From Nematostella vectensis (Eukaryota): a stretch of DNA of 64,000 bases. Position numbers and translations under genes: made by a program. The notes under the pieces were generated by a model that was given only the letters and a program-made list of their open reading frames with translations, was not told where the DNA came from and searched no databases. Positions 1 through 64,000 of this stretch are shown piece after piece. Position 1 is the first letter of the stretch, and every line of letters begins with the position of its first letter. The DNA lies in assembly GCF_932526225.1 (NCBI RefSeq), contig NC_064039.1, forward strand, positions 6,321,459 through 6,385,458. The letters are read 5' to 3'.

Positions 1-267
1 GCTCACATTCCTTACCTGTATGGCTTGTTCAAAGAACTTGAGAGATGTTTGGTCGCAAGTGGAACCTTCTCTGAGTGAAGCGGGCGATCTTGAGAGTCTT
101 ATATCAAACTAAATATTGGAATGCGGAATTTACAGTGTTAACAACAACAACAAAAATAGGCTCGCAGCGTACACGTAGCTACTGCAATGTTGCTAAACTA
201 GATACACTTGATGATGTAGATGATACATATTCATTAAACTTTTACTCAGTCTAAAATTGTTTGGATA

Positions 268-269
<2 letters not shown>

Positions 270-329
<60 letters not shown>

Positions 330-340
330 CGTGCGCCGAA
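270..340. repeat. (GT)n microsatellite of about 33 units, degenerating into (GCGT)n
   Basis: Uninterrupted gtgtgt... run visible from about 270 to 326, followed by gcgtgcgtgcgc. Confidence 0.95.
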
Positions 341-1199
341 CCGTGTTTAGGAGGACCGGTATTTGGATAAACACCAACGTTCAGAGGACCACCGTATTTA
401 CGAGGACCGACCTCCGGTCCTCGTAACGCTTTTTGTCTAGAACACCGTAAAACGTCGTGCAATGATATCCTAGAGGCTTTTTAAAGTGGTCCTCGTAAAC
501 CACCCTGGGCATGATTTGTAAGTGTGCATGATTTTGGTCCTTCTAAACCACCTTCCGTTAGCTTTTTACTTTTTATTGCTTTTTTCAGCCATACTCTAGG
601 AATCTTAGGTTTTGAGGCTATCTCACATATTATCAAGGAATAACAATTACAAAAAAGTTGTTTCTTCTAGTTTACACTCTTCTTTTTTTTTAGCCCCACA
701 CACACTTTTTTCAGTGGTCTTCCTAATGTCGGTGAAAAAACATGTCGTAGCAACGTCGGTGAAAAAACTTGTTATATTTTAATCAAGTGCAAGTAGGGAA
801 TTAAATGACACTATATAGTTGTTTTGTTCGTTTATTAGAATTGCAACAAATAAATCAATTCTATCACACTTTTCTTACAGTAATCAATAGAGAGGTTTCC
901 ACAAACCCGTAAAATATACCTCAGCGTATTATCTTCTCATTTTCATCTTCTTTTGACAACGACAAGAAATTACAGTAAATATTGGAAAATTCGCGGGTCT
1001 TGGGTTCCAAGGTTTAAATCCGCGATTTAAACCTTCAGCGGGAATTTTGTAGTTATTTTGGTAAATTAGTAGTATTTGGGGGCCAAAAAAAAACCTTGGG
1101 GTCCAAGACCTGACCGCGAATTTTTTTAGTGTTCGCGAATTTTCCGGTCGCGAATTTTCCAACATTCACTGTATCATTTGCTTGACAGGGTTATTGTAA

Positions 1200-4100
1200 C
1201 AATTCCAAAATCGTTATTGAATACATTATTTTAAGCTAAGCTCCTTATGCTCTGTACATTACATCCATGCTAATCAAATCTGAGCTAAGCCCCTTATCAA
1301 CTTTATATTAGACAAGATTAATCAAAATGAGGAAAGCCCTTCAGCACTGCACATGAGGCCAATGCTAATCAAACTGAGCTAAGCCCCTTATAAAACGTTT
1401 ATTTGACTAACACCAACCAAAATATCCGCCCCATATCCACTCTACACCACATAAATGATAATCAAACTGAGCTGAGGCCCCTATCTACTGTACATCAGAC
1501 CAATGATCATCAAACTGAAGTAAGCACCTTATCTAGCGCATTTAGACACGCTAATGAAACAAAGCAAAGCCCCTCCTTCACAGTACAGAAGACTGATGCT
1601 AATCAAACTTAGCTATGCCTCTTATCCATTGTACATGAAACCCTTATTCAACAGAGCTGAGCCCCTTATCCAATAATAATCAAACTGATTTAAGCCCCTT
1701 GTATATTAGACTAAAACTACTCAAAGAAAAGACCCATATCCCCTCGACACCTGACCAATTAAATTCAGACTGAGCTGTGCCACTTATCCACTGTACGACA
1801 AACAAATTATAATCAAACTGTACAAAGCGGCTTATTTACTTGAAAACAAGCCAATAATAATCAAACTGAACTAAGCAACTTATCCACCACACACCAAACT
1901 GATGCTAATCAAACAAAGCTCAGTCTGTTATCCACAGTACACGAGAGCTAAACTAACTCAACTGAGCTAAGGCCCTTATCCACCGTACAAACTGAACAAA
2001 GCTACTTATATATCGCATGCTAATCAAACTAAACCCCTTATCCACTATACACAAGACTTAGCTAGGGCCCCTTATCCACTGTACAAATGACCAACGCTAA
2101 TTCAACAGAGCTAAGCCCCTTGTCTACTGTTGTTCAGACAAATAATAAACAAACTGAATTAAGCCCGCCTATCCGCTGTTTATATGACCGGCTCCAACTA
2201 AACTGCTCTAAGCTCCTCAGCACTGCACAAGCAGCCAATGCTTCTTAAACTGAGCATAGCCCATTACTCACCGCACACCAAAATGACGCTAAGCAAACTG
2301 AGCCAAGCCCCTTATCCACCGCACATCAAACTGGTGCTAAGCAAACTGAGCTAAGCCCCTTATCCACCGCACACCAAAATAACACTAAGCAAACTGAACT
2401 AAGCCCCTTATCCACCACACACAAAACTGGTGCTAAGCAAACTGAACTAAACCCCCTTAAAATCCACTGCACACCAAACTGACACTAAGCAAACTGAACT
2501 ACGCCCCTTATCCACTGCACATACTGATGCTTATCAAACTGGGCCATTTCCTTTATCCAATATACACAGACCAATACTAATCAAACTGAACTAAGCCTTA
2601 TATTCACTGTACACAAGACCAACTCTAATTCAACTGAGCTTAGCACTTTATCCATTGCACACCAGACTGATGCAACACAAGACCAGCACTAGCTCATTTA
2701 AGCTAAGCCCTCACCACAGCACACCAAACCACAGACAAATGCTAATCAAACTAAAAGTACCTTAACCTCTGTACATCAAATTAAACTTTACCACTTATCC
2801 ATCACACACCAGACTGATGCCAATCAAAGTGAGTTAAGCCCCTCAAACACTGTACACAAGACCAACACTGACTCATCTGAGCCAGGGCCCTCAACACAGC
2901 ACACCAGGCAAATGATAATCAAACTGAGCTAAGCCCCGTATCCACTGTAAACCAATATGAGGTAAGCCCCATCTGCTCTACAACAAACCAATGATAATCA
3001 AACTGAGTTATCAGAACAATAATAACCAAACTGAACTTAACACCTTATCCACTGTACACCAGACCAATGATAGTCTAATTCACTTATCAACTCTACATCA
3101 AACAAATATTAATCAAACTGAACTAAGCACCTTATCTAATGCATTTAGACAAACACGAATGAAACCGAGCAAAGCCTCTTATCCACCATACACAAGACTG
3201 ATGTTATTCTAACTGAGCTTAAGCCCCTTATACACCACACACTATACTGGTGCTTAATCAAACTGGGCTTACTTATTCACTACACACCATACTGATGCTA
3301 TTCCAACTGAGCTTAAGCCCCTTATTCACTACACACTATACTGATGCTATTCAAACTGAGCTTACTTATTCACTACACACCATACTGATGCTATTCCAAC
3401 TGAGCTTGAGCCCCTTATTCACTACACACTATACTGATGCTATTCAAACTGAGCTTAAGCCCCTTATTCACCATACACCATACTGATGCTATTCAAACTG
3501 AGCTTACTTATTCACTACACACCATACTGATGCTATCCAAACTGAGCTTAAGCCCCTTATTCACTACACACCATACTGATGCTATTCAAACTGAGCTTAA
3601 GCCCCTTATTCACTACACACTATACTGATGCTATTCAAACTGAGCTTACTTATTCACTACACACTATACTGATGCTATTCAAACTGAGCTTACTTATTCA
3701 CTACACACCATACTGATGCTATCCAAACTGAGCTTAAGCCCCTTATTCACTACACACCATACTGATGCTATTCAAACTGAGCTTAAGCCCGTTATTCACT
3801 ACACACCATACGGATGCTATCCAAACTGAGCTTTTAAGCCCCTTATTCACTACACACTATACTAGTGCTATTCAAACTGAGCTTAAGCCCCTTATTCACT
3901 ACACACCATACTGATGCTATTCCAACTGAGCTTAAGCCCCTTATTCACTACACACCATACTGATGCTATTCAAACTGATTTTAAGCCCCTTATTCACTAC
4001 ACACCATACTGATGCTATTCAAACTGAGCTTAAGCCCCTTATTCACCACACACCATACTGATGTTATTCTAACTGAGCTTAAGCCCCTTATACACCACAC

Positions 4101-7100
4101 ACTATACTGGTGCTTAATCAAACTGGGCTTACTTATTCACTACACACCATACTGATGCTATTCAAACCGAGCTTAAGCCGTTATTCACTACACACTATAC
4201 GGATGCTATCCAAACTGAGCTAAAGCCCCTTATTCACTACACACCATACTGATGCTATTCAAACTGAGCTTAAGCCCGTTATTCACTACACACCATACGG
4301 ATGCTATCCAAACTGAGCTTTTAAGCCCCTTATTCACTACACACTATACTAGTGCTATTCAAACTGAGCTTAAGCCCCTTATTCACTACACACCATACTG
4401 ATGCTATTCCAACTGAGCTTAAGCCCCTTATTCACTACACACCATACTGATGCTATTCAAACTGATTTTAAGCCCCTTATTCACTACACACCATACTGAT
4501 GCTATTCAAACTGAGCTTAAGCCCCTTATTCACCACACACCATACTGATGTTATTCTAACTGAGCTTAAGCCCCTTATACACCACACACTATGCTGGTGC
4601 TTAATCAAACTGGGCTTACTTATTCACTACACACCATACGGATGCTATCCAAACTGAGCTTAAGCCCCTTATTCACTACACACCATACTGATGCTATTCC
4701 AACTGAGCTTAAGCCCCTTATTCACTACACACTATACTGATGCTATTCAAACTGAGCTTACTTATTCACTACACACCATACTGATGCTATTCAAACTGAG
4801 CTTACTTATTCACTACACACCATACTGATGCTATCCAAACTGAGCTTAAGCCCCTTATTCACTACACACCATACTGATGCTATTCAAACTGAGCTTAAGC
4901 CCGTTATTCACTACACACCATACGGATGCTATCCAAACTAAGCTTAAGCCCCTTATTCACTACACACTATACTAGTGCTATTCAAACTGAGCTTAAGCCC
5001 CTTATTCACTACACACCATACTGATGCTATTCCAACTGAGCTTAAGCCCATTATTCACTACACACTATACTGGTGCTTAATCAAACTGGGCTTACTTATT
5101 CACTACACACCATACTGATGCTATTCAAACTGAGCTTAAGCCCCTTATTCACTACACACCATACTGATGCTATTCCAACTGAGCTTAAGCCCCTTATACA
5201 CCACACACCATACTGGTGCTATTCAAACTGAGTCTAAGCCCCTTATACACCACACACTATACTGATGCTATTCAAACTGAGCTTAAGCCCCTTATTCACT
5301 ACACACTATACTGATGCTATTCCAACTGAGCTTTAGCCCCTTATACACCACACACCATACTAGATGCTATTCAAACTGAGCTTAAGGCCCTTATTCACCA
5401 CACACTATACTGATGCTATTCAAACTGAGCTTAAGCCCCTTATACACCACACACTATACTGATGCTATTCCAACTGAGCTTAAGCCCCTTATACACCACA
5501 CACTATACTGATGCTATTCAAACTGAGCTTAAGCCCCTTATACACCACACACTATACTGATGCTATTCAAACTGAGCTTAAGCCCCTTATTCACTACACA
5601 TCATACTGATGCTATTCCAACTGAGCTTAAGCCCCTTATACACCACACACCATACTGATGCTATTCAAACTGAGCTTAAGCCCCTTATACACCACACACC
5701 ATACTGATGTTATTCTAACTGAGCTTAAGCCCCTTATACACCACACACTATACTGGTGCTTAATCAAACTGGGCTTACTTATTCACTACACACCATACTG
5801 ATGCTATTCAAACAGAGCTTAAGCCCCTTATTTACTACACACCATACTGATGCTATTCAATCTGAGCTTAAGCCCCTCATTCACTACACACCATACTGAT
5901 GCTATTCAAACTGAGTTTAAGCCCCTTATTCACCACACACTATACTGATGCTATTCCAACTGAGCTTAAGCCCCTTATACACCACACACCATACTGATGC
6001 TATTCCAACTGAGCTTTAGCCCCTTATACACTACACACCATACTGATGCTATCCAAACTGAGCTTAAGGCCCTTATTCACTACACACCATACTGATGCTA
6101 TTCAAACTGAGTTTAAGCCCCTTATACACCACACACTATACTGATGCTATGCAAATGTTAATGACACTGAATTAAGCGCTTATCCACTGTAAACTAGACC
6201 AACACTAACTCATCTGAACTATGCCCCACCAGAACCTAGTGTTTAGAATTAAGCCCCTATCCACTGTTCATCATCAGACTAATAATAATCAAAACAAGTT
6301 AAGCTCTTACCCACTGTTTATACGATCAGCTCTAATAAAAATGAGCTAAGCCCCTCAGCACTGTATAAAGGCCAATGCTAAGCAAACTGAGCTGACTCCC
6401 TTATTCACTGTACAGAATTGAAATGCACAACACACCAGATACTGATGTCCAACACACACCAGATTCTGGTGCTTATCAAACTGAACCAGCCCATATCAAC
6501 TGTACATAAGACTGAGCCAAGCACCTTTTCCATCAAATTGGACTTAAGCCAGTTATCATCAGACTGATGCCTCCAGTTATATCATCAAACTGAGCTAAGC
6601 CCCTTGTACACAAGACAATCCTAATTCAACTCAGCTTAGCCCCTAGCCAACACACAAGGGGCCAATGCTAATCAAACTGAGCTACAAGTGCACTTTACGT
6701 CAAATTGAACTCAGCCAGTTATCCATCACATACCAGACAAATGCTAATCAAACTGAGCTAGTATATGGGAACAATAATAATCAAACTGACTAGGTCCCTT
6801 ATCAACCACACACCAGACTGATGCTAAGCATACTGAACTAAACCCCCTATTGTACACAAGACTGAGCTAAGCACCTTTTCCACTGTAAACCAGACCAATC
6901 CTAATTTAACTGTGCATGGCCCCTTATCCAATAATAATCAAAATGGAATTATGCACCGCACACCAGACTAATGCTAAGCAAACTGAGCTGAGCGCCTAAT
7001 CCATTGTACATAAGACCAATGCTATTCAAACTGGGCTAATCCATATATTCACTGTACATAAGACCAATGCTATTCAAACTGGGCTAATCCTTATAATCAC

Positions 7101-7190
7101 TGTAGTTGAACCCCATATCTGCTGTACAGGTGACCAATGCTAATCAAACTGAGTTGAGCCTCTTATCCACCACACACCAGGCAGGGCAGT
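1200..7190. repeat. Satellite DNA array of 44-49 bp monomers with a shared core (aatcaaactgagctaagcccctta...). Flanks are diverged; the 3230-6160 core is homogenised.
   Basis: More than 100 head-to-tail monomers. In the core, ctgagctta recurs at period 49 (for example 3542 and 3591). It alternates with a 44 bp variant that lacks agcccc. Outer monomers (1200-3230 and 6160-7190) share the motif with many substitutions. ORF-track ORFs here (1403-1612, 2991-3628) are repeat artefacts. Confidence 0.95.
3230..6160. repeat. Homogenised core of the 49/44 bp satellite. Consensus: ctgagcttaagccccttattcactacacaccatactgatgctattcaaa.
   Basis: About 60 near-identical monomers. Recurring subvariants (tacaccacacac versus ttcactacacac, ccaactgag versus caaactgag) suggest higher-order organisation. 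Confidence 0.9.
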
Positions 7191-7936
7191 AGAAGTGATT
7201 ATTTAACCTGAAAAGGAAAAAAATAATAAAAGTAACAGTTATTGATTAAGTGCCTTTTTGTAGAGGTTATATACAGTAAAAAAGAACATGCAAAACAACA
7301 GACAGGTGATACAACTATTGCAGGTAGACTGGGCAATTCCACATGAGATATGCAATATCAAGATTTTTTCAAATTACATTGAGCCTTCCAAACCATTGAG
7401 CCTTATGAAAATGATAAAATATTGAGAATTTGGGTTCACGCCCATTTCACAGGGCTCACTGAAAAAGGGGCTTGTGCCTTGGAGTGAAAAAAATTCCAGA
7501 TTTCTCACTTGTTTCTGCATGAGGACACATTATTGTGGACATTACTTAATGTCCACAACGTTGACATATTTAAGTTTAATTTAGGAAAAAAGCTTCACAT
7601 AAATGTGAAGAATCATTAAAATTCATCTTTTAGATACATGCATCTTTTATGTAAAAAATAAAAATTGAGAATATCTATCCTACTTATATCATATTTTTTT
7701 TTCAAAAAGAAAGGTTGATTTTTATGTTATCTCTGCAATACTTCTATTTCAATGAATAAAAAAAACTGGATGTCATTTTTTTGGGGAAAGCTACAGTACG
7801 ACTTTTGCAGTGAATGGTATGAGAAGCAATTTAAAATAGAATTAGAAACAAATGTCAATTTTTGTCTTTGGATGTGATGCACAACAATCATGAACAAAAA
7901 GAATGTAAACATCATGGAAATCATCATTCTCCATAC

Positions 7937-8416
7937 ACAGAGCTTCTGGAATTACGCAAAAAAAACCCTCAAAATTACGCGGGATTCTTTACTAAATTAT
8001 CCGCTACATTACACGGAATATCAACTGTTACGCCCAAACTACATTTTGTACCGAAGGAAAGCACGAAATAACTTGAAAAGGTGATTTTTTTGTGTGAAAA
8101 TAGGCAAGTTTTCATTGGCTCCGCTACCAGCCTATAAAAAAAGGTATTTTATTATTAGTCCTAGGCCTTCGCAGTTTAGCAAAAGAGCACCTAGTCATTT
8201 TATTTGTTTTCGAAATTCCGTTCGAAACATCGCACTCTTACAAAGAATATCTCTCTTTTTTTACGAGAAATAGAGGTAAGAACCCATCAGCTGTGCAATT
8301 AAATGTTTTGTCTTTCAAAATTTATGCAAATTATGTGGGATTATGTGGAAATTTGTGGATTACGCGGAAAAAGCCAAATTACGCGCTTCCGCACAAGCGC
8401 GTAATTCCAGAAGCCC
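7937..8416. mobile_element. MITE-like element of about 480 bp with 16 bp terminal inverted repeats gcttctggaattacgc / gcgtaattccagaagc
   Basis: 7942 agagcttctggaattacgc and 8396 gcgtaattccagaagccc are exact reverse complements. Subterminal aaattacgcg motifs occur at both ends. There is no coding capacity. Confidence 0.55.
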
Positions 8417-11400
8417 TGCATACATGAGATGTAAGACCAAAACAATGAGCTTGTCACAAGTTTGAAGAACAAGAGGCTAAAAGTAAACATAAAGGAGAAA
8501 CTTTTACATTTGGAAGGCCAGCTTAAAGTCACTTTGTTCCCTATAAAAATAGAAAAAATGTGCACTCTATAAACAAATGGAGGGTTCAACTTTGAAATAA
8601 ATATGAGTGTTTGCATAACTTGTATAAAATATTTGGATGTTTTGGATTGGACAAAAATCCACATTTATGCTGTTTTAAGTATGAGCAGAGCTTGATGTGC
8701 CCTAAAATTGGATTGGGATGACTTATAACTTCTGGTTTAGGGCTGGATTTCAATATAAATTGTTGCTGATTTGCTGCAATGATAATGCTATGGAGAACAT
8801 TTCTCATTTGTTATTTGAGAGAAGTAGGTACTATACCCATTATAGACCACAAAAATTGATGGCAAGGAAATTTAGAAAACGATCGCAAGAAGTGTTTTAC
8901 TGACCATATTATCGAAAGCTCTTACCTAATATCAGACTTCTTTGTGAGAGTAATACAAAAAAAAATGCAAGTATTTTAACTGTAACTAAAATACCACAGA
9001 CAATAATTGTTGACGAATTTAGTTTTTAAAAGTCATGTTTGTAAATGTCTGACAGCTCAAATTTATGTTGAATAATTCAGCAAATGTTAGACTGTCTGAT
9101 AATACATCGGGTTGCAAGGGTAAGGTACTGTCCAAACAAATCAGGAATACAGAGGCCAAATAGCATCCTGAGACATCAACAACAAAATGGAAGGTTTTTA
9201 AACTCGCCATGAGGTGCATGAGTAAAGATTATTTCTTGTTTTGGGAATTATAGCCAAATTCGTTGTTGTGCGACCTCCAAAAATCCAAAATCCCTTTCTT
9301 TGTTTGATAATGGTGCGTAGTCAATCAAACCAAACAATCAAAACCAGCTGTAATAAACACCAAGTCTTGTAAAAAGCTTTGGAAAACATTGTTCTCTAAA
9401 TGTCAGTTCTTCAACTTGACGAGTGATTTTTATGATTTTTTTTTGCAACTGTCCAATAATAGGTACCGTCTGAAAATAGGTATGAGTACCTTAAAGGTTC
9501 TGTAACACCCTATCAAACAAATTTCATTATCCTCTTTAACAAATATTCTGGCATAGAATACAAATATTGTGGTCAATTTGTTTAAAAGCCATGTAAATGT
9601 TTATTCATATTAACATTATATACAGTCATAAAAACACTAACAGCTTTCTTAACTTGAACTGTTTTAATATTAGCTTATCTATTTGATAACCCATTAAGCA
9701 TTGTGGGTTATGAGACATGGGCTCCTTAAAAGTGTGGTATGCCAGTTCAGGAAGAAAGGAAGTAATATAATGGTTCATTGTCCTTGTGAAAATGCCAAAA
9801 AGTCATGAAGATATTCAGCAGAAATCGCAAGCTGTGCACCAACTATCAGTGTAATGGTGAACGGTGAACGGAAAGATGCCGAGAAATGGCAATTTCTAGT
9901 GAGAATTCACCCCAATTCAGAAGGAAATCTTTGCAGTTATGGCTTCTCTTTTAATAAAACTGTACCTGTATCTCCTTAAAAGGAAACAGTGTGAACAGGA
10001 AACCATTTAACCATTTCATAATCCCATGACAATTAAAGACTTATTAGAGATGACATTAAATTTTAACAAAGAAGCAGTAAGCTGTTCCTCTGTGCTGTTC
10101 ATTGATTAGTGTCTGCAGATAAGTCTTGTTGTTTTCTCTTGAATTTGTAGAGTTATCATAGATAAATATACACATTTTTTTGTCAAACAGTTCCTCTGAC
10201 TTGATTTCAGAGGTTCGCAATAATGCACGGTTATTGATTAAATCGACCAAATCATGATAGCTACACAGAGGAAATCTTGCATGTGATTCACCCTGAGCTT
10301 ACATAATATTCTATCTAATCCTTGCAATACTTTGAAGCTTTGAAAACTGTTTGGTAAACTGGAAAAACCGAAAGTGTGCGACGTTCTGCTACCAAGCTGC
10401 CATTTTGAACTATTGGTTTACTGCGAATGAAATGCCAGAGTGGCCTGGAGTCGAATGTTTTGATGGCCAATGTTAATCCATTTTTTCCCTCCTTCCCAAA
10501 CTGGCATTCTCCCCACTGCTTAGAGCTTAGCTGCTTAGTGTATCCAACCGGAAGTAATATTGCAAAAGTGAAAAGGTAAACTTTTAGGCCAAAATGGACA
10601 AAAATACCACAATATTCATATTGGTTGCCAGATTTGCTAAAGATGACCCCCGAGGTGTTAACAGGAACTAATGAACTAGGTGTTCACATAGTCATGTTTG
10701 GGCTGAAGAAAACAAATGTGCCATATGACTGTCAATTAGTTTAACTAAGACAAAATAAAGATGCAGTAAACAAAGCATAAATATTGAGAATAAAACCTAA
10801 AATCGTCAGAAATGTGTAATGAAAGCCCGTTTAGATTTGAAAGGCAATTAAAAAAAAACGGTTCAAATTTTAATTTGGATTTTTCGCGCTTATTTTAAAA
10901 GGTGTCATTAAGTACTCATAAGTATTGCGCGCATGTACAAACAACAAACTTCAAAAATTTATAGCCTGCGTAGCGGCTATAAAAAAATTATCGCTTCAAA
11001 ACCTATCCAAACATCGCTTATTTTCCGTTTTGTTTCAAGAAAGATTGATGAGTAGGTTATGTTATATATAGAGCCACTTTATTTTATGCTTGTCTTTACG
11101 GAGCTACGCACTCACTGAAGAAATGAATAAATTTTGTTCGGCTCGAGCGAGGGCCGAGTACGGGAGAATACAAGGTTGAGGATTAGTTAATAAAACAAAT
11201 CACGATTATCATTATCATTTAAACTTACCTTCCGGATGTGCTCCAAAATCTTTATACAAAGTATTTAGAAGGTAAAAATGGATGTTTAACTTCGGATGGT
11301 GGATGATTTTCGATGATGAAGGATCGTGCAACCACGGCTCGTCTCGAAAACAGTTCTCCAACTCAAACTGTCTTCAGATAAACTGCTGCCAAGGTAACAC

Positions 11401-12449
11401 TACAAATGATATATACCACAGGAGTCCCGTCGAATGAGCGTGCATTATTCCTTCTGTATCTCAATGATGTATTTATCGATTCTTTTATTAATACTTATTT
11501 ACTTTAACGAAAATTTGAAAGACCTGTCAACTAATCTTCAGATTATATAATAAGGAGGTATCTCAGAAATTATGAAAAAATATAAAACGTAGAAATCGAG
11601 GATCAATGTTTTTACAGCCTAATAGTGACTGGGTGTTTCCGAAACTTTAAATTAAAGTCCGTATAACCACCTTTCACTAGCAGAAAGAAACATTGATAAG
11701 CTTTCAAATTATGAAAAGGAAATTGAATTTGATTGAGATTTAGTTTTCCTACAGAACTTTGAAAATTGATGGTCATTTTCTTGGCCGCACAAAACGGGGA
11801 TTGAATCTTAGGGTACTATCGTTTTCCGTTTTGGCAAAGAAGTCTAAACAACGCTTTTAAATAATATCGATCAACCACTCCTTTGTTATTGTTTAATACA
11901 GTGGTTTATTTGCAAAAAAACTTCAACATAACAATCCACGAATGAAGTCTGATACGTTATTGACGATATTTGATTGAAAATATTTTGGTTACTCGCTTGA
12001 ACTAGCTGATGGAAACGGATGTTTTGTGTAATTCGGCATTAAGTAGGAGTATAAAATGGTGGCGTGATTAGCCTTCTTTAAGCTCGTAAAAATTCTGAGA
12101 CGGCAATCACAAAATAATAACTCGATTTTGCATTGCTACCTACACTAAAAAAATTGCATTGCTACCTACACACTACCCAAAGGAAAACGGAAGAAATGTG
12201 AAGGGAATCATCACAGGTAGCTCGAGCTCTTTATTTATCTCTATTGAGTAAACATAAACATGAAAAAGAAACAAAAGGCTTATCGAAGAGGAAAGTGTTG
12301 TTTAGGGCGTTAGCCCTTATTGACAGCAAAATAGACCATCCCCATTCACAGTAGGGATTGTTAAAAATAACTCCGTTTGCATAGATTACACCGTGTAAGA
12401 GTGCATCATATATGTTTTCGCAAAAGTATTTGCATTTGTATTTGTGTGT

Positions 12450-13126
12450 GTGGTAATCCCCGTAGCTTAGATAACGCATTTGGTGCGGACCTACGGTTGT
12501 ACAAGATTATCCATGTGCGTGTTACTCTCCATAGCTTAGATAACGTGTCTGGTGTTGTCCTCATAACTACGGTTGTACAAGATTATCCGTGTGTGTGGTA
12601 CTCTCCGTAGCTAAGATAACGTATCTGGTGTGGTCCTCATAACTACGGTTGTACAAGATTATGGGTGTGTGGTACTCTCCGTAGCTTAGATAACGTGTCT
12701 GGTGCGGTCCTCGTAACTACGGTTGTACCAGATTATCCGTGTGCGTGTTACTCTCCATAGCTTAGATAACATGTCTGGTGCGGTCCTCGTAACTACGGTT
12801 GTACCAGATTATCCGTGTGTGTGTTACTCTCCATAGCTTAGATAACGTGTCTGGTGTTGTCCTCATAACTACGGTTGTACAAGATTATCCGTGTGTGTGT
12901 GTGGTACTCTCCGTAGCTTAGATAACGTATCTGGTGTGGTCCTCATAACTACGGTTGTACAAGATTATCCGTGTGTGGTACTCTCTGTAGCTTAGATATC
13001 GTGTGTGATGTGTTCCTCGTAACTACGGTTGTAAAAGATTATCCGTGTGTGGTACTCTCCGTAGCTAAGGATAACGTGTCAGTTGCGGTCCTCATAACTA
13101 CAGTTGTACAAAATTATCCGTGTGTG
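12450..13126. repeat. Satellite 2 array a. Monomers of 74-78 bp: ccgtgtgtgtggtactctccgtagcttagataacgtgtctggtgcggtcctcataactacggttgtacaagattat.
   Basis: About 9 tandem monomers. Each carries a short (GT)n core. Confidence 0.9.
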
Positions 13127-13861
13127 GTAAACTCAGAAAATCACCTAGTAAGCCCGCCCCGATAAGCTCTCCAACTCCTGTTATCCTCGGACCGAAAAGA
13201 AAATCCTGCTAACTGACAGGAGCACAAGAGCTCCAGTAAATGTACCGGGAATCTCAACTTATGCGAAAAATTGTACCAAAAAATCGATGTTTTTTTTCTA
13301 ATATTTATAACTGAATTCATAGATCAATTACTCATCTTCAGTTTGCTAAGTTTAGATAATCAATTTGTTGCTTTTTTGTAATCAAATCTCGCCATTTTCA
13401 AGTCGTGTCGAGTTGTAGTAAATTTTCATCAGAGAGGAATAGAAACCCTTTCAATGGTTTTACAGAACACGGCAAGAAGAGGACCAATCACGGCTAACAT
13501 CATTTTATGCGATCACTTATCGGCCAATAAGGTTTCACCTCGATTTGACATGTAGCTGTCACCGTGCGCCTAAAAGATTGTAAACAACTTTGCGAAGTTA
13601 TTGGAAGTTTTGCTACAACATGAGGCTTTATTACTTGTTTTTTAATCTTTTTTTTTTAAGTGCCTACGCTTAACGCGATGTTTGGTGTCTCAGCTGTCTA
13701 AAAACATCGAGAAATCAAGGATTTCTTATTAAAACTCATTCATTATTCAGCCAATCTATTCATAAACTTTGAAAATTATAAATAATTACCTTATTCCCGA
13801 AAACTCTCCCGGTAACCTAACGGGTCCGGTAATTACCGGTCCATTTCAGAAACGACCCCCT
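13127..13861. repeat. Unique-type spacer, copy 1, embedded in satellite 2. It is duplicated at 14946-15770.
   Basis: About 735 bp that re-appear at roughly 97% identity after the next satellite block. Shared strings include aaatcacctagtaagcccgccccgataagctctccaa and ggtaattaccggtcc. Confidence 0.85.
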
Positions 13862-14945
13862 AATGTGGTCCCCATAACTACGGTTGTACAAGATTATCCG
13901 TGTGTGTGGTACTCTCCATAGCTTGGATAACGTGTCTGGTGCGTTTCTCGTAACTACGACTGTGCAAGATTATCCTTGTGCGTGGTAATCTCCCTAGCTG
14001 AGATAATGCATTTGGTGCGGTCCTCATAACTACGGTTGTGCAAGGTTATCCGTGTGTGTGGTACTCTCCATAGCTTGGATAACGTGTCTGGTGCGTTCCT
14101 CGTAACTACGACTGTGCAAGATCATCCTTGTGCGTGGTAATCTCCGTAGCTGAGATAATGCATTTGGTGCAGTCCTCATAACTACGGTTGTAAAAGTGTA
14201 TCTGTGTGTGTGGTACTCTCCGTAGCTTAGATAACGTGTCTGTTGCGGTCCTCGTAACTACGGTTGTACAAGATTATCCGTGTGTGTGTGTGGTACTCTC
14301 AGAAGCTTAGATAACGTGTCTGTTGCGGTCCTCATAACTACGGTTGTGCAAGATTATCCGTGTGTGGTACTCTCCATATCTTAGATAATGTGTCTGGTGC
14401 GGTCCTCATAACTACAGTTGTACAAGATTATCCGTGTGTGGTACTCTCGATAGCTTAGATTACGTGTCTGCGGTCCTCATAAATACGGTTGTACAAGATT
14501 ATCCGTGTGTGTGGTACTCTCCGTAGCTTAGATAACGTGTCTGGTGCGGTCCTCGTAACTACGGTTGTACAAGATTATCCGTGTGTGTGGTACTCTCCGT
14601 AGCTTAGATAACGTGTCTGCGGTCCTCATAAATACGGTTGTACAAGATTATCCGTGTGTGTGGTACTCTCCGTAGCTTAGATAACGTGTCTGGTGTGGTC
14701 CTCGTAACTACGGTTGTACAAGATTATCCGTGTGTGTGGTACTCTCCGTAGCTTAGATAACGTGTCTGTTGCGGTCCTCATAACTACGGTTGTACAAGAT
14801 TATCCGTGTGTGTGGTACTCTCCGTAGCTTAGATAACGTGTCTGGTGTGGTCCTCATAACTACGGTTGTACAAGATTATCCGTGTGTGTGGTACTCTCCG
14901 TAGCTTAGATAACGTGTCAGTTGCGGTCCTCATTACTACAGTTGT
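13862..14945. repeat. Satellite 2 array b (about 14 monomers)
   Basis: Same 74-78 bp monomer as array a. Confidence 0.9.
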
Positions 14946-15770
14946 ACAAAATTGTCCGTGTGTGGTAAACTCAGAAAATCAACTAGTAAGCCCGCCCCGA
15001 TAAGCTCTCCAATTCCTGTTATCTTCGGACCGAAAAGAAAATCCTGCTAACTGACAGGAGCACAAGAGCTCCCGTAAATGTACCGGGAATCGCATCTTTT
15101 ATGCGAAAAATGGTACCAAAAAATCGATGTTTTTTCCTATTATTTATAGCTGAATTCATAGATCAATTACTCATCTTTAGTTTGCTAAGTTTAGATAATC
15201 AATTTGTTCCTTTTTTTGCTATCAAATCTCGCCATTTTCAAGTCGTGTCGAGTTGTAGTAAATTTTCATCAGAGAGGAATAGAAACCCTTCCAATGCTTT
15301 TACAGAACAAGGTAAGAAGAGGACCAATCACGGCTAACATCATTTTATGCGATAACTTATCGGCCAATCAGGTTTCACCTCGATTTGACATGTAGCTGTC
15401 ACCGTGCGCCTAAAAGATTGTAAACAACTTTGCGAAGTTATTGGAAGTTTTGCTACAACATGAGGCTTTATTACTTGTTTTTTAGTCTTTTTTTTAAAAA
15501 AGTGCCTACGCTTAACGCGATTTTTGGTGTCTCAGCTGTCTAAAAACATCGAGAAATCTAGGATTTCTTATTAAAACTCATTCATTATTCAGCCAATCTA
15601 TTCATAAACTTTGAAAATTATAAATAATTACCTTATCGGGAGCCGGTAAACAACCAGCGTTAAGAAACGCATTTCCGCACCCGAAAAAGTATCCCGAAAA
15701 CTCCCCCGGTAACCTAACGGGTCCGGTAATTACCGGTCCTTTTCAGAAACGACCCCCCTTATGTGGTCCC
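14946..15770. repeat. Spacer copy 2 (duplicate of 13127-13861) with a roughly 60 bp insertion at 15647-15705
   Basis: Collinear with spacer copy 1 across the whole length. The extra segment is cgggagccggtaaacaaccagcgttaagaaacgcatttccgcacccgaaaaagtatcc. Confidence 0.85.
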
Positions 15771-16200
15771 CATAACTACGGTTGTACAAGATTATCCGTG
15801 TGCGTGGTACTCTCCGTAGCTTAAATAACGTGTATGGTGCGGTCCTCATAACTACGGTTGTACAAGATTATCCGTGTGTGGTACTCTCCGTAGCTTAGAT
15901 AATGCATTTGGTGCGGTCCCCATAACTACGGTTGTACAAGATTATCTGTGTGTGTGGTACTCTCCGTAGCTTAGAAAACGTGTGGTGCGGTCCTCATAAC
16001 TACGGTTGTACAAGATTATCCGTGTGTGTGGTACTCTCCGTAGCTTAGATAACGTGTCTGGTGCGGTCCTCGTAACTACGGTTGTACAAGATTATCCGTG
16101 TGTGTGGTACTCTCCGTAGCTTAGATAACGTGTGTGGTGCGGTCCTCGTAACTACGGTTATACAAGATTATGTGTGTGTGTGTGTGTGTGTGTGATGGGG
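15771..16200. repeat. Satellite 2 array c (about 5 monomers), ending in (TG)n plus a G-rich tract
   Basis: Monomers identical to arrays a and b. The array ends in tgtgtgtg...gatgggggaaggggtgaggggggttg. Confidence 0.9.
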
Positions 16201-16620
16201 GAAGGGGTGAGGGGGGTTGAAATGCCATTGTCCAGTGCTTAGTGATTTAATCATTTGACACTTGAAAACTTTTATTATATAACTTATATCAACTGGAACG
16301 TTTACAGCAAATATCAATTAGCCATAAAAATACGTTTATAAACATATTTGGCTAAAAGTTATTTTGAATTTTGAACAATGGAAGTTGATATTGTTGCGCA
16401 ACGGTGAAACTTGTAGAAAGCTATGTTGGGCATTCACTTTAATCTAAACGAATGTGAATAAAACGTGAAGAGTACATATCAAAGTCAAAATAGATCTTCA
16501 GTCAAAACGTAAGGGTTTTGACATAATGTTCTCAGAATCGTGTTACAGGGCTCAAAGCCCTGGTGCAGTTGACAATTGATAGGGAACTTTGAATAGCATC
16601 ATTGAAACAGACGTAAGCGG

Positions 16621-16750
16621 CTGTTTCTTTCTCGCTTTTTATCATAATACTGCAAACTACTTTTTCTTGACAAAGAGATTTGAGGGTTGTCATATGACAA
16701 TGTCCACATGTAAACATATCTTCTTCTGTGTCATCAAGCTTGGTGCAAAT
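16621..16750. repeat. Direct repeat A1 (130 bp). It is a duplicate of the 3' end of the RPA-like ORF and equals A2 at 17317-17447.
   Basis: tctttctcgctttttatcataatactgcaaactactttttcttgacaaagagatttgagggttgtcatatgacaatgtccacatgtaaacatatcttcttctgtgtcatcaagcttggtgcaaatctg appears twice, flanking segment B1. Confidence 0.9.
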
Positions 16751-16751
16751 C

Positions 16752-17318
16752 TGTACGAAAGCTACACCCCGAAAATAAATGATTTTTTTCATCTTAACCT
16801 TTTCTGGCCTTGGGCTAAACACATAGATATGTATTGATTACACTCTTTTTTTATAAGAACCTTTTTTTATAAGAATGTCCAGCCTGAGATTTCACCAAAT
16901 TTTAAGAACATGCAGACGCTCAGATAGAAGTAAAATATTGTTTTGATGTTCTAAAATACGGAATCAAATTGTTTATAACAACAACCAACAACCATAAACA
17001 TCATTGTTATTTTATTATGTGTGTAATTTTCTTATATTCATGAAGTATAATATTTTTATACACTGAAATTTAAGATCATCCATAAGAACTTTTTCAGCCT
17101 CAAAATGCTCCAAAAATAAGAACGGCCCAGCCTCAACTAAAAATTAGATGTTCTTATAAAAAGAGAGGAGTGTATAATAGCTGGCTTTGTGAAAGATATG
17201 TCTTACATCTTTAAGTATACCATTGAAGATAGCCAGGCTAATTTTGTTTTGTCATATCCTTAGCTCTCAAAGATACTGGTATTCTTGAGCTGTTTGACGT
17301 GATATTGGGTAATGAAGA
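16752..17318 (+). pseudogene. Captured or duplicated fragment of HAD copy 1. It covers the last roughly 480 bp of intron 1, the splice acceptor and the first 85 bp of exon 2. It is a copy of 21724-22318.
   Basis: About 98% identical to 21724-22318. It ends in ccttag|ctctcaaagatactggtattcttgagctgtttgacgtgatattgggtaatgaagactac (encoding ALKDTGILELFDVILGNEDY), then breaks abruptly into repeat A2. Confidence 0.85.
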
Positions 17319-18060
17319 CTACTCTTTCTCGCTTTTTATCATAATACTGCAAACTACTTTTTCTTGACAAAGAGATTTGAGGGTTGTCATATGACAATGT
17401 CCACATGTAAACATATCTTCTTCTGTGTCATCAAGCTTGGTGCAAATCTGGTTGCAGATTAAGCAGGACCTGTTTCGTTTTATCTGTCCGATAACTTGTC
17501 CCTTTAAGAGGTTACTTTGGATTTCCGGTGTATCCAAGTTCACGTTGATATTTTCGTCTATTTCCTTGATTGATGTGTTCGGGTTTTGTGTTCACATATT
17601 TCTCATCTTGATAAACTCTAACGGTGAGGTTTTGGAAATGGTATGATTTACGAGCAACTACCTCCTCGATCTTGTTTTCCCATAAAACTAATTTTATGGA
17701 GTCACTCTGATCTGCTAAGATACTGTCGATTTTGTAAGTTTCATTGTTGCCCTTTATTATCCTTTGCTTGGTTTCGTCTTTCTTCATGATTTTGCCTTTG
17801 AGATCGACCTTGGTGTACTCGTTGCTACCAAGCGCCTGTTCTATTGTAAGCAAGTGATCATCGAGTGAATTATTGAACTCAAAGTGGACCTCCTTATATT
17901 GTACGATTTGGGCATTTTTGTCGATCGTATATTCTTTGTCATTCTTTTTCAAAGCTTCTAACTTAACAGGACTTTTAGCTTGGAAGTGTGGCTGGAGAGT
18001 CTTTCTTTTCTTGGGAGAATAACATACCATCTGGACAGTATCCGTTGATGAAGTTTGCAA
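17319..18060 (-). mobile_element. RPA70-like OB-fold plus C-x2-C...C-x-H-C zinc-ribbon ORF in two overlapping frames (182 aa and 74 aa). Probably encoded by a Helitron-like element.
   Basis: Minus-strand ORFs 17512-18060 and 17319-17543 overlap in different frames, indicating a frameshift or short intron. The C-terminal part (CLICNQICTKLDDTEEDMFTCGHCH) is a zinc ribbon like RPA70 DBD-C. The upstream part is OB-fold-like. The adjacent HAD fragment looks captured. No host-gene context is visible. Confidence 0.4.
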
Positions 18061-20099
18061 ATTGAGTTTAAAATAGCTGGTTCTTTTCCTGTTATTTGCT
18101 GTTTTTACTTCTGTTAACTCATGAATGTAACCTTCAAGAGCTGCAACAATAAAATTAAGAATAAAGTGTAAATAACAAATATACTTATGTGTATAAAAAA
18201 TATTTCCTTGTAAGTAAAAATATTTGAATACCTATTTTATCTATATTTGACTGACTGTTTACGGCGATAATCACTAAGAGTTATTTTGGGATATATAGAG
18301 AGAATAAGTTAGGGGTGCACGGAGAGATTGTGTTTTGATTTAGTTTGCAATTCTATTTTAGTGAAATACAAAAGACTTTGCTCTCGACCAATAGAAATGC
18401 TTACTAAACCAAGTGGAACTTGTTTTCGACACTCGTCCACTCTAAATCATTTGTTAACATCATGTTGGTAATATGTATTGTTGGTTACTTGTAGGCGTGT
18501 CCTCGTTTTTTTCTGTTGTTTTTCTGATATTCCTAAATGTGTTCTTACGCTAAGGTAATAATTGCAGTTAGTGATATTCCAGTTCATCTTACCTTGACGT
18601 AGTTGGTGATTCCATGTTGGTTTCAACTATAAACTGGAATAAAGTAAAATAACAATAATATATAAAAACGTCACAGCTGTGCATTCATACATTTAGTGTT
18701 ACTGAGTACTGTTGGAAAACGGATAATTGCTGTATAAAGATTGTGTAAAACAGGTTCTGTTATGTTAGAATCCGGGATACTATACATTATCTATATACTA
18801 AATTGTAAGCAATGCATAAACTGCTTTAAGATCAGAGAAATAAGTCTCTAATGGATTGGCTTTTACTCCTTCTGGGATATTTGTGTAAATGTGATCTATG
18901 CATGTTTTATTATCTGTAGTGTAGCATGACATTATTGCTGGTCAGTAGCGGCACTAATCAATCGGCGTCCACGTGCGATAGATTCGTGACTTTAGCTAGC
19001 GCTTTGAAACGAATACAGCCCGAAGTACATCCGAAGTCTAATTTTCCCAGCATGCCTCAAGGGCGTAATATCACTTTTTAGTTTTTTTTTTGGACGTGAT
19101 GACATAGTAGCTACCGCACTTAGTGTAACATTCACTCTAGGGTAACATGCGTGAGGTAAGAGCCTGCGGCTAAAACGAAGTAAATTGTATATAACTAAAG
19201 CTGCTCAATTGAAATATATATAACATCATTAAATACAGCATCAAATAGTACAGGGAAAGCTGTATTTCTAAAAATGATGAGAAATTAAAAAACAAACAAC
19301 AAGCAAATCATCAACAATGTGACGCAAGTCGAATCTGCGGAATTTTAGGAACGAATTCCTTCGTAATAAAATCTTTCTTTGAAATGATCAACGGATACAA
19401 ATGGGCTTTTTGCTTTCGCTTTCTTTTTCATTTCATGACATTTGTTTTCTATTTTCATCATATTTGCTTCGTCAGTTTCCCTATTTGGAAATCACTGCTA
19501 CGATTACCATAAAATATGTTTTAAAAATCCTACGCGACTTTTTCGTGTCGTAGTCAAAATCGTAGTGGAGTCGTTGACTTGATTTACACTCTACGACACG
19601 CGTTGTGGAAGTGAAGCAGGCCTACTCTACTCGATCTCATCCCCCCTCCCCCTTCCTCTCACTCCATCTTTTGCTCTCTCATCTTCTACGAAATCTAACG
19701 ACACTGGTCTCTTGGGCTACCTGTGGCTGGCTTAGCAAAATTTATGTCACGATGACTCAGCCTCATCAATGGGTTCATCTAATTAAACCCAAATAAATTC
19801 TGAGCGATTTATTGTTAGCAATTCGTTAAGACTCAGCGAACAGGAGCAGAAGTCGTTTCAAAGCGTAAATTGTAATTGGAATTTTATTGTTTAGAAGGAC
19901 AATAATAAATAGACTCTATCAAACAATCACATTTTGTCGAGCAGTGAAATAGTTTATCATCAAGCAGGTTATTTTGCCGTAACTCTAGAAATAACTCTAA
20001 TTGGAGTTTGATTTTCTGTTTTTGCGTTTTTCTTCGAAAAAGGACGTCAAATATAAATATAAAGCTGTGTATCCAAGGTGTCAGGCTGAAGAAATTAGT

Positions 20100-20140
20100 G
20101 CTCTGTGATTGGTCTATATTCAACGAGTGACGTAACTACC
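20100..20140 (+). promoter_or_regulatory. Putative promoter elements of HAD copy 1: inverted CCAAT box (gattgg) plus CRE-like half-site (gtgacgtaac). They lie about 300 bp upstream of the ATG.
   Basis: ctgtgattggtctatattcaacgagtgacgtaactaccc. The same CCAAT-plus-CRE pair recurs upstream of copy 2. Confidence 0.35.
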
Positions 20141-20433
20141 CAAAACAAATTTACATGCGAACCGTGATAATTCTAAACCCTTCGAGGTTGACCGATCGCA
20201 TAGGGGTTTTTGGCTAGGAAAGGAGATCGCTTTTCTTGCAGCCGTCCTTTTCATGGAAGCAATATCAGCGCTCAAGAAAAGGAATCTTGGCCTTCCAAAA
20301 ATGAAATGTCGGAGAGTTGTGAAAGCTTTCTTTTGGTAAAAGTCATCCTTCCAACAACGATCACACGAAACCTACATCACGCTTCTACAAGTTTTCTTTT
20401 AGCCCAACAACTCCACTTTTCTCGGCGTGCAAG

Positions 20434-20812
20434 ATGGCCCCAGAAAGATTGACTATTTCTGAGGGTGTGAAAGGTTTAGTATTTGATTGTGATGGCACTT
20501 TATTGGACACCATGCCTCTGCACTGGCGAGCCTGGTGCAAGATTTGCGACGAGACAGGACTGAGGTTCAACAAAGAAGACTTCTATGTTCTAGCTGGAGT
20601 ACCTGGAAAAAAGATAATTGACGTCCTAGCCAGACAACAGGGAGTCGTACTAGATCCTCTTGAAGTGTACGAGAGCAAAAGGAAATATTTTCTATCAGAA
20701 CTGGCGTCCGTGAGTCCGATTCAGTGCGTTTTGAAATACGTCCACGAAGCGAGAAAGCGTGGCATTCCTGTCGCAGTTGCCTCTGGAAGTTCGAAGAAGC
20801 AGGTTGAAAAAG
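20434..20812 (+). CDS. HAD-superfamily hydrolase (subfamily IA-like), copy 1, exon 1
   Basis: Protein: MAPERLTISEGVKGLVFDCDGTLLDTMPLHWRAWCKICDETGL...GIPVAVASGSS. HAD motif I is DxDGT. Motif II is the S/T in VAVASGSS. The donor is GAAAAAG|gtaaat, phase 1. Confidence 0.85.
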
Positions 20813-21723
20813 GTAAATCGTCATAAAAAGATTAAAATTAATAGCTAGTCAAGCTAACTTATGTCTTTGGATATAGCATAAGCGAATTGGCGCAAAATAA
20901 TGTCTTTTGTTGTGTTCTTCCATGAGGACTTGTCGACAATCAACGAATGAATGACGCGCGAAAGTTCGAGCGGTCGAAGTCATATTTTTGCTGTGTGAGA
21001 AACACTTTCGTGAGAAATACCATAGAGCTAGTTCTAAGCGGCAAGCGTTTATTTTTGTGTTAACCGAAAAACATGATAAAAATCTCTTCACTGAAGGCGT
21101 TTTTCAAGCAAGAAAATGCGGTCCAAAGTCCATCTTCAAACAATAACACTATATTTCTGCTTCATCACCCTTATAAATCTTATAAAAAAGTAGCAAAGTG
21201 TGATTGAATCCTTTTCTAAGCCCTTGCCCTAAGAAGATATGGTCTTTTGTTTTTAGTATACGCGAATCCTGCTGAGAATAAGCGGATAAATCGAATGATG
21301 TTTTTGCCGTGCTTGCCCGCATGGATTTCTTGAGTCTGTGACGTGGGAGTTTTGGGGGGCGTTGTCGAGGGCAGGTATTGCTTGCTATTGTTAGGTCGAA
21401 TTCCAACTGAGACCCTCACGTTGCTAGATAAATTCGTTTGACGTTGCCAAAACGAGATTCCCTTTTCAAAAGAATTTGTTTGATTGTTGAATTAATGAGG
21501 AGCTAGGTTAAATCTATGAAAAATTTGAAACCAAAATCGAGAACATGACGTGACCGATGCTTTGAGTTGTATTACCCACCAAACACACACAACGCTTTTT
21601 TGATCCCGACGTAGATTCTCTGAAGGTTACAAATATAATCACCTCGAAATATTCGATTTCAACGGTCTGGTGAGCAAATAACCCCTTTTCGTATTTAGTG
21701 GTGTTTGCTTACTTTTGTTTCAA

Positions 21724-22233
21724 GTACGGAAGCTACACCCCGAAAATAAATGATTTTTTTCACCTTAACCTTTTCTGGCCTTGGGCTAAACACATAGATA
21801 TGTATTGATTACACTCTTTTTTCATAAGAACCTTTTTTATAAGAATGTCCAGCCTGAGATTTCACCAAATTTTAAGAACATGCAGAGGCTCAGATAGAAG
21901 TAAAATATTGTTTTGATGTTCTAAAATACGGAATCAAATTGTTTATAACAACAACCAACAACCATAAACATCATTGTTATTTTATTATGTGTGTATTTTT
22001 CTTATATTCATGAAGTATAATATTTTTATACACTGAAATTTAAGAACATCCATAAGAACTTTCTCAGCCTCAAAATGCTCCAAAAATAAGAACGGCCCAG
22101 CCTCAACTAAAAATTGGATGTTCTTATAAAAAGAGAGGAGTGTATAATAGCTGGCTTTGTGAAAGATATGTCTTACATCTTTAAGTATACCATTGAAGAT
22201 AGCCAGGCTAATTTTGTTTTGTCATATCCTTAG
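21724..22233. repeat. Intron-1 segment of HAD copy 1 that is duplicated at 16752-17257
   Basis: Near-identical to the B1 segment. Both start with the shared string (g)aagctacaccccgaaaataaatgattttttt. Confidence 0.85.
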
Positions 22234-22381
22234 CTCTCAAAGATACTGGTATTCTTGAGCTGTTTGACGTGATATTGGGTAATGAAGACTACAGTAATCA
22301 CAAACCACACCCTGATGCCTTCTTGACAGCCGCCAAGTATTTGGGTGTTGCAGCCAAAGACTGCTGGGGATTTGAGGACAC
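22234..22381 (+). CDS. HAD hydrolase copy 1, exon 2
   Basis: Acceptor ccttag|. Protein: (A)LKDTGILELFDVILGNEDYSNHKPHPDAFLTAAKYLGVAAKDCWGFEDT. Motif III K is in HKPHPD. Donor AC|gttagt. Length is 148 nt, identical to copy 2 exon 2. Confidence 0.85.
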
Positions 22382-23013
22382 GTTAGTAGTTCTTTATATT
22401 ATTTGTGACTTAGATCAGTATTGGTTAAGACCTCATTTCCTCCTTGTTTTTTATCGTTATTGTTTGCACTATTAAACCTACATTATTCAGCATCCTGTGG
22501 CTGCACTCTACTGCACAGAAAACATTTATGTTGATACATGATTAGATTTGTGTACTAATAGCATAGTTGCCAACCTCGCTTTAGGAAATCTTGAGAAAAT
22601 ACAGTGAATGTATCATCAGAATTACCAAGATAGCTAATGCAAGAGAATACAGTAAATGTATGGATATTTTCAAGAAAATTAGGCTTGAGAAAAGGTTCAA
22701 AATCTTGAAACTCCTGCCTAATGTGGGAGAGTTGATAGATAAACAATAGTCAAGTATTTATTTTAGTTTTTAATATATGCACTGTTAAACCTACAATACT
22801 CTATATATAGGGGGGTGGGGTACTGAGTTTACTGAGTTTGGTCCTTTATTCTTTCGTCTTCATTTTAGGAGTGAATTGTAGGATATTCTTTTTTTGCTAA
22901 AAAAATCCCAATGTGATTATCATATTATCATATTTTGCAAGTTGAAACACACTACTTTGAATTATAAGCACATAAAACCTTGTTTGATATGAGCTTGAAT
23001 CTAACTTCTCCAG

Positions 23014-23173
23014 GGACATTGGTCTGGAGTCCATCAGACGTGCTGGGTTTGGAAATGCAGTGGACGTCAGGCTTTTTGCTGAGTATCCAGACAAGAGGCC
23101 ATCTGACAATAAAGACATCACACAGCTCATTGAAACAAGCAGAAAGCTTCGCAGAGCTTTTACCATAGGATAA
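23014..23173 (+). CDS. HAD hydrolase copy 1, exon 3 (terminal)
   Basis: Acceptor ctccag|g. Protein: (T)DIGLESIRRAGFGNAVDVRLFAEYPDKRPSDNKDITQLIETSRKLRRAFTIG*. Motif IV is EDTDIGLE. TAA stop at 23171-23173. Confidence 0.8.
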
Positions 23174-24054
23174 CATCCTCCACTGGGGAAAATACCTCTG
23201 TTTCCATCACAAAATATGCTACATGTTCAGTGAAACAGTAGAACTTGCATAAAAGAAGCTAATGGGGAAGCTTTGTTTTTAATCCACTGTATATAAACCC
23301 CTTATTATGTACACAAAGTTAAATCAAGTTAACTTAAGTTACTGTATTGAGGAGGGTAGGTATTTGGTATAACCATGCAGATGAAATGTCAAAGGCTTTT
23401 GTAAGCTGTAGCTATATTTCAATTAATATAATTCATGCAAACAGGCAAAATATAAATAAGGAACATACCAGATGGTGCACATATTTTTTCTTTGATGTTG
23501 TTGATTTTGTACTGATTCCTCTTTTTTACTCGGTAAGGATCCTTCAATCTGTTTTATGATCAGGAACACGAAATGGTCATGTTATTTTTCAGAGCCCCAT
23601 TACAATAATTGAATAATATATTTATTATATGTAGGTGTTTTATTTTAAATTGATAGAATTTTAGTTTATATCTCAGTGTGTGGAAGATATATGGCATTTT
23701 ATTTTTAAAATTTGAAAAAAATGCTCCCGCTCAATTATTGAAAGCATACACTTTCAACAACACAAGAAATACACTTTCTTGACAAAGGAGCAAAGCAGCT
23801 CTAAAATAGAATAAGAAAATGTATGCCTGCAATGCATAAATATATACTATGGAAACAGAAGACAGAGCTGTTAATTGCACTCTTTCTATATTTAGTTGTT
23901 TATAAGTGTAAATAGAACAATATATTAAGCTAATGTACTGCATTGACTTTTTATATTCAGTTGTCATTCTATTTGAACAGAAATAGATTTATTCATACCT
24001 GATAAACCATGGAAAAAGCCTGTTTTATTTTTGAACATACTACTTTTTCATTAA

Positions 24055-24300
24055 AGGTTGTCAATGCGAGCGGCGAATGGCAATTGCCAAATGGCAATTC
24101 TACGACCGAAAGGTGTTTATGGTTAGCAATTATTTGTAAAAATAAATTGATAAATAAACTCAAGCAATGTCAGAACCATATATGGATAAATGGATAGACA
24201 AATGTTTTATTTGTATTTTTCTGAGTTTGGAACAAATGTTTTGGGATCCATGGGTCCTTTCGGTCGTAGAATTTTGATCAAATGGCCATTTGCACTGACA
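24055..24300. mobile_element. Foldback/MITE-like element with roughly 55 bp inverted termini
   Basis: 24055 gttgtcaatgcgagcggcgaatggcaattgccaaatggcaattctacgaccgaaagg. The reverse complement of 24243-24300 is cgttgtcagtgcaaatggccatttgatcaaaattctacgaccgaaaggaccc. The two share gttgtcaRtgc...aatggc...aattctacgaccgaaagg. Confidence 0.5.
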
Positions 24301-24699
24301 ACGTTTTTTGAAATAGGTGTATATTTCATAGCTGAATTTGATATGAGACGTTGCCAACACATGCAAAAACTATACATTAAAAAACTCTTCTTTTTATCTG
24401 CTGATTTTTTTAAAACTTGTATATATTTCATATAAAGCTCTATCTTTGTAGACATCTGTTCATCACTCCGGAATAATATAGGGGGGGGTAGGGGTACAAG
24501 TTACCAACTATTTTAGATGGTAATACAAAATGGGAAAGATGGCAAATACGAAAATAAAGAAAATAATAACATTCAGTCTGTGTTGTTTTTTGGGAGTGTC
24601 ACAGATTACCTATTTGCTATCAAACAAAAAGAACTGTGCACAATTTTTCACCAAACATCTATTTTTCTATTCACTGCCTTTATTGCCATGCCCATAAAG

Positions 24700-24745
24700 A
24701 GGGCCTCCTATTGGCTAAGTACATGTCTTTCGAGATGACGTCAAG
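24700..24745 (+). promoter_or_regulatory. Putative promoter elements of HAD copy 2: inverted CCAAT (cctattggct) plus palindromic CRE (tgacgtca). They lie about 280 bp upstream of the ATG.
   Basis: gggcctcctattggctaagtacatgtctttcgagatgacgtcaaggtg. Confidence 0.4.
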
Positions 24746-25010
24746 GTGTTTCATGACAACCAAACGGAAAAACGGGCTTACATTTAGATCACGTACGAAT
24801 ATCTTGGCTCACGTTTTTTTTATGGAAACGTTGCAGGATTTAGATTTTAGTCTTTGGGTTTGCCCTTGTATATCTGCTTCATGTTGTTGACGATTTGGGA
24901 CACGATTTGGTCGTTATGAAGGGAAAAACAAGGTGTCAGCGAAAACAAGGAATCTTGACAGCCTTATAGTTGCCTATTCAGAAAACTTAGGCCTTTGGTA
25001 AAGAAGAACA

Positions 25011-25380
25011 ATGTATAGCCTTTTTCCAGATGAGGTGAGAGGGTTGATATTCGACTGCGATGGGACAATTCTCGACACAATGCCTCTTCACTGGAAAGCG
25101 TGGTGCCAAATTTGTGCAGAGACTGGACTGTTGTTTAAAAAGAAAGACTTCTATCGCTTGGCCGGAGTACCAGGCAAATATATCATACGAGATCTAGCGA
25201 TTCAACAAGCGATAGTCTTGGACCCCTTAGAGGTTTATCACAGAAAGAAGAAATTATTCCTTAAAGGGCTTTCGACTGTGAATAGTATCCCGTGCGTTGT
25301 AAAGTATGTCTACGAGGCAAGGCAGAGAGGTATTCCAGTTGCGGTTGCTACGGGAAGTTCACGAATTCAAGTTGAGAAAG
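25011..25380 (+). CDS. HAD hydrolase copy 2, exon 1
   Basis: Protein: MYSLFPDEVRGLIFDCDGTILDTMPLHWKAWCQICAETGL...GIPVAVATGSSRIQVEK. About 65% amino-acid identity to copy 1 exon 1. Donor GAGAAAG|gtaatc, same phase as copy 1. Confidence 0.85.
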
Positions 25381-26056
25381 GTAATCCTACCTCTTACCAT
25401 CTCTGTCATACTCAAGCTTTTCGTGGTATTATCTAGTTTACAAAGTGATTTGGTGTTCAATACAATATACCTTTGCGTAATCGTTCCAATGCAAAACGAT
25501 CACACATATGCAGATATGGGGTTTATTGAGCAATCTTCCTTGACCGACGATGTACGGCGAAAATTGTTAGATTTGTGTCATTTTATACTCCCTTGTTTTC
25601 TTGAAAATATTGAGAATTGCTATAGCGAATCATGTATCTTTAATTCTCAAGAAAAACCGTTCAAGTGCTGGGAAAGCCTTTAAAGTGCCGAATTGTAATA
25701 AAGGATAACTTTGATCCCTAAATATGGTAATTTGGTGGGTAGGTTCGAAGGTGTTATTAATAATTAACGGGAACCTAGGGAATCGCGGCACAGGGGAACT
25801 GGAACCTGGGAGACAAGTTCTTTGGCTTTAGCAAGTTTGCAAAATAATGCGGGCAAATCGGAAAACAACAGCTTCTTCTGAGTATGTGAGATCTCAAAAA
25901 TATTTTGCGAGCAAACGAGATGTCCCTTTCAAGGGACTATTTGTAACTTTAACAATCATACCAGCCCAACTTGGACGGATACAGTGGAAATGGGCTAAAT
26001 GTCCTGGGATCCTTGAAGAGACCCATTCATAAGTATTATTCTTTCTGTTTTTGCAG

Positions 26057-26204
26057 CATTGACAGCAGTGGGGATAATTGATTTGTTCGATGTAATCATT
26101 GGCAATGAAGACTATATACACCCTAAACCAAGCCCAGATGCTTTCCTGATGGCTGCTGAAAGGATTGGTGTAGACCCCGAGGACTGCTGGGGCTTTGAGG
26201 ATAC
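26057..26204 (+). CDS. HAD hydrolase copy 2, exon 2
   Basis: Acceptor ttgcag|. Protein: (A)LTAVGIIDLFDVIIGNEDYIHPKPSPDAFLMAAERIGVDPEDCWGFEDT. Donor AC|gtaagt. Confidence 0.85.
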
Positions 26205-26284
26205 GTAAGTGATATTCTGAACAATTCAAGAGTAAGAGCAAAAAAACCAAAGTTCATGTTACATGGTATAGAATCATTACTCTC

Positions 26285-26640
26285 ATTTACTTTTCTTACT
26301 TTCCTTTATCAAATACATATAAGTCCTCCCTGCCATACATATTATTGGTAAAAAAATTAACTAGTTCTTACTTTTCTTTATGAAATACATAAAAGTCCTC
26401 CCTGCCTTACATATTGGAATAACAATTTAACTAGTGCTTACTTTCCTTTATCAAACACATATAAGTCTTCACTGCCATACATTCAAATAACAATTCAACT
26501 AGTGCTTACTTTCCTTTATAAAATACATTTAAGTCCTCCCTGCCCTACATATTATTGGAATAACAATTCAACTAGTTCTTACTTTCCTTTATCAAATACA
26601 TATAAGTCCTCCCTGCCATACATATTATTGGAATAATTGT
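26285..26640. repeat. Tandem repeat, about 5.5 copies of a roughly 62 bp unit, in intron 2 of HAD copy 2
   Basis: Unit: ctagtgcttactttcctttatcaaatacatataagtcctccctgccatacatattattggaataacaattcaa. Confidence 0.85.
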
Positions 26641-26929
26641 TCAACTAGAAATCCTAACAGAAGAGGGGCATAGCCAAAGTAAGAGTTTTTTGTCAAGGAG
26701 GAGGGGAGGGTAGAGCATTTCTCAGTCATTCTCATCGTCTTTAATAAAACTTCTTCAGGGCAGACCTGGCCTGCCCTGAAGAAGTCGTAGTAAAGGCTAT
26801 TAAAGGCGACTATTACTACTGGAAGTCCAATGCCACATTCTTTCATCTGCTTTTTGTAAAACTTCTTACTCTACTGGAGCACCGCTGTAGGCCTTGTGAT
26901 ATTGGGGAAGAGGCACAATATGGAAACAT

Positions 26930-27195
26930 TGATAAAATACTGGTGCAGGGGGGGGATTGAACAGCCATGCCCCTACTGTTCGTTTCCTTACAATTTTGAA
27001 AATGCTACCAGGGACGTATCAGGCAGGAGCTGCCTACCTATCAGCGGCGTAGCCAGAATTTTTAACAGGAAGGGGCCCAAAATGCCCTTTCAAGGCATTT
27101 TCTTCTGTATTCTAGATAATGTCTCAAACATTTACTGTATCTTTGGCTGCTAGAAGGGGGGCCCCGGGCCCCCTGGGCCACCCCCCTGGCTACAC
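26930..27195. repeat. Member of a dispersed G/C-tract element family
   Basis: Contains gggggggattgaacagccatgcccctactgttcgtttccttacaattttgaaaat...ggggggccccgggccccctgggccacccccctggc. A related segment at 54170-54260 reads tattgggttgcacagccatgcacgtacacgtcatttccttatattttttt. Confidence 0.5.
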
Positions 27196-27281
27196 CCCTC
27201 CTACCTATTCTCCAAACTGGAGATGGTATTGAATATATATAGGATGTAACGATTTAATAATCCATTTCTCATCTTCTTTAG

Positions 27282-27375
27282 GGATATTGGTCTGGAGGCT
27301 ATCAAGGCGGCAGGACTTGGTCTCGCTGTTGATGTGCGGTTAATGGATGACTATCCCAAAGCTTCTGGTGCTTAA
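27282..27375 (+). CDS. HAD hydrolase copy 2, exon 3 (terminal)
   Basis: Acceptor tctttag|g. Protein: (T)DIGLEAIKAAGLGLAVDVRLMDDYPKASGA*. TAA stop at 27373-27375. Confidence 0.8.
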
Positions 27376-29289
27376 GGACAAGATTGTCAGATATAGAAAA
27401 CACGAGAAAAGAAACATCATGTGCACCTAATACATACTCACAATTTCCTTTATGCTCAAACACATCATACTGTACCTTCTAAGCTTTTCAAGACGTAGTA
27501 GGTCCTAAAAAATACTCATGCAAGAGGAAGCCAAGTTGGGAAGAAATCTGCCATGCAGAGATAAAAATATTTATTTTTAATCTGATGTTTTACCATGTTA
27601 ATAAGTAATGGAACCCCAGGGCATCAAGGCTGAGTGGAACCTGAAACTAAAGTCTGGCTTTAGCAAGCAAGTACTAGCAAAATACCGGCGAATTGGGAAA
27701 AAAACTGTTTTTCTCTCTCGAAAATGTGAACACAAAAAAATATTGTGCGAGAAACCAAAAGTTATTTATTTTTAATCGAATGATATACCATCCTAATCTA
27801 AATGCTGTCTTTATTTATATCAAAGCAAAAAAATGCAGTTCAAATTTTTACAGGGATTGGTTGTGATACACTTTTTATGGGACTGAATAAAAGACAAAAA
27901 ATATTAGTGACCCTTTTTCAGGCAACTTCAAAACCCTGGAACCACAGTGGCATCATTAAACGTGGGTATTTGTCTCTAGCCCTTATTTTCAAGCACATGA
28001 GCTTTCTCACACATTTATGATATTTATTTATATGTATTATTGCAACATCTTTCTCTTATATTGGCCGTGTTTTATTTCAATCAATAGCAATTTTTACATT
28101 CATCATGGTGCAGAAATGTCCACGTTTTAGAATGCATACCCTGTGTAAGATGGCTTATTGTTGAGAAATTTAAAAAAAACCTTGTCTGTACTGTGTTTTT
28201 ACAGACACGCTCTTTTGAAGCTCACGACCAATCAGGGCGCGTGCTTCACTGGTGTTATTTTATATCAGCCTTTATTATATAGTGTCAGCATTTTATGGTC
28301 CCATTTGTGGTTTCTTTGAAAAAGCTTGTATTGCAATCCATAAAAGTAAAAGCGATTTGTGATCTCGGCGATTATAATGTTACCTCTAGTATAGAGCACC
28401 TCTACTACGAGGTAACCATTTTCCATCCCCAAATGTATTATTCCCTTATACCAGGGACTTGTGAGAGATCTCTCACAATTCCTTGCTTATACTATACCCT
28501 CAACTATAACCAATCTCATTATCCCTTTGGTGACAATAAGGACCCGGTCGCACTAGCAAGATGTTCACCAGATGTCAGGGACATTTAGATAGACATGTTT
28601 GTCCCGTGGCATCTACGCACTATCAGACATTCTTAAATTATGAAATTAAGGTCGCACTGGTTACAACATCCGTGGATCGATCACGAGCCCTAAAAATAAC
28701 ATCGTATGTCATTCATCTGCGTTTCCTTCGCAGGTGGGAGATTCGAAAAGCAAATACTCTCTGCATGATGCACGTCTGCATATTAAGTCATGAATAGAAA
28801 AAATCTGCTGCTTTTCGTGTGGATGTACCTATACATCGTGCTGCGTTAGTCTGATGCATAGCTGTTGCTTTTACTCAGTTAATTGCAAATTTAGTTGTCT
28901 ATTATGCACCGAAGGCGAAGACGTACATGTTTGGCTTAGAATTGACCGTTCCTCAAGCCGCCAGATTGTTGGAAATAAGGGATTTTGGTAGGGATTCACC
29001 TCTAGCTTTGAAGGCGAAGCGATGGTTGCTATTTGAGACCATTTACGTTTTTTGTGTGAGTGACGTTCTTTGCGCGATAAGAATAAAAACAAACAGAGTT
29101 CCCCCGATATCAGGTAGATGGGCTCCTTTGAAGTTTTGTCCCGACCGGCGAATTTGTCGTGTTGCGTAAAAACATAGGTCGCACTTGGCTTCGTAACATG
29201 TCACGTACATCTGTCAGTTTTTGAGCTTATCTATACAGAGATCTCCTGGACATCTTGCTAGTGCGACCAGGCCCTAAATGATTCCACAC

Positions 29290-29335
29290 GCTACCCGGAA
29301 GTGAATATCCCACCAACCGGAAGTGAATATTCCAC
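29290..29335 (+). promoter_or_regulatory. Duplicated ETS/GABP-type site CCGGAAGTGAATAT, about 200 bp upstream of the LMF start codon
   Basis: ctacccggaagtgaatatcccaccaaccggaagtgaatattccacc. This matches TATA-less promoter architecture. Assignment is by position only. Confidence 0.4.
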
Positions 29336-29540
29336 CTGCTAGCTATTGCAATTTTACCCGCAAGTAAGGGCTTTGTTGTTGCTGAGCTTTGCGTTTTCTT
29401 GTAATTTATTATAGAATAATTTCCCTCTAAAGAGATATGGATTCTCCAGAAAGATACACTCCTAAAAAATGTTGCGAGGTACGTGTTAGTGAGGTCTTCC
29501 CACATGGAAATCAACTCGGGTGACGAACAAAGGGCGATCG

Positions 29541-29652
29541 ATGAATATGGCGCCGATCAAGATACCGCATCAACAAGTTCGACAAGGGTTTCTCTGGTGT
29601 CTGGCCGCCATTTATATGTTCGCATTCACCTCCTTGTACGTCCAAATACCTG
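29541..29652 (+). CDS. LMF: Lipase maturation factor (LMF1/LMF2 family, DUF1222), exon 1
   Basis: Protein: MNMAPIKIPHQQVRQGFLWCLAAIYMFAFTSLYVQIPG. It resembles the LMF N-terminal TM1 (..LAFASLYVQIPGLYG..). Donor CCTG|gtaatt, phase 1. Confidence 0.7.
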
Positions 29653-29965
29653 GTAATTATGAACCGTCCACTTCACTAAAGTACAGACAATGGGATATAT
29701 GACAGAATCGGTGTTGAGTTCAATTGACGGTTTTAAGGAACGGAGCACGAATGAGCTCTTACTGCATTTAATCGAATAAGCGCCTTCCCTGAATAAGAGT
29801 CTAAAATGTACTAAAATAAACATCAGTCGCGACTTGTCGCGATTAGTAGATTGTACTACAATGCAAGTTAACGGACGACGTCCGAAGCTTGGGAACCAGG
29901 GTAGAATGACACACGCCGCGTTCAAATAAAAAAAACGCCTGTCAGACATTGCGCAATACATTGTT

Positions 29966-30135
29966 TCCTCCACTATACCCGGTCTATTAAATCGTTATAA
30001 AAATCGATACAAATCGGTGATTTTTATCGTTGTATCCGTGAAATCGAAAACATTGGGAAAATAAGAGTGCGGAAATCGATAATATCGATTTTTTTATATT
30101 TATCGTTTTTTAACGACTTGACCGGGACTATACTG
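29966..30135. mobile_element. Small MITE-like element with imperfect TIRs (actatacccggtc / gaccgggactatac) and an ATCGAT-rich interior
   Basis: 29966 ccactatacccggtctatt versus 30118 cttgaccgggactatactg. The interior repeats aaatcgat and atcgat palindromes. It sits in LMF intron 1. Confidence 0.3.
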
Positions 30136-30590
30136 TTAGTTGGATAGTAGCGACTGAACAGCGGCATTTGTTCTAAACAATTGATGTGGTATGCGCAAAT
30201 AAACATTGCGAGACATACTCAATCGCGCTTCAATGCCACTGACTTAACTCGTCAGTAAATATATCGACTGCTCCGAGCAATTCACATACATGAGCTTAGT
30301 AGTCCTTTAGTACTGTCACAAAAGATGGTACCACGGGCCAGCGACCAGAAGGTTTTTCTACGTGACTCAATACGGAGGAGAGCGCGACCTAAAACGACTC
30401 TCTGACCCATATGTTTTGAGCCAGGATTTAACACCTTAGATCTGCCTTTTTGATAGTAATGGACCTTTTCGCTGTTAGAAATACAGTACTTGGAAGGCCT
30501 GTGGTTCAACACCATAGGAAGGCTCAAACGTGGATGTTTTGGCGAGAATGGTATGGAGTACTAAATAAATCCTCTGCTATTCTTTGCTAG

Positions 30591-30641
30591 GATTGTATGG
30601 GGATCGTGGTCTTCTACCAGCACGTTACATCCTGCACGACC
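30591..30641 (+). CDS. LMF: LMF exon 2
   Basis: Acceptor ttgctag|. Protein: (G)LYGDRGLLPARYILHD, matching the conserved LMF PGLYG..GILPAR motif. Donor C|gtgagt. Confidence 0.8.
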
Positions 30642-30713
30642 GTGAGTAAACATTGCGTGACGCGCATTATGTGTGTTGCGTTACCGCCACTAATCTTGGC
30701 ATCTGCAATCCTA

Positions 30714-30831
30714 GTGTCTACGTGCGCCGATAAGCACACATCTTGTCAGCGGTGGGCATCTGCAGGGGAGTGTCACAACAACAGTAGATGGATGACGTCA
30801 CACTGCTCGAAAAGCTGCGACAGTTGCCAAG
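30714..30831 (+). CDS. ShKT (ShK-toxin-like) six-cysteine domain exon, nested in LMF intron 2 in sense orientation
   Basis: Acceptor atcctag|. Protein: VSTCADKHTSCQRWASAGECHNNSRWMTSHCSKSCDSCQG. The cysteine spacing C-x6-C-x8-C-x10-C-x3-C-x2-C with CxD, W and M positions fits the ShKT consensus. Donor CAAG|gtaata. The phases are not compatible with inclusion between LMF exons 2 and 3. Confidence 0.45.
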
Positions 30832-31341
30832 GTAATACGGTGTCAGGGGAGGCATAAGACAACGCCAAGTTCCGAAACACACTAATATTAGGTGGATAAT
30901 CAAAGAACTATAAAAGCCCCCCTATCTCTAGCAAAAATAACAACAACGAATAAACAACCCAAACCTAATCCCTTGTACTTCCAATTCCTTTTCGTTACAC
31001 CCACCCTACCCATCATTCTCTAGCATTCTCTAGGCTTCTGGCTTCCGTCATATGAATTTCTTGAAGCGGGATTCATTGACCAGCACTGAAATAGTTTCAA
31101 AGCGCGCCACCTCTCCGCAAACCGCTGACCAAGAAAAAGAACCAAATATAATTCCAATGGTGAAATCAAGAAAGCGGTTTGCCATGTGGAAATTGTTGAT
31201 GACTGTTCGCGGAGTACTTAAGATCGTGTATGGTTCCTTATTTTTGTTGCAGATGCCTAACTACTATGTTCCATTGCCTACCCTCATGTGGATACGCATG
31301 GCTTCTTATATCATAATCCTTGGCCCTTATTCTTGTCACAG

Positions 31342-31541
31342 ATACCTCTCTTAGTAGCGTGTTCCGTAGGACACCTACCCTCTTGTGGCTGACGCCCTTG
31401 CTGGGTCTAAATACCTCGTCTGGCATGGAGCTTCTGTGTCTGGTCGGGGCGGTCCTGTCCATGGTGTTACTTGTCTCTCAGAGGTGCCGCGATTGTATCG
31501 CATTCTTGTTGCTATGGTTTCTGTACTATTCCATGGTCCAG
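31342..31541 (+). CDS. LMF: LMF exon 3
   Basis: Protein: (H)TSLSSVFRRTPTLLWLTPLLGLNTSSGMELLCLVGAVLSMVLLVSQRCRDCIAFLLLWFLYYSMVQ. Compare the human LMF1 motif SPTLLWLAPRLGLDTEQGMELLCLLGA...RDSLTF.LLW.LYLSLYQ. Acceptor cacag|, donor CAG|gtaggc. Confidence 0.85.
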
Positions 31542-31822
31542 GTAGGCTGTAACCACGTGACTTACAGCGACCTTATACAACCTTTTTTCTAAGTCTATGG
31601 TAACTTGTGGGGTGTATCCTTTACCCCCTCCCCCAAAAGGTATACGCATATCCTTTACCCACTCCCCGAAAGGTGTACGCATATCCTTATTTACCCCCTC
31701 CCCCCAAAGGTATACGCATGGTAATCCTAGAATAAACTGACAATGACGTTTCGTGCTCATTTGCATATTATACACACCTTGCAGTATAAAGTGACCGCCT
31801 CTTTTCACAATTCGTGTTTCAG

Positions 31823-31851
31823 GTTGGCCAGATTTTCATATGGTACCAGTG
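31823..31851 (+). CDS. LMF: LMF exon 4 (micro-exon)
   Basis: Protein: VGQIFIWYQW, compare LMF VGQVFLYFQW. Acceptor gtttcag|, donor TG|gtaagc. Confidence 0.7.
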
Positions 31852-32049
31852 GTAAGCATTTTTTTATACCAATACTCAACCGTAAAAACATTTTTTTTAT
31901 AGATTTACTTGTGATTCGCATTCATCCAATATATATTCTGTTGCGCTTGCATCCATTCAACATACTGTGTGCTACTCGTAGCGCTTGTGCAACCTAATCC
32001 CTTGCGATTTGACTGGGTTTCCTGTGATTACTGGGATATTTGCCGTCAC

Positions 32050-32880
32050 AGCGGTTCATCTACGAGCACAGGAAACCCGTTAAGCACGCCAGGGACTAGG
32101 CTGAACACAGGAAACCCGGTAAGCACGCCAGAGACTAGGCTTGACACAGGAAACTCGGTTAGCACGCCAGAGACTAGGCTTGACACAGGAAACCCGGTAA
32201 TCACGCCAGAGACTAGGCTTGACACAGGAAACCCGGTAATCACGCCAGAGACTAGGCTTGACACAGGAAACTCGGTTAGCACGCCAGAGACTAGGCTTGA
32301 CACAGGAAACTCGGTTAGCACGCCAGAGACTAGGCTTGACACAGGAAACCCGTTAAGCACGCCAGGGACTAGGCTGAACACAGGAAACCCGGTAAGCACG
32401 CCAGAGACTAGGCTTGACACAGGAAACCCGGTAATCACGCCAGAGACTAGGCTTGACACAGGAAACTCGGTAAGCACGCCAGAGACTAGGCTTGACACAG
32501 GAAACTAGGTAAGCACGCAAGAGACTAGGCTGAACACAGGAAACCCGGTAAGCACGCCAGAGACTAGGCTTGACACAGGAAACTAGGTAAGCACGCCAGA
32601 GACTAGGCTTGACACAGGAAACCCGGTAAGCACGTCAGAGACTAGGCTTGACACAGGAAACTAGGTAAGCACGCCAGAGACTAGGCTTGACACAGGAAAC
32701 CCGGTAAGCACGCCAGAGACTAGGCTGAACACAGGAAACCCGGTAAGCACGTCAGAGACTAGGCTGAACACAGGAAACCCGGTAAGCACGTCAGAGACTA
32801 GGCTGAACACAGGGAACCCGGTAAGCACGCCAAAGACTAGGACTCAGGAAACCCGGTTAGCACACCAAGGACAAGGCAGT
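32050..32880. repeat. 40 bp satellite of about 21 copies in LMF intron 4. Unit: gacacaggaaacccggtaagcacgccagagactaggctt.
   Basis: Period 40, for example ttgacacagg at 32141 and 32181. ORFs 31969-32508 (+) and 32046-32498 (-) stay open through the array because the unit lacks stop codons in several frames. They are repeat artefacts. Confidence 0.9.
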
Positions 32881-33064
32881 CAGTCAGCTTCACTATAATA
32901 GGTTAACAGGCTTCAAGCGTGTGACGACTATGCTGGGACTTTTGTAGAGGTTATTACTGTAAAATCCTAGGTATCGACTTATGGTCAATCGTATTCATTG
33001 AATGCGTACTTGATGAGGATTTTTTTGTAGAATCTAAAGCTGGATCCCGTACTATGTTTTATAG

Positions 33065-33172
33065 GGACGGGTTGCTATGGGAGACGGGATTTCTTGCTAT
33101 ACTCATAGCTCCATGGAACATTGGCCCCGCTCGCTCAGAAAAACAACGTTGTTTCTACTGCAAACGCGACAG
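33065..33172 (+). CDS. LMF: LMF exon 5
   Basis: Protein: (W)DGLLWETGFLAILIAPWNIGPARSEKQRCFYCKRDR, compare LMF DSLLLETGFLAVLVAP. Acceptor ttttatag|, donor AG|gtatgc. Confidence 0.8.
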
Positions 33173-33433
33173 GTATGCCACCACTAATTATGGATTAGCC
33201 GCTATGATATCGGGTAGGGGAGATTTTAGCCAAAATGAAAACATGAAATGAAACATGAAACTGTTTCGTTTGAAAGGACATTATTTTATCTTCTTAATCT
33301 AATGCACATTTTGTTGATACGAATAGTGTTATTTCATACGATATCGCAGAAACCGCTACGTCTCTATCACTACAAATTCACCTTTGCAACTAAAACAGAG
33401 CTAAAGAAAATGGCTATCTTTCAAAACATTTAG

Positions 33434-33584
33434 AAACACGGCCCGCCATCATGACGCGGTATCCCTGTGGTTAGTCAAATGGCTGCTCTTCCGGTTGATG
33501 TTCGCTTCCGGTGTGGTCAAGCTGTACTTCATGGACACCACGTGGTGGGAGCTCACCGCCATGTACTGGCATTACGAGTCTCAG
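33434..33584 (+). CDS. LMF: LMF exon 6
   Basis: Protein: (R)[50 protein letters not shown]. Compare human LMF1 [22 protein letters not shown]...WW.LTAL.YHYETQ. Donor CAG|gtcagc. Confidence 0.9.
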
Positions 33585-33829
33585 GTCAGCTTGATAGCCG
33601 AGCTTGATAGACGAGAAGTAACTCTGACTTGCACTTCCGTGCTACTCCTTGATACAAAGTTCACATCAAAATAAGTTACAAAGAATTTCATTTATTGCAT
33701 TTCTTGGATTCTGTTATAATTCATGAATGTATGTGAAGCGTCAGTGACTGTAAACTCGGTACTAACCTCTAGTGGGTCCGTTTTTGTGGGATATAAATTA
33801 TTGTAAATGCTTTCCGCCATTTTTAGGCA

Positions 33830-34075
33830 TGCAGCCAGTTGTCCATATCTACGTGTTGCGCATGTGTTCGCCCGGTTCATTCTTGTGTTGCGCTTGTGTT
33901 CGCCCGGTTCATTCTTGTGTTGCGTTTGTGTTCGCCCGGTTCATTTTCATGTTGCGCTTTGCTTCATAACTGTTTTTCTGTGTTGCGCTTGTGTTCGTCC
34001 ATGTGTTTACCCGGTTCTTACTTGTTCATAACAGTGTTTTCGTATTTGTTCGTATTTGAGTTGCGCTTATGTTCG
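33830..34075. repeat. Tandem repeat of about 6 copies, roughly 36 bp each (gtgttgcgcttgtgttcgcccggttcattctt), in LMF intron 6
   Basis: Imperfect head-to-tail copies are visible at 33850-34010. Confidence 0.75.
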
Positions 34076-34105
34076 CCGATGTAGCAATTAACTATCTTTT
34101 TTTAG

Positions 34106-34179
34106 TGCATTCCCACCCCGGTTGCTTGGTACTTCCACAAGCTCCCTAAATGGTTTCACCGATTAAGCGTCGTCATTAC
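34106..34179 (+). CDS. LMF: LMF exon 7
   Basis: Protein: CIPTPVAWYFHKLPKWFHRLSVVIT, compare human LMF1 [25 protein letters not shown]. Donor AC|gtgagt. Confidence 0.9.
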
Positions 34180-34277
34180 GTGAGTTTCTCTAAAAATTCT
34201 ACCCCAATTATGAAAACCTTTCCAGTTTCCGGTGTTAAATGTCACTTTGAGCGCATCATTTTGTTGTGTGTTCACAG

Positions 34278-34356
34278 CTATGTGATCGAGATGGGCCTCC
34301 CATTTCTGTTCTTCGTTCCAGTGAGAGTGATTCGGATATTTGCTTACTTCGGACAG
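34278..34356 (+). CDS. LMF: LMF exon 8
   Basis: Protein: (T)YVIEMGLPFLFFVPVRVIRIFAYFGQ, compare LMF1 [26 protein letters not shown]. Donor CAG|gtatgt. Confidence 0.9.
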
Positions 34357-34463
34357 GTATGTCGGGTGGATTGTTTGCTAGCGCAAGAAGCGATGAGAAC
34401 TCCGTACCTTTATTTCTCAAAATAATTACCCTTCATCACCTAGGTACTTGTTATTCGTCGTAG

Positions 34464-34614
34464 GTGTTTCTACAGTTATTGATCTTGATCACCGGCAACT
34501 ACAACTTCTTCAATCTCCTGACGATGACTCTTTGCATTTCGCTTCTTGATGACGTCTTCATTACGACACCTATCACGTGCTCTTGTTCGTCCAATTGCTG
34601 TAGAAAGAAGTATT
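34464..34614 (+). CDS. LMF: LMF exon 9
   Basis: Protein: [50 protein letters not shown], compare LMF1 [30 protein letters not shown]. Donor T|gtgagt. The 5' boundary may instead lie at 34473. Confidence 0.8.
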
Positions 34615-34700
34615 GTGAGTAAAGTTGTCAAAAAATCTATTGGGATTAACTTACAGCTTCTGTGAAACTGTGAAAATTGACGTGTTGTTATCCTTTTTAG

Positions 34701-34811
34701 CGAAGTCCGTTCAAGACAACGTTGACTCGGCAGAATCTTCCACCACAGGGGGAGAAAAAGTAGAAGCCGGTTTAAACAAGTTTCAACAGCACAAGAAAAA
34801 AACAAATAAAG
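34701..34811 (+). CDS. LMF: LMF exon 10
   Basis: Acceptor ctttttag|, donor G|gtaagg. Protein: (S)KSVQDNVDSAESSTTGGEKVEAGLNKFQQHKKKTNK. The reading frame is consistent with its neighbours. Confidence 0.6.
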
Positions 34812-35075
34812 GTAAGGGCGTTATCGTAGGTAGCTTGTCAACCTCGGCCCCAGGGCTTGAAGGAAAAAAAAAATAAATATGGCGTCAGTTGTATTTCTCG
34901 CTAGACGAGCTAGACATCACTATTATTTATAATTACCCAGAAGACCCTGGGAACGGGGTTATTAGTTTGTGCGTCTTCTATGCCATTCAGCGCCGAGGTC
35001 TATTTCAGTCTTTACTGATCTTTGTTGATGGGGGTTGTAAATCGTTACTGACCGATTGAAAGCATTTTTTCTCAG

Positions 35076-35312
35076 GTGACGACGCAGTATTTCAGAGCCT
35101 TTTGACTGTTTTTATCAGCCGAATGAACTCAAAGGGCTCGTCACCTCATCGTGTTGAGGCCTTTCGAGACTTTACGCACAGTACGATGGCAGGACGGATA
35201 AAAACAGCGTCAATTGCCGCGTCATTCCTAGCGACCATGGTCACCATCGGAATATTAATTAATAGATGGTTTTGGTTTGAAACAACAAATGGTGGGCTGT
35301 ACAGCTGGATAG
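35076..35312 (+). CDS. LMF: LMF exon 11
   Basis: Acceptor ttttctcag|, donor G|gtgagg. Protein: (G)DDAVFQSLLTVFISRMNSKGSSPHRVEAFRDFTHSTMAGRIKTASIAASFLATMVTIGILINRWFWFETTNGGLYSWI. Frame is maintained. Confidence 0.65.
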
Positions 35313-35799
35313 GTGAGGATGAAGATCACAAAATATAGGGAAAATATAGGGGGGTGGGGTGGGTGGAAGATAAGCGGAGAAGGCATCAAGATGATAAAAG
35401 TGAGCACTACTGGGGCGTATCCAAGAAACTATAGTGAACTTAAAGGCAAAATAGAACAATTGCTCTCCTTTTATCACATCTATTCCAAATAAGGTTGCAC
35501 TCAGAGAGTCTTTGTGTCGTAACCTTCAGTGCTTCAAAGGTATCAAATAAATAAAATGAATTTTGTAAACCTTAAGTGATTTTACATAAGTACCAGTAAA
35601 ATTCACATTGCAATTCATATTCACATTCAGATTTACCAGATTCCAGATTTCCCCGTCATCAGGTGCGCCGTTACAACGCAAGGCTTCACTAATGCAATCT
35701 TGTTTGAAATGGGAATATAAACGTAGTTTATATTCCTGTTATGACATCTACTACAAGGCTGGTCCCAGCTCTGCAATAATCAGCTAATTTCATTACTTT

Positions 35800-35905
35800 G
35801 ATGTTACAGCCTTTTCTCCGGCGGACTTTCGGTATGCCGTTGACATAGCAACGCTTGCAGCTATCTGGGTTGGATTGATTTCACTAATGTTGGAAATCGT
35901 TTCTG
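35800..35905 (+). CDS. LMF: LMF exon 12
   Basis: Acceptor gttacag|, donor CG|gtaaaa. Protein: (A)FSPADFRYAVDIATLAAIWVGLISLMLEIVSALL, a hydrophobic TM-like segment. Confidence 0.6.
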
Positions 35906-36624
35906 CTCTTTTACGGTAAAAGTTCTGTGAATGCTCTTCAAGTTGTATTTCTGCGGTTATCAATATTCTGCGAACTCTTATCGAAGATTTTTGAACTAGT
36001 CGCCTTCTGGCTTCCGTCACTCAAAATTCTTGAAGCATTTTTATTTACCAGCACGAAAGCGGTTTAGCAGTTGGAAATTAATTAAGAGATAGGAGTAAAT
36101 ATAGGAGTAAATAAAGGAAATGCTGAGACCACTTTTTATCCTTTTAACGTTATACGTTTTCTCCACAGATATATTTTAATACTTGATTTCTTGATTTCCT
36201 AGAAATAACAATCCGTTCCTCGTTTGGGAAATAGCGCGTTGTACAATTTTTTTTTCTTTCCTTCTTTTTCGACGCGTAAGCAGAACGAGATTGCACGTAG
36301 GCAATCATCATTACACACACAATCTCGTTCCCAGCGCCCAGTACCTTAATGTCAGCGGCAAGGTGCAAGTTGCATGTTTCCTTGCCGCTGGCTCAAAAGG
36401 TACGTGGGCTCTTGGAACGAGATTACTTAACACTGACACCAATCAGCTGTTACATGGTTTATGGCATAGCAGTCGTTTGAAGTTTTACATGGTCGCTTAA
36501 TTGATTACGCGCTATTTCTAGACAGGACAAAAATTTAAATTCTTGGCGGACCCAAAATTACGGATCAGTATTAAAGCCTAGCTATACTAGAAATGCATCA
36601 CTGATTAATTTTCTTTTGTTCCAG

Positions 36625-36787
36625 GTGCTTTCTTGAAGGCGGTGAAAGACTGAAGCAGACGTGTTCTCTAGTCCAGTGTGTGGCTGTCTCTCTTGTAGCA
36701 CTTTTGTTATTTGCAGTCTCCCTAGTACGTGAAAACCAAAGTCACATAGCGACGAATGTCGTGTTGATAATGGGCGCTATCCTGGGG
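36625..36787 (+). CDS. LMF: Candidate LMF exon 13 with an uncertain 3' end. Read-through gives a TAG stop at 36791-36793.
   Basis: Acceptor ttgttccag|, in phase with exon 12. Protein: (R)CFLEGGERLKQTCSLVQCVAVSLVALLLFAVSLVRENQSHIATNVVLIMGAILG. A weak donor GGG|gtttag keeps phase 0 into the EYDF exon. Alternatively this is a terminal exon of a short isoform. Confidence 0.35.
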
Positions 36788-37132
36788 GTTTAGTTAGATT
36801 GATGTTACATTTTTGGCGACGTTTTTTCGCGATACGCCTTACGTGTAACATGTCAAATTCATAGCGATGTTGCGCGAAAAATAAAACGGCTTGTGTAACA
36901 TGTACCGTCAACTTTCAACCCGTATCGCGGAACAACATTGCCAAACACGACTCGTCACGACTCGTCTAACATCACGTAATGGTGTAATGATTGGATATCA
37001 CCAATGATTAAGCCTGAAGCACCACGTGATAAAAGACTTGCTTTCTATATAAAATTCTAAAATATTGCTGTTATTAGGAGCCCTTTACGGACATCAGTCC
37101 ACGAACCAAATCGAAGCTCCCATCATCATTCA

Positions 37133-37490
37133 GGGGCTGGTATAAGCAAACAAAGTACTTGGAGGTCGCGCACCCTTACGGGTTGTTCAGAAGGTATGCA
37201 ATATCAGGCCTGGTATAAGCAAACAAAGTACTTGGAGGTCGCGCACCCTTACGGGTTGTTCAGAAGGTATTCAATATCAGGCCTGGTACAAGCAATAAGT
37301 ACTTGGAGGTCGCGCACTCTTACGGGTTGTCCAGAAGGTATGCAATATCAGGCCTGTTACAAGCAGACAATAAGTACTTGGAGGTCGCGCACCCTTATGG
37401 GTTGTTCAGAAGGTATGCAATATCAGGGCTGGTACAAGCAGAAAATAAGTACTTGAAGTTCGCGCACTCTTACGGTTGTTTTCAGAAGGT
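37133..37490. repeat. Tandem repeat of about 5 copies, roughly 65 bp each (ggctggtataagcaaacaaagtacttggaggtcgcgcacccttacgggttgttcagaaggtatgcaatatcag), in an LMF intron
   Basis: ORFs 37196-37456 and 37303-37497 are repeat artefacts. Confidence 0.85.
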
Positions 37491-37699
37491 ATGCTAAAAA
37501 GAGTTAAGGGATAATTGACAACGAAGAATGTCCTTTCTCAAATATTCTCCACTAAAAATAATGGTTGAACGGTAGTACGTAGCTTCGGACTTGGTAAGAT
37601 TTCTTGGTAAGATTTGAGGAATAAATGATGTGCCTTTTTCTTCGTGTGTCAGAATGTGATAATACCCAGTGAAAGGAGGTAACGAACGTCTTCTGTTCT

Positions 37700-37945
37700 T
37701 TCTTTTCTCTAGTATGACAGGAGTTGGAGGTCGGCCTGAGATTATCATACTTGGGAGTAATTCCACTGAGGGACCATGGAAGGTGTGTTTGTAGATTGAA
37801 ATATAATGTTCACGAAAGAAATTTGCTGTCGTATAACTCAACTATGGGGGCCATGGGAGGTGTGTTTGTAGATGGAAATATAAAGTCCACGAAAGAAGTA
37901 TACTGCAGTATAACTCAACTGAGGAGCCATTAGGGGTGTTTATTG
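37700..37945. repeat. Tandem repeat of about 2.5 copies, roughly 95 bp each (...ccatgg(a/g)aggtgtgtttgtagattgaaatataa(t/a)gt(t/c)cacgaaagaa...)
   Basis: Three partial copies are visible at 37720, 37815 and 37905. Confidence 0.7.
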
Positions 37946-38001
37946 AAAGATGAAATCGACAAAAAAATATACTAAAGCTAGTGTTACATATTTTGTTGTA
38001 G

Positions 38002-38056
38002 GAGTACGACTTTCTTTACAAGCCAGGGAACATCTACGCTCCACCGCCTTTTGTTG
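38002..38056 (+). CDS. LMF: LMF exon (EYDF)
   Basis: Protein: EYDFLYKPGNIYAPPPFV, compare human LMF1 [25 protein letters not shown]. Acceptor ttgtag|, donor G|gtacgt. Confidence 0.8.
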
Positions 38057-38343
38057 GTACGTATGTTATATGAAAGAACAGAAAAAAAAACAATTGTGTG
38101 CGACATGTTTCCTTAAAAAACATGTAGTGCACGACTAATCGGCAACGCAAAAATGGTTCTTAAATTCTTGGCTAAACTAGGATACATTAAATATGCTTGC
38201 AATAACTCGCCGGCAATAGGACTCGAGCATCAAGAATACAACCTTCGCGGATGAGAATTAAAAAGTGGAGCAAGTCAAAACCCAGTTAGCAAAATTCAAG
38301 TCGAAAAGTCGTACTTATATGTCGTACGTTGACATCTTTCCAG

Positions 38344-38581
38344 CACCTCATCAACCTCGGTTAGACTGGCAGATGTGGTTTGCAGCACTTGAATCGTACG
38401 AGTCCAATCCCTGGTTTCTAAGTCTTCTTCACAAGCTTCTTACCGGAGAACATGATGTGCTGCATCTGATGGGCGCGAATCCATTCCCGGTGAACCCACC
38501 ACGGTACATCAGAGCACAGCTCTTTACGTATCACTACACGCAGAACACGTCAAGTCTTGGGGACGTGTTACTTGAGTCAAG
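38344..38581 (+). CDS. LMF: LMF exon (conserved DUF1222 core)
   Basis: Protein: (A)[66 protein letters not shown]... This is near-identical to the human motif [16 protein letters not shown]...PPTYVRAQ.YKYWF. The donor at 38581 (AG|gtcagt) is chosen. A shorter alternative near 38549 cannot be excluded. Confidence 0.85.
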
Positions 38582-39223
38582 GTCAGTCAAACTTTGTATT
38601 TTGCTATGAAAACTGTAAAAACTTTAAAGGGGCTATGTCATCACCTGCGCATCTAGTCTGCGCATGGAGTGCAATGACAATTGTTTGTATGATAGCGCGT
38701 GTCATTAATTAGAGTTAGAACGATGCGCCGATAATAGCCATGAGTCATAGTGCGGCAATAGATTGCAACTTACTAGTTACATCACATTTCCCTTGTGACG
38801 ACAAGTCCAAAGCAGTCCCAGCTCGGGACGTTGGTTGTGGGATTTGTTTTGAAAAGGTCGGATCCATCATCACTGTCCCTAGTAACTTGTCAAGTAAGGG
38901 GTAAGAAAACGAGCAGACGAGAGAACAGCGAGAGAAAGCGCTTCTTTTGCTTACCCTGTTATTTTATAATGGGGAAAGAAAAAAAGCGCCGCTGGGGGTC
39001 GTGTTACTCATTTACCAGGCGGCGGCGGAGGTTACATAGCACGTCGTTTGAAATGTCAAAAGCGCGTAGGGACAGAGTTCGCTGGAGGAGCGAAACCAAG
39101 GCGATACGGTCAGTAGGAATAAGTACTTTATTCAACACTATCAATACATCAGACTTCATTTTGGAGTCAGATTATCCTATAGCCCGTGCACCATCCTGAT
39201 GTCCCTGATGTCTGCCTCCTCAG

Positions 39224-39344
39224 TACGAACACAAGCAAAGCGTGGTGGAGTCGCGAGTTCAGCCGAGAGTACCTCCCCTTCATTATAAGTAACGACACCC
39301 TTAGTGACCTGGAGAGAATGCTACTAGAATTTCGTATTTTTAGG
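39224..39344 (+). CDS. LMF: LMF exon
   Basis: Protein: (S)TNTSKAWWSREFSREYLPFIISNDTLSDLERMLLEFRIFR, compare LMF1 [34 protein letters not shown]. Acceptor cctcag|, donor AGG|gtaagt. Confidence 0.8.
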
Positions 39345-39419
39345 GTAAGTGGAAGATTTGTATCTCACGCTGGAATAAAAAAAGGAGACGTTTTGATAGT
39401 CAATTTTGTCTTTTTGTAG

Positions 39420-39593
39420 CCTGAGATCAGCCCTGAACCGGTCAGCGGATTTCTACAATCCCTTGTGATTTCCCTGAGGAGCAAACACAGGAAGACCACG
39501 GCACCAAATCTGATTGGAATGCTGCTGTTTATAGTCGTCGCTCTACTCATGTTTAAAGTCTGGTGGAGGAGAATGGGAAAGAGGTTTTGGTAA
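39420..39593 (+). CDS. LMF: LMF terminal exon
   Basis: Protein: PEISPEPVSGFLQSLVISLRSKHRKTTAPNLIGMLLFIVVALLMFKVWWRRMGKRFW*. It contains the C-terminal TM (compare LMF1 LLWGLLMAVGAV). The TAA stop at 39591-39593 lies inside ttttggtaag. Confidence 0.7.
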   Translation, partial: PEISPEPVSGFLQSLVISLRSKHRKTTAPNLIGMLLFIVVALLMFKVWWRRMGKRFW

Positions 39594-39900
39594 GGGAGGG
39601 GACTGTTGAGAGGTTTTAGTATGAGAGGGGAATGGGGAAAAGGTTTTGGTATGTGAGCCAGGCGCGTACCCAGGATTGGCTGAGGAAGTCATTGATCTCA
39701 TATGAAAAAAAGCATAGTATTGGAAGATTTCTTAATAAGACACGACCCACATTTTGGCCGCCAGCGCGCCCCTGTGTACGCGCCTGTGTGATATTTGGGG
39801 AGAGATTCCGGTAACTAAAAAGGTAACTATGGGGAAATGTTTTGGTAAGCGAGGAAACTGGGGAGAAGATTGCGGTAAGTGAGGAGACTGGGAGAGGAGA
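39570..39900. repeat. Dispersed short repeats of the motif GGGRARRGTTTTGGTAAG just 3' of the LMF stop codon
   Basis: gggaaagaggttttggtaaggg, ggaaaaggttttggtatgtgagcc, gaaatgttttggtaagcgagg and gattgcggtaagtgagg appear across 39575-39900. Confidence 0.6.
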
Positions 39901-41019
39901 CTGATCGTTGCATCCGTTGCATCAACAGCAATCCTACATTTGTGAAAGTCAAAGGAAAATGCGAACAGATGAACCAGAAAATATCGCAACGCACAGATCA
40001 CGTGGTACAGATCTGCCGATCGTGCACAGCTAGGCACGTAAAAGCCATGCAATGTCAATGCTTTGTAGTGTTAATGGAACGCTTTTACCAGCTTTACCGC
40101 GGTGTGCGACTGATGGTCGAGGGCTACTGGGCACGAACTAGTGCTGCAAGTACTTCTGGGTTGCTAAGAGTGAAGGCGAGAATCCAAGCCATCAGGCCTC
40201 CAATAAAAGTAAGGGATGTTTCCGTTACCCTTTACAAAACTCTTTTTTTTTGTCGATATTTTCATAATAACACTTTTAGTCATGACGTTAAGCAGGAAAC
40301 TTAGAGGGGAGGGGTTACTTATTCCTTAGGATAGGGGGGTGGTGGTGGACAGACACATTTCCTTCTCATATGCTTAATGCCATTCAAACTCTAATGTATC
40401 AGCTTCCCACCCTCCCCTCTCTAAAGCTCCGAGTACGCGCTCTTTTATGGAGCCTTTGTAACGAGTAATGGGCGAAATGTGGATGAATGTATTGAACAAG
40501 CTTTTTTTTGTCCACAGAAAAATGCTTGATGGTATGAGCACTGAGGCCCGTAAGAGTCTAAGTCGTTTGTTCTATTGGAATAATTGCTTTAGCAACAACT
40601 AAATATTCTAAATTTTGTGTATGTTTTTATAAGAAGCTGTTGTTGGAATGCCAATATGGAGAGCTAACAAAATTCCTGACCAAGCATTGGTCAAGGATAA
40701 GAAACTCTTCAATAATAAACTAATAAACTGGAGCTGCTATCAATAGCTATTGCGAACTGAACGATCTCTGTGAATAATTCCATTTTAAACTTTTTTACTT
40801 TAAATTATTTTTTAAGACACTTTGAGTCATTTTTTCTACCCTGCTAGCAGAGGTCTCTTTGAGTTTGTATTCGCCTGTCAGCCCGTTTCGATTTAATTGA
40901 GCACCTTATCTTATTTAGCTTTTAATTGCGCGTTGTGGTGATTTTAATCTCTCGCATACGGTTGGTTCTCACAAGGACGCGAACGCAAGCGTAAGCGCAA
41001 ACGGAACAGCAACACAAGT

Positions 41020-41215
41020 GAGAATCGGTCAAACATACGGAAGCCGAGAAGGGAGTAGTCCAGTTGCGCTTTCCGATAGCCCAACACTTTTACCGCTCTT
41101 CGCAACTCGGAAAGCGCAACTGGACTACCCCGTTAAAAGCGGTAGTAGTAATGAGCTCTCGGAAAAAGCGACTGGCTGACTGGACTACTCCGTTCTCGGC
41201 TTCCGTACAAACATA
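41020..41215. repeat. Nested palindromic / inverted-repeat cluster
   Basis: cggaagccgagaagggagtagtccag (41039) pairs with ctggactactccgttctcggcttccg (41183). ccagttgcgctttccga (41059) pairs with tcggaaagcgcaactgg (41107). Confidence 0.7.
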
Positions 41216-41317
41216 AGCTCAGGCGCATGAAAATCAAGCAGTTGCGTTCTCTTGCGCTTCTGCTGAAGCATGCGTTCTAGTGAGAATCGGAAAATTACAT
41301 TCGTTGCGCTTGCGCTC

Positions 41318-41712
41318 AGGGAGCGGTCATTTATTACTGGGTGGGGGAGGGGCGGCAAATATAGGGGCGCGGAAATATGTTTTTTTGGGGGCGCGGATTT
41401 AGGGGGTCACATTGGACGGTCATTAAAGGGGGGGTCACATATTTTTTGGCCGTCGAATTAAAGTCTGGTTTAAATATAATACTGAGCAAGAGATTCATTG
41501 TTCAAAGAAAATTATATTCAGTTCACAATGTTTCCTACTATTGTATATCTAGTTGTATATCTAGTGCAAATTTTTGGGCGTCCGGTCTAGGGGGGGGGGG
41601 GGGGGGGGGAGGAGGGTGTTTCACAATTTTTGTGCTTGGAATTGAGGGGGGCTAAAATTTTTGAGCCCAGGGTTTTTGAGCCACACCCCCCACGCCCAGT
41701 AATTAATGACCG
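41318..41712. mobile_element. MITE-like element of about 395 bp with roughly 33 bp TIRs and an internal G21 tract
   Basis: 41318 agggagcggtcatttattactgggtggggg. The reverse complement of 41678-41712 is agggagcggtcattaattactgggcgtgggggg. The interior holds the poly-G run at 41590-41612. Confidence 0.6.
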
Positions 41713-41760
41713 CTCCCTTACGTCAAAGTCAGAACCAACTTTTACGGATTGCTCGTAATT

Positions 41761-41832
41761 CTAGCCTGCTAGCCGGCTCTCCGGAGTTTACGGAAATCCC
41801 GAAACTCCGGAGAGCCTGCTAGCAGGCTATCG
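41761..41832. repeat. Perfect 26 bp stem hairpin (gcctgctagccggctctccggagttt ... aaactccggagagcctgctagcaggc)
   Basis: The two arms are exact reverse complements separated by about 14 nt. Confidence 0.85.
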
Positions 41833-43785
41833 AAATTCTGGGGAAACTCTCCCTTTTGCTCGCACTATTTTTCGGTGCTCGCAAGCTCGTAAGTGTTCGC
41901 CAAAAAACATCAAGTGCTTCAACAAATTAAAAGCATAACCCATGATGCATTGCGCGTGACAGTCAACACGGTTTTCAAGATGGCGGTTGTGTAAGTCTGT
42001 GGCGGTAATATCCAAAACGCCGCTATACGACCGCCAACCAGGGTAAAAAGATAAAAAATACCTAGATACTAATTAGACATAGGGTATAAGAATATCCCAA
42101 GCATAGCTCCAAGTGGTTTGAATGGCCTGCGTCGGAGAAAATTTATCGTATCCAAGAGCAGGGTAGGTTATTTATGTTTGGTTTGTGTGACTGTTTAGCA
42201 ACAGGCAAAAGCTTGTAATTTGCTAATTTGAAGGTCGTTTATTCTAAACTTCGTTGTATGATATAAGTCTTTTTTCCTCTGTAGGTTGTCTAAAAAGCTA
42301 GGTTAGTGATCATTTTAGTATTTAGTTGTTTTTGTTGACGTTAATATTATGGATCTGTCTGGATGGAGGGCTCGCATGGAGGATGTACAGATTTTGTTTG
42401 GAGTATGATTATAAGTCGGAAATAAGAAAAAACATAACAACAAAGCGAGAATTTGGCCCCGAGGAAAAATATTATATTCTCGGATATTATAATACAGTTG
42501 AAGTTTTCGTATCACTGAAGCTTTGTATTTTGTACGGCAATACATAGCTGTCAACCCAACTTGGATAAAAATCTTGTGAAATCAGAGGAAATACAGTAAA
42601 TATGTAAAAAAAACCTAGAGACGCAATGAGGGTGAATACAGAGAATGTATGAGCATTTTCACAAAAACTGTGAGAATTTTGATGAGGTCCAAAATCTTGT
42701 GACACCTACCTAATGCGGGTGGGTTGACACTTATGGGCGATATAATTTGAAAAAAAAAGGTCTTTCAATTTTAAAAACTTTTTTTTAGAAAACTCTTGTA
42801 TCAAGAAATGATCATGCACTAGTGAATTGAAACCCCCACCCCCATGGTCTGGGGGAAGGGTGGGGAATTAGACTTGGACCCTGTACAAGACAGAGAAAAG
42901 CCCCCACTCCCTCAGGACAAAACTGCAGTCATATGCTTGAACTGTGGTGGTTTCGCTAGAAACCTGGTTCACTTAAAAGCCAGTTTGCCCGTAGGTTAAA
43001 GTGCTTTGCTCGAAACCTTGGTTGGTTCGCTCGAGATTTAATACCGAGTTTACATCAGTTTAGTATTTTTTACGGGTTAAAATAGCAATAGAGAGGACAT
43101 GTAACTTCAGATTTGCCAATGTGTAATATTTGCAATAATTATTTGTATTATTTGTTGTATTATTTTTAGTGTCTTTATAGAAAAATAACTTATCTACTAC
43201 GACTAGTTTTACTAGTCATAGGGGGTCCAAATGACTAGTGCATAATACAAAACGGCAAGTGAATTATCCATTCTGAGTAAGCTGTTGTTTTGAATGTATA
43301 CAATTGGCTGAGACTGATTCAATCTTTTTTTATACTTAATATATCCTAAATAAGAGCTAACTGAGAACTGCTGCAAAAAGCAGTTGCAAACTGCTTGCAC
43401 TTGGGCTTGGGTGTTATGTGGAGCGCAAGTCAATTTCTTTGTCCTATAAATGACATCCAAACCTAACTTGCTTAACTTCGGAGGGATTTAGTTATGCAAC
43501 GAAAGTAATCTGCTTTAAAGAAGTCCTGAAAATTTGCAGAGAGTACAGTCCATTGAGGGCTGTCCCTAAGGAATTTGTCTGCCAGTTGGTTTGGAAATTA
43601 AGCTAAAATATGACACATAATCAAATAAAAAGTGTTCATAAGGTCAATTCAGCTGGCCTTTATTGTTTTCCAGACAGTAAAATTTGCCTGCAGTTGGTGC
43701 TTAGGGGCAACCCTGCATCTGATATACCTTGAATATAACTTCATTGAAAAAGTTACAGTACTGTATACTTGACTTTTCTTAGCCT

Positions 43786-44560
43786 GAGTGTCAGGCGATT
43801 TTATTTTTCAAAAGTCGGAGAGGAAAAATAAAAGTAGGCCTGACACAAATACTAGACGCGACGCCTGCCGCCCCTTTTCAGGCCACTGTCAAAATACGCT
43901 GACTGTCAATTTTCCAAGGACTCGTGTGGTGGTACAATCAAATGCCCAAATCAAATTATAAACAGCATTTACGTAAAACAAAACTACATTGGTGTTATAT
44001 GCAAGGGTAATAACTTTATACGCAAGGGTAATAACTTTATGCTAAATGATTTGAAACGCAAACATAGTTCACGGTTCAGGAGATTTACGATTTAAGTATA
44101 TGACTGCAGATCCACACATCACTAAATTACTACAGGATATTCACATCACCAATTTACTACAGTGCTACATGCTTTTTCGTCTAAATAGACAAACCACTGC
44201 TACAAATGCCATTATTTGATAAGCCCACTTAATCAACAACTCACGGGAAGTGCCGCAAACAATCCCAAGCATTCTTCGTGCTCTCACAGACACATTTCTC
44301 GAATATTCGGCGCCTGGTCTGTCTAAAAATTTGATAGCTACTACTAATGATGTCTTTAGTATTAAGCAGCTTCTATGACATCCAGTGCCTTTGATATAAC
44401 TAGTAGATATTTGCTTAGAAAAATGATAGCAATGAGAAATAAATACACGCAATGACCTGCCTTGGCAAAACATTTGAACACTCAGGTTCTAACCTGATAC
44501 TCAAGTTAGAACCTGAGTATCAGGCGTAATTTTTTCCGAAGAAAATAAAGAGGGAAAATA
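43786..44560. repeat. Two copies of a roughly 55 bp motif (cctgagtRtcaggcg..tttt..aaaag.cgRag.ggaaaaataaa) at 43786-43840 and 44505-44560. Each is associated with short palindromes.
   Basis: 43786 gcctgagtgtcaggcgattttatttttcaaaagtcggagaggaaaaataaaag versus 44505 acctgagtatcaggcgtaattttttccgaagaaaataaagagggaaaataa. Palindromic companions are gcctgacac (43840) and cctgatactcaag (44483). Confidence 0.4.
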
Positions 44561-44925
44561 ATTTGTTTTAAAATTTAAAGAAAACGATTTCTCTGATTCT
44601 GCTAACGCAAGGTCTAAAGCACTTTTGGAGTCTGTCATTACTCTGAGAATGAGCAGTCGACGGGCTAGGGTACTATATACAGTATAGCTGAACTAATCAG
44701 CGCGTCTCATTTGAGTACCCTTTGTTTTTTTTACCAATCCGAAGCCATTCGGGAATCCGTCATGAGAGCATTCGATTTGAACAGTACTTGTATCAGGCCC
44801 TTGTCTTGTTTCTTGCTGGCACGATAGAAACATAGGAGGGCCTGATAGTCTGGTTAGACTTTTCTAGGCCATAGCTAAGTGAATTCAAATAACACTGTTA
44901 TATTGCTTTTTTTTCCAGTAAAGGC

Positions 44926-45093
44926 ATGGAGGAAGGTATGTTGACCTTTGATGATGTCACTTCAGTACCTAAAGTCAACTCAGGTGTGAGAATACGTGAG
45001 CTAGATGATGGTTATGTCAACCCTGAACCAATCAAGCATGAAGAAGAAGAGGCCGAGCATCTATGGGAGGAGTTTCTGTCCCCTGCAAAGTTG
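44926..45093 (+). CDS. LRRC56: LRRC56-like leucine-rich-repeat protein, exon 1
   Basis: Protein: MEEGMLTFDDVTSVPKVNSGVRIRELDD...EEFLSPAKL, compare human LRRC56 ..SGVRVRELSW..VEEYLSPARLQ. An upstream acceptor (ccag) means a 5' non-coding exon may exist. Donor TTG|gtgagg. Confidence 0.7.
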
Positions 45094-45301
45094 GTGAGGA
45101 CAACTAACAATCATAACAAAATAGAAACTCTTCAAGGGCGAAAGAAAAGTTAAGTTTCAAGGGTATTTTGCTAAGCATAAATAAATTATCGCTTTTGTCT
45201 GGCTGGTGCAATCTCTTTAAATATGTGCTTCCCAGCCCTGTCTATTGTACAGTATCTCAAATTAGTTTCACCAACTCACCAAAGAGTTGTTTATTTTTCA
45301 G

Positions 45302-45450
45302 AAATCTCTTGCAGGTGTGCGAAACCTAGAGGACATTACACAGCTTGAAATGAATGTGAACACCAGGGAGAACAGTTTGGGAAATTTCGGTTCAATGCTT
45401 CCTAATCTGAACAAGCTCAAACTGTCAAATAGTATTATTTCTACTGTCAG
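45302..45450 (+). CDS. LRRC56: LRRC56 exon 2
   Basis: Protein: KSLAGVRNLEDITQLEMNVNTRENSLGNFGSMLPNLNKLKLSNSIISTV, compare human ..LEMCVDTREGSLGNFGVHLPNLDQLKLNGSHL. Confidence 0.85.
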
Positions 45451-45609
45451 GTACAGTATGGTTGATTTGCATGGGTTCCTCACAGAGATCTGCAATATTT
45501 TGGCAAGACTATACAAAGAAAGAATGAATAAATGCCCTTTCAAGTTAATCCTATGTTTAGTACTAACTGGCTCAGATTTACTTTATGTTTCATTTTTTTG
45601 CTACTTCAG

Positions 45610-45706
45610 GGATCTTGGTACATGTCTTACCAATTTGCGTATGTTGTGGATGTGCCGATGCTCTCTAAGTGACCTGGATGGTATCAGTTCTCTTTCCTCC
45701 CTTGCA
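45610..45706 (+). CDS. LRRC56: LRRC56 exon 3
   Basis: Protein: (R)DLGTCLTNLRMLWMCRCSLSDLDGISSLSSLA, compare human RDLGTSLGHLQVLWLARCGLADLDGIASLPAL. Donor GCA|gtgagt. Confidence 0.85.
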
Positions 45707-45951
45707 GTGAGTATGGTGATTAAAGAAAGCTAACTGTAGTTACCATTAAATGTATATTCAGCTCCTGGACATGTAGTCAATTGTATGATTTTTCTCTTAC
45801 CACACAGTGAGGTCAATTTTTTTAATATGAACATTTCAATATAATAAATTAAATTATTAGGATAACAGTTTTGTGCCTTTGGTGACCATTTATTAGTTCT
45901 TCTTAGGGTCATCCTAAGATGCTGATAAATTATTCTTAATGTCTTCAACAG

Positions 45952-46152
45952 GAGTTATACCTTGCCTTCAATGACATCAGTGATGTCAGTCCAGTCAGTA
46001 TGCTGGATAACCTGCAAGTGCTAGACCTGGAGGGCAACCTGGTGGACGAAATCGCCCAGGTGGAGTTCCTTACCCTGTGTTCATCCCTCAAGTGCTTAAA
46101 TCTGGAGGGAAATCCAGTCTGTACTGCACCTCACCCAGATGCTAGTGAAGAG
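45952..46152 (+). CDS. LRRC56: LRRC56 exon 4
   Basis: Protein: ELYLAFNDISDVSPVSMLDNLQVLDLEGNLVDEIAQVEFLTLCSSLKCLNLEGNPVCTAPHPDASEE, compare human ELYASYNNISDLSPLCLLEQLEVLDLEGNSVEDLGQVRYLQLCPRLAMLTLEGNLVC. Confidence 0.9.
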
Positions 46153-46572
46153 GTGGGTGTGACTAGAGTGTTAAATTCTTTTTTAATGTTGCCAGGTCAA
46201 TTTAGCAACAGGGAAATTAAAAACAAATTGTCCAACACATTGGACAATGGTCAGCAACAAAACATTCCCATTGTATTATATGAGGAATTTCCTGATAATC
46301 CTGGCTATACTTTATTCAGTGTAACAACACTTAGATCTAGTGATGTTCTTTAAGCAATTTTACCATAAAGATATCTCCTCCAAAGTGTAGGTATGAACTC
46401 GATACATCAATCATATTTAAATGTTTCTCAAAAAAAGGTGAAAACTCCAGTGACCACATGTATTGCATTGTACATTTAATGGTTGAGTTTACTAATGAGG
46501 TAAACATGATTCTCAATAAACCTGTTTTAGGTTTTTGACTTGCATATATGATGAATGCGTTGCTGTCCTCAG

Positions 46573-46798
46573 GAGCTAGCTTCCTATGACTACCGCAAGG
46601 CTGTTCACCAGGCAGTCCCCAGTCTAAGGTTCCTGGATGATGAACCCTTCCTGGTCGAGAAGGTGGATGGGAAGCCAGTTCTTCGTGATATGCCAGATTC
46701 TGCAAAGGGGGTACGAATACCTGACCACCTTATTACTGACTGGCATATCATCAATGAGGGCATTAAAGCAGTTGATGTTGCAGAAGACGATGAAAAAG
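46573..46798 (+). CDS. LRRC56: LRRC56 exon 5
   Basis: Protein: ELASYDYRKAVHQAVPSLRFLDDEPF...DWHIINEGIKAVDVAEDDEK, compare human YRAEVRKLIPQLQVLDEVP...DWLAVKEAIKKG. Donor G|gtatgc. Confidence 0.8.
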
Positions 46799-46879
46799 GT
46801 ATGCCTTCTTGTGGGAGTTAAAGTTTTTATAGATTAACGAAAAACTACAATCCATCTGCTACTTGATATTGGTTTGTAG

Positions 46880-47158
46880 TAACTTCTGTTGTGGTCGCTG
46901 TTTTAGCCAATAGACCCTCATCAGGTAACAGACCATCATCCAGAGTGGCCTCAGCTAGGCCAGGAACAGCTGCTGTCCGGCAGAGACCTGCTACAACAGC
47001 ACGACAAAGACCAGGCAGTGCAGCAGGCCAGAGGCCAGGATCCGCAATGGGTCAACGTCCAGGATCGGCGATGGGTCAGCGTCCAGGATCAGCCATGGGG
47101 TCCCAAGCAGAAGCAGCTGCTGTTTTCCAGGCAGATGATAGCAGTGATTTGACCCATG
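46880..47158 (+). CDS. LRRC56: LRRC56 exon 6 (low-complexity; three QRPGSAMG peptide repeats)
   Basis: Protein: (V)TSVVVAVLANRPSSGNRPSS...QRPGSAAGQRPGSAMGQRPGSAMGQRPGSAMGSQAEAAAVFQADDSSDLTHG, compare human ..EDNTSSLTHG|AGQVLCGNP. Donor CATG|gtaact. Confidence 0.7.
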
Positions 47159-47481
47159 GTAACTCAACCATTTGCAGGCAAAGTCTTGATCTTCAAACTG
47201 CTGGCATCTTGTTATTGACCATGGATTGGCGCGCTATTGATTAGCTTTTACAAATTTTCTACGTCATCTGAGGGCATTTTTTCTTCTGCTTGTTATAGTT
47301 TGTGGGCAAAACTGTTCATGAAACACGAAGAGTTTTTAAATTGATAGAGTCAATGCATTTAACAAAAAAAACAAGTTTTTATTGTTGTACTTTTTTCAAG
47401 TTAAATGATACAACAGCACTGATATCTTCATTCTATGTACTATGGTAGTGCTCAGGCCGATTTTGATCTATTTCTTTCAAG

Positions 47482-47537
47482 GATCGAGTGAGGTTATTTG
47501 CGGAAACATATCAAAGGCTTTGAAAGCAAGAAGAAAG
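47482..47537 (+). CDS. LRRC56: LRRC56 exon 7
   Basis: Protein: (G)SSEVICGNISKALKARRK, compare human AGQVLCGNPTKGLRERRH. Acceptor tttcaag|, donor AAG|gttagt. Confidence 0.75.
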
Positions 47538-47972
47538 GTTAGTAGTACCCAGCTTTTAATGGACACCCCCTCTGATGTGGAAAATATTAACACCCTTCAA
47601 ATAAGCGTCCCGTGTCCCTATCAAATAATTCTGGGACTCTACAGTAAAGCAGGGCTTTTGAGTCAACTTGTTGCCAATCTTGAACAGTTGTCATCCCTGA
47701 ACCTACTTATTATGGTTATCATAGACATAGTAGAACTTTGTTTAAAAAATATTTCACATTTAATAAGGTACTGTAAAGAATTTCTTTTTGTTGTATACAT
47801 ACTGAGAAATACTTACTGAAAACATATTCAGTAAACTTTTGTTCGTTCACTGGTTTCAGCAAATCAGAGGCGCGGACGATGTTTTTTTTTCGTGGTTCTG
47901 ATTGGACGAACGATTTTTTTTCACTGCACTTGAATGGCTTCAATCCCAACGCGGGGAGACGGGTAGCTTTGC

Positions 47973-50900
47973 ATGTCACTTTTGTTCACGTTATTCAGCC
48001 TTGATCAGTATTCCGCCGCCAACCTATGTATGAATGTATTAGCGCCGGACATGGCAGCCAATTTGAAACTCGCGATGTTTTTCATCGCTTTTATCGCTGG
48101 GTCTTGGATGGGGAACCTCAATGCCCCTCATTACTATAATATAAGAGGCTACTCAGCGTATTCGAGAGTTACCGTGAGGAATTTGCTGCCTTGGAGGCTA
48201 AGATTTGCCAAGTTTTCGTTCAGGCCGATTAGCATATGGCACAAGCGTGGACATATTTCTCTTCTTCATCCGTTCCCGCCAGATTTGACAACTTCAATGG
48301 ACGTCGGATGGAACCCGGGACCAGACAACTTAGATCACTGTCCAGTCCGCCGGAAATATATACGATGCAGGGCCGGGAAAAAGGTCAAGGAAAGACTAAA
48401 CAGCAAAGTTTACAAGATTCCTGTTGTTATTTCAAATTAGTCACGCAATGGCTATCACGAAAGGAAAACGACACGAACGCAAACTCTCTCGTTGATTAAA
48501 CCTTTCTCAAGACCCACTGCTCCTAGAATAGTCCCAAAGTGCATGGTTCTTAATGCCAGATCTCTTGCCAAGCCTGACGCAGCCCCGGCTCTTTATGCTG
48601 AGCTGAGCTCAAATAAGATCGACATATGCTTCGTCTCTGAGTCATGGTTGAATAAAAAGATTCTATCGCACTTGATCTGCCCTGATGGTTATGTGATGGT
48701 GAGGAAGGACCGAGCGGATCTCATAGCTGGTGGAGGGGTTGCAATCATCTTCCGAAATGATTGGAAGATCAAAGTGCTCAATGTAGCTGCTAGTTTCGAA
48801 TCTGAGACTGTTTGGTGCATAATAACAACACCAAACTCGGAATTTTATGCGGCTAGTATATACCACCCTCAAAACCCAGTCTATGATGCAGCTGAATTAC
48901 TTGACTTCATGTCTGATACGTGTGACCAGATTTTACTGGAGAACCCTAATGCTAAGATCATCATAGCTGGTGATATAAATCAGTTGAACATTAGTGAGTT
49001 TACGCGTCAACATGCATTACACCAAATGGTAAAGGTCCCCACCAGGGGAGAATGTATTCTGGATGTCTTTCTCACTAATTATCCTTTCCTATGGAAACAT
49101 GGCTCAGTGAACAAAGGTCTTGTAAGATCCGACCATCTTGTAGTCACTGTACCGCCATTGGCCCCTGTTACACCCAGCAGAAAATATGTCAGCCTCAGGG
49201 ACACACGTGACCATAGGAAGGTTGCTATGGAATCGAAATTAGAGATTTCAAAGCTGAAGTGGGCTGAAGATTTCAACTTTGAGAATCCTGAGGAATGCGT
49301 ACGAGCTTTGAATGACGGGTTGTGGAATTTGTTTGATCAAAGTTTCCCCTGTATCAAGGTCAAAATGTCATCCAGGGACCCACCCTATATGTCGCCCTTG
49401 GTCAAACATCTCTGTAACATCAGGAACAAGACTTCACGGTTCCGCAGCGAGGCTGAGAACGCATAAACCAGGTGATGTCTGTTCAGAATGAAAGCAAGGA
49501 ACACTCTAGGGGCTCCAAGGGGTGGTGGGACGTAGCGAATAGGATTACGGGAAGGAAATCGCAGGGGATTCCTGTTAGTATGGTGTTACAGCCTGATGAA
49601 ATTAACACCTATTTCCAGGCCATTAACACGGATGATGCATATAAAGCTCCGGCGCTAGTGCCGATACCTGAGGGTTGCAAAGTCCCTTCTATCGACGAGC
49701 ACGCAGTAACAAATCTCTTAATTCATCAAAAGAGAACTGCTTCTGGGCCTGATGAGTTCCCATATTGGCTCTGGCGGGATTATGGCCATCACCTGGCACC
49801 TGTCATTACCAAAATCTTCAACAGTTCTCTGAAACATCAAATGGTCCCTTCCCTGTGGAAACTAGCTAACGTGACACCCATTCCCAAAGAATCGCCATTG
49901 CACGAATGCAATCAGTTACGGCCTATATCATTGACTAACATCATAATGAGAATCTTCGAAAGGCTGGTCTGCAAACAATAAGTGTCATCTGCTCTGAACT
50001 CACAAATACGATCGGATCAGTTTGCCTATAAGCAAGGCCACAATACCACCATGGCCTTGCTTAAGTGTCAGCACCATTGGCTAAACTGGTTAGACAAGGA
50101 CGTTGACTTTGCCAGAGTATTTTCTTTTGATTTTAGCAAGGCCTCGACTCTGTTTCCCATGAGATAGTATGCAGAAAGCTAAAGTCCTATGACATTAATC
50201 CTTATGTCATTAACTGGATTGTTAGCTTTTTGGGTAACCGTAAACAAAGGGTGGTGGTGGATGGAGTGTCAACGAAGTTTGTCGAGATCGACAGAGGTGT
50301 TCCTCAAGGGACTGTGTTGGGACCTGTCTTGTTTTCCATTATGGTGAACGACATTATCCCGGTCAACCCTAGTAAGATCCTCTTGGTTAAGTACGCCGAT
50401 GACATCACGCTGAGCATTCTTCAACGACATAACTCTGCTGATTTATCTTCAGTTGAAGTTCAGAATATCAAGAATTGGTCAAAGGAAAATCGGATGACGC
50501 TAAATCTCTCCAAAACATGGAAAATGGTAGTCAGGGGGAGGACAAAGAAGCCCATTCCAGAACCTGAACCAGACATAAGTAGGAAAGAGGAACTTAAATT
50601 ACTAGGCGTGACGTTCATGAACAACCATGTAATTGGGACACTCATTTTGAACAAATGATTTCTAAGGCCAGCAGTAGGTTATACATTTTAAGAGTTTGTA
50701 AATTTTACGGATACACCCTGCAAGAACCCACTCTTTTGTTTGACAGTCTCATTATGTCCCTGTTCTACTATGCTAGTGAAGTCTGGGCCTGTGCATACGA
50801 CAGCAAGTATTTATTGCAAGTCGATCGTTTTTGTAAGCGTGCTGCTAGATACGAGTACACAACCAGTTACACACCAATTGCAGAAATAATTAGAGATAGG

Positions 50901-51109
50901 GACGTCAAACTATGGGAGAGGATAACATCAGATGACAACCACTGCCTGAGTTGCATGCTGCCGAAACGGAAAACCCGCAGCCTGAGGAAAAGGGGGCATG
51001 ATTTTATCTTGCCGCAAGTAAAGACTGAGCGTTTCAAACGCTGTTTTGTAAATAATGTCTTTTTAACCTTATTTAGTAGAGAAGTATATAAGTAATTAGT
51101 ATATAAGTA

Positions 51110-51172
<63 letters not shown>

Positions 51173-51175
51173 GAG
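47973..51175 (+). mobile_element. Non-LTR retrotransposon (LINE). It has a possible ORF1/5' region (47973-48440), an APE endonuclease ORF (48492-49466), a reverse transcriptase split over four frameshifted ORFs (49472-51095) and an (ATT)n tail. It lies in LRRC56 intron 7, in the sense orientation.
   Basis: The endonuclease ORF carries exo/endo/phosphatase motifs: DICFVSESWL, GGGVAIIF, IIAGDINQ, RSDHLVV. The RT motifs are PISLTNIIMRIFERLV, FAYKQGHNT, GVPQGTVLGPVLF and YADDITLS. Frameshifts and stops make it a degenerate copy. The 5' boundary is uncertain. Confidence 0.9.
51107..51172. repeat. (ATT)n microsatellite of about 20 units following AATTATT. This is the LINE 3' tail.
   Basis: attattattatt... 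run visible at 51110-51170. Confidence 0.95.
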
Positions 51176-51774
51176 CTCCATTGAGCGAGAGAATGAAATT
51201 TTACTGTGAAAATTGAATACAAAGCGTTCAAAATAGAAGACAATAGATTTGCTACTCTCAATGACACTGTGGAAGATTATGTAGAAAGTCTTGAAAACAA
51301 GAATACAAAGGGAAAACCCGAGCGAGATGTAAGGCTGTTAAAACGCTATCTAAAAACCACAGTCTCGTGCGTGACATTAGCGAGACATTCATTTCAATGT
51401 AAGTTTCTGTCTGTCTGAACCGTCGAACAGCACAAACCTCGGAGCCTCTGCAGCCAAGTCTAATAAAATGTTATGTAATAAGCTTATTATAAATTTCTCA
51501 GTATGTATATTATGAACAAAATACAGCATGGAAAAGTGCTTTGTACAGTTTTTATTCACTTGTTGTTTTGTATTAAAAAAACTCACTTGTTCGCTGCGCT
51601 CACTCGTTCGTTTTTTGATACTGCACAACACGTGGATAAAAAAAGTCGCATGAGAAACCATTTGATACATAAGCTACGATATTGTACTGTATATTAGCTA
51701 CCAGGTACCAGCCACACATCATATTGAATCTAATGTTTCAAATAAATTCTCTAACTGTATGATTTTCTCCCCAG

Positions 51775-51926
51775 AACATTCAGAATTTCAAGCCTGCACT
51801 TGCACCATTCTCAGACTACATTCCCATTCACATCCCTGAGAAAAGTTTTGAGGATGATACAAGTGATTCAATCTCCAAAGACGACATCTTTGAAGAGCTC
51901 AGACAATGGCGACAAGAATACTCCAA
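51775..51926 (+). CDS. LRRC56: LRRC56 exon 8 (candidate)
   Basis: Acceptor ctccccag|, donor AA|gtatgt. Protein: NIQNFKPALAPFSDYIPIHIPEKSFEDDTSDSISKDDIFEELRQWRQEYS, compare human ..DSSDFLALAGLRAWREHG. It is in phase with exon 7 (0 to 0). Confidence 0.55.
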
Positions 51927-52029
51927 GTATGTGCGATGGCATTAATTGAAACCCAAGATTAATGCAAAATTACTACAACAAACATAGAGGACAACTACAG
52001 TACATATAGAAGACATCCATGGACATTCT

Positions 52030-52900
52030 CTACTATACGCATAATTTTAAGTCCTAAGGAGGTCCAACTCTATATTGAACCCATTTTTCAGTCCCAAGGA
52101 TATCCGTTTAATGGAGGTCCAACTGTATATTGAACCCATTTTTCAGTCCCAAGGATGTCCATTTAATTTAGGTCCAACTCTATATTGAACCCATTTTTCA
52201 GTCCCAAGGATGTCCGTTTAATGGAGGTCCAACTCTATATTGAACCCATTTTTCAGTCCCAAGGATGTCCGTTTAATGGAGGTCCAACTCTATATTGAAC
52301 CCATTTTTCAGTCCCAATGATGTCTGTTTAATGGAGGTCCAACTCTATATTGAACCCATTTTTCAGTCCCAAGGATGTCCATTTAATGGAGGTCCAACTC
52401 TATATTGAACCCATTTTTCAGTCCCAAGGATGTCCGTTTAATGGAGGTCCAACTATATTGAACCCATTTTTCAGTCCCAAGGATGTCTGTTTAATGGAGG
52501 TCCAACTCTATATTGAACCTATTTTTCAGTCCCAAGGATGTCCATTTAATGGAGGTCCAACTCTATATTGAACCCATTTTTCAGTCCCAAGGATGTCCAT
52601 TTAATTTAGGTCCAACTCTATATTGAACCCATTTTTCAGTCCCAAGGATGTCCATTTAATGGAGGTCCAACTCTATATTGAACCCATTTTTCAGTCCCAA
52701 GGATGTCCATTTAATTTAGGTCCAACTCTATATTGAACCCATTTTTCAGTCCCAAGGATGTCTGTTTAATGGAGGTCCAACTCTATATTGAACCCATTTT
52801 TCAGTCCCAAGGATGTCCATTTAATGGAGGTCCAACTCTATATTGAACCCATTTTTCAGTCCCAAGGATGTCCGTTTAATGTAGGTCCAACTGTTTACCG
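52030..52900. repeat. 56-59 bp satellite of about 15 copies (ggtccaactctatattgaacccatttttcagtcccaaggatgtccgtttaatggag) in an LRRC56 intron
   Basis: Head-to-tail copies with minor variants (gtccatttaatttag versus gtccgtttaatggag). Confidence 0.9.
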
Positions 52901-54169
52901 GACTCCCCCATATTAAGGTCTTGGTAAAGGTAAATTTGACACCACTGTTTTTGTGGTTTTTGCAAAACCTGTATCAATAGTTCTTAAACTTTATTTTTGC
53001 AAAATTTTTTTTTACCATAAATCGCATTCTAAGACGGCTAAAATGGGCCTTTGCTGTTTCCCGTGACCTGTTGACCGTGTATTCACGCCAAATCTTTGAC
53101 TTTTCTATCGTATTATTTTGAGGCGAGCATGTCGGGCGTAACCTCGCGACGGATTTTAAGATATCGCCTTCAAATTTTCGGGAACTGATAGTTAATTATG
53201 CCATGTCATAAAATGTGTGAGGAATTTTCGACTGAAGATCGCTTTTATAGCACTTTTCGAGTCCAAATTTCGCCAGAAGTGAGACTTCCAACTTTGATTT
53301 GTGATATTTTGTTGACAGTGTCAAATAACAAAAAGTCCTCATACACTTTGGTAGATCATCTATCTGTCATTGAGATGCAATTACGTGCAAGTGCATGCGC
53401 AATAACGCGAAGGTGCATTACGCTCTAGAGGAAACTCCGTACTTTTGAGTTTGAGGCCTCAAAACTTAAACACGGAATTAGCTATTGCAAAAATAAAACT
53501 TGCAGGAGATAATTCAATTTTTTATCTTTTATTTGATATATAGTTTGTACATGTAGTAAAAATTGCGGCGCGACAATATTTTTATTCCGCGGACACGTCG
53601 TTTTCATCTACCGAGACCTTAAAAGATGCATCAAGTTTTCTAAGAATGTCTACCCCAAAAGCTTAGCTTGTTAAAGTGGCAATCGCACCAGTTTACTTAC
53701 GGTCAATAACGCAACAATCTCCGAAACACAGAAGTTGTAAAAGCTATGTGTCAATTTGAAAATTCTTCGAGGATATGACTGAAAATTTAGAGTGGATGGC
53801 CTGTTAAATAGCGCGGGCTCTAATATATTCTTTTGTCGGTTGAGGTGTCCGTCTGTCGGTCCGCCTGAAGTAAACTGATGCGGTTGCCGCTTTAGCAGGC
53901 TGTACCTCTGGCTTCACAGTAGCAAACTGCCCGGGTTACTATCAAATACAAAAATATAAAAATATGTAACAAACATATCTATACATATTTGCTATTTTTT
54001 GTGCAGGATGTTTGCTGACGAAGAGGTTCTCGTTAGGTATGTTAATGACGCAGAAATCGTTGTTATTATAGTTTGCTGTTATTGCTTTCTAGAATAAATT
54101 CATGAAGACAACGAGCTGTCTTGCGTATACTTTCCTACGTGTTATGCAGTGCCTTATCAGGCCTCGAAA

Positions 54170-54335
54170 TATTGGTGGGGGGGGGGGGGGGGGGCACAAT
54201 ACAGAAACATTAAGAAAATATTGGGTTGCACAGCCATGCACGTACACGTCATTTCCTTATATTTTTTTAAATATTGAGGGTGGGGTGGGGTGGGGGTGGG
54301 GTGGGGGGGGGGGGGGGGGGGTGGGGACGTGCTAC
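54170..54335. repeat. G-tract element. A G21 tract and a G-rich block ((GGGGT)n plus a G23 run) flank a 70 bp core related to 26940-27000.
   Basis: ggtggggggggggggggggggggcacaatacag...attgggttgcacagccatgcacgtacacgtcatttccttat...gggtggggtggggtgggggtggggtggggggggggggggggggggtgggg. Confidence 0.6.
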
Positions 54336-54522
54336 GTCCCTGAATGTAAAGTCAAGTTATCGTAATCTAACTCGTCCTCCTCAGCTTATTCTCTAAAGCT
54401 TGACGTTCAATTTTATTCTTGTTCTTTTATTTGTTTATTTATTTAATTAGTTGTCTATTTATTTGTCTGTCCATGTGTTCGTTTGTTTGTTTATTGTTTT
54501 ATTTGATTGTGTATTTATTCAG

Positions 54523-54735
54523 TGACTCGCCTCCCAGCTCACCCAGGACGGACGGCAGTTCAACGTCCCAAACAACTTCACCCTCATCCCCACCACAACA
54601 CTACACCCCCTCCCCGCCCTCGTCCAGCCACGGAAGACAACGCCCTTCCCAGCTTCGCCGCTCTCTCCCTAACCCACCCCTGTTGGGGAAAGAGATTCAG
54701 AGACCGAACACTGCAGCAGAATTTCGCGTAAGAAG
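54523..54735 (+). CDS. LRRC56: Candidate LRRC56 exon 9 (Ser/Pro-rich C-terminal low-complexity region)
   Basis: Acceptor tattcag|, donor AG|gtatga. Both ends are phase 2, consistent with exon 8. Protein: SDSPPSSPRTDGSSTSQTTSPSSPPQHYTPSPPSSSHGRQRPSQLRRSLPNPPLLGKEIQRPNTAAEFRVR. It resembles the human LRRC56 C-terminal S/P-rich tail. Assignment to LRRC56 is inferred. Confidence 0.45.
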
Positions 54736-54979
54736 GTATGACATCAGCTCGCATTTGGAAATGCCTAGCTGTCATATTTATTTGAGAAGAGTGAAGCCTG
54801 GATCATATTCTAGCTTTGAATTCTGACACTGGGGTGCGTCAGAAAAAATGATTTCACGGCTGTCTTTATATTACGGCAAATTGTTGAGGCTTCTCGTGTT
54901 ATGTTATTATTTTCATAAAGTTTTTGTTTTCTCCTCTTTATCCTTTCTTCATGCTACCCACCAGATGCTTTTGTCTTAG

Positions 54980-55177
54980 GTTTCGTCACACATCTGCAGA
55001 AGAAAGTATCGAGAACTTCAAGATGAGAACCTTGCACGGGGATGAGTGTTTTGACATGGATAAAAACAACTCCACCCTTTCACTGGCTACCAGACTCTCT
55101 GCGTCCCTGGAGGCCGAGCAAGGGACTGAACCGAGGTCGTCATCGGCGCCGGTCAAGCCCTTACGGTCACGCTACAG
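54980..55177 (+). CDS. LRRC56: Candidate LRRC56 exon 10
   Basis: Acceptor ttgtcttag|, donor AG|gtacga. It is phase 2 to phase 2 and in frame with the previous exon. Protein: (R)FRHTSAEESIENFKMRTLHGDECFDMDKNNSTLSLATRLSASLEAEQGTEPRSSSAPVKPLRSRY. Confidence 0.4.
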
Positions 55178-55599
55178 GTACGAGGGGAACTTGATGCTAA
55201 CAGTGAATAACATTCGATGCCTCAAATTTAACATACAAATATGATCGCATGAATTAAAAAAATGATAATATAATACCCAGAGGCTATTATCACTTGCCCT
55301 TTCTGTGTCGAACGAAAACGACGGTTGGGTGTCGAAGAACAAGTGATCGCCGATAGACACGATGCCGATCGCGTTGCTTTTTTACCGACCTTTCGCGAAA
55401 TAAAGTCGGTCCACTCCCCCTTGTTTTGCATACAATGCTGCATACAACTGCACTAGACACCAGGGCCTCTCGGCAACATAGCTTTCATCTATCTCAGAAA
55501 TACTGTTCCCTCGTCTGGCACTGCTTTAAAACAATTACTCACTAAACACGTTTGATTTTTAACGACAGCGCCATCCCGTTATCACGTCCTTGGTGTTAG

Positions 55600-55800
55600 C
55601 AATACTTCACAGAGGCGGATCTAGGTATAGCAGGGGCGCATCCAGGGGTCCCAATAAGGTGGTACGAAGCAAGGGTTTCAAGGAAAGGGGGGTCGGATTC
55701 ATTGTTTTTCCGTGGATTTTTTTTTGTATCTCTTGTCAGTTCTGAGCTGAATACTTGAAAATGGGGGGGGGGGGGGGGGTGGGAGGGAGACTGGTGCCCG
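55600..55800. repeat. G-tract element (G18 run plus flanking G-rich sequence)
   Basis: gaaaatggggggggggggggggggtgggagggagactggtgcccgctcggcaaaccggtccggc. Confidence 0.5.
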
Positions 55801-57129
55801 CTCGGCAAACCGGTCCGGCAATGCCTTACACAATCGAACCTAACCTGGCGGTTATTGTTTAATTCCTCTTGATGTCCAGTTTGCGAGCTCACCCAAGACT
55901 CATTTACCATTCCACATAGGGTTCTACCCAGCACGCCAGATACGCAGAGGGAGGGGAGGGCTTCCCCGGCGCCTTCCCCGGGCGAGTCGCCGACACCGCC
56001 TAAACCCGAACTCAACTACCGTCCGGGAACAGCGGCTGCAGCATTGCAAAAACGACGAATACGGCCCAACAAAAAGCTATAGTCAGCTACATTGCATTTA
56101 AAGTTAACTCTTTCATCTCCAAATGTGGTCAACTCGTAAAATCTTCTCACATGATAATGATGGCTGTTACGAATAGAAGCATAAGATGAGGAATAGATAA
56201 GGTAGCCGAACATGTAGCAGCGTAATGAACTGCGAACCTCAACCAAGGAATTCCACAAATATAGAACACATATGGGTGTCAGGTGGCGTAAACATGAAAC
56301 TACTTTTGTTAATCAACTTTTTCAAACATTTTTTCTAGTTGTCTCGCTTGTCAGTCTCATTTGACTGTTACATGTTTCCTTTATATTATTCTGAGATGAA
56401 CCAACATTCGTTATTGCAGCAGCAAGGTATAGCTTAAGGAGGGTGAGAGTGTTAATTTTGGTGGTTGTGTATGTAGCTAGCTCATGAAGATGGGCTATGG
56501 TGCGTCGTAACCAAGCACATTCAGGGTAAGGTAGTCAAGTTTTTAAATAGTGTTACAGTACTGCTGCGGTGTTACACAGTAACATTATTCAGTGTGTCGA
56601 AGGTTTTTTTGTGAGAAAGGAGGCAGTGTTTACTGACACGTGATATCCGACACCGACTCAAAGACGATGCACTTCGTTTTACCCACGCGTGAAGTGTTCC
56701 AGACGCGTGCTAACACCTAATGTAGACGTGCTTCTAACACGCTGCTGTAGCCTGCTTAAAGACAGTGCAATGCGTTTTTATATCGCAGAGAAAACGCCGA
56801 ATTTACAAGAGTTCACGCCCTAAGCTAGTTTTCGCACATTTAAGATGTTGGCCGCGCTTCTGGATCACTTCATTCGTGAGGGATCGTTGTTCATCTCGCG
56901 GTGCTAATCCTAGGTCCTTTTGTAATTTTGAAGTACCAGGACATTGTACAGTATATCCTTGTAAATATTGCCGTGCTTTAGGCCAAGATTTGGATTGTTT
57001 ATATGTTTAAAAAAATGCTTTAAAGCACGTTTTGAGATTAAAGTAAATGAAAAAGTGTGTTTTAACCTATTGCTTAATTTTTGTATTCTCCATTGATGCT
57101 GGGTCACATTTTATTACAAGTTTCATGAC

Positions 57130-57400
57130 GAAAAGGGGAGTTGAAGGAAGGGGGGTTGGGTAGGTGGTGGTATAACCCATTCTCCCAAAAAAGTGACAAT
57201 GTACATTTAATGACAATGACATTTAGAAGCTCCCTTATAGAATAAAAAGTTGTACCCCTTCTGGGCTCTCTTGTAGGATGTGGTATAACCCATTCTCCCA
57301 AAAAAGTGACAATGTACATTTAATGACAATGACATTTAGAAGCTCCCTTATAGAATTAAAAGTTGTACCCCTTCTGGGCTCTCTTGTAGGATGTGAGGGC
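57130..57400. repeat. Two tandem copies of a roughly 120 bp unit
   Basis: ggtggtataacccattctcccaaaaaagtgacaatgtacatttaatgacaatgacatttagaagctcccttatagaat.aaaagttgtaccccttctgggctctcttgtaggatgtg occurs at 57160 and 57280. Confidence 0.85.
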
Positions 57401-58239
57401 ATGGTGGTCTTATTGGAAAGGTGTGGTTTTAATGTTGTTATTACCTCCTTGGTGTGTAGTGTTTACAGAATCTTCCACCAAGACCGTCAATAAGCCGTGG
57501 GGCTCGGCATCCATGCGTTCGCATTTATCGCAGAAGAGGGATAGGCCAGACGAGTCGTATAAACAACAATTTAGGCTGCTAACTTGGAATGCCTCATGAG
57601 GCACAGATCACGGCACTAATTTTGTCACTAACGAGCAAGGATGATGCTTACGCAAATTGTGGAAACGATAATTTGTTGCAAGGTTCGCCAGGAAATATTA
57701 CCCTTCTCTCAGAAGTCTAGATTGACATTTGAAAATCTTGAAAACATTGCGCAAAGCCCAACCAAAGAGCAGACGTTTAAGCGAAGACCTTAGTTCATGA
57801 TTACAAAGATGCATTGCGGCTAACTCGCACCATCATCTCTCCTTAGTTGGATTATCTAAGCTCGATTTCAAAGTGCTTTGATAAGATATCAGTAAAAGAC
57901 AGATGGTTATCAAGAAATAAAACTTGTGAAAATCTGGGAGATGATAATATATTACATTTTCTTTCTAGGCGATTAATTCCTTGATTACCATTCGTGCATT
58001 TAAAGGCATCCTTAAAAAATACTATTTTTTCACAGATTCAGCATGGTAAATGATGTTGAAAATAATCTTTATACCGAATACCTATTTCTGTTCTAAGCGC
58101 TTTACCAATATTTGAGATAAAGATAACCGGTATAAAAATACGAAACCTATATCATTCCCTTTGCTTGGCGTCAAACTCAAAAATACTTTCGTATTCGATA
58201 ACTCATCTCAGTATTCAAGAATACAATATCCGCAAATTG

Positions 58240-58375
58240 AAAATCCACTCACCAGTAATTTTAGCAATCGCTAGGAGAGAAGGGTCGCCCGAGAGGGAGG
58301 GTACAGCTTTAGATGGCTGCGAGCGAAAGGGGAGAAAGATAACATTTCTCCCCCCCCCCCCCCCCCCCCTATAGA
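58240..58375. repeat. C-tract element (C21 run), reverse-orientation member of the poly-G family
   Basis: gagagggagggtacagctttagatggctgcgagcgaaaggggagaaagataacatttctcccccccccccccccccccctatagacacggtcc. Confidence 0.5.
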
Positions 58376-59799
58376 CACGGTCCATTTTCTTCTCTGCGCG
58401 GAACCATTGTAAAAAGTCCAAAATATGTACGCCATAAGCAAATCTTTCGAAAAAAAAAACCATTTTTTTAAATCACCAACAAAGGCATGAAGAATTCCGT
58501 TTGCCTAGTTGTAGCCTGCCATGGATAAAAAAGCTGAAATTAAAAAAAAAAAAAAACAAATGAATGAGAAGATCCGCCAGAAAGTGAGCTAAAAAAGCGC
58601 TAGCTAAACTCACCCAGATTCATGAAAGCAAAGACTGTACGAAAAAAGACTTGTATAAAATAACATATAGCAAATTAGTGATAAATGGAAATTATGAGCA
58701 GATTTATCCAATTTTCTATTTAGGATTAGAAGGAGTTTTAATTTGTTTTTATAATGTTTATGGTAAACTATTTGAGTTTGAATTGACAACTCGCCACTAC
58801 ACCAGAACAGCTCATTCTGGCTTTCTAGTATGATGATACGGGTTCGAGTTTCTGGTGCGTGCTATTGTACTGTATTATGAAATTTAAACCATTCGAAACA
58901 CGCGAATAATTTAAAGGAATGATAGGATTTCCCTGTACTACTTCCCAAACATCATTATCTATATGGCTAACTGATGTTTTGCCAAACAAAACAAGAGTTT
59001 AATTAGGTCTAACGTTCCGTATGATCTCATCTATACCGCATTTTCAAACGTTTGACGCCTAGGAAAAAACGCAAAAAAAAAAAACGCAAGGCCTGGTTTA
59101 CGAGGTCCAATATTTCATTTTCATTTGTTTCTTATGTGCTCTACTGGAGAGAGCATTCATAACGGGTAGTGGAATAATAATACACACTTCATGTAAACAA
59201 GTCTACTGATAAGTATGAGCTCCTAGAGTTTCATCTCAACACCTCAAACATTGCAGCAAGAGCAATCGCAATGATCTTGGATCAAACGCGTCACTTTGGA
59301 CATCGAAATACGACATGGTTCAAGTACGACTATTGTTTTCTTTGTTGCGTTCGTCTCAAGTCTGCGGAAAAACGCTAAGGCTGATTTTGAGGGCTTTTGA
59401 GCGCTTGTTTTATGTCGCGTGCAAGACCCCTCTAGACAGGTGGTCTGAGGCTGAGTGTGCCTGCACTGCATTATGGGACTCGTTGCCGGCCGCACTGAGA
59501 TCAGAGGAACTCATATTGTATCTTGTTCATTTGGGAACCACAGGTCAAAAATAAGGCCGCAAAAAATCCCCTCGGAACTAGCGTCAAACCCCAAATGGAC
59601 TTCAACACCTTGTAGGAGGAATTAAGCACCTATGTAGCTCCTAAAGATGCGATTGTCAACCTCGAAACGAGGATTTTAGCTCGTTGAACGGCTCTGGTTG
59701 ACATGACGGTATCGCCGTAAAAGCCATGTAAAAACCCGTAGAAGTTGGACTATTATATCTGGTTCCTTGTGGGCTTCGGTGTTTTAGCGAATCGCCAAG

Positions 59800-60033
59800 A
59801 TGATGTGCGATATTATGCCGACCATATCCGAGGACCCTCCAGAGATTCAATTCGGACAAAATGAGGAAACGAATTTCGAACAACTAATGGTTAATATGTT
59901 GGACGAACGGGACAAACTCATGGAGACATTGCGAGAGACACAAGACTCTTTGGCTTTGACCCGTTCGAAGTTGAACGATTCCCAAAAAGAAAAAGACAGA
60001 TTAATGGCTCATTTAGAATCCGTCCTTGCTCAG
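59800..60033 (+). CDS. PPFIA: Liprin-alpha (PPFIA family), first coding exon
   Basis: Protein: MMCDIMPTISEDPPEIQFGQNEETNFEQLMVNMLDERDKLMETLRETQDSLALTRSKLNDSQKEKDRLMAHLESVLAQ. Compare Drosophila and human liprin-alpha MMCDVMPTISED...FEQLMVSMLDERDKLMDSLRE..Q..L......L......KERDSLQRQ....LPQ. Donor CAG|gtaaag. The next conserved exon (EFAALTKEL) is not in the window. Confidence 0.85.
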
Positions 60034-63000
60034 GTAAAGCTAAGATTACTGCCTGTGTTATTATTTTTGCCAGTTGAAGTCTAGTTTGAGGGGAATTTAT
60101 ACAAGTGTTGCGCTAAGAGCTATTTGTCATTCATAGACTTAGCAAATCTAGCACGCCATATTTGCAAAGGTCTTGAAGTTCCTAACGGTGTTTCTGCCCT
60201 TGAATTTTTTACTGAAATCTTCAAGAATCCATTCCTCTGGTCATAGGTAATTTGGGGCTATTTTTGGGTAATATTATGCCAACAGATGTACGTGAACTGT
60301 ATTTATTATGCGACGCGTGTTCGAATGAGATTCCGGAGTTGTGGATATTTTAAAGCATGTGAGGGCTATACGTCCACATTCCAACGAAGTCTTCGCGAGC
60401 TATATCTATGTTATGCACTTTAAATCGTCAGATTAAATTACTTATTATGGGAAATATAGCATAAGAATTTTGCATATCCCCATAATTTCTTTACCAAACC
60501 GTAGGAAATATTTGCAATTGCGTTTATATCATGTCCGTGTGATTTCATTCAAACTACTTCCTAAATATCGCTGTTTGGAACTTCTTAGTATAACTGCGTT
60601 CCTAGTTCTAATCTGTGATTCTTTAATTTTCAGGGGGACGAACAGTTGATAGAAAGGCTTTCCGGCTTGGATGGAATGAATACGGACTCTAGTGGTAACA
60701 TGAAAACAGATAAAGGCAAAAACCGAGTACGAGTTTTAGCCGAGGTGAGAAATGTGGGGGCGCGTTTGCGCGAGGTTCCATCCCGAATGTTTCGCGCGCA
60801 GAGACATTTTTCCACTTTCTGGATAAACCATGAATCTATCAGTATTTTAGAGCGATTTCTAGTGATCACATTCCTCCAGTCAGAGCATGCAGCTGCTGTT
60901 ACGATATTAAAATTTTAAATCCTAACTCCTCCCGACCTATTTGGCGAACCAGTGTTTATAAACAATATAGAGAATTTGGCGACCTTTAAAACTGAATTAA
61001 CACACATAATTTACTCTGTCGGTCTCGAGATATTAGTTAGAGCATTTTGACCGAGATACGGCGGTAAAGTTATAATCTATGAACCCTGCGATCATAGATG
61101 ACCGGCTATTCATCGGAATTTGAGAGTATTATCTGCGCGAGTGTCATATGTTACGCCGGATCCGCTATCTCCCGAACAGTCGCATTCCAAATCTTTTTGA
61201 AGTCTAATGCACAATACACTATACAAATTTTCAATGTGTACTACCTAGAAAAATAAAACGCAACGCGTGAGGGCTATTAGGCTTCTTCCAGTGCTATTTG
61301 ACATGTCGTGATTTGGCTGTATAAATAATATCGGTACTTCCAAATGATTCATTCTTAACGAGATGTTCTATCAGTCATGCACGGCTAAATAATATTGCTC
61401 TGCATCGTTCCAATTATAAATACCATTTTTGGCTCTTAAATTTATGGTTTTGCAATTTCTTATCAGCATTTGCTACTCCTATGGGTTGTCTTGTGTTTTC
61501 GGCCATTATAAAATCTCAGTGCTGGAATTGCAAATCGCTTAACTCAATTTCCGTACTAATCAACGGTGGTTTACGTATGTTCCTGTGCTTGTAAACTTGT
61601 TAGTTTTTACTCGAAACATTTATCTTACAAGGATAATGTACTCTTGTTCCTGTCAAGGTAATAGCTTTTCGATTGGACGACTTCTTTGGAATGTTTACTT
61701 TATTTGTGTAACAAAGGCCTTGGATTGCCTGATGTTAGTTAACAACTACAGTACTACTTGTAGTAATTGCCAGGTATTCTTGTAGTTGTACATTGTAACA
61801 GGTTACTTTAATATGTAAAATGCTGAATTATAAACAGAGGTAGCCAGACCAATTATCATTCGTATTTGTATATCATGAAATGTTATATACTTGTTCGCAG
61901 CTAATGTTACGCTTAATTACATGTTGTCCATATGCATCATCCAATTCTTTCAATGCACAGATGATTTATGTATTTTTTAACACAGGGAAATTTAATAAAA
62001 CCCTGACAAATTTGTGGTTACCAATAAGGCACCATAGCAAAGAGATTCTTTTTTTCAGCCTCTCATATTCTATGTTGTCACTGTTCTGATAAAGCTTTTA
62101 ATATTTTATGTTTATTTTACATTGTCTGATATTTTTACACCTTTATTTAACCTAAACCTAATTTTTTTATTGGAAGACAGCTATAATACCATTGGATTCT
62201 AGCACATACAGCTCCAGAAACCACTAAATACAGTACTTTGAAGCACCTAGGGATTCCAAATGTGTTATACTCATCATTTAGTGTTCATAAAATGCTTGCA
62301 TAATGATATTCGATTGTAATTAACACTCTATATCCTTTGATGATCGGTGGAGTGTGTACAACACTTATCAATTGTAAACAATTCAGCCCAAATGAAGGCT
62401 ATCCTGTTAGCTAACAGTGACTTCTATTCAATGCCTAAAATACTTTAGTTTGCACAGCATTCAAGTGCATCAATCACTTATTCATGGTTCACCTTTAAGT
62501 CTGCTAGGCACTGTTTAGATTTATTTTGCATTCCTTTGGGAATAGTGTTTTTTTAGTAAATTTTTGTCCAGTGGAATAGTTGACATCTCCCCCAATGAAT
62601 GATAGCTGATAGTGCTTTCTCATCTTGTATTATCATTATTTATTTTTGCCCCCCCCCCCTTCCCTTCTTATAGTCAGATCCAATGTGTTTTTATCCTGCC
62701 AAACAAAATTCTCATGAAGTGTTATATTGTCATGATTTTCACCGGATAAACCTGCTAAGCTTAAAGCTCTTATTACCTGCTAACCTCCTCTGTGAGAGAT
62801 TTGCAAAAGCAATCGCAAATTTCCGACTACTTGGAATTTATATCTGTCTCTTACCTCATTCTCTTGTCTCAGATTGTTTGGTTGATCTGAGTACAGTATT
62901 ATAATTGCCCATATTTATTTCTAGTTATCTACAGACATAACAGTCTGCTTTTGCAGACTAAGGTTATTATAATATCTCACAGAAAAAAGAGGCTATAGAG

Positions 63001-64000
63001 ATCTATATGCTACTATTTTCAATTACATATCAAGAAGGCTTTGATAGCTTGTAACTGATTCAAAAGACATTTTACTTGTTATAATCATAAAACTGCTGAC
63101 TCTGGATATTAAGACTAATGTTTTAATAGACACATTTAGACAACTTGTTTTCCAGAATTACCCTAAAGGTTCATTTTCCACATTTTTTTCCAAGTCCAAT
63201 TGAAACTAATGCTGTCTCTCTAAGAATTTCACAGGTGGTTGCAAGGTAGTTTTTTCAGGAAATGAAATGCAAATGAAAAAAAAAAAACCCAAAGATTTTA
63301 AAAGTTATCTTTGACATGTAGCCATACAATTTTGGTTAATTAAGATAAAACCTTATCAGTAGACTCGTTTCTCCAAAAGATGTGTTAAAAACAAAGATGT
63401 ATGTTTAATTTGGCAGTTTTAGTTTAGCAATGAGATTAGAAGATGTTTTAATAATTTTGATTATTATTTTTCTTTAATAAAGCTAAAAAAGTGTCCAAAC
63501 CACAGTAATGTGACCAAGGAGGAAATTGTTTTCATCTCATTAATATTGAATTACCTTATATTTTTATTGCTCAGAGAGCAAAAATAGTATTAAAGCTAAA
63601 ATAATTATAGAAATTAGTCTTCAGTAATATGTTATTTCCTAGCTAATGTTATATCATCGGCCTTCAAATAATAACTTTGGCCCAAATAACAAATACAATA
63701 TATAGAACTAATAAAAGGCTCTGTGAGCCAACTCAGGAATGTAAATTTATTTTTCTAGTTATTTTTGTGTGTGCATAAAAGATATACAGGATACTGAACA
63801 AAGCATGAACACATCCAAGATGCTGAGAGTACATAGAAATGTCCTTATACCTTTTATAATTAATAAAAGTATAATAAAAGTATAGTTAAGTATAATTAAT
63901 TAATTATTATTATTATAAACAATTAAAAAAAAAAACAGAAAAAAATAGCGCTATTAGTGGAAATCGAACCCAGGTTGCTCCCGTCGGGACAAGTGTCCTC

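What the first reader, a model, noticed from the sequence alone, without database searches (positions are those of the whole stretch)
16600..18070. Host-gene fragment (HAD intron 1 plus exon 2 start) captured between 130 bp direct repeats beside an RPA70-like ORF: Helitron-type gene capture?
A 567 bp piece of HAD copy 1 (16752-17318) is copied about 5 kb upstream at roughly 98% identity. It covers the intron-1 tail, the splice acceptor and 85 bp of exon 2. On both sides it is bounded by a 130 bp direct repeat (16621-16750 and 17317-17447). On the minus strand, the second repeat copy is the zinc-ribbon-encoding 3' end of an RPA70-like OB-fold ORF (17319-18060). Helitrons capture host gene fragments, and animal Helitrons often encode RPA-like proteins. 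The high identity suggests recent capture.
Basis: partly seen in the sequence, partly recalled or inferred. Interest (0 to 1): 0.7.

Follow-up and report, generated by a model that had tools for sequence, protein, structure and literature searches.

The report
Local repair scar in dead Helentron
A 569-bp copy of a neighbouring gene's intron/exon edge, flanked by a 128-bp duplication, sits inside a decayed rolling-circle transposon (Helentron) gene in one Nematostella haplotype but not in another assembly, so it looks like an ordinary DNA break-repair scar rather than transposon gene capture.

Summary
A = 16626-16753 and 17323-17450 (128 bp, 100% identical). B = 16754-17322 (569 bp), 98.4% identical to 21724/5-22292, which is the last 509 bp of HAD intron 1 plus 59 bp of exon 2 (not 85 bp).

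The minus-strand ORF is RPA70-like, including a zinc-ribbon DBD-C fold. Its relatives lie downstream of OTU-Rep-helicase-endonuclease ORFs, which marks them as Helentrons. The window also keeps the last 44 codons of such an ORF at 18935-18807. So the ORF is the 3' relic of a Helentron. It has no Rep/Hel of its own and carries a 1-nt frameshift shared by both assemblies.

The Nematostella v1.0 scaffold has the same relic at the same locus, but with one copy of A, no B, and an intact ORF C-terminus. The window haplotype has the A+B insertion and, 77 bp away, a 95-bp deletion with a 3-nt filler. Junction microhomology is 1 and 0 nt, and the donor lies 5 kb away and is intact.

Best reading: one haplotype-specific, error-prone break-repair or template-switch event in a dead element, not transposition-coupled Helitron capture. 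No function is expected and interest is low.

The parts
16626..16753 (.). Direct repeat copy A1 (128 bp). On the minus strand it reads on into the original 3' end of the RPA-like ORF (16625 down to 16532).
   Evidence: Identical to 17323-17450. The v1.0 allele has this sequence once, contiguous with both flanks.
16754..17322 (+). Insert B: a copy of the HAD copy-1 intron-1 tail (16754-17263), its AG acceptor and the first 59 bp of exon 2 (17264-17322), in the same orientation as the donor.
   Evidence: 98.4% identical to 21724/5-22292. It differs from the cis donor at 9 sites: at 6 of them B carries the v1.0 allele and 3 are private to B. B is absent from this position in v1.0.
17323..17450 (.). 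Direct repeat copy A2 (128 bp). On the minus strand it is the current, truncated 3' end of the RPA-like ORF, and the B/A2 junction supplies a TAG stop (17321-17319).
21725..22292 (+). Donor segment in HAD copy 1 (end of intron 1 plus the start of exon 2). It is intact. One G (21724 = 16753) is shared with the end of A, giving 1 nt of microhomology; there is none at the other junction.
16532..18141 (-). RPA70-like pseudogene (Helentron accessory ORF). It is interrupted by the 1-nt frameshift near 17566, by the A2+B insertion, and by a 95-bp deletion with a CCC filler at 16547-16549.
   Evidence: Family alignment A1; Ssb-like_OB Pfam hits in 14 of 16 members; PDB profile hit to Sulfolobus SSB at E 3.5e-9; predicted fold closest to RPA70; frameshift shared with v1.0; allelic differences 3 nonsynonymous to 1 synonymous.
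16546..16562 (.). Junction of the window-specific 95-bp deletion. Read on the minus strand it is GAG|CCC|TGTAACACG, which forms the hairpin CAGGGC-TTTGA-GCCCTG. It lies 77 bp from A1.
   Evidence: The v1.0 allele instead reads ...LSDIDTTEIKSLLLTAGKQVMIADKAIISQFITL*, matching the C-terminus of the family.
18807..18935 (-). Last 44 codons and the stop of a Helentron Rep/helicase/AP-endonuclease ORF. Homology stops abruptly upstream, near 18936-18941, so the element is 5'-truncated or internally deleted.
   Evidence: tblastn against the L002 2272-aa ORF (residues 2225-2268) gives 61% identity, E 2.6e-9; the same region matches the endonuclease ORF tails of L004 and L005. The L002 ORF carries OTU, DUF6570, Helitron_like_N, PIF1 and Exo_endo_phos domains.
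20434..22381 (+). HAD-superfamily gene copy 1: exon 1 (20434-20812), intron 1 (20813-22233) and exon 2 (22234-22381). Splice sites are inferred from reading frame and GT/AG dinucleotides.
   Evidence: Pfam HAD_2 and Hydrolase hits; sequence reading; the v1.0 gene call for a HAD protein at the same place.

Best explanation
The window comes from Nematostella vectensis. Positions ~16.5-18.94 kb on the minus strand hold the 3' relic of a Helentron, an endonuclease-encoding Helitron-like rolling-circle transposon. What survives is the last 44 codons of its Rep/helicase/endonuclease ORF, followed by its RPA70-like accessory gene. The relic is dead: it has no Rep/Hel and carries a 1-nt frameshift present in both available haplotypes. 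On the window's haplotype only, a DNA break in the relic was repaired sloppily. 128 bp of the target (A) were duplicated, and 569 bp copied from the intron-1/exon-2 edge of the HAD gene 5 kb away (B) were placed between the two copies. 77 bp to one side, 95 bp were lost and replaced by a 3-nt filler. The most likely route (inferred) is either a staggered break whose complementary overhangs were both filled in and then end-joined around a synthesis-copied filler fragment, or serial template switching of one nascent strand (A, then the HAD intron, then back to the start of A, then a snap-back and skip). Shown: the anatomy, the RPA70-like and Helentron identity of the ORF, and the absence of the insertion and deletion from the other assembly. 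Inferred: the repair pathway and that all lesions arose in one event. The insertion has no expected function; it only adds a stop codon to an existing pseudogene and leaves the HAD gene intact.
For: Species and locus: P0001 is 99% identical and named N. vectensis. The v1.0 scaffold DS469510.1 (L001) is colinear with the window at ~98-99% identity. Presence/absence: L001 has one A, no B and no Ns. Over 11.7 kb of allelic alignment, the only large indels outside tandem repeats are the 697-bp A+B insertion and the deletion 77 bp away. Junctions show 1 nt and 0 nt of microhomology, and the deletion junction forms a 6-bp snap-back hairpin. The donor is intact and lies in cis, 4971 bp away in the same orientation. 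Relic status: the frameshift is shared, allelic differences are 3 nonsynonymous to 1 synonymous, and only the endonuclease tail is left with no other Rep/Hel match in 64 kb. ORF identity. Helentron linkage of homologues: Rep/helicase/endonuclease ORFs lie upstream on the same strand in L002, L005 and L006, and adjacent in L004. PMC4067079 reports that Helentrons, including a N. vectensis family, encode Rep/Hel/endonuclease plus OTU and RPA ORFs. Opposite-strand nicks that are filled in and joined by NHEJ give tandem duplications (PMC8355091).
Against: Only two assemblies were compared, so a collapse in v1.0 or a misassembly in the window cannot be excluded. No reads or population data were available, and an exact-sequence look-up was uninformative because its positive controls were also absent. 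The published fill-in experiments used ~43-nt overhangs, shorter than the 128 bp here, and I found no report of a 569-bp filler between the copies. With 0-1 nt of microhomology, MMBIR-type switching is not specifically supported. B is not identical to the cis donor: there are 9 differences, and at 6 of them B matches the v1.0 allele. So the template may have been another haplotype, or the event is not very recent. That the deletion and the insertion were a single event is inferred from proximity alone.
Confidence: 0.68

Rival explanations
1. Helitron/Helentron gene capture in the usual sense: the HAD fragment was picked up during rolling-circle transposition (read-through, chimeric transposition, or filler synthesis during transposition) and now travels with the element.
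For: The recipient is Helentron-derived. Helentrons and Helitrons do carry host gene fragments (PMC4067079). The fragment spans an intron/exon edge, as DNA-level captures do.
Against: The allelic copy at the same locus lacks the fragment, so acquisition followed insertion and needed no transposition. The window has no Rep/Hel and no identifiable termini. The fragment is flanked by a 128-bp duplication of the element's own sequence, which capture models do not predict. The donor is only 5 kb away, and the fragment interrupts the ORF rather than lying between ORFs and a terminus.
Confidence: 0.06
2. First step of capture by the filler-DNA route: the relic is an internally deleted, non-autonomous Helentron that keeps both termini and can still be mobilised, and it has just acquired a host fragment by break repair.
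For: The repair signature is exactly what the filler-DNA idea needs. Autonomous Helentrons exist in N. vectensis (PMC4067079). Homology to the endonuclease ORF ends abruptly at ~18936, which could be a deletion junction rather than a truncation.
Against: No subterminal inverted repeats, 3' palindrome-plus-terminus, or 5' end were found. The element is at the same site in both haplotypes. The closest relative in a database of 5.8 billion proteins is only 49% identical and is not labelled Nematostella, which suggests an old, low-copy relic.
Confidence: 0.1
3. Assembly artefact: either the A-B-A structure is a misassembly in the window's assembly, or it is real and fixed and the v1.0 Sanger assembly collapsed it.
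For: Only two assemblies were compared. One of B's three private differences is a +1 in a T-run, a typical long-read consensus error. The same v1.0 scaffold also lacks a 15.9-kb satellite block present in the window, so it is not complete here.
Against: B is a distinct third haplotype, with 9 differences from the window donor and 7 from the v1.0 donor. That is not expected from a mis-join of identical reads. Mis-joins do not normally create an exact 128-bp duplication around a 569-bp piece from 5 kb away. The v1.0 locus has no gaps and differs by SNPs and by the 95-bp segment, so it is a different haplotype rather than a collapsed copy of this one.
Confidence: 0.12
4. Retrocopy: a fragment of unspliced HAD pre-mRNA was reverse-transcribed at a nick by a LINE (target-primed reverse transcription), leaving an unusually long 128-bp target-site duplication.
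For: Target-site duplications flank LINE-mediated insertions (general knowledge). A LINE with endonuclease and RT ORFs lies at 48.5-51.1 kb. B is in the sense orientation of a transcribed region.
Against: B has no poly(A) or LINE 3' tail at either end. It ends in mid-exon and starts in mid-intron. The 128-bp duplication is far longer than usual. There is no complementarity between the nick-side sequence and the 3' end of B.
Confidence: 0.03

Closest known systems
Helentrons (endonuclease-encoding Helitron-like rolling-circle transposons; Thomas et al. 2014, PMC4067079), including the autonomous N. vectensis family
   Same: There is an accessory RPA70-like ORF of ~320-380 aa downstream of an OTU-Rep-PIF1 helicase-AP endonuclease ORF. 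The window retains the endonuclease C-terminal tail and the RPA-like ORF in the same order and on the same strand as in L002, L005 and L006.
   Different: The window has no Rep, helicase or OTU, no identifiable subTIRs, palindrome or termini, and the RPA-like gene is a frameshifted pseudogene. It is a relic, not an element.
Helitron/Helentron gene-fragment capture (maize and bat Helitrons; Culex and Phytophthora Helentrons, PMC4067079)
   Same: A host gene fragment with intron and exon sequence, copied at the DNA level, lies inside Helitron-derived sequence.
   Different: The fragment was acquired in situ on one haplotype. It is flanked by a 128-bp duplication, its donor is 5 kb away, there is no evidence that it was ever transposed or amplified, and it lies inside an ORF.
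Tandem duplications from fill-in of staggered breaks followed by NHEJ (Schimmel et al. 2021, PMC8355091), with filler DNA
   Same: An exact direct duplication of the target abuts the junction with near-zero microhomology, and a nearby deletion has a small snap-back-like filler.
   Different: The duplicated tract (128 bp) is longer than the ~43-nt overhangs used in those experiments, and a 569-bp templated fragment lies between the copies. The pathway was not tested here.
Replicative template switching (FoSTeS/MMBIR, serial replication slippage; named from my own knowledge, no paper read here)
   Same: The order A, distant template, back to A, followed by a further skip 77 bp on, is what serial switching of one nascent strand would give. 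All templates lie within 5 kb.
   Different: Junction microhomology is only 1 and 0 nt, where MMBIR typically shows 2 nt or more. The scale is much smaller than classical complex rearrangements.
Cellular RPA70 (RPA1)
   Same: The predicted structure has three OB folds. The best whole-model PDB matches are RPA70 chains (9pd4_N, 4gop_C, 1fgu, 1jmc). The C-terminal domain model matches RPA70 DBD-C with its four-Cys zinc ribbon (1l1o, 8rk2, 9mj5, 6i52).
   Different: Identity to RPA70 is only 13-17%. By sequence, only the central OB reaches significance, and it hits archaeal SSB rather than RPA70. The family proteins are ~320-380 aa, shorter than the ~430-residue RPA70 DBD-A/B/C chains matched (4gop_C, 9pd4_N), and show no matched N-terminal extension. 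The family is transposon cargo.

Membership tests
Helentron | Rep (HUH) plus PIF1-like helicase ORF | tested here: not met
   tblastn with the 2272-aa L002 ORF and the L004 Rep and OTU ORFs finds nothing in the 64-kb window except the last 44 codons. Outside a LINE, there is no ORF of 120 aa or more with such domains.
Helentron | [quoted passage not shown] | tested here: met
   Only as a remnant. Window 18935-18807 aligns with the final residues and the stop of the endonuclease-bearing ORFs of L002, L004 and L005 (61% identity, E 2.6e-9; motifs IDHIYTN and ETYFSD[H/L]KA).
Helentron | Accessory RPA-like ORF downstream | tested here: met
   for identity; for the same gene order in three homologous loci.
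Helentron | Subterminal inverted repeats, 3' palindrome, T-flanked termini | tested here: inconclusive
   No inverted repeat links the 18.9-20.4 kb and 16.2-16.5 kb regions above background. The only perfect hairpin downstream of the ORF is GTCAAAAC-CCTTAC-GTTTTGAC (16501-16522), with no conserved counterpart in L002-L004. One copy cannot define the ends.
Canonical Helitron | 5' TC, 3' hairpin plus CTRR, insertion between A and T | tested here: not met
   The hairpin at 16501-16522 is followed by CTGA but then by A, not T, and no 5' end was found. Relatives carry the endonuclease domain typical of Helentrons, not Helitrons.
Helitron-type gene capture | The captured fragment is part of the mobile unit and is present in transposed copies | not testable with these tools
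   No N. vectensis genome search was available. Within the window there is no second copy.
Helitron-type gene capture | The fragment was acquired with or before transposition to the present site | tested here: not met
   The allelic relic in v1.0 sits at the same locus and lacks B and the second A.
RPA70-like ssDNA-binding protein | SSB/RPA-type OB fold detectable by sequence | tested here: met
   Profile against PDB hits Sulfolobus SSB at E 3.5e-9. Pfam Ssb-like_OB is found in 14 of 16 family members, and the window's own reconstructed ORF gives a sub-threshold REPA_OB_2 hit (E 0.023).
RPA70-like ssDNA-binding protein | DBD-C: an OB fold with an embedded four-Cys zinc ribbon | tested here: met
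   The four Cys are invariant in alignment A2. The AF2 model has pLDDT 90.5. Its top nine Foldseek PDB hits are all RPA70 C-terminal (DBD-C) chains, with E from 1.9e-4 to 2.9e-2 and TM ~0.56. Sequence alone gives no RPA70 hit.
Break-repair duplication with templated filler | An exact target duplication flanks an insertion copied from an intact donor | tested here: met
Break-repair duplication with templated filler | An empty (pre-insertion) allele exists | tested here: met
   The v1.0 scaffold has a single A contiguous with both flanks. The caveat is that this rests on one assembly.
Break-repair duplication with templated filler | The repair pathway (NHEJ, TMEJ or MMBIR) | not testable with these tools
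   Only footprints are available: 1 and 0 nt of microhomology, and a CCC filler that forms a hairpin at the neighbouring deletion.

The most novel reading that the evidence does not exclude
The locus could be a natural snapshot of how Helitron-family elements acquire host gene fragments by the filler-DNA route, caught on one haplotype with the empty allele still segregating. The donor may carry scars. The v1.0 allele has an 18-bp deletion ending 4 nt from B's left donor boundary and a SNP 2 nt beyond its right boundary, and B shares 6 alleles with v1.0. That would point to a nick-initiated, strand-displacement copy from the homologous chromosome.
Probability: 0.08. Interest if true: 0.5.

Novelty: new member of a known kind. 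Interest (0 to 1): 0.2.

Why it matters
It matters little for biology at large. The insertion disrupts a gene that was already dead and leaves the HAD gene untouched. Its value is as a cautionary case and a small illustration. A host gene fragment inside Helitron-derived sequence is not by itself evidence of Helitron capture, and comparison with a second haplotype can separate in-situ repair scars from transposition-coupled capture. It is also a clean natural example, with its empty allele, of duplication plus templated filler in a cnidarian germ line. It adds one annotated Helentron relic with an RPA70-like DBD-C-bearing ORF to the N. vectensis genome.

Tried and rejected
1. Pfam on the raw ORF pieces gave no OB/RPA hit. 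Identity only emerged after reconstructing the ORF and building the family alignment.
2. A PDB sequence-profile search with the C-terminal domain gave no RPA70 hit. Only the fold comparison did.
3. Searches for subterminal inverted repeats and Helitron or Helentron termini found nothing above background. DNA of homologous loci is too diverged to align outside the ORFs.
4. An exact-sequence look-up of junction-spanning ORFs in the 15-billion-protein collection, intended as an independent check of the junctions, was uninformative because the HAD control ORFs were absent too.
5. I considered whether B is a MITE transposition. B contains a weak inverted repeat (16843-16873 / 17137-17167, 77% complementary). 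However, B extends 90 bp and 155 bp beyond it into unique intron and exon sequence, and no other copies occur in the window. Rejected.
6. I tried dating the event from B-donor divergence. Allelic divergence is too heterogeneous, at 0-3.7% per 500 bp, and the three sequences form a star (private changes: B 3, window donor 6, v1.0 donor 4). The result is only weakly informative.
7. The LINE-mediated retrocopy idea was rejected on anatomy: there is no tail, and B starts in mid-intron and ends in mid-exon.
Full report
**Observation.**
The A-B-A structure is real.
- A is 16626-16753 and 17323-17450, 128 bp with 128/128 identity.
- B is 16754-17322 (569 bp). It matches 21724/5-22292 at 98.4%, in the same orientation and 4971 bp away. 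Nothing else in the window resembles A or B.
- The donor lies in the first of two tandem HAD-superfamily genes (Pfam HAD_2 and Hydrolase).
- From the exon-1 donor (AAA G|gtaaat), the AG at 22232-22233 and the reading frame, B holds the last 509 bp of intron 1 plus 59 bp of exon 2.
- One G is shared at the A1/B junction and no base is shared at the B/A2 junction. The B/A2 junction creates a TAG that ends the minus-strand ORF.

**Source organism and second allele.**
The ORF's best database match is a 172-aa 'predicted protein' of Nematostella vectensis at 99% identity. Its locus on v1.0 scaffold DS469510.1 (L001) is colinear with the window. In L001:
- A occurs once and is contiguous with both flanks.
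- B is absent from this position.
- The locus has no Ns.

Over 11.7 kb of allelic alignment there are 127 substitutions. Outside tandem repeats, the only large indels are the 697-bp A+B insertion and a window-specific loss 77 bp away. That loss removes 95 bp and replaces them with CCC. It deletes the ORF's C-terminus, which in L001 reads ...LSDIDTTEIKSLLLTAGKQVMIADKAIISQFITL* and matches the family. The new junction forms the hairpin CAGGGC-TTTGA-GCCCTG, which looks like a snap-back templated filler.

**What the ORF is.**
I removed B+A2 and corrected one extra G near 17566. This gives a ~300-aa reading frame that aligns end to end with fifteen 216-378-aa proteins from other assemblies at 26-49% identity.
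- The family profile hits the Sulfolobus SSB OB fold at E 3.5e-9.
- 14 of 16 members hit Pfam Ssb-like_OB.
- An AlphaFold model (pLDDT 80) has RPA70 chains as its best PDB matches: 9pd4_N, then 4gop_C at E 3.9e-12 over 361 columns, and 1fgu and 1jmc further down.
- A separate model of the C-terminal domain (pLDDT 90.5, four invariant Cys) has RPA70 DBD-C chains as its top nine matches.

So 'RPA70-like with a zinc-ribbon DBD-C' holds at the fold level, although sequence alone does not reach RPA70.

**Link to Helitrons.**
Six homologues could be placed on contigs.
- In L002, L005 and L006, Rep/helicase ORFs lie 1.5-2.7 kb upstream on the same strand. In L002 this is a single 2272-aa ORF with OTU, DUF6570, Helitron_like_N, PIF1 and Exo_endo_phos domains.
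- In L004, such ORFs lie next to the homologue on the other strand.
- L003 and L007 show no such ORFs.

This is the Helentron architecture described by Thomas et al. 2014, who also report an autonomous Helentron family in N. vectensis and RPA and OTU accessory ORFs (PMC4067079).

In the window, tblastn with these ORFs finds only 18935-18807 on the minus strand. That stretch is the last 44 codons and the stop of the endonuclease-bearing ORF (61% identity, E 2.6e-9). Homology breaks off abruptly upstream. No other Rep/Hel remnant exists in the 64 kb. No termini, subTIRs or convincing 3' palindrome could be found.

The relic is a pseudogene. The frameshift is shared by both assemblies, and the four allelic substitutions in the ORF are 3 nonsynonymous to 1 synonymous.

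**Interpretation.**
The capture mechanism is not supported.
- The same dead relic sits at the same locus without the fragment in another haplotype, so B arrived in situ, after the element had inserted. The frameshift shared by both alleles shows the ORF was already decayed before the haplotypes diverged.
- A 128-bp duplication of the recipient's own sequence around a fragment copied from 5 kb away, with 0-1 nt of microhomology and a second small lesion 77 bp off, is the footprint of error-prone break repair or serial template switching.
- Filling in both complementary overhangs of a staggered break and then joining by NHEJ is an experimentally shown source of tandem duplications (PMC8355091).
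- The 569-bp filler and the single-event assumption are inferences.

**Age and donor.**
B differs from the cis donor at 9 sites. At 6 of these it carries the v1.0 allele, and 3 are private, one of them a +1 in a T-run. The three sequences form a star, and local allelic divergence ranges from 0 to 3.7% per 500 bp. The event is therefore not demonstrably very recent, and the template may have been another haplotype.

One oddity remains. The v1.0 donor allele has an 18-bp deletion ending 4 nt from B's left boundary, and a G/C SNP 2 nt beyond its right boundary. This could be coincidence in a variable region, or it could be donor-side scarring. I could not test it.

**Rivals.**
An assembly artefact in either assembly cannot be excluded without reads. 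B being a distinct third haplotype and the exactness of the duplication argue against it. A LINE-mediated retrocopy is unlikely because B has no tail and starts in mid-intron and ends in mid-exon. A still-mobilisable non-autonomous Helentron that has just acquired filler DNA is the most interesting reading not excluded, and it needs a genome-wide copy search.

**Verdict.**
The structure is real and correctly spotted, and the ORF was correctly guessed. It is most likely an ordinary haplotype-specific repair scar in a Helentron relic. It has no expected function and low novelty.

Noticed in passing
window 288-16178: A 15.9-kb non-coding block is absent from the v1.0 scaffold, which joins window ~16179 directly to window ~287. 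The block is rich in satellites: 48/49-bp arrays at 1782-7104 and 76-bp arrays at 12446-16182. It is bracketed by (TG)n runs at 270-333 and at ~16170-16195. This is either a large haplotype indel or a collapse in v1.0. It abuts the 3' side of the Helentron relic, and Helentron derivatives are reported to carry tandem repeats (PMC4067079). No link was shown.
   Followed up: partly
window 13070-13860 and 14908-15757: A ~790-bp spacer is repeated at 94-97% identity with ~1.84-kb spacing between the 76-bp arrays, giving a higher-order repeat. It ends in a segment with the 14-bp palindrome CCGGTAATTACCGG.
   Followed up: no
window 21711-21728 and 22294 (versus L001): The v1.0 allele of HAD intron 1 lacks 18 bp ending 4 nt from the left boundary of B's donor segment. 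It also has a G/C SNP (Ser/Thr in exon 2) 2 nt beyond the right boundary. This may be coincidence in a SNP-dense region or donor-side scarring.
   Followed up: partly
window 16843-17167 and 21814-22137: A weak MITE-like inverted repeat (31 nt, 77% complementary, core GTTCTTATAAAAAGAG) lies inside HAD intron 1 and therefore also inside B. The motif occurs only in these two places in the window.
   Followed up: partly
window 20434-~23000 and 25011-~27600: There are two tandem HAD-superfamily paralogues on the + strand, both also called as genes in v1.0. Only copy 1's intron was the donor.
   Followed up: partly
window 48492-51095 (+): A fragmented LINE has an Exo_endo_phos_2-like ORF (E 2.3e-5, below the Pfam cut-off) and an RVT_1 ORF (E 9.6e-15), split by frameshifts. 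Its endonuclease does not match the Helentron tail at 18.9 kb.
   Followed up: partly
window 31969-32508: Long ORFs on both strands run through a tandem repeat encoding ~12-residue units (TPETRLDTGNPV/S...). This is probably a minisatellite rather than a gene.
   Followed up: no
window 26293-26648: In a tandem-repeat region downstream of HAD copy 2, v1.0 has 147 bp more than the window.
   Followed up: no
L003 14333-14921: The locus of the closest full-length homologue (P0002) contains a second, partial copy of the RPA-like C-terminal region about 4 kb downstream of the gene.
   Followed up: no
window 18850-18852 versus L001: In the relic's endonuclease tail, the v1.0 allele keeps the conserved SDH motif (ETYFSDHKA), whereas the window allele has SDL.
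   Followed up: no
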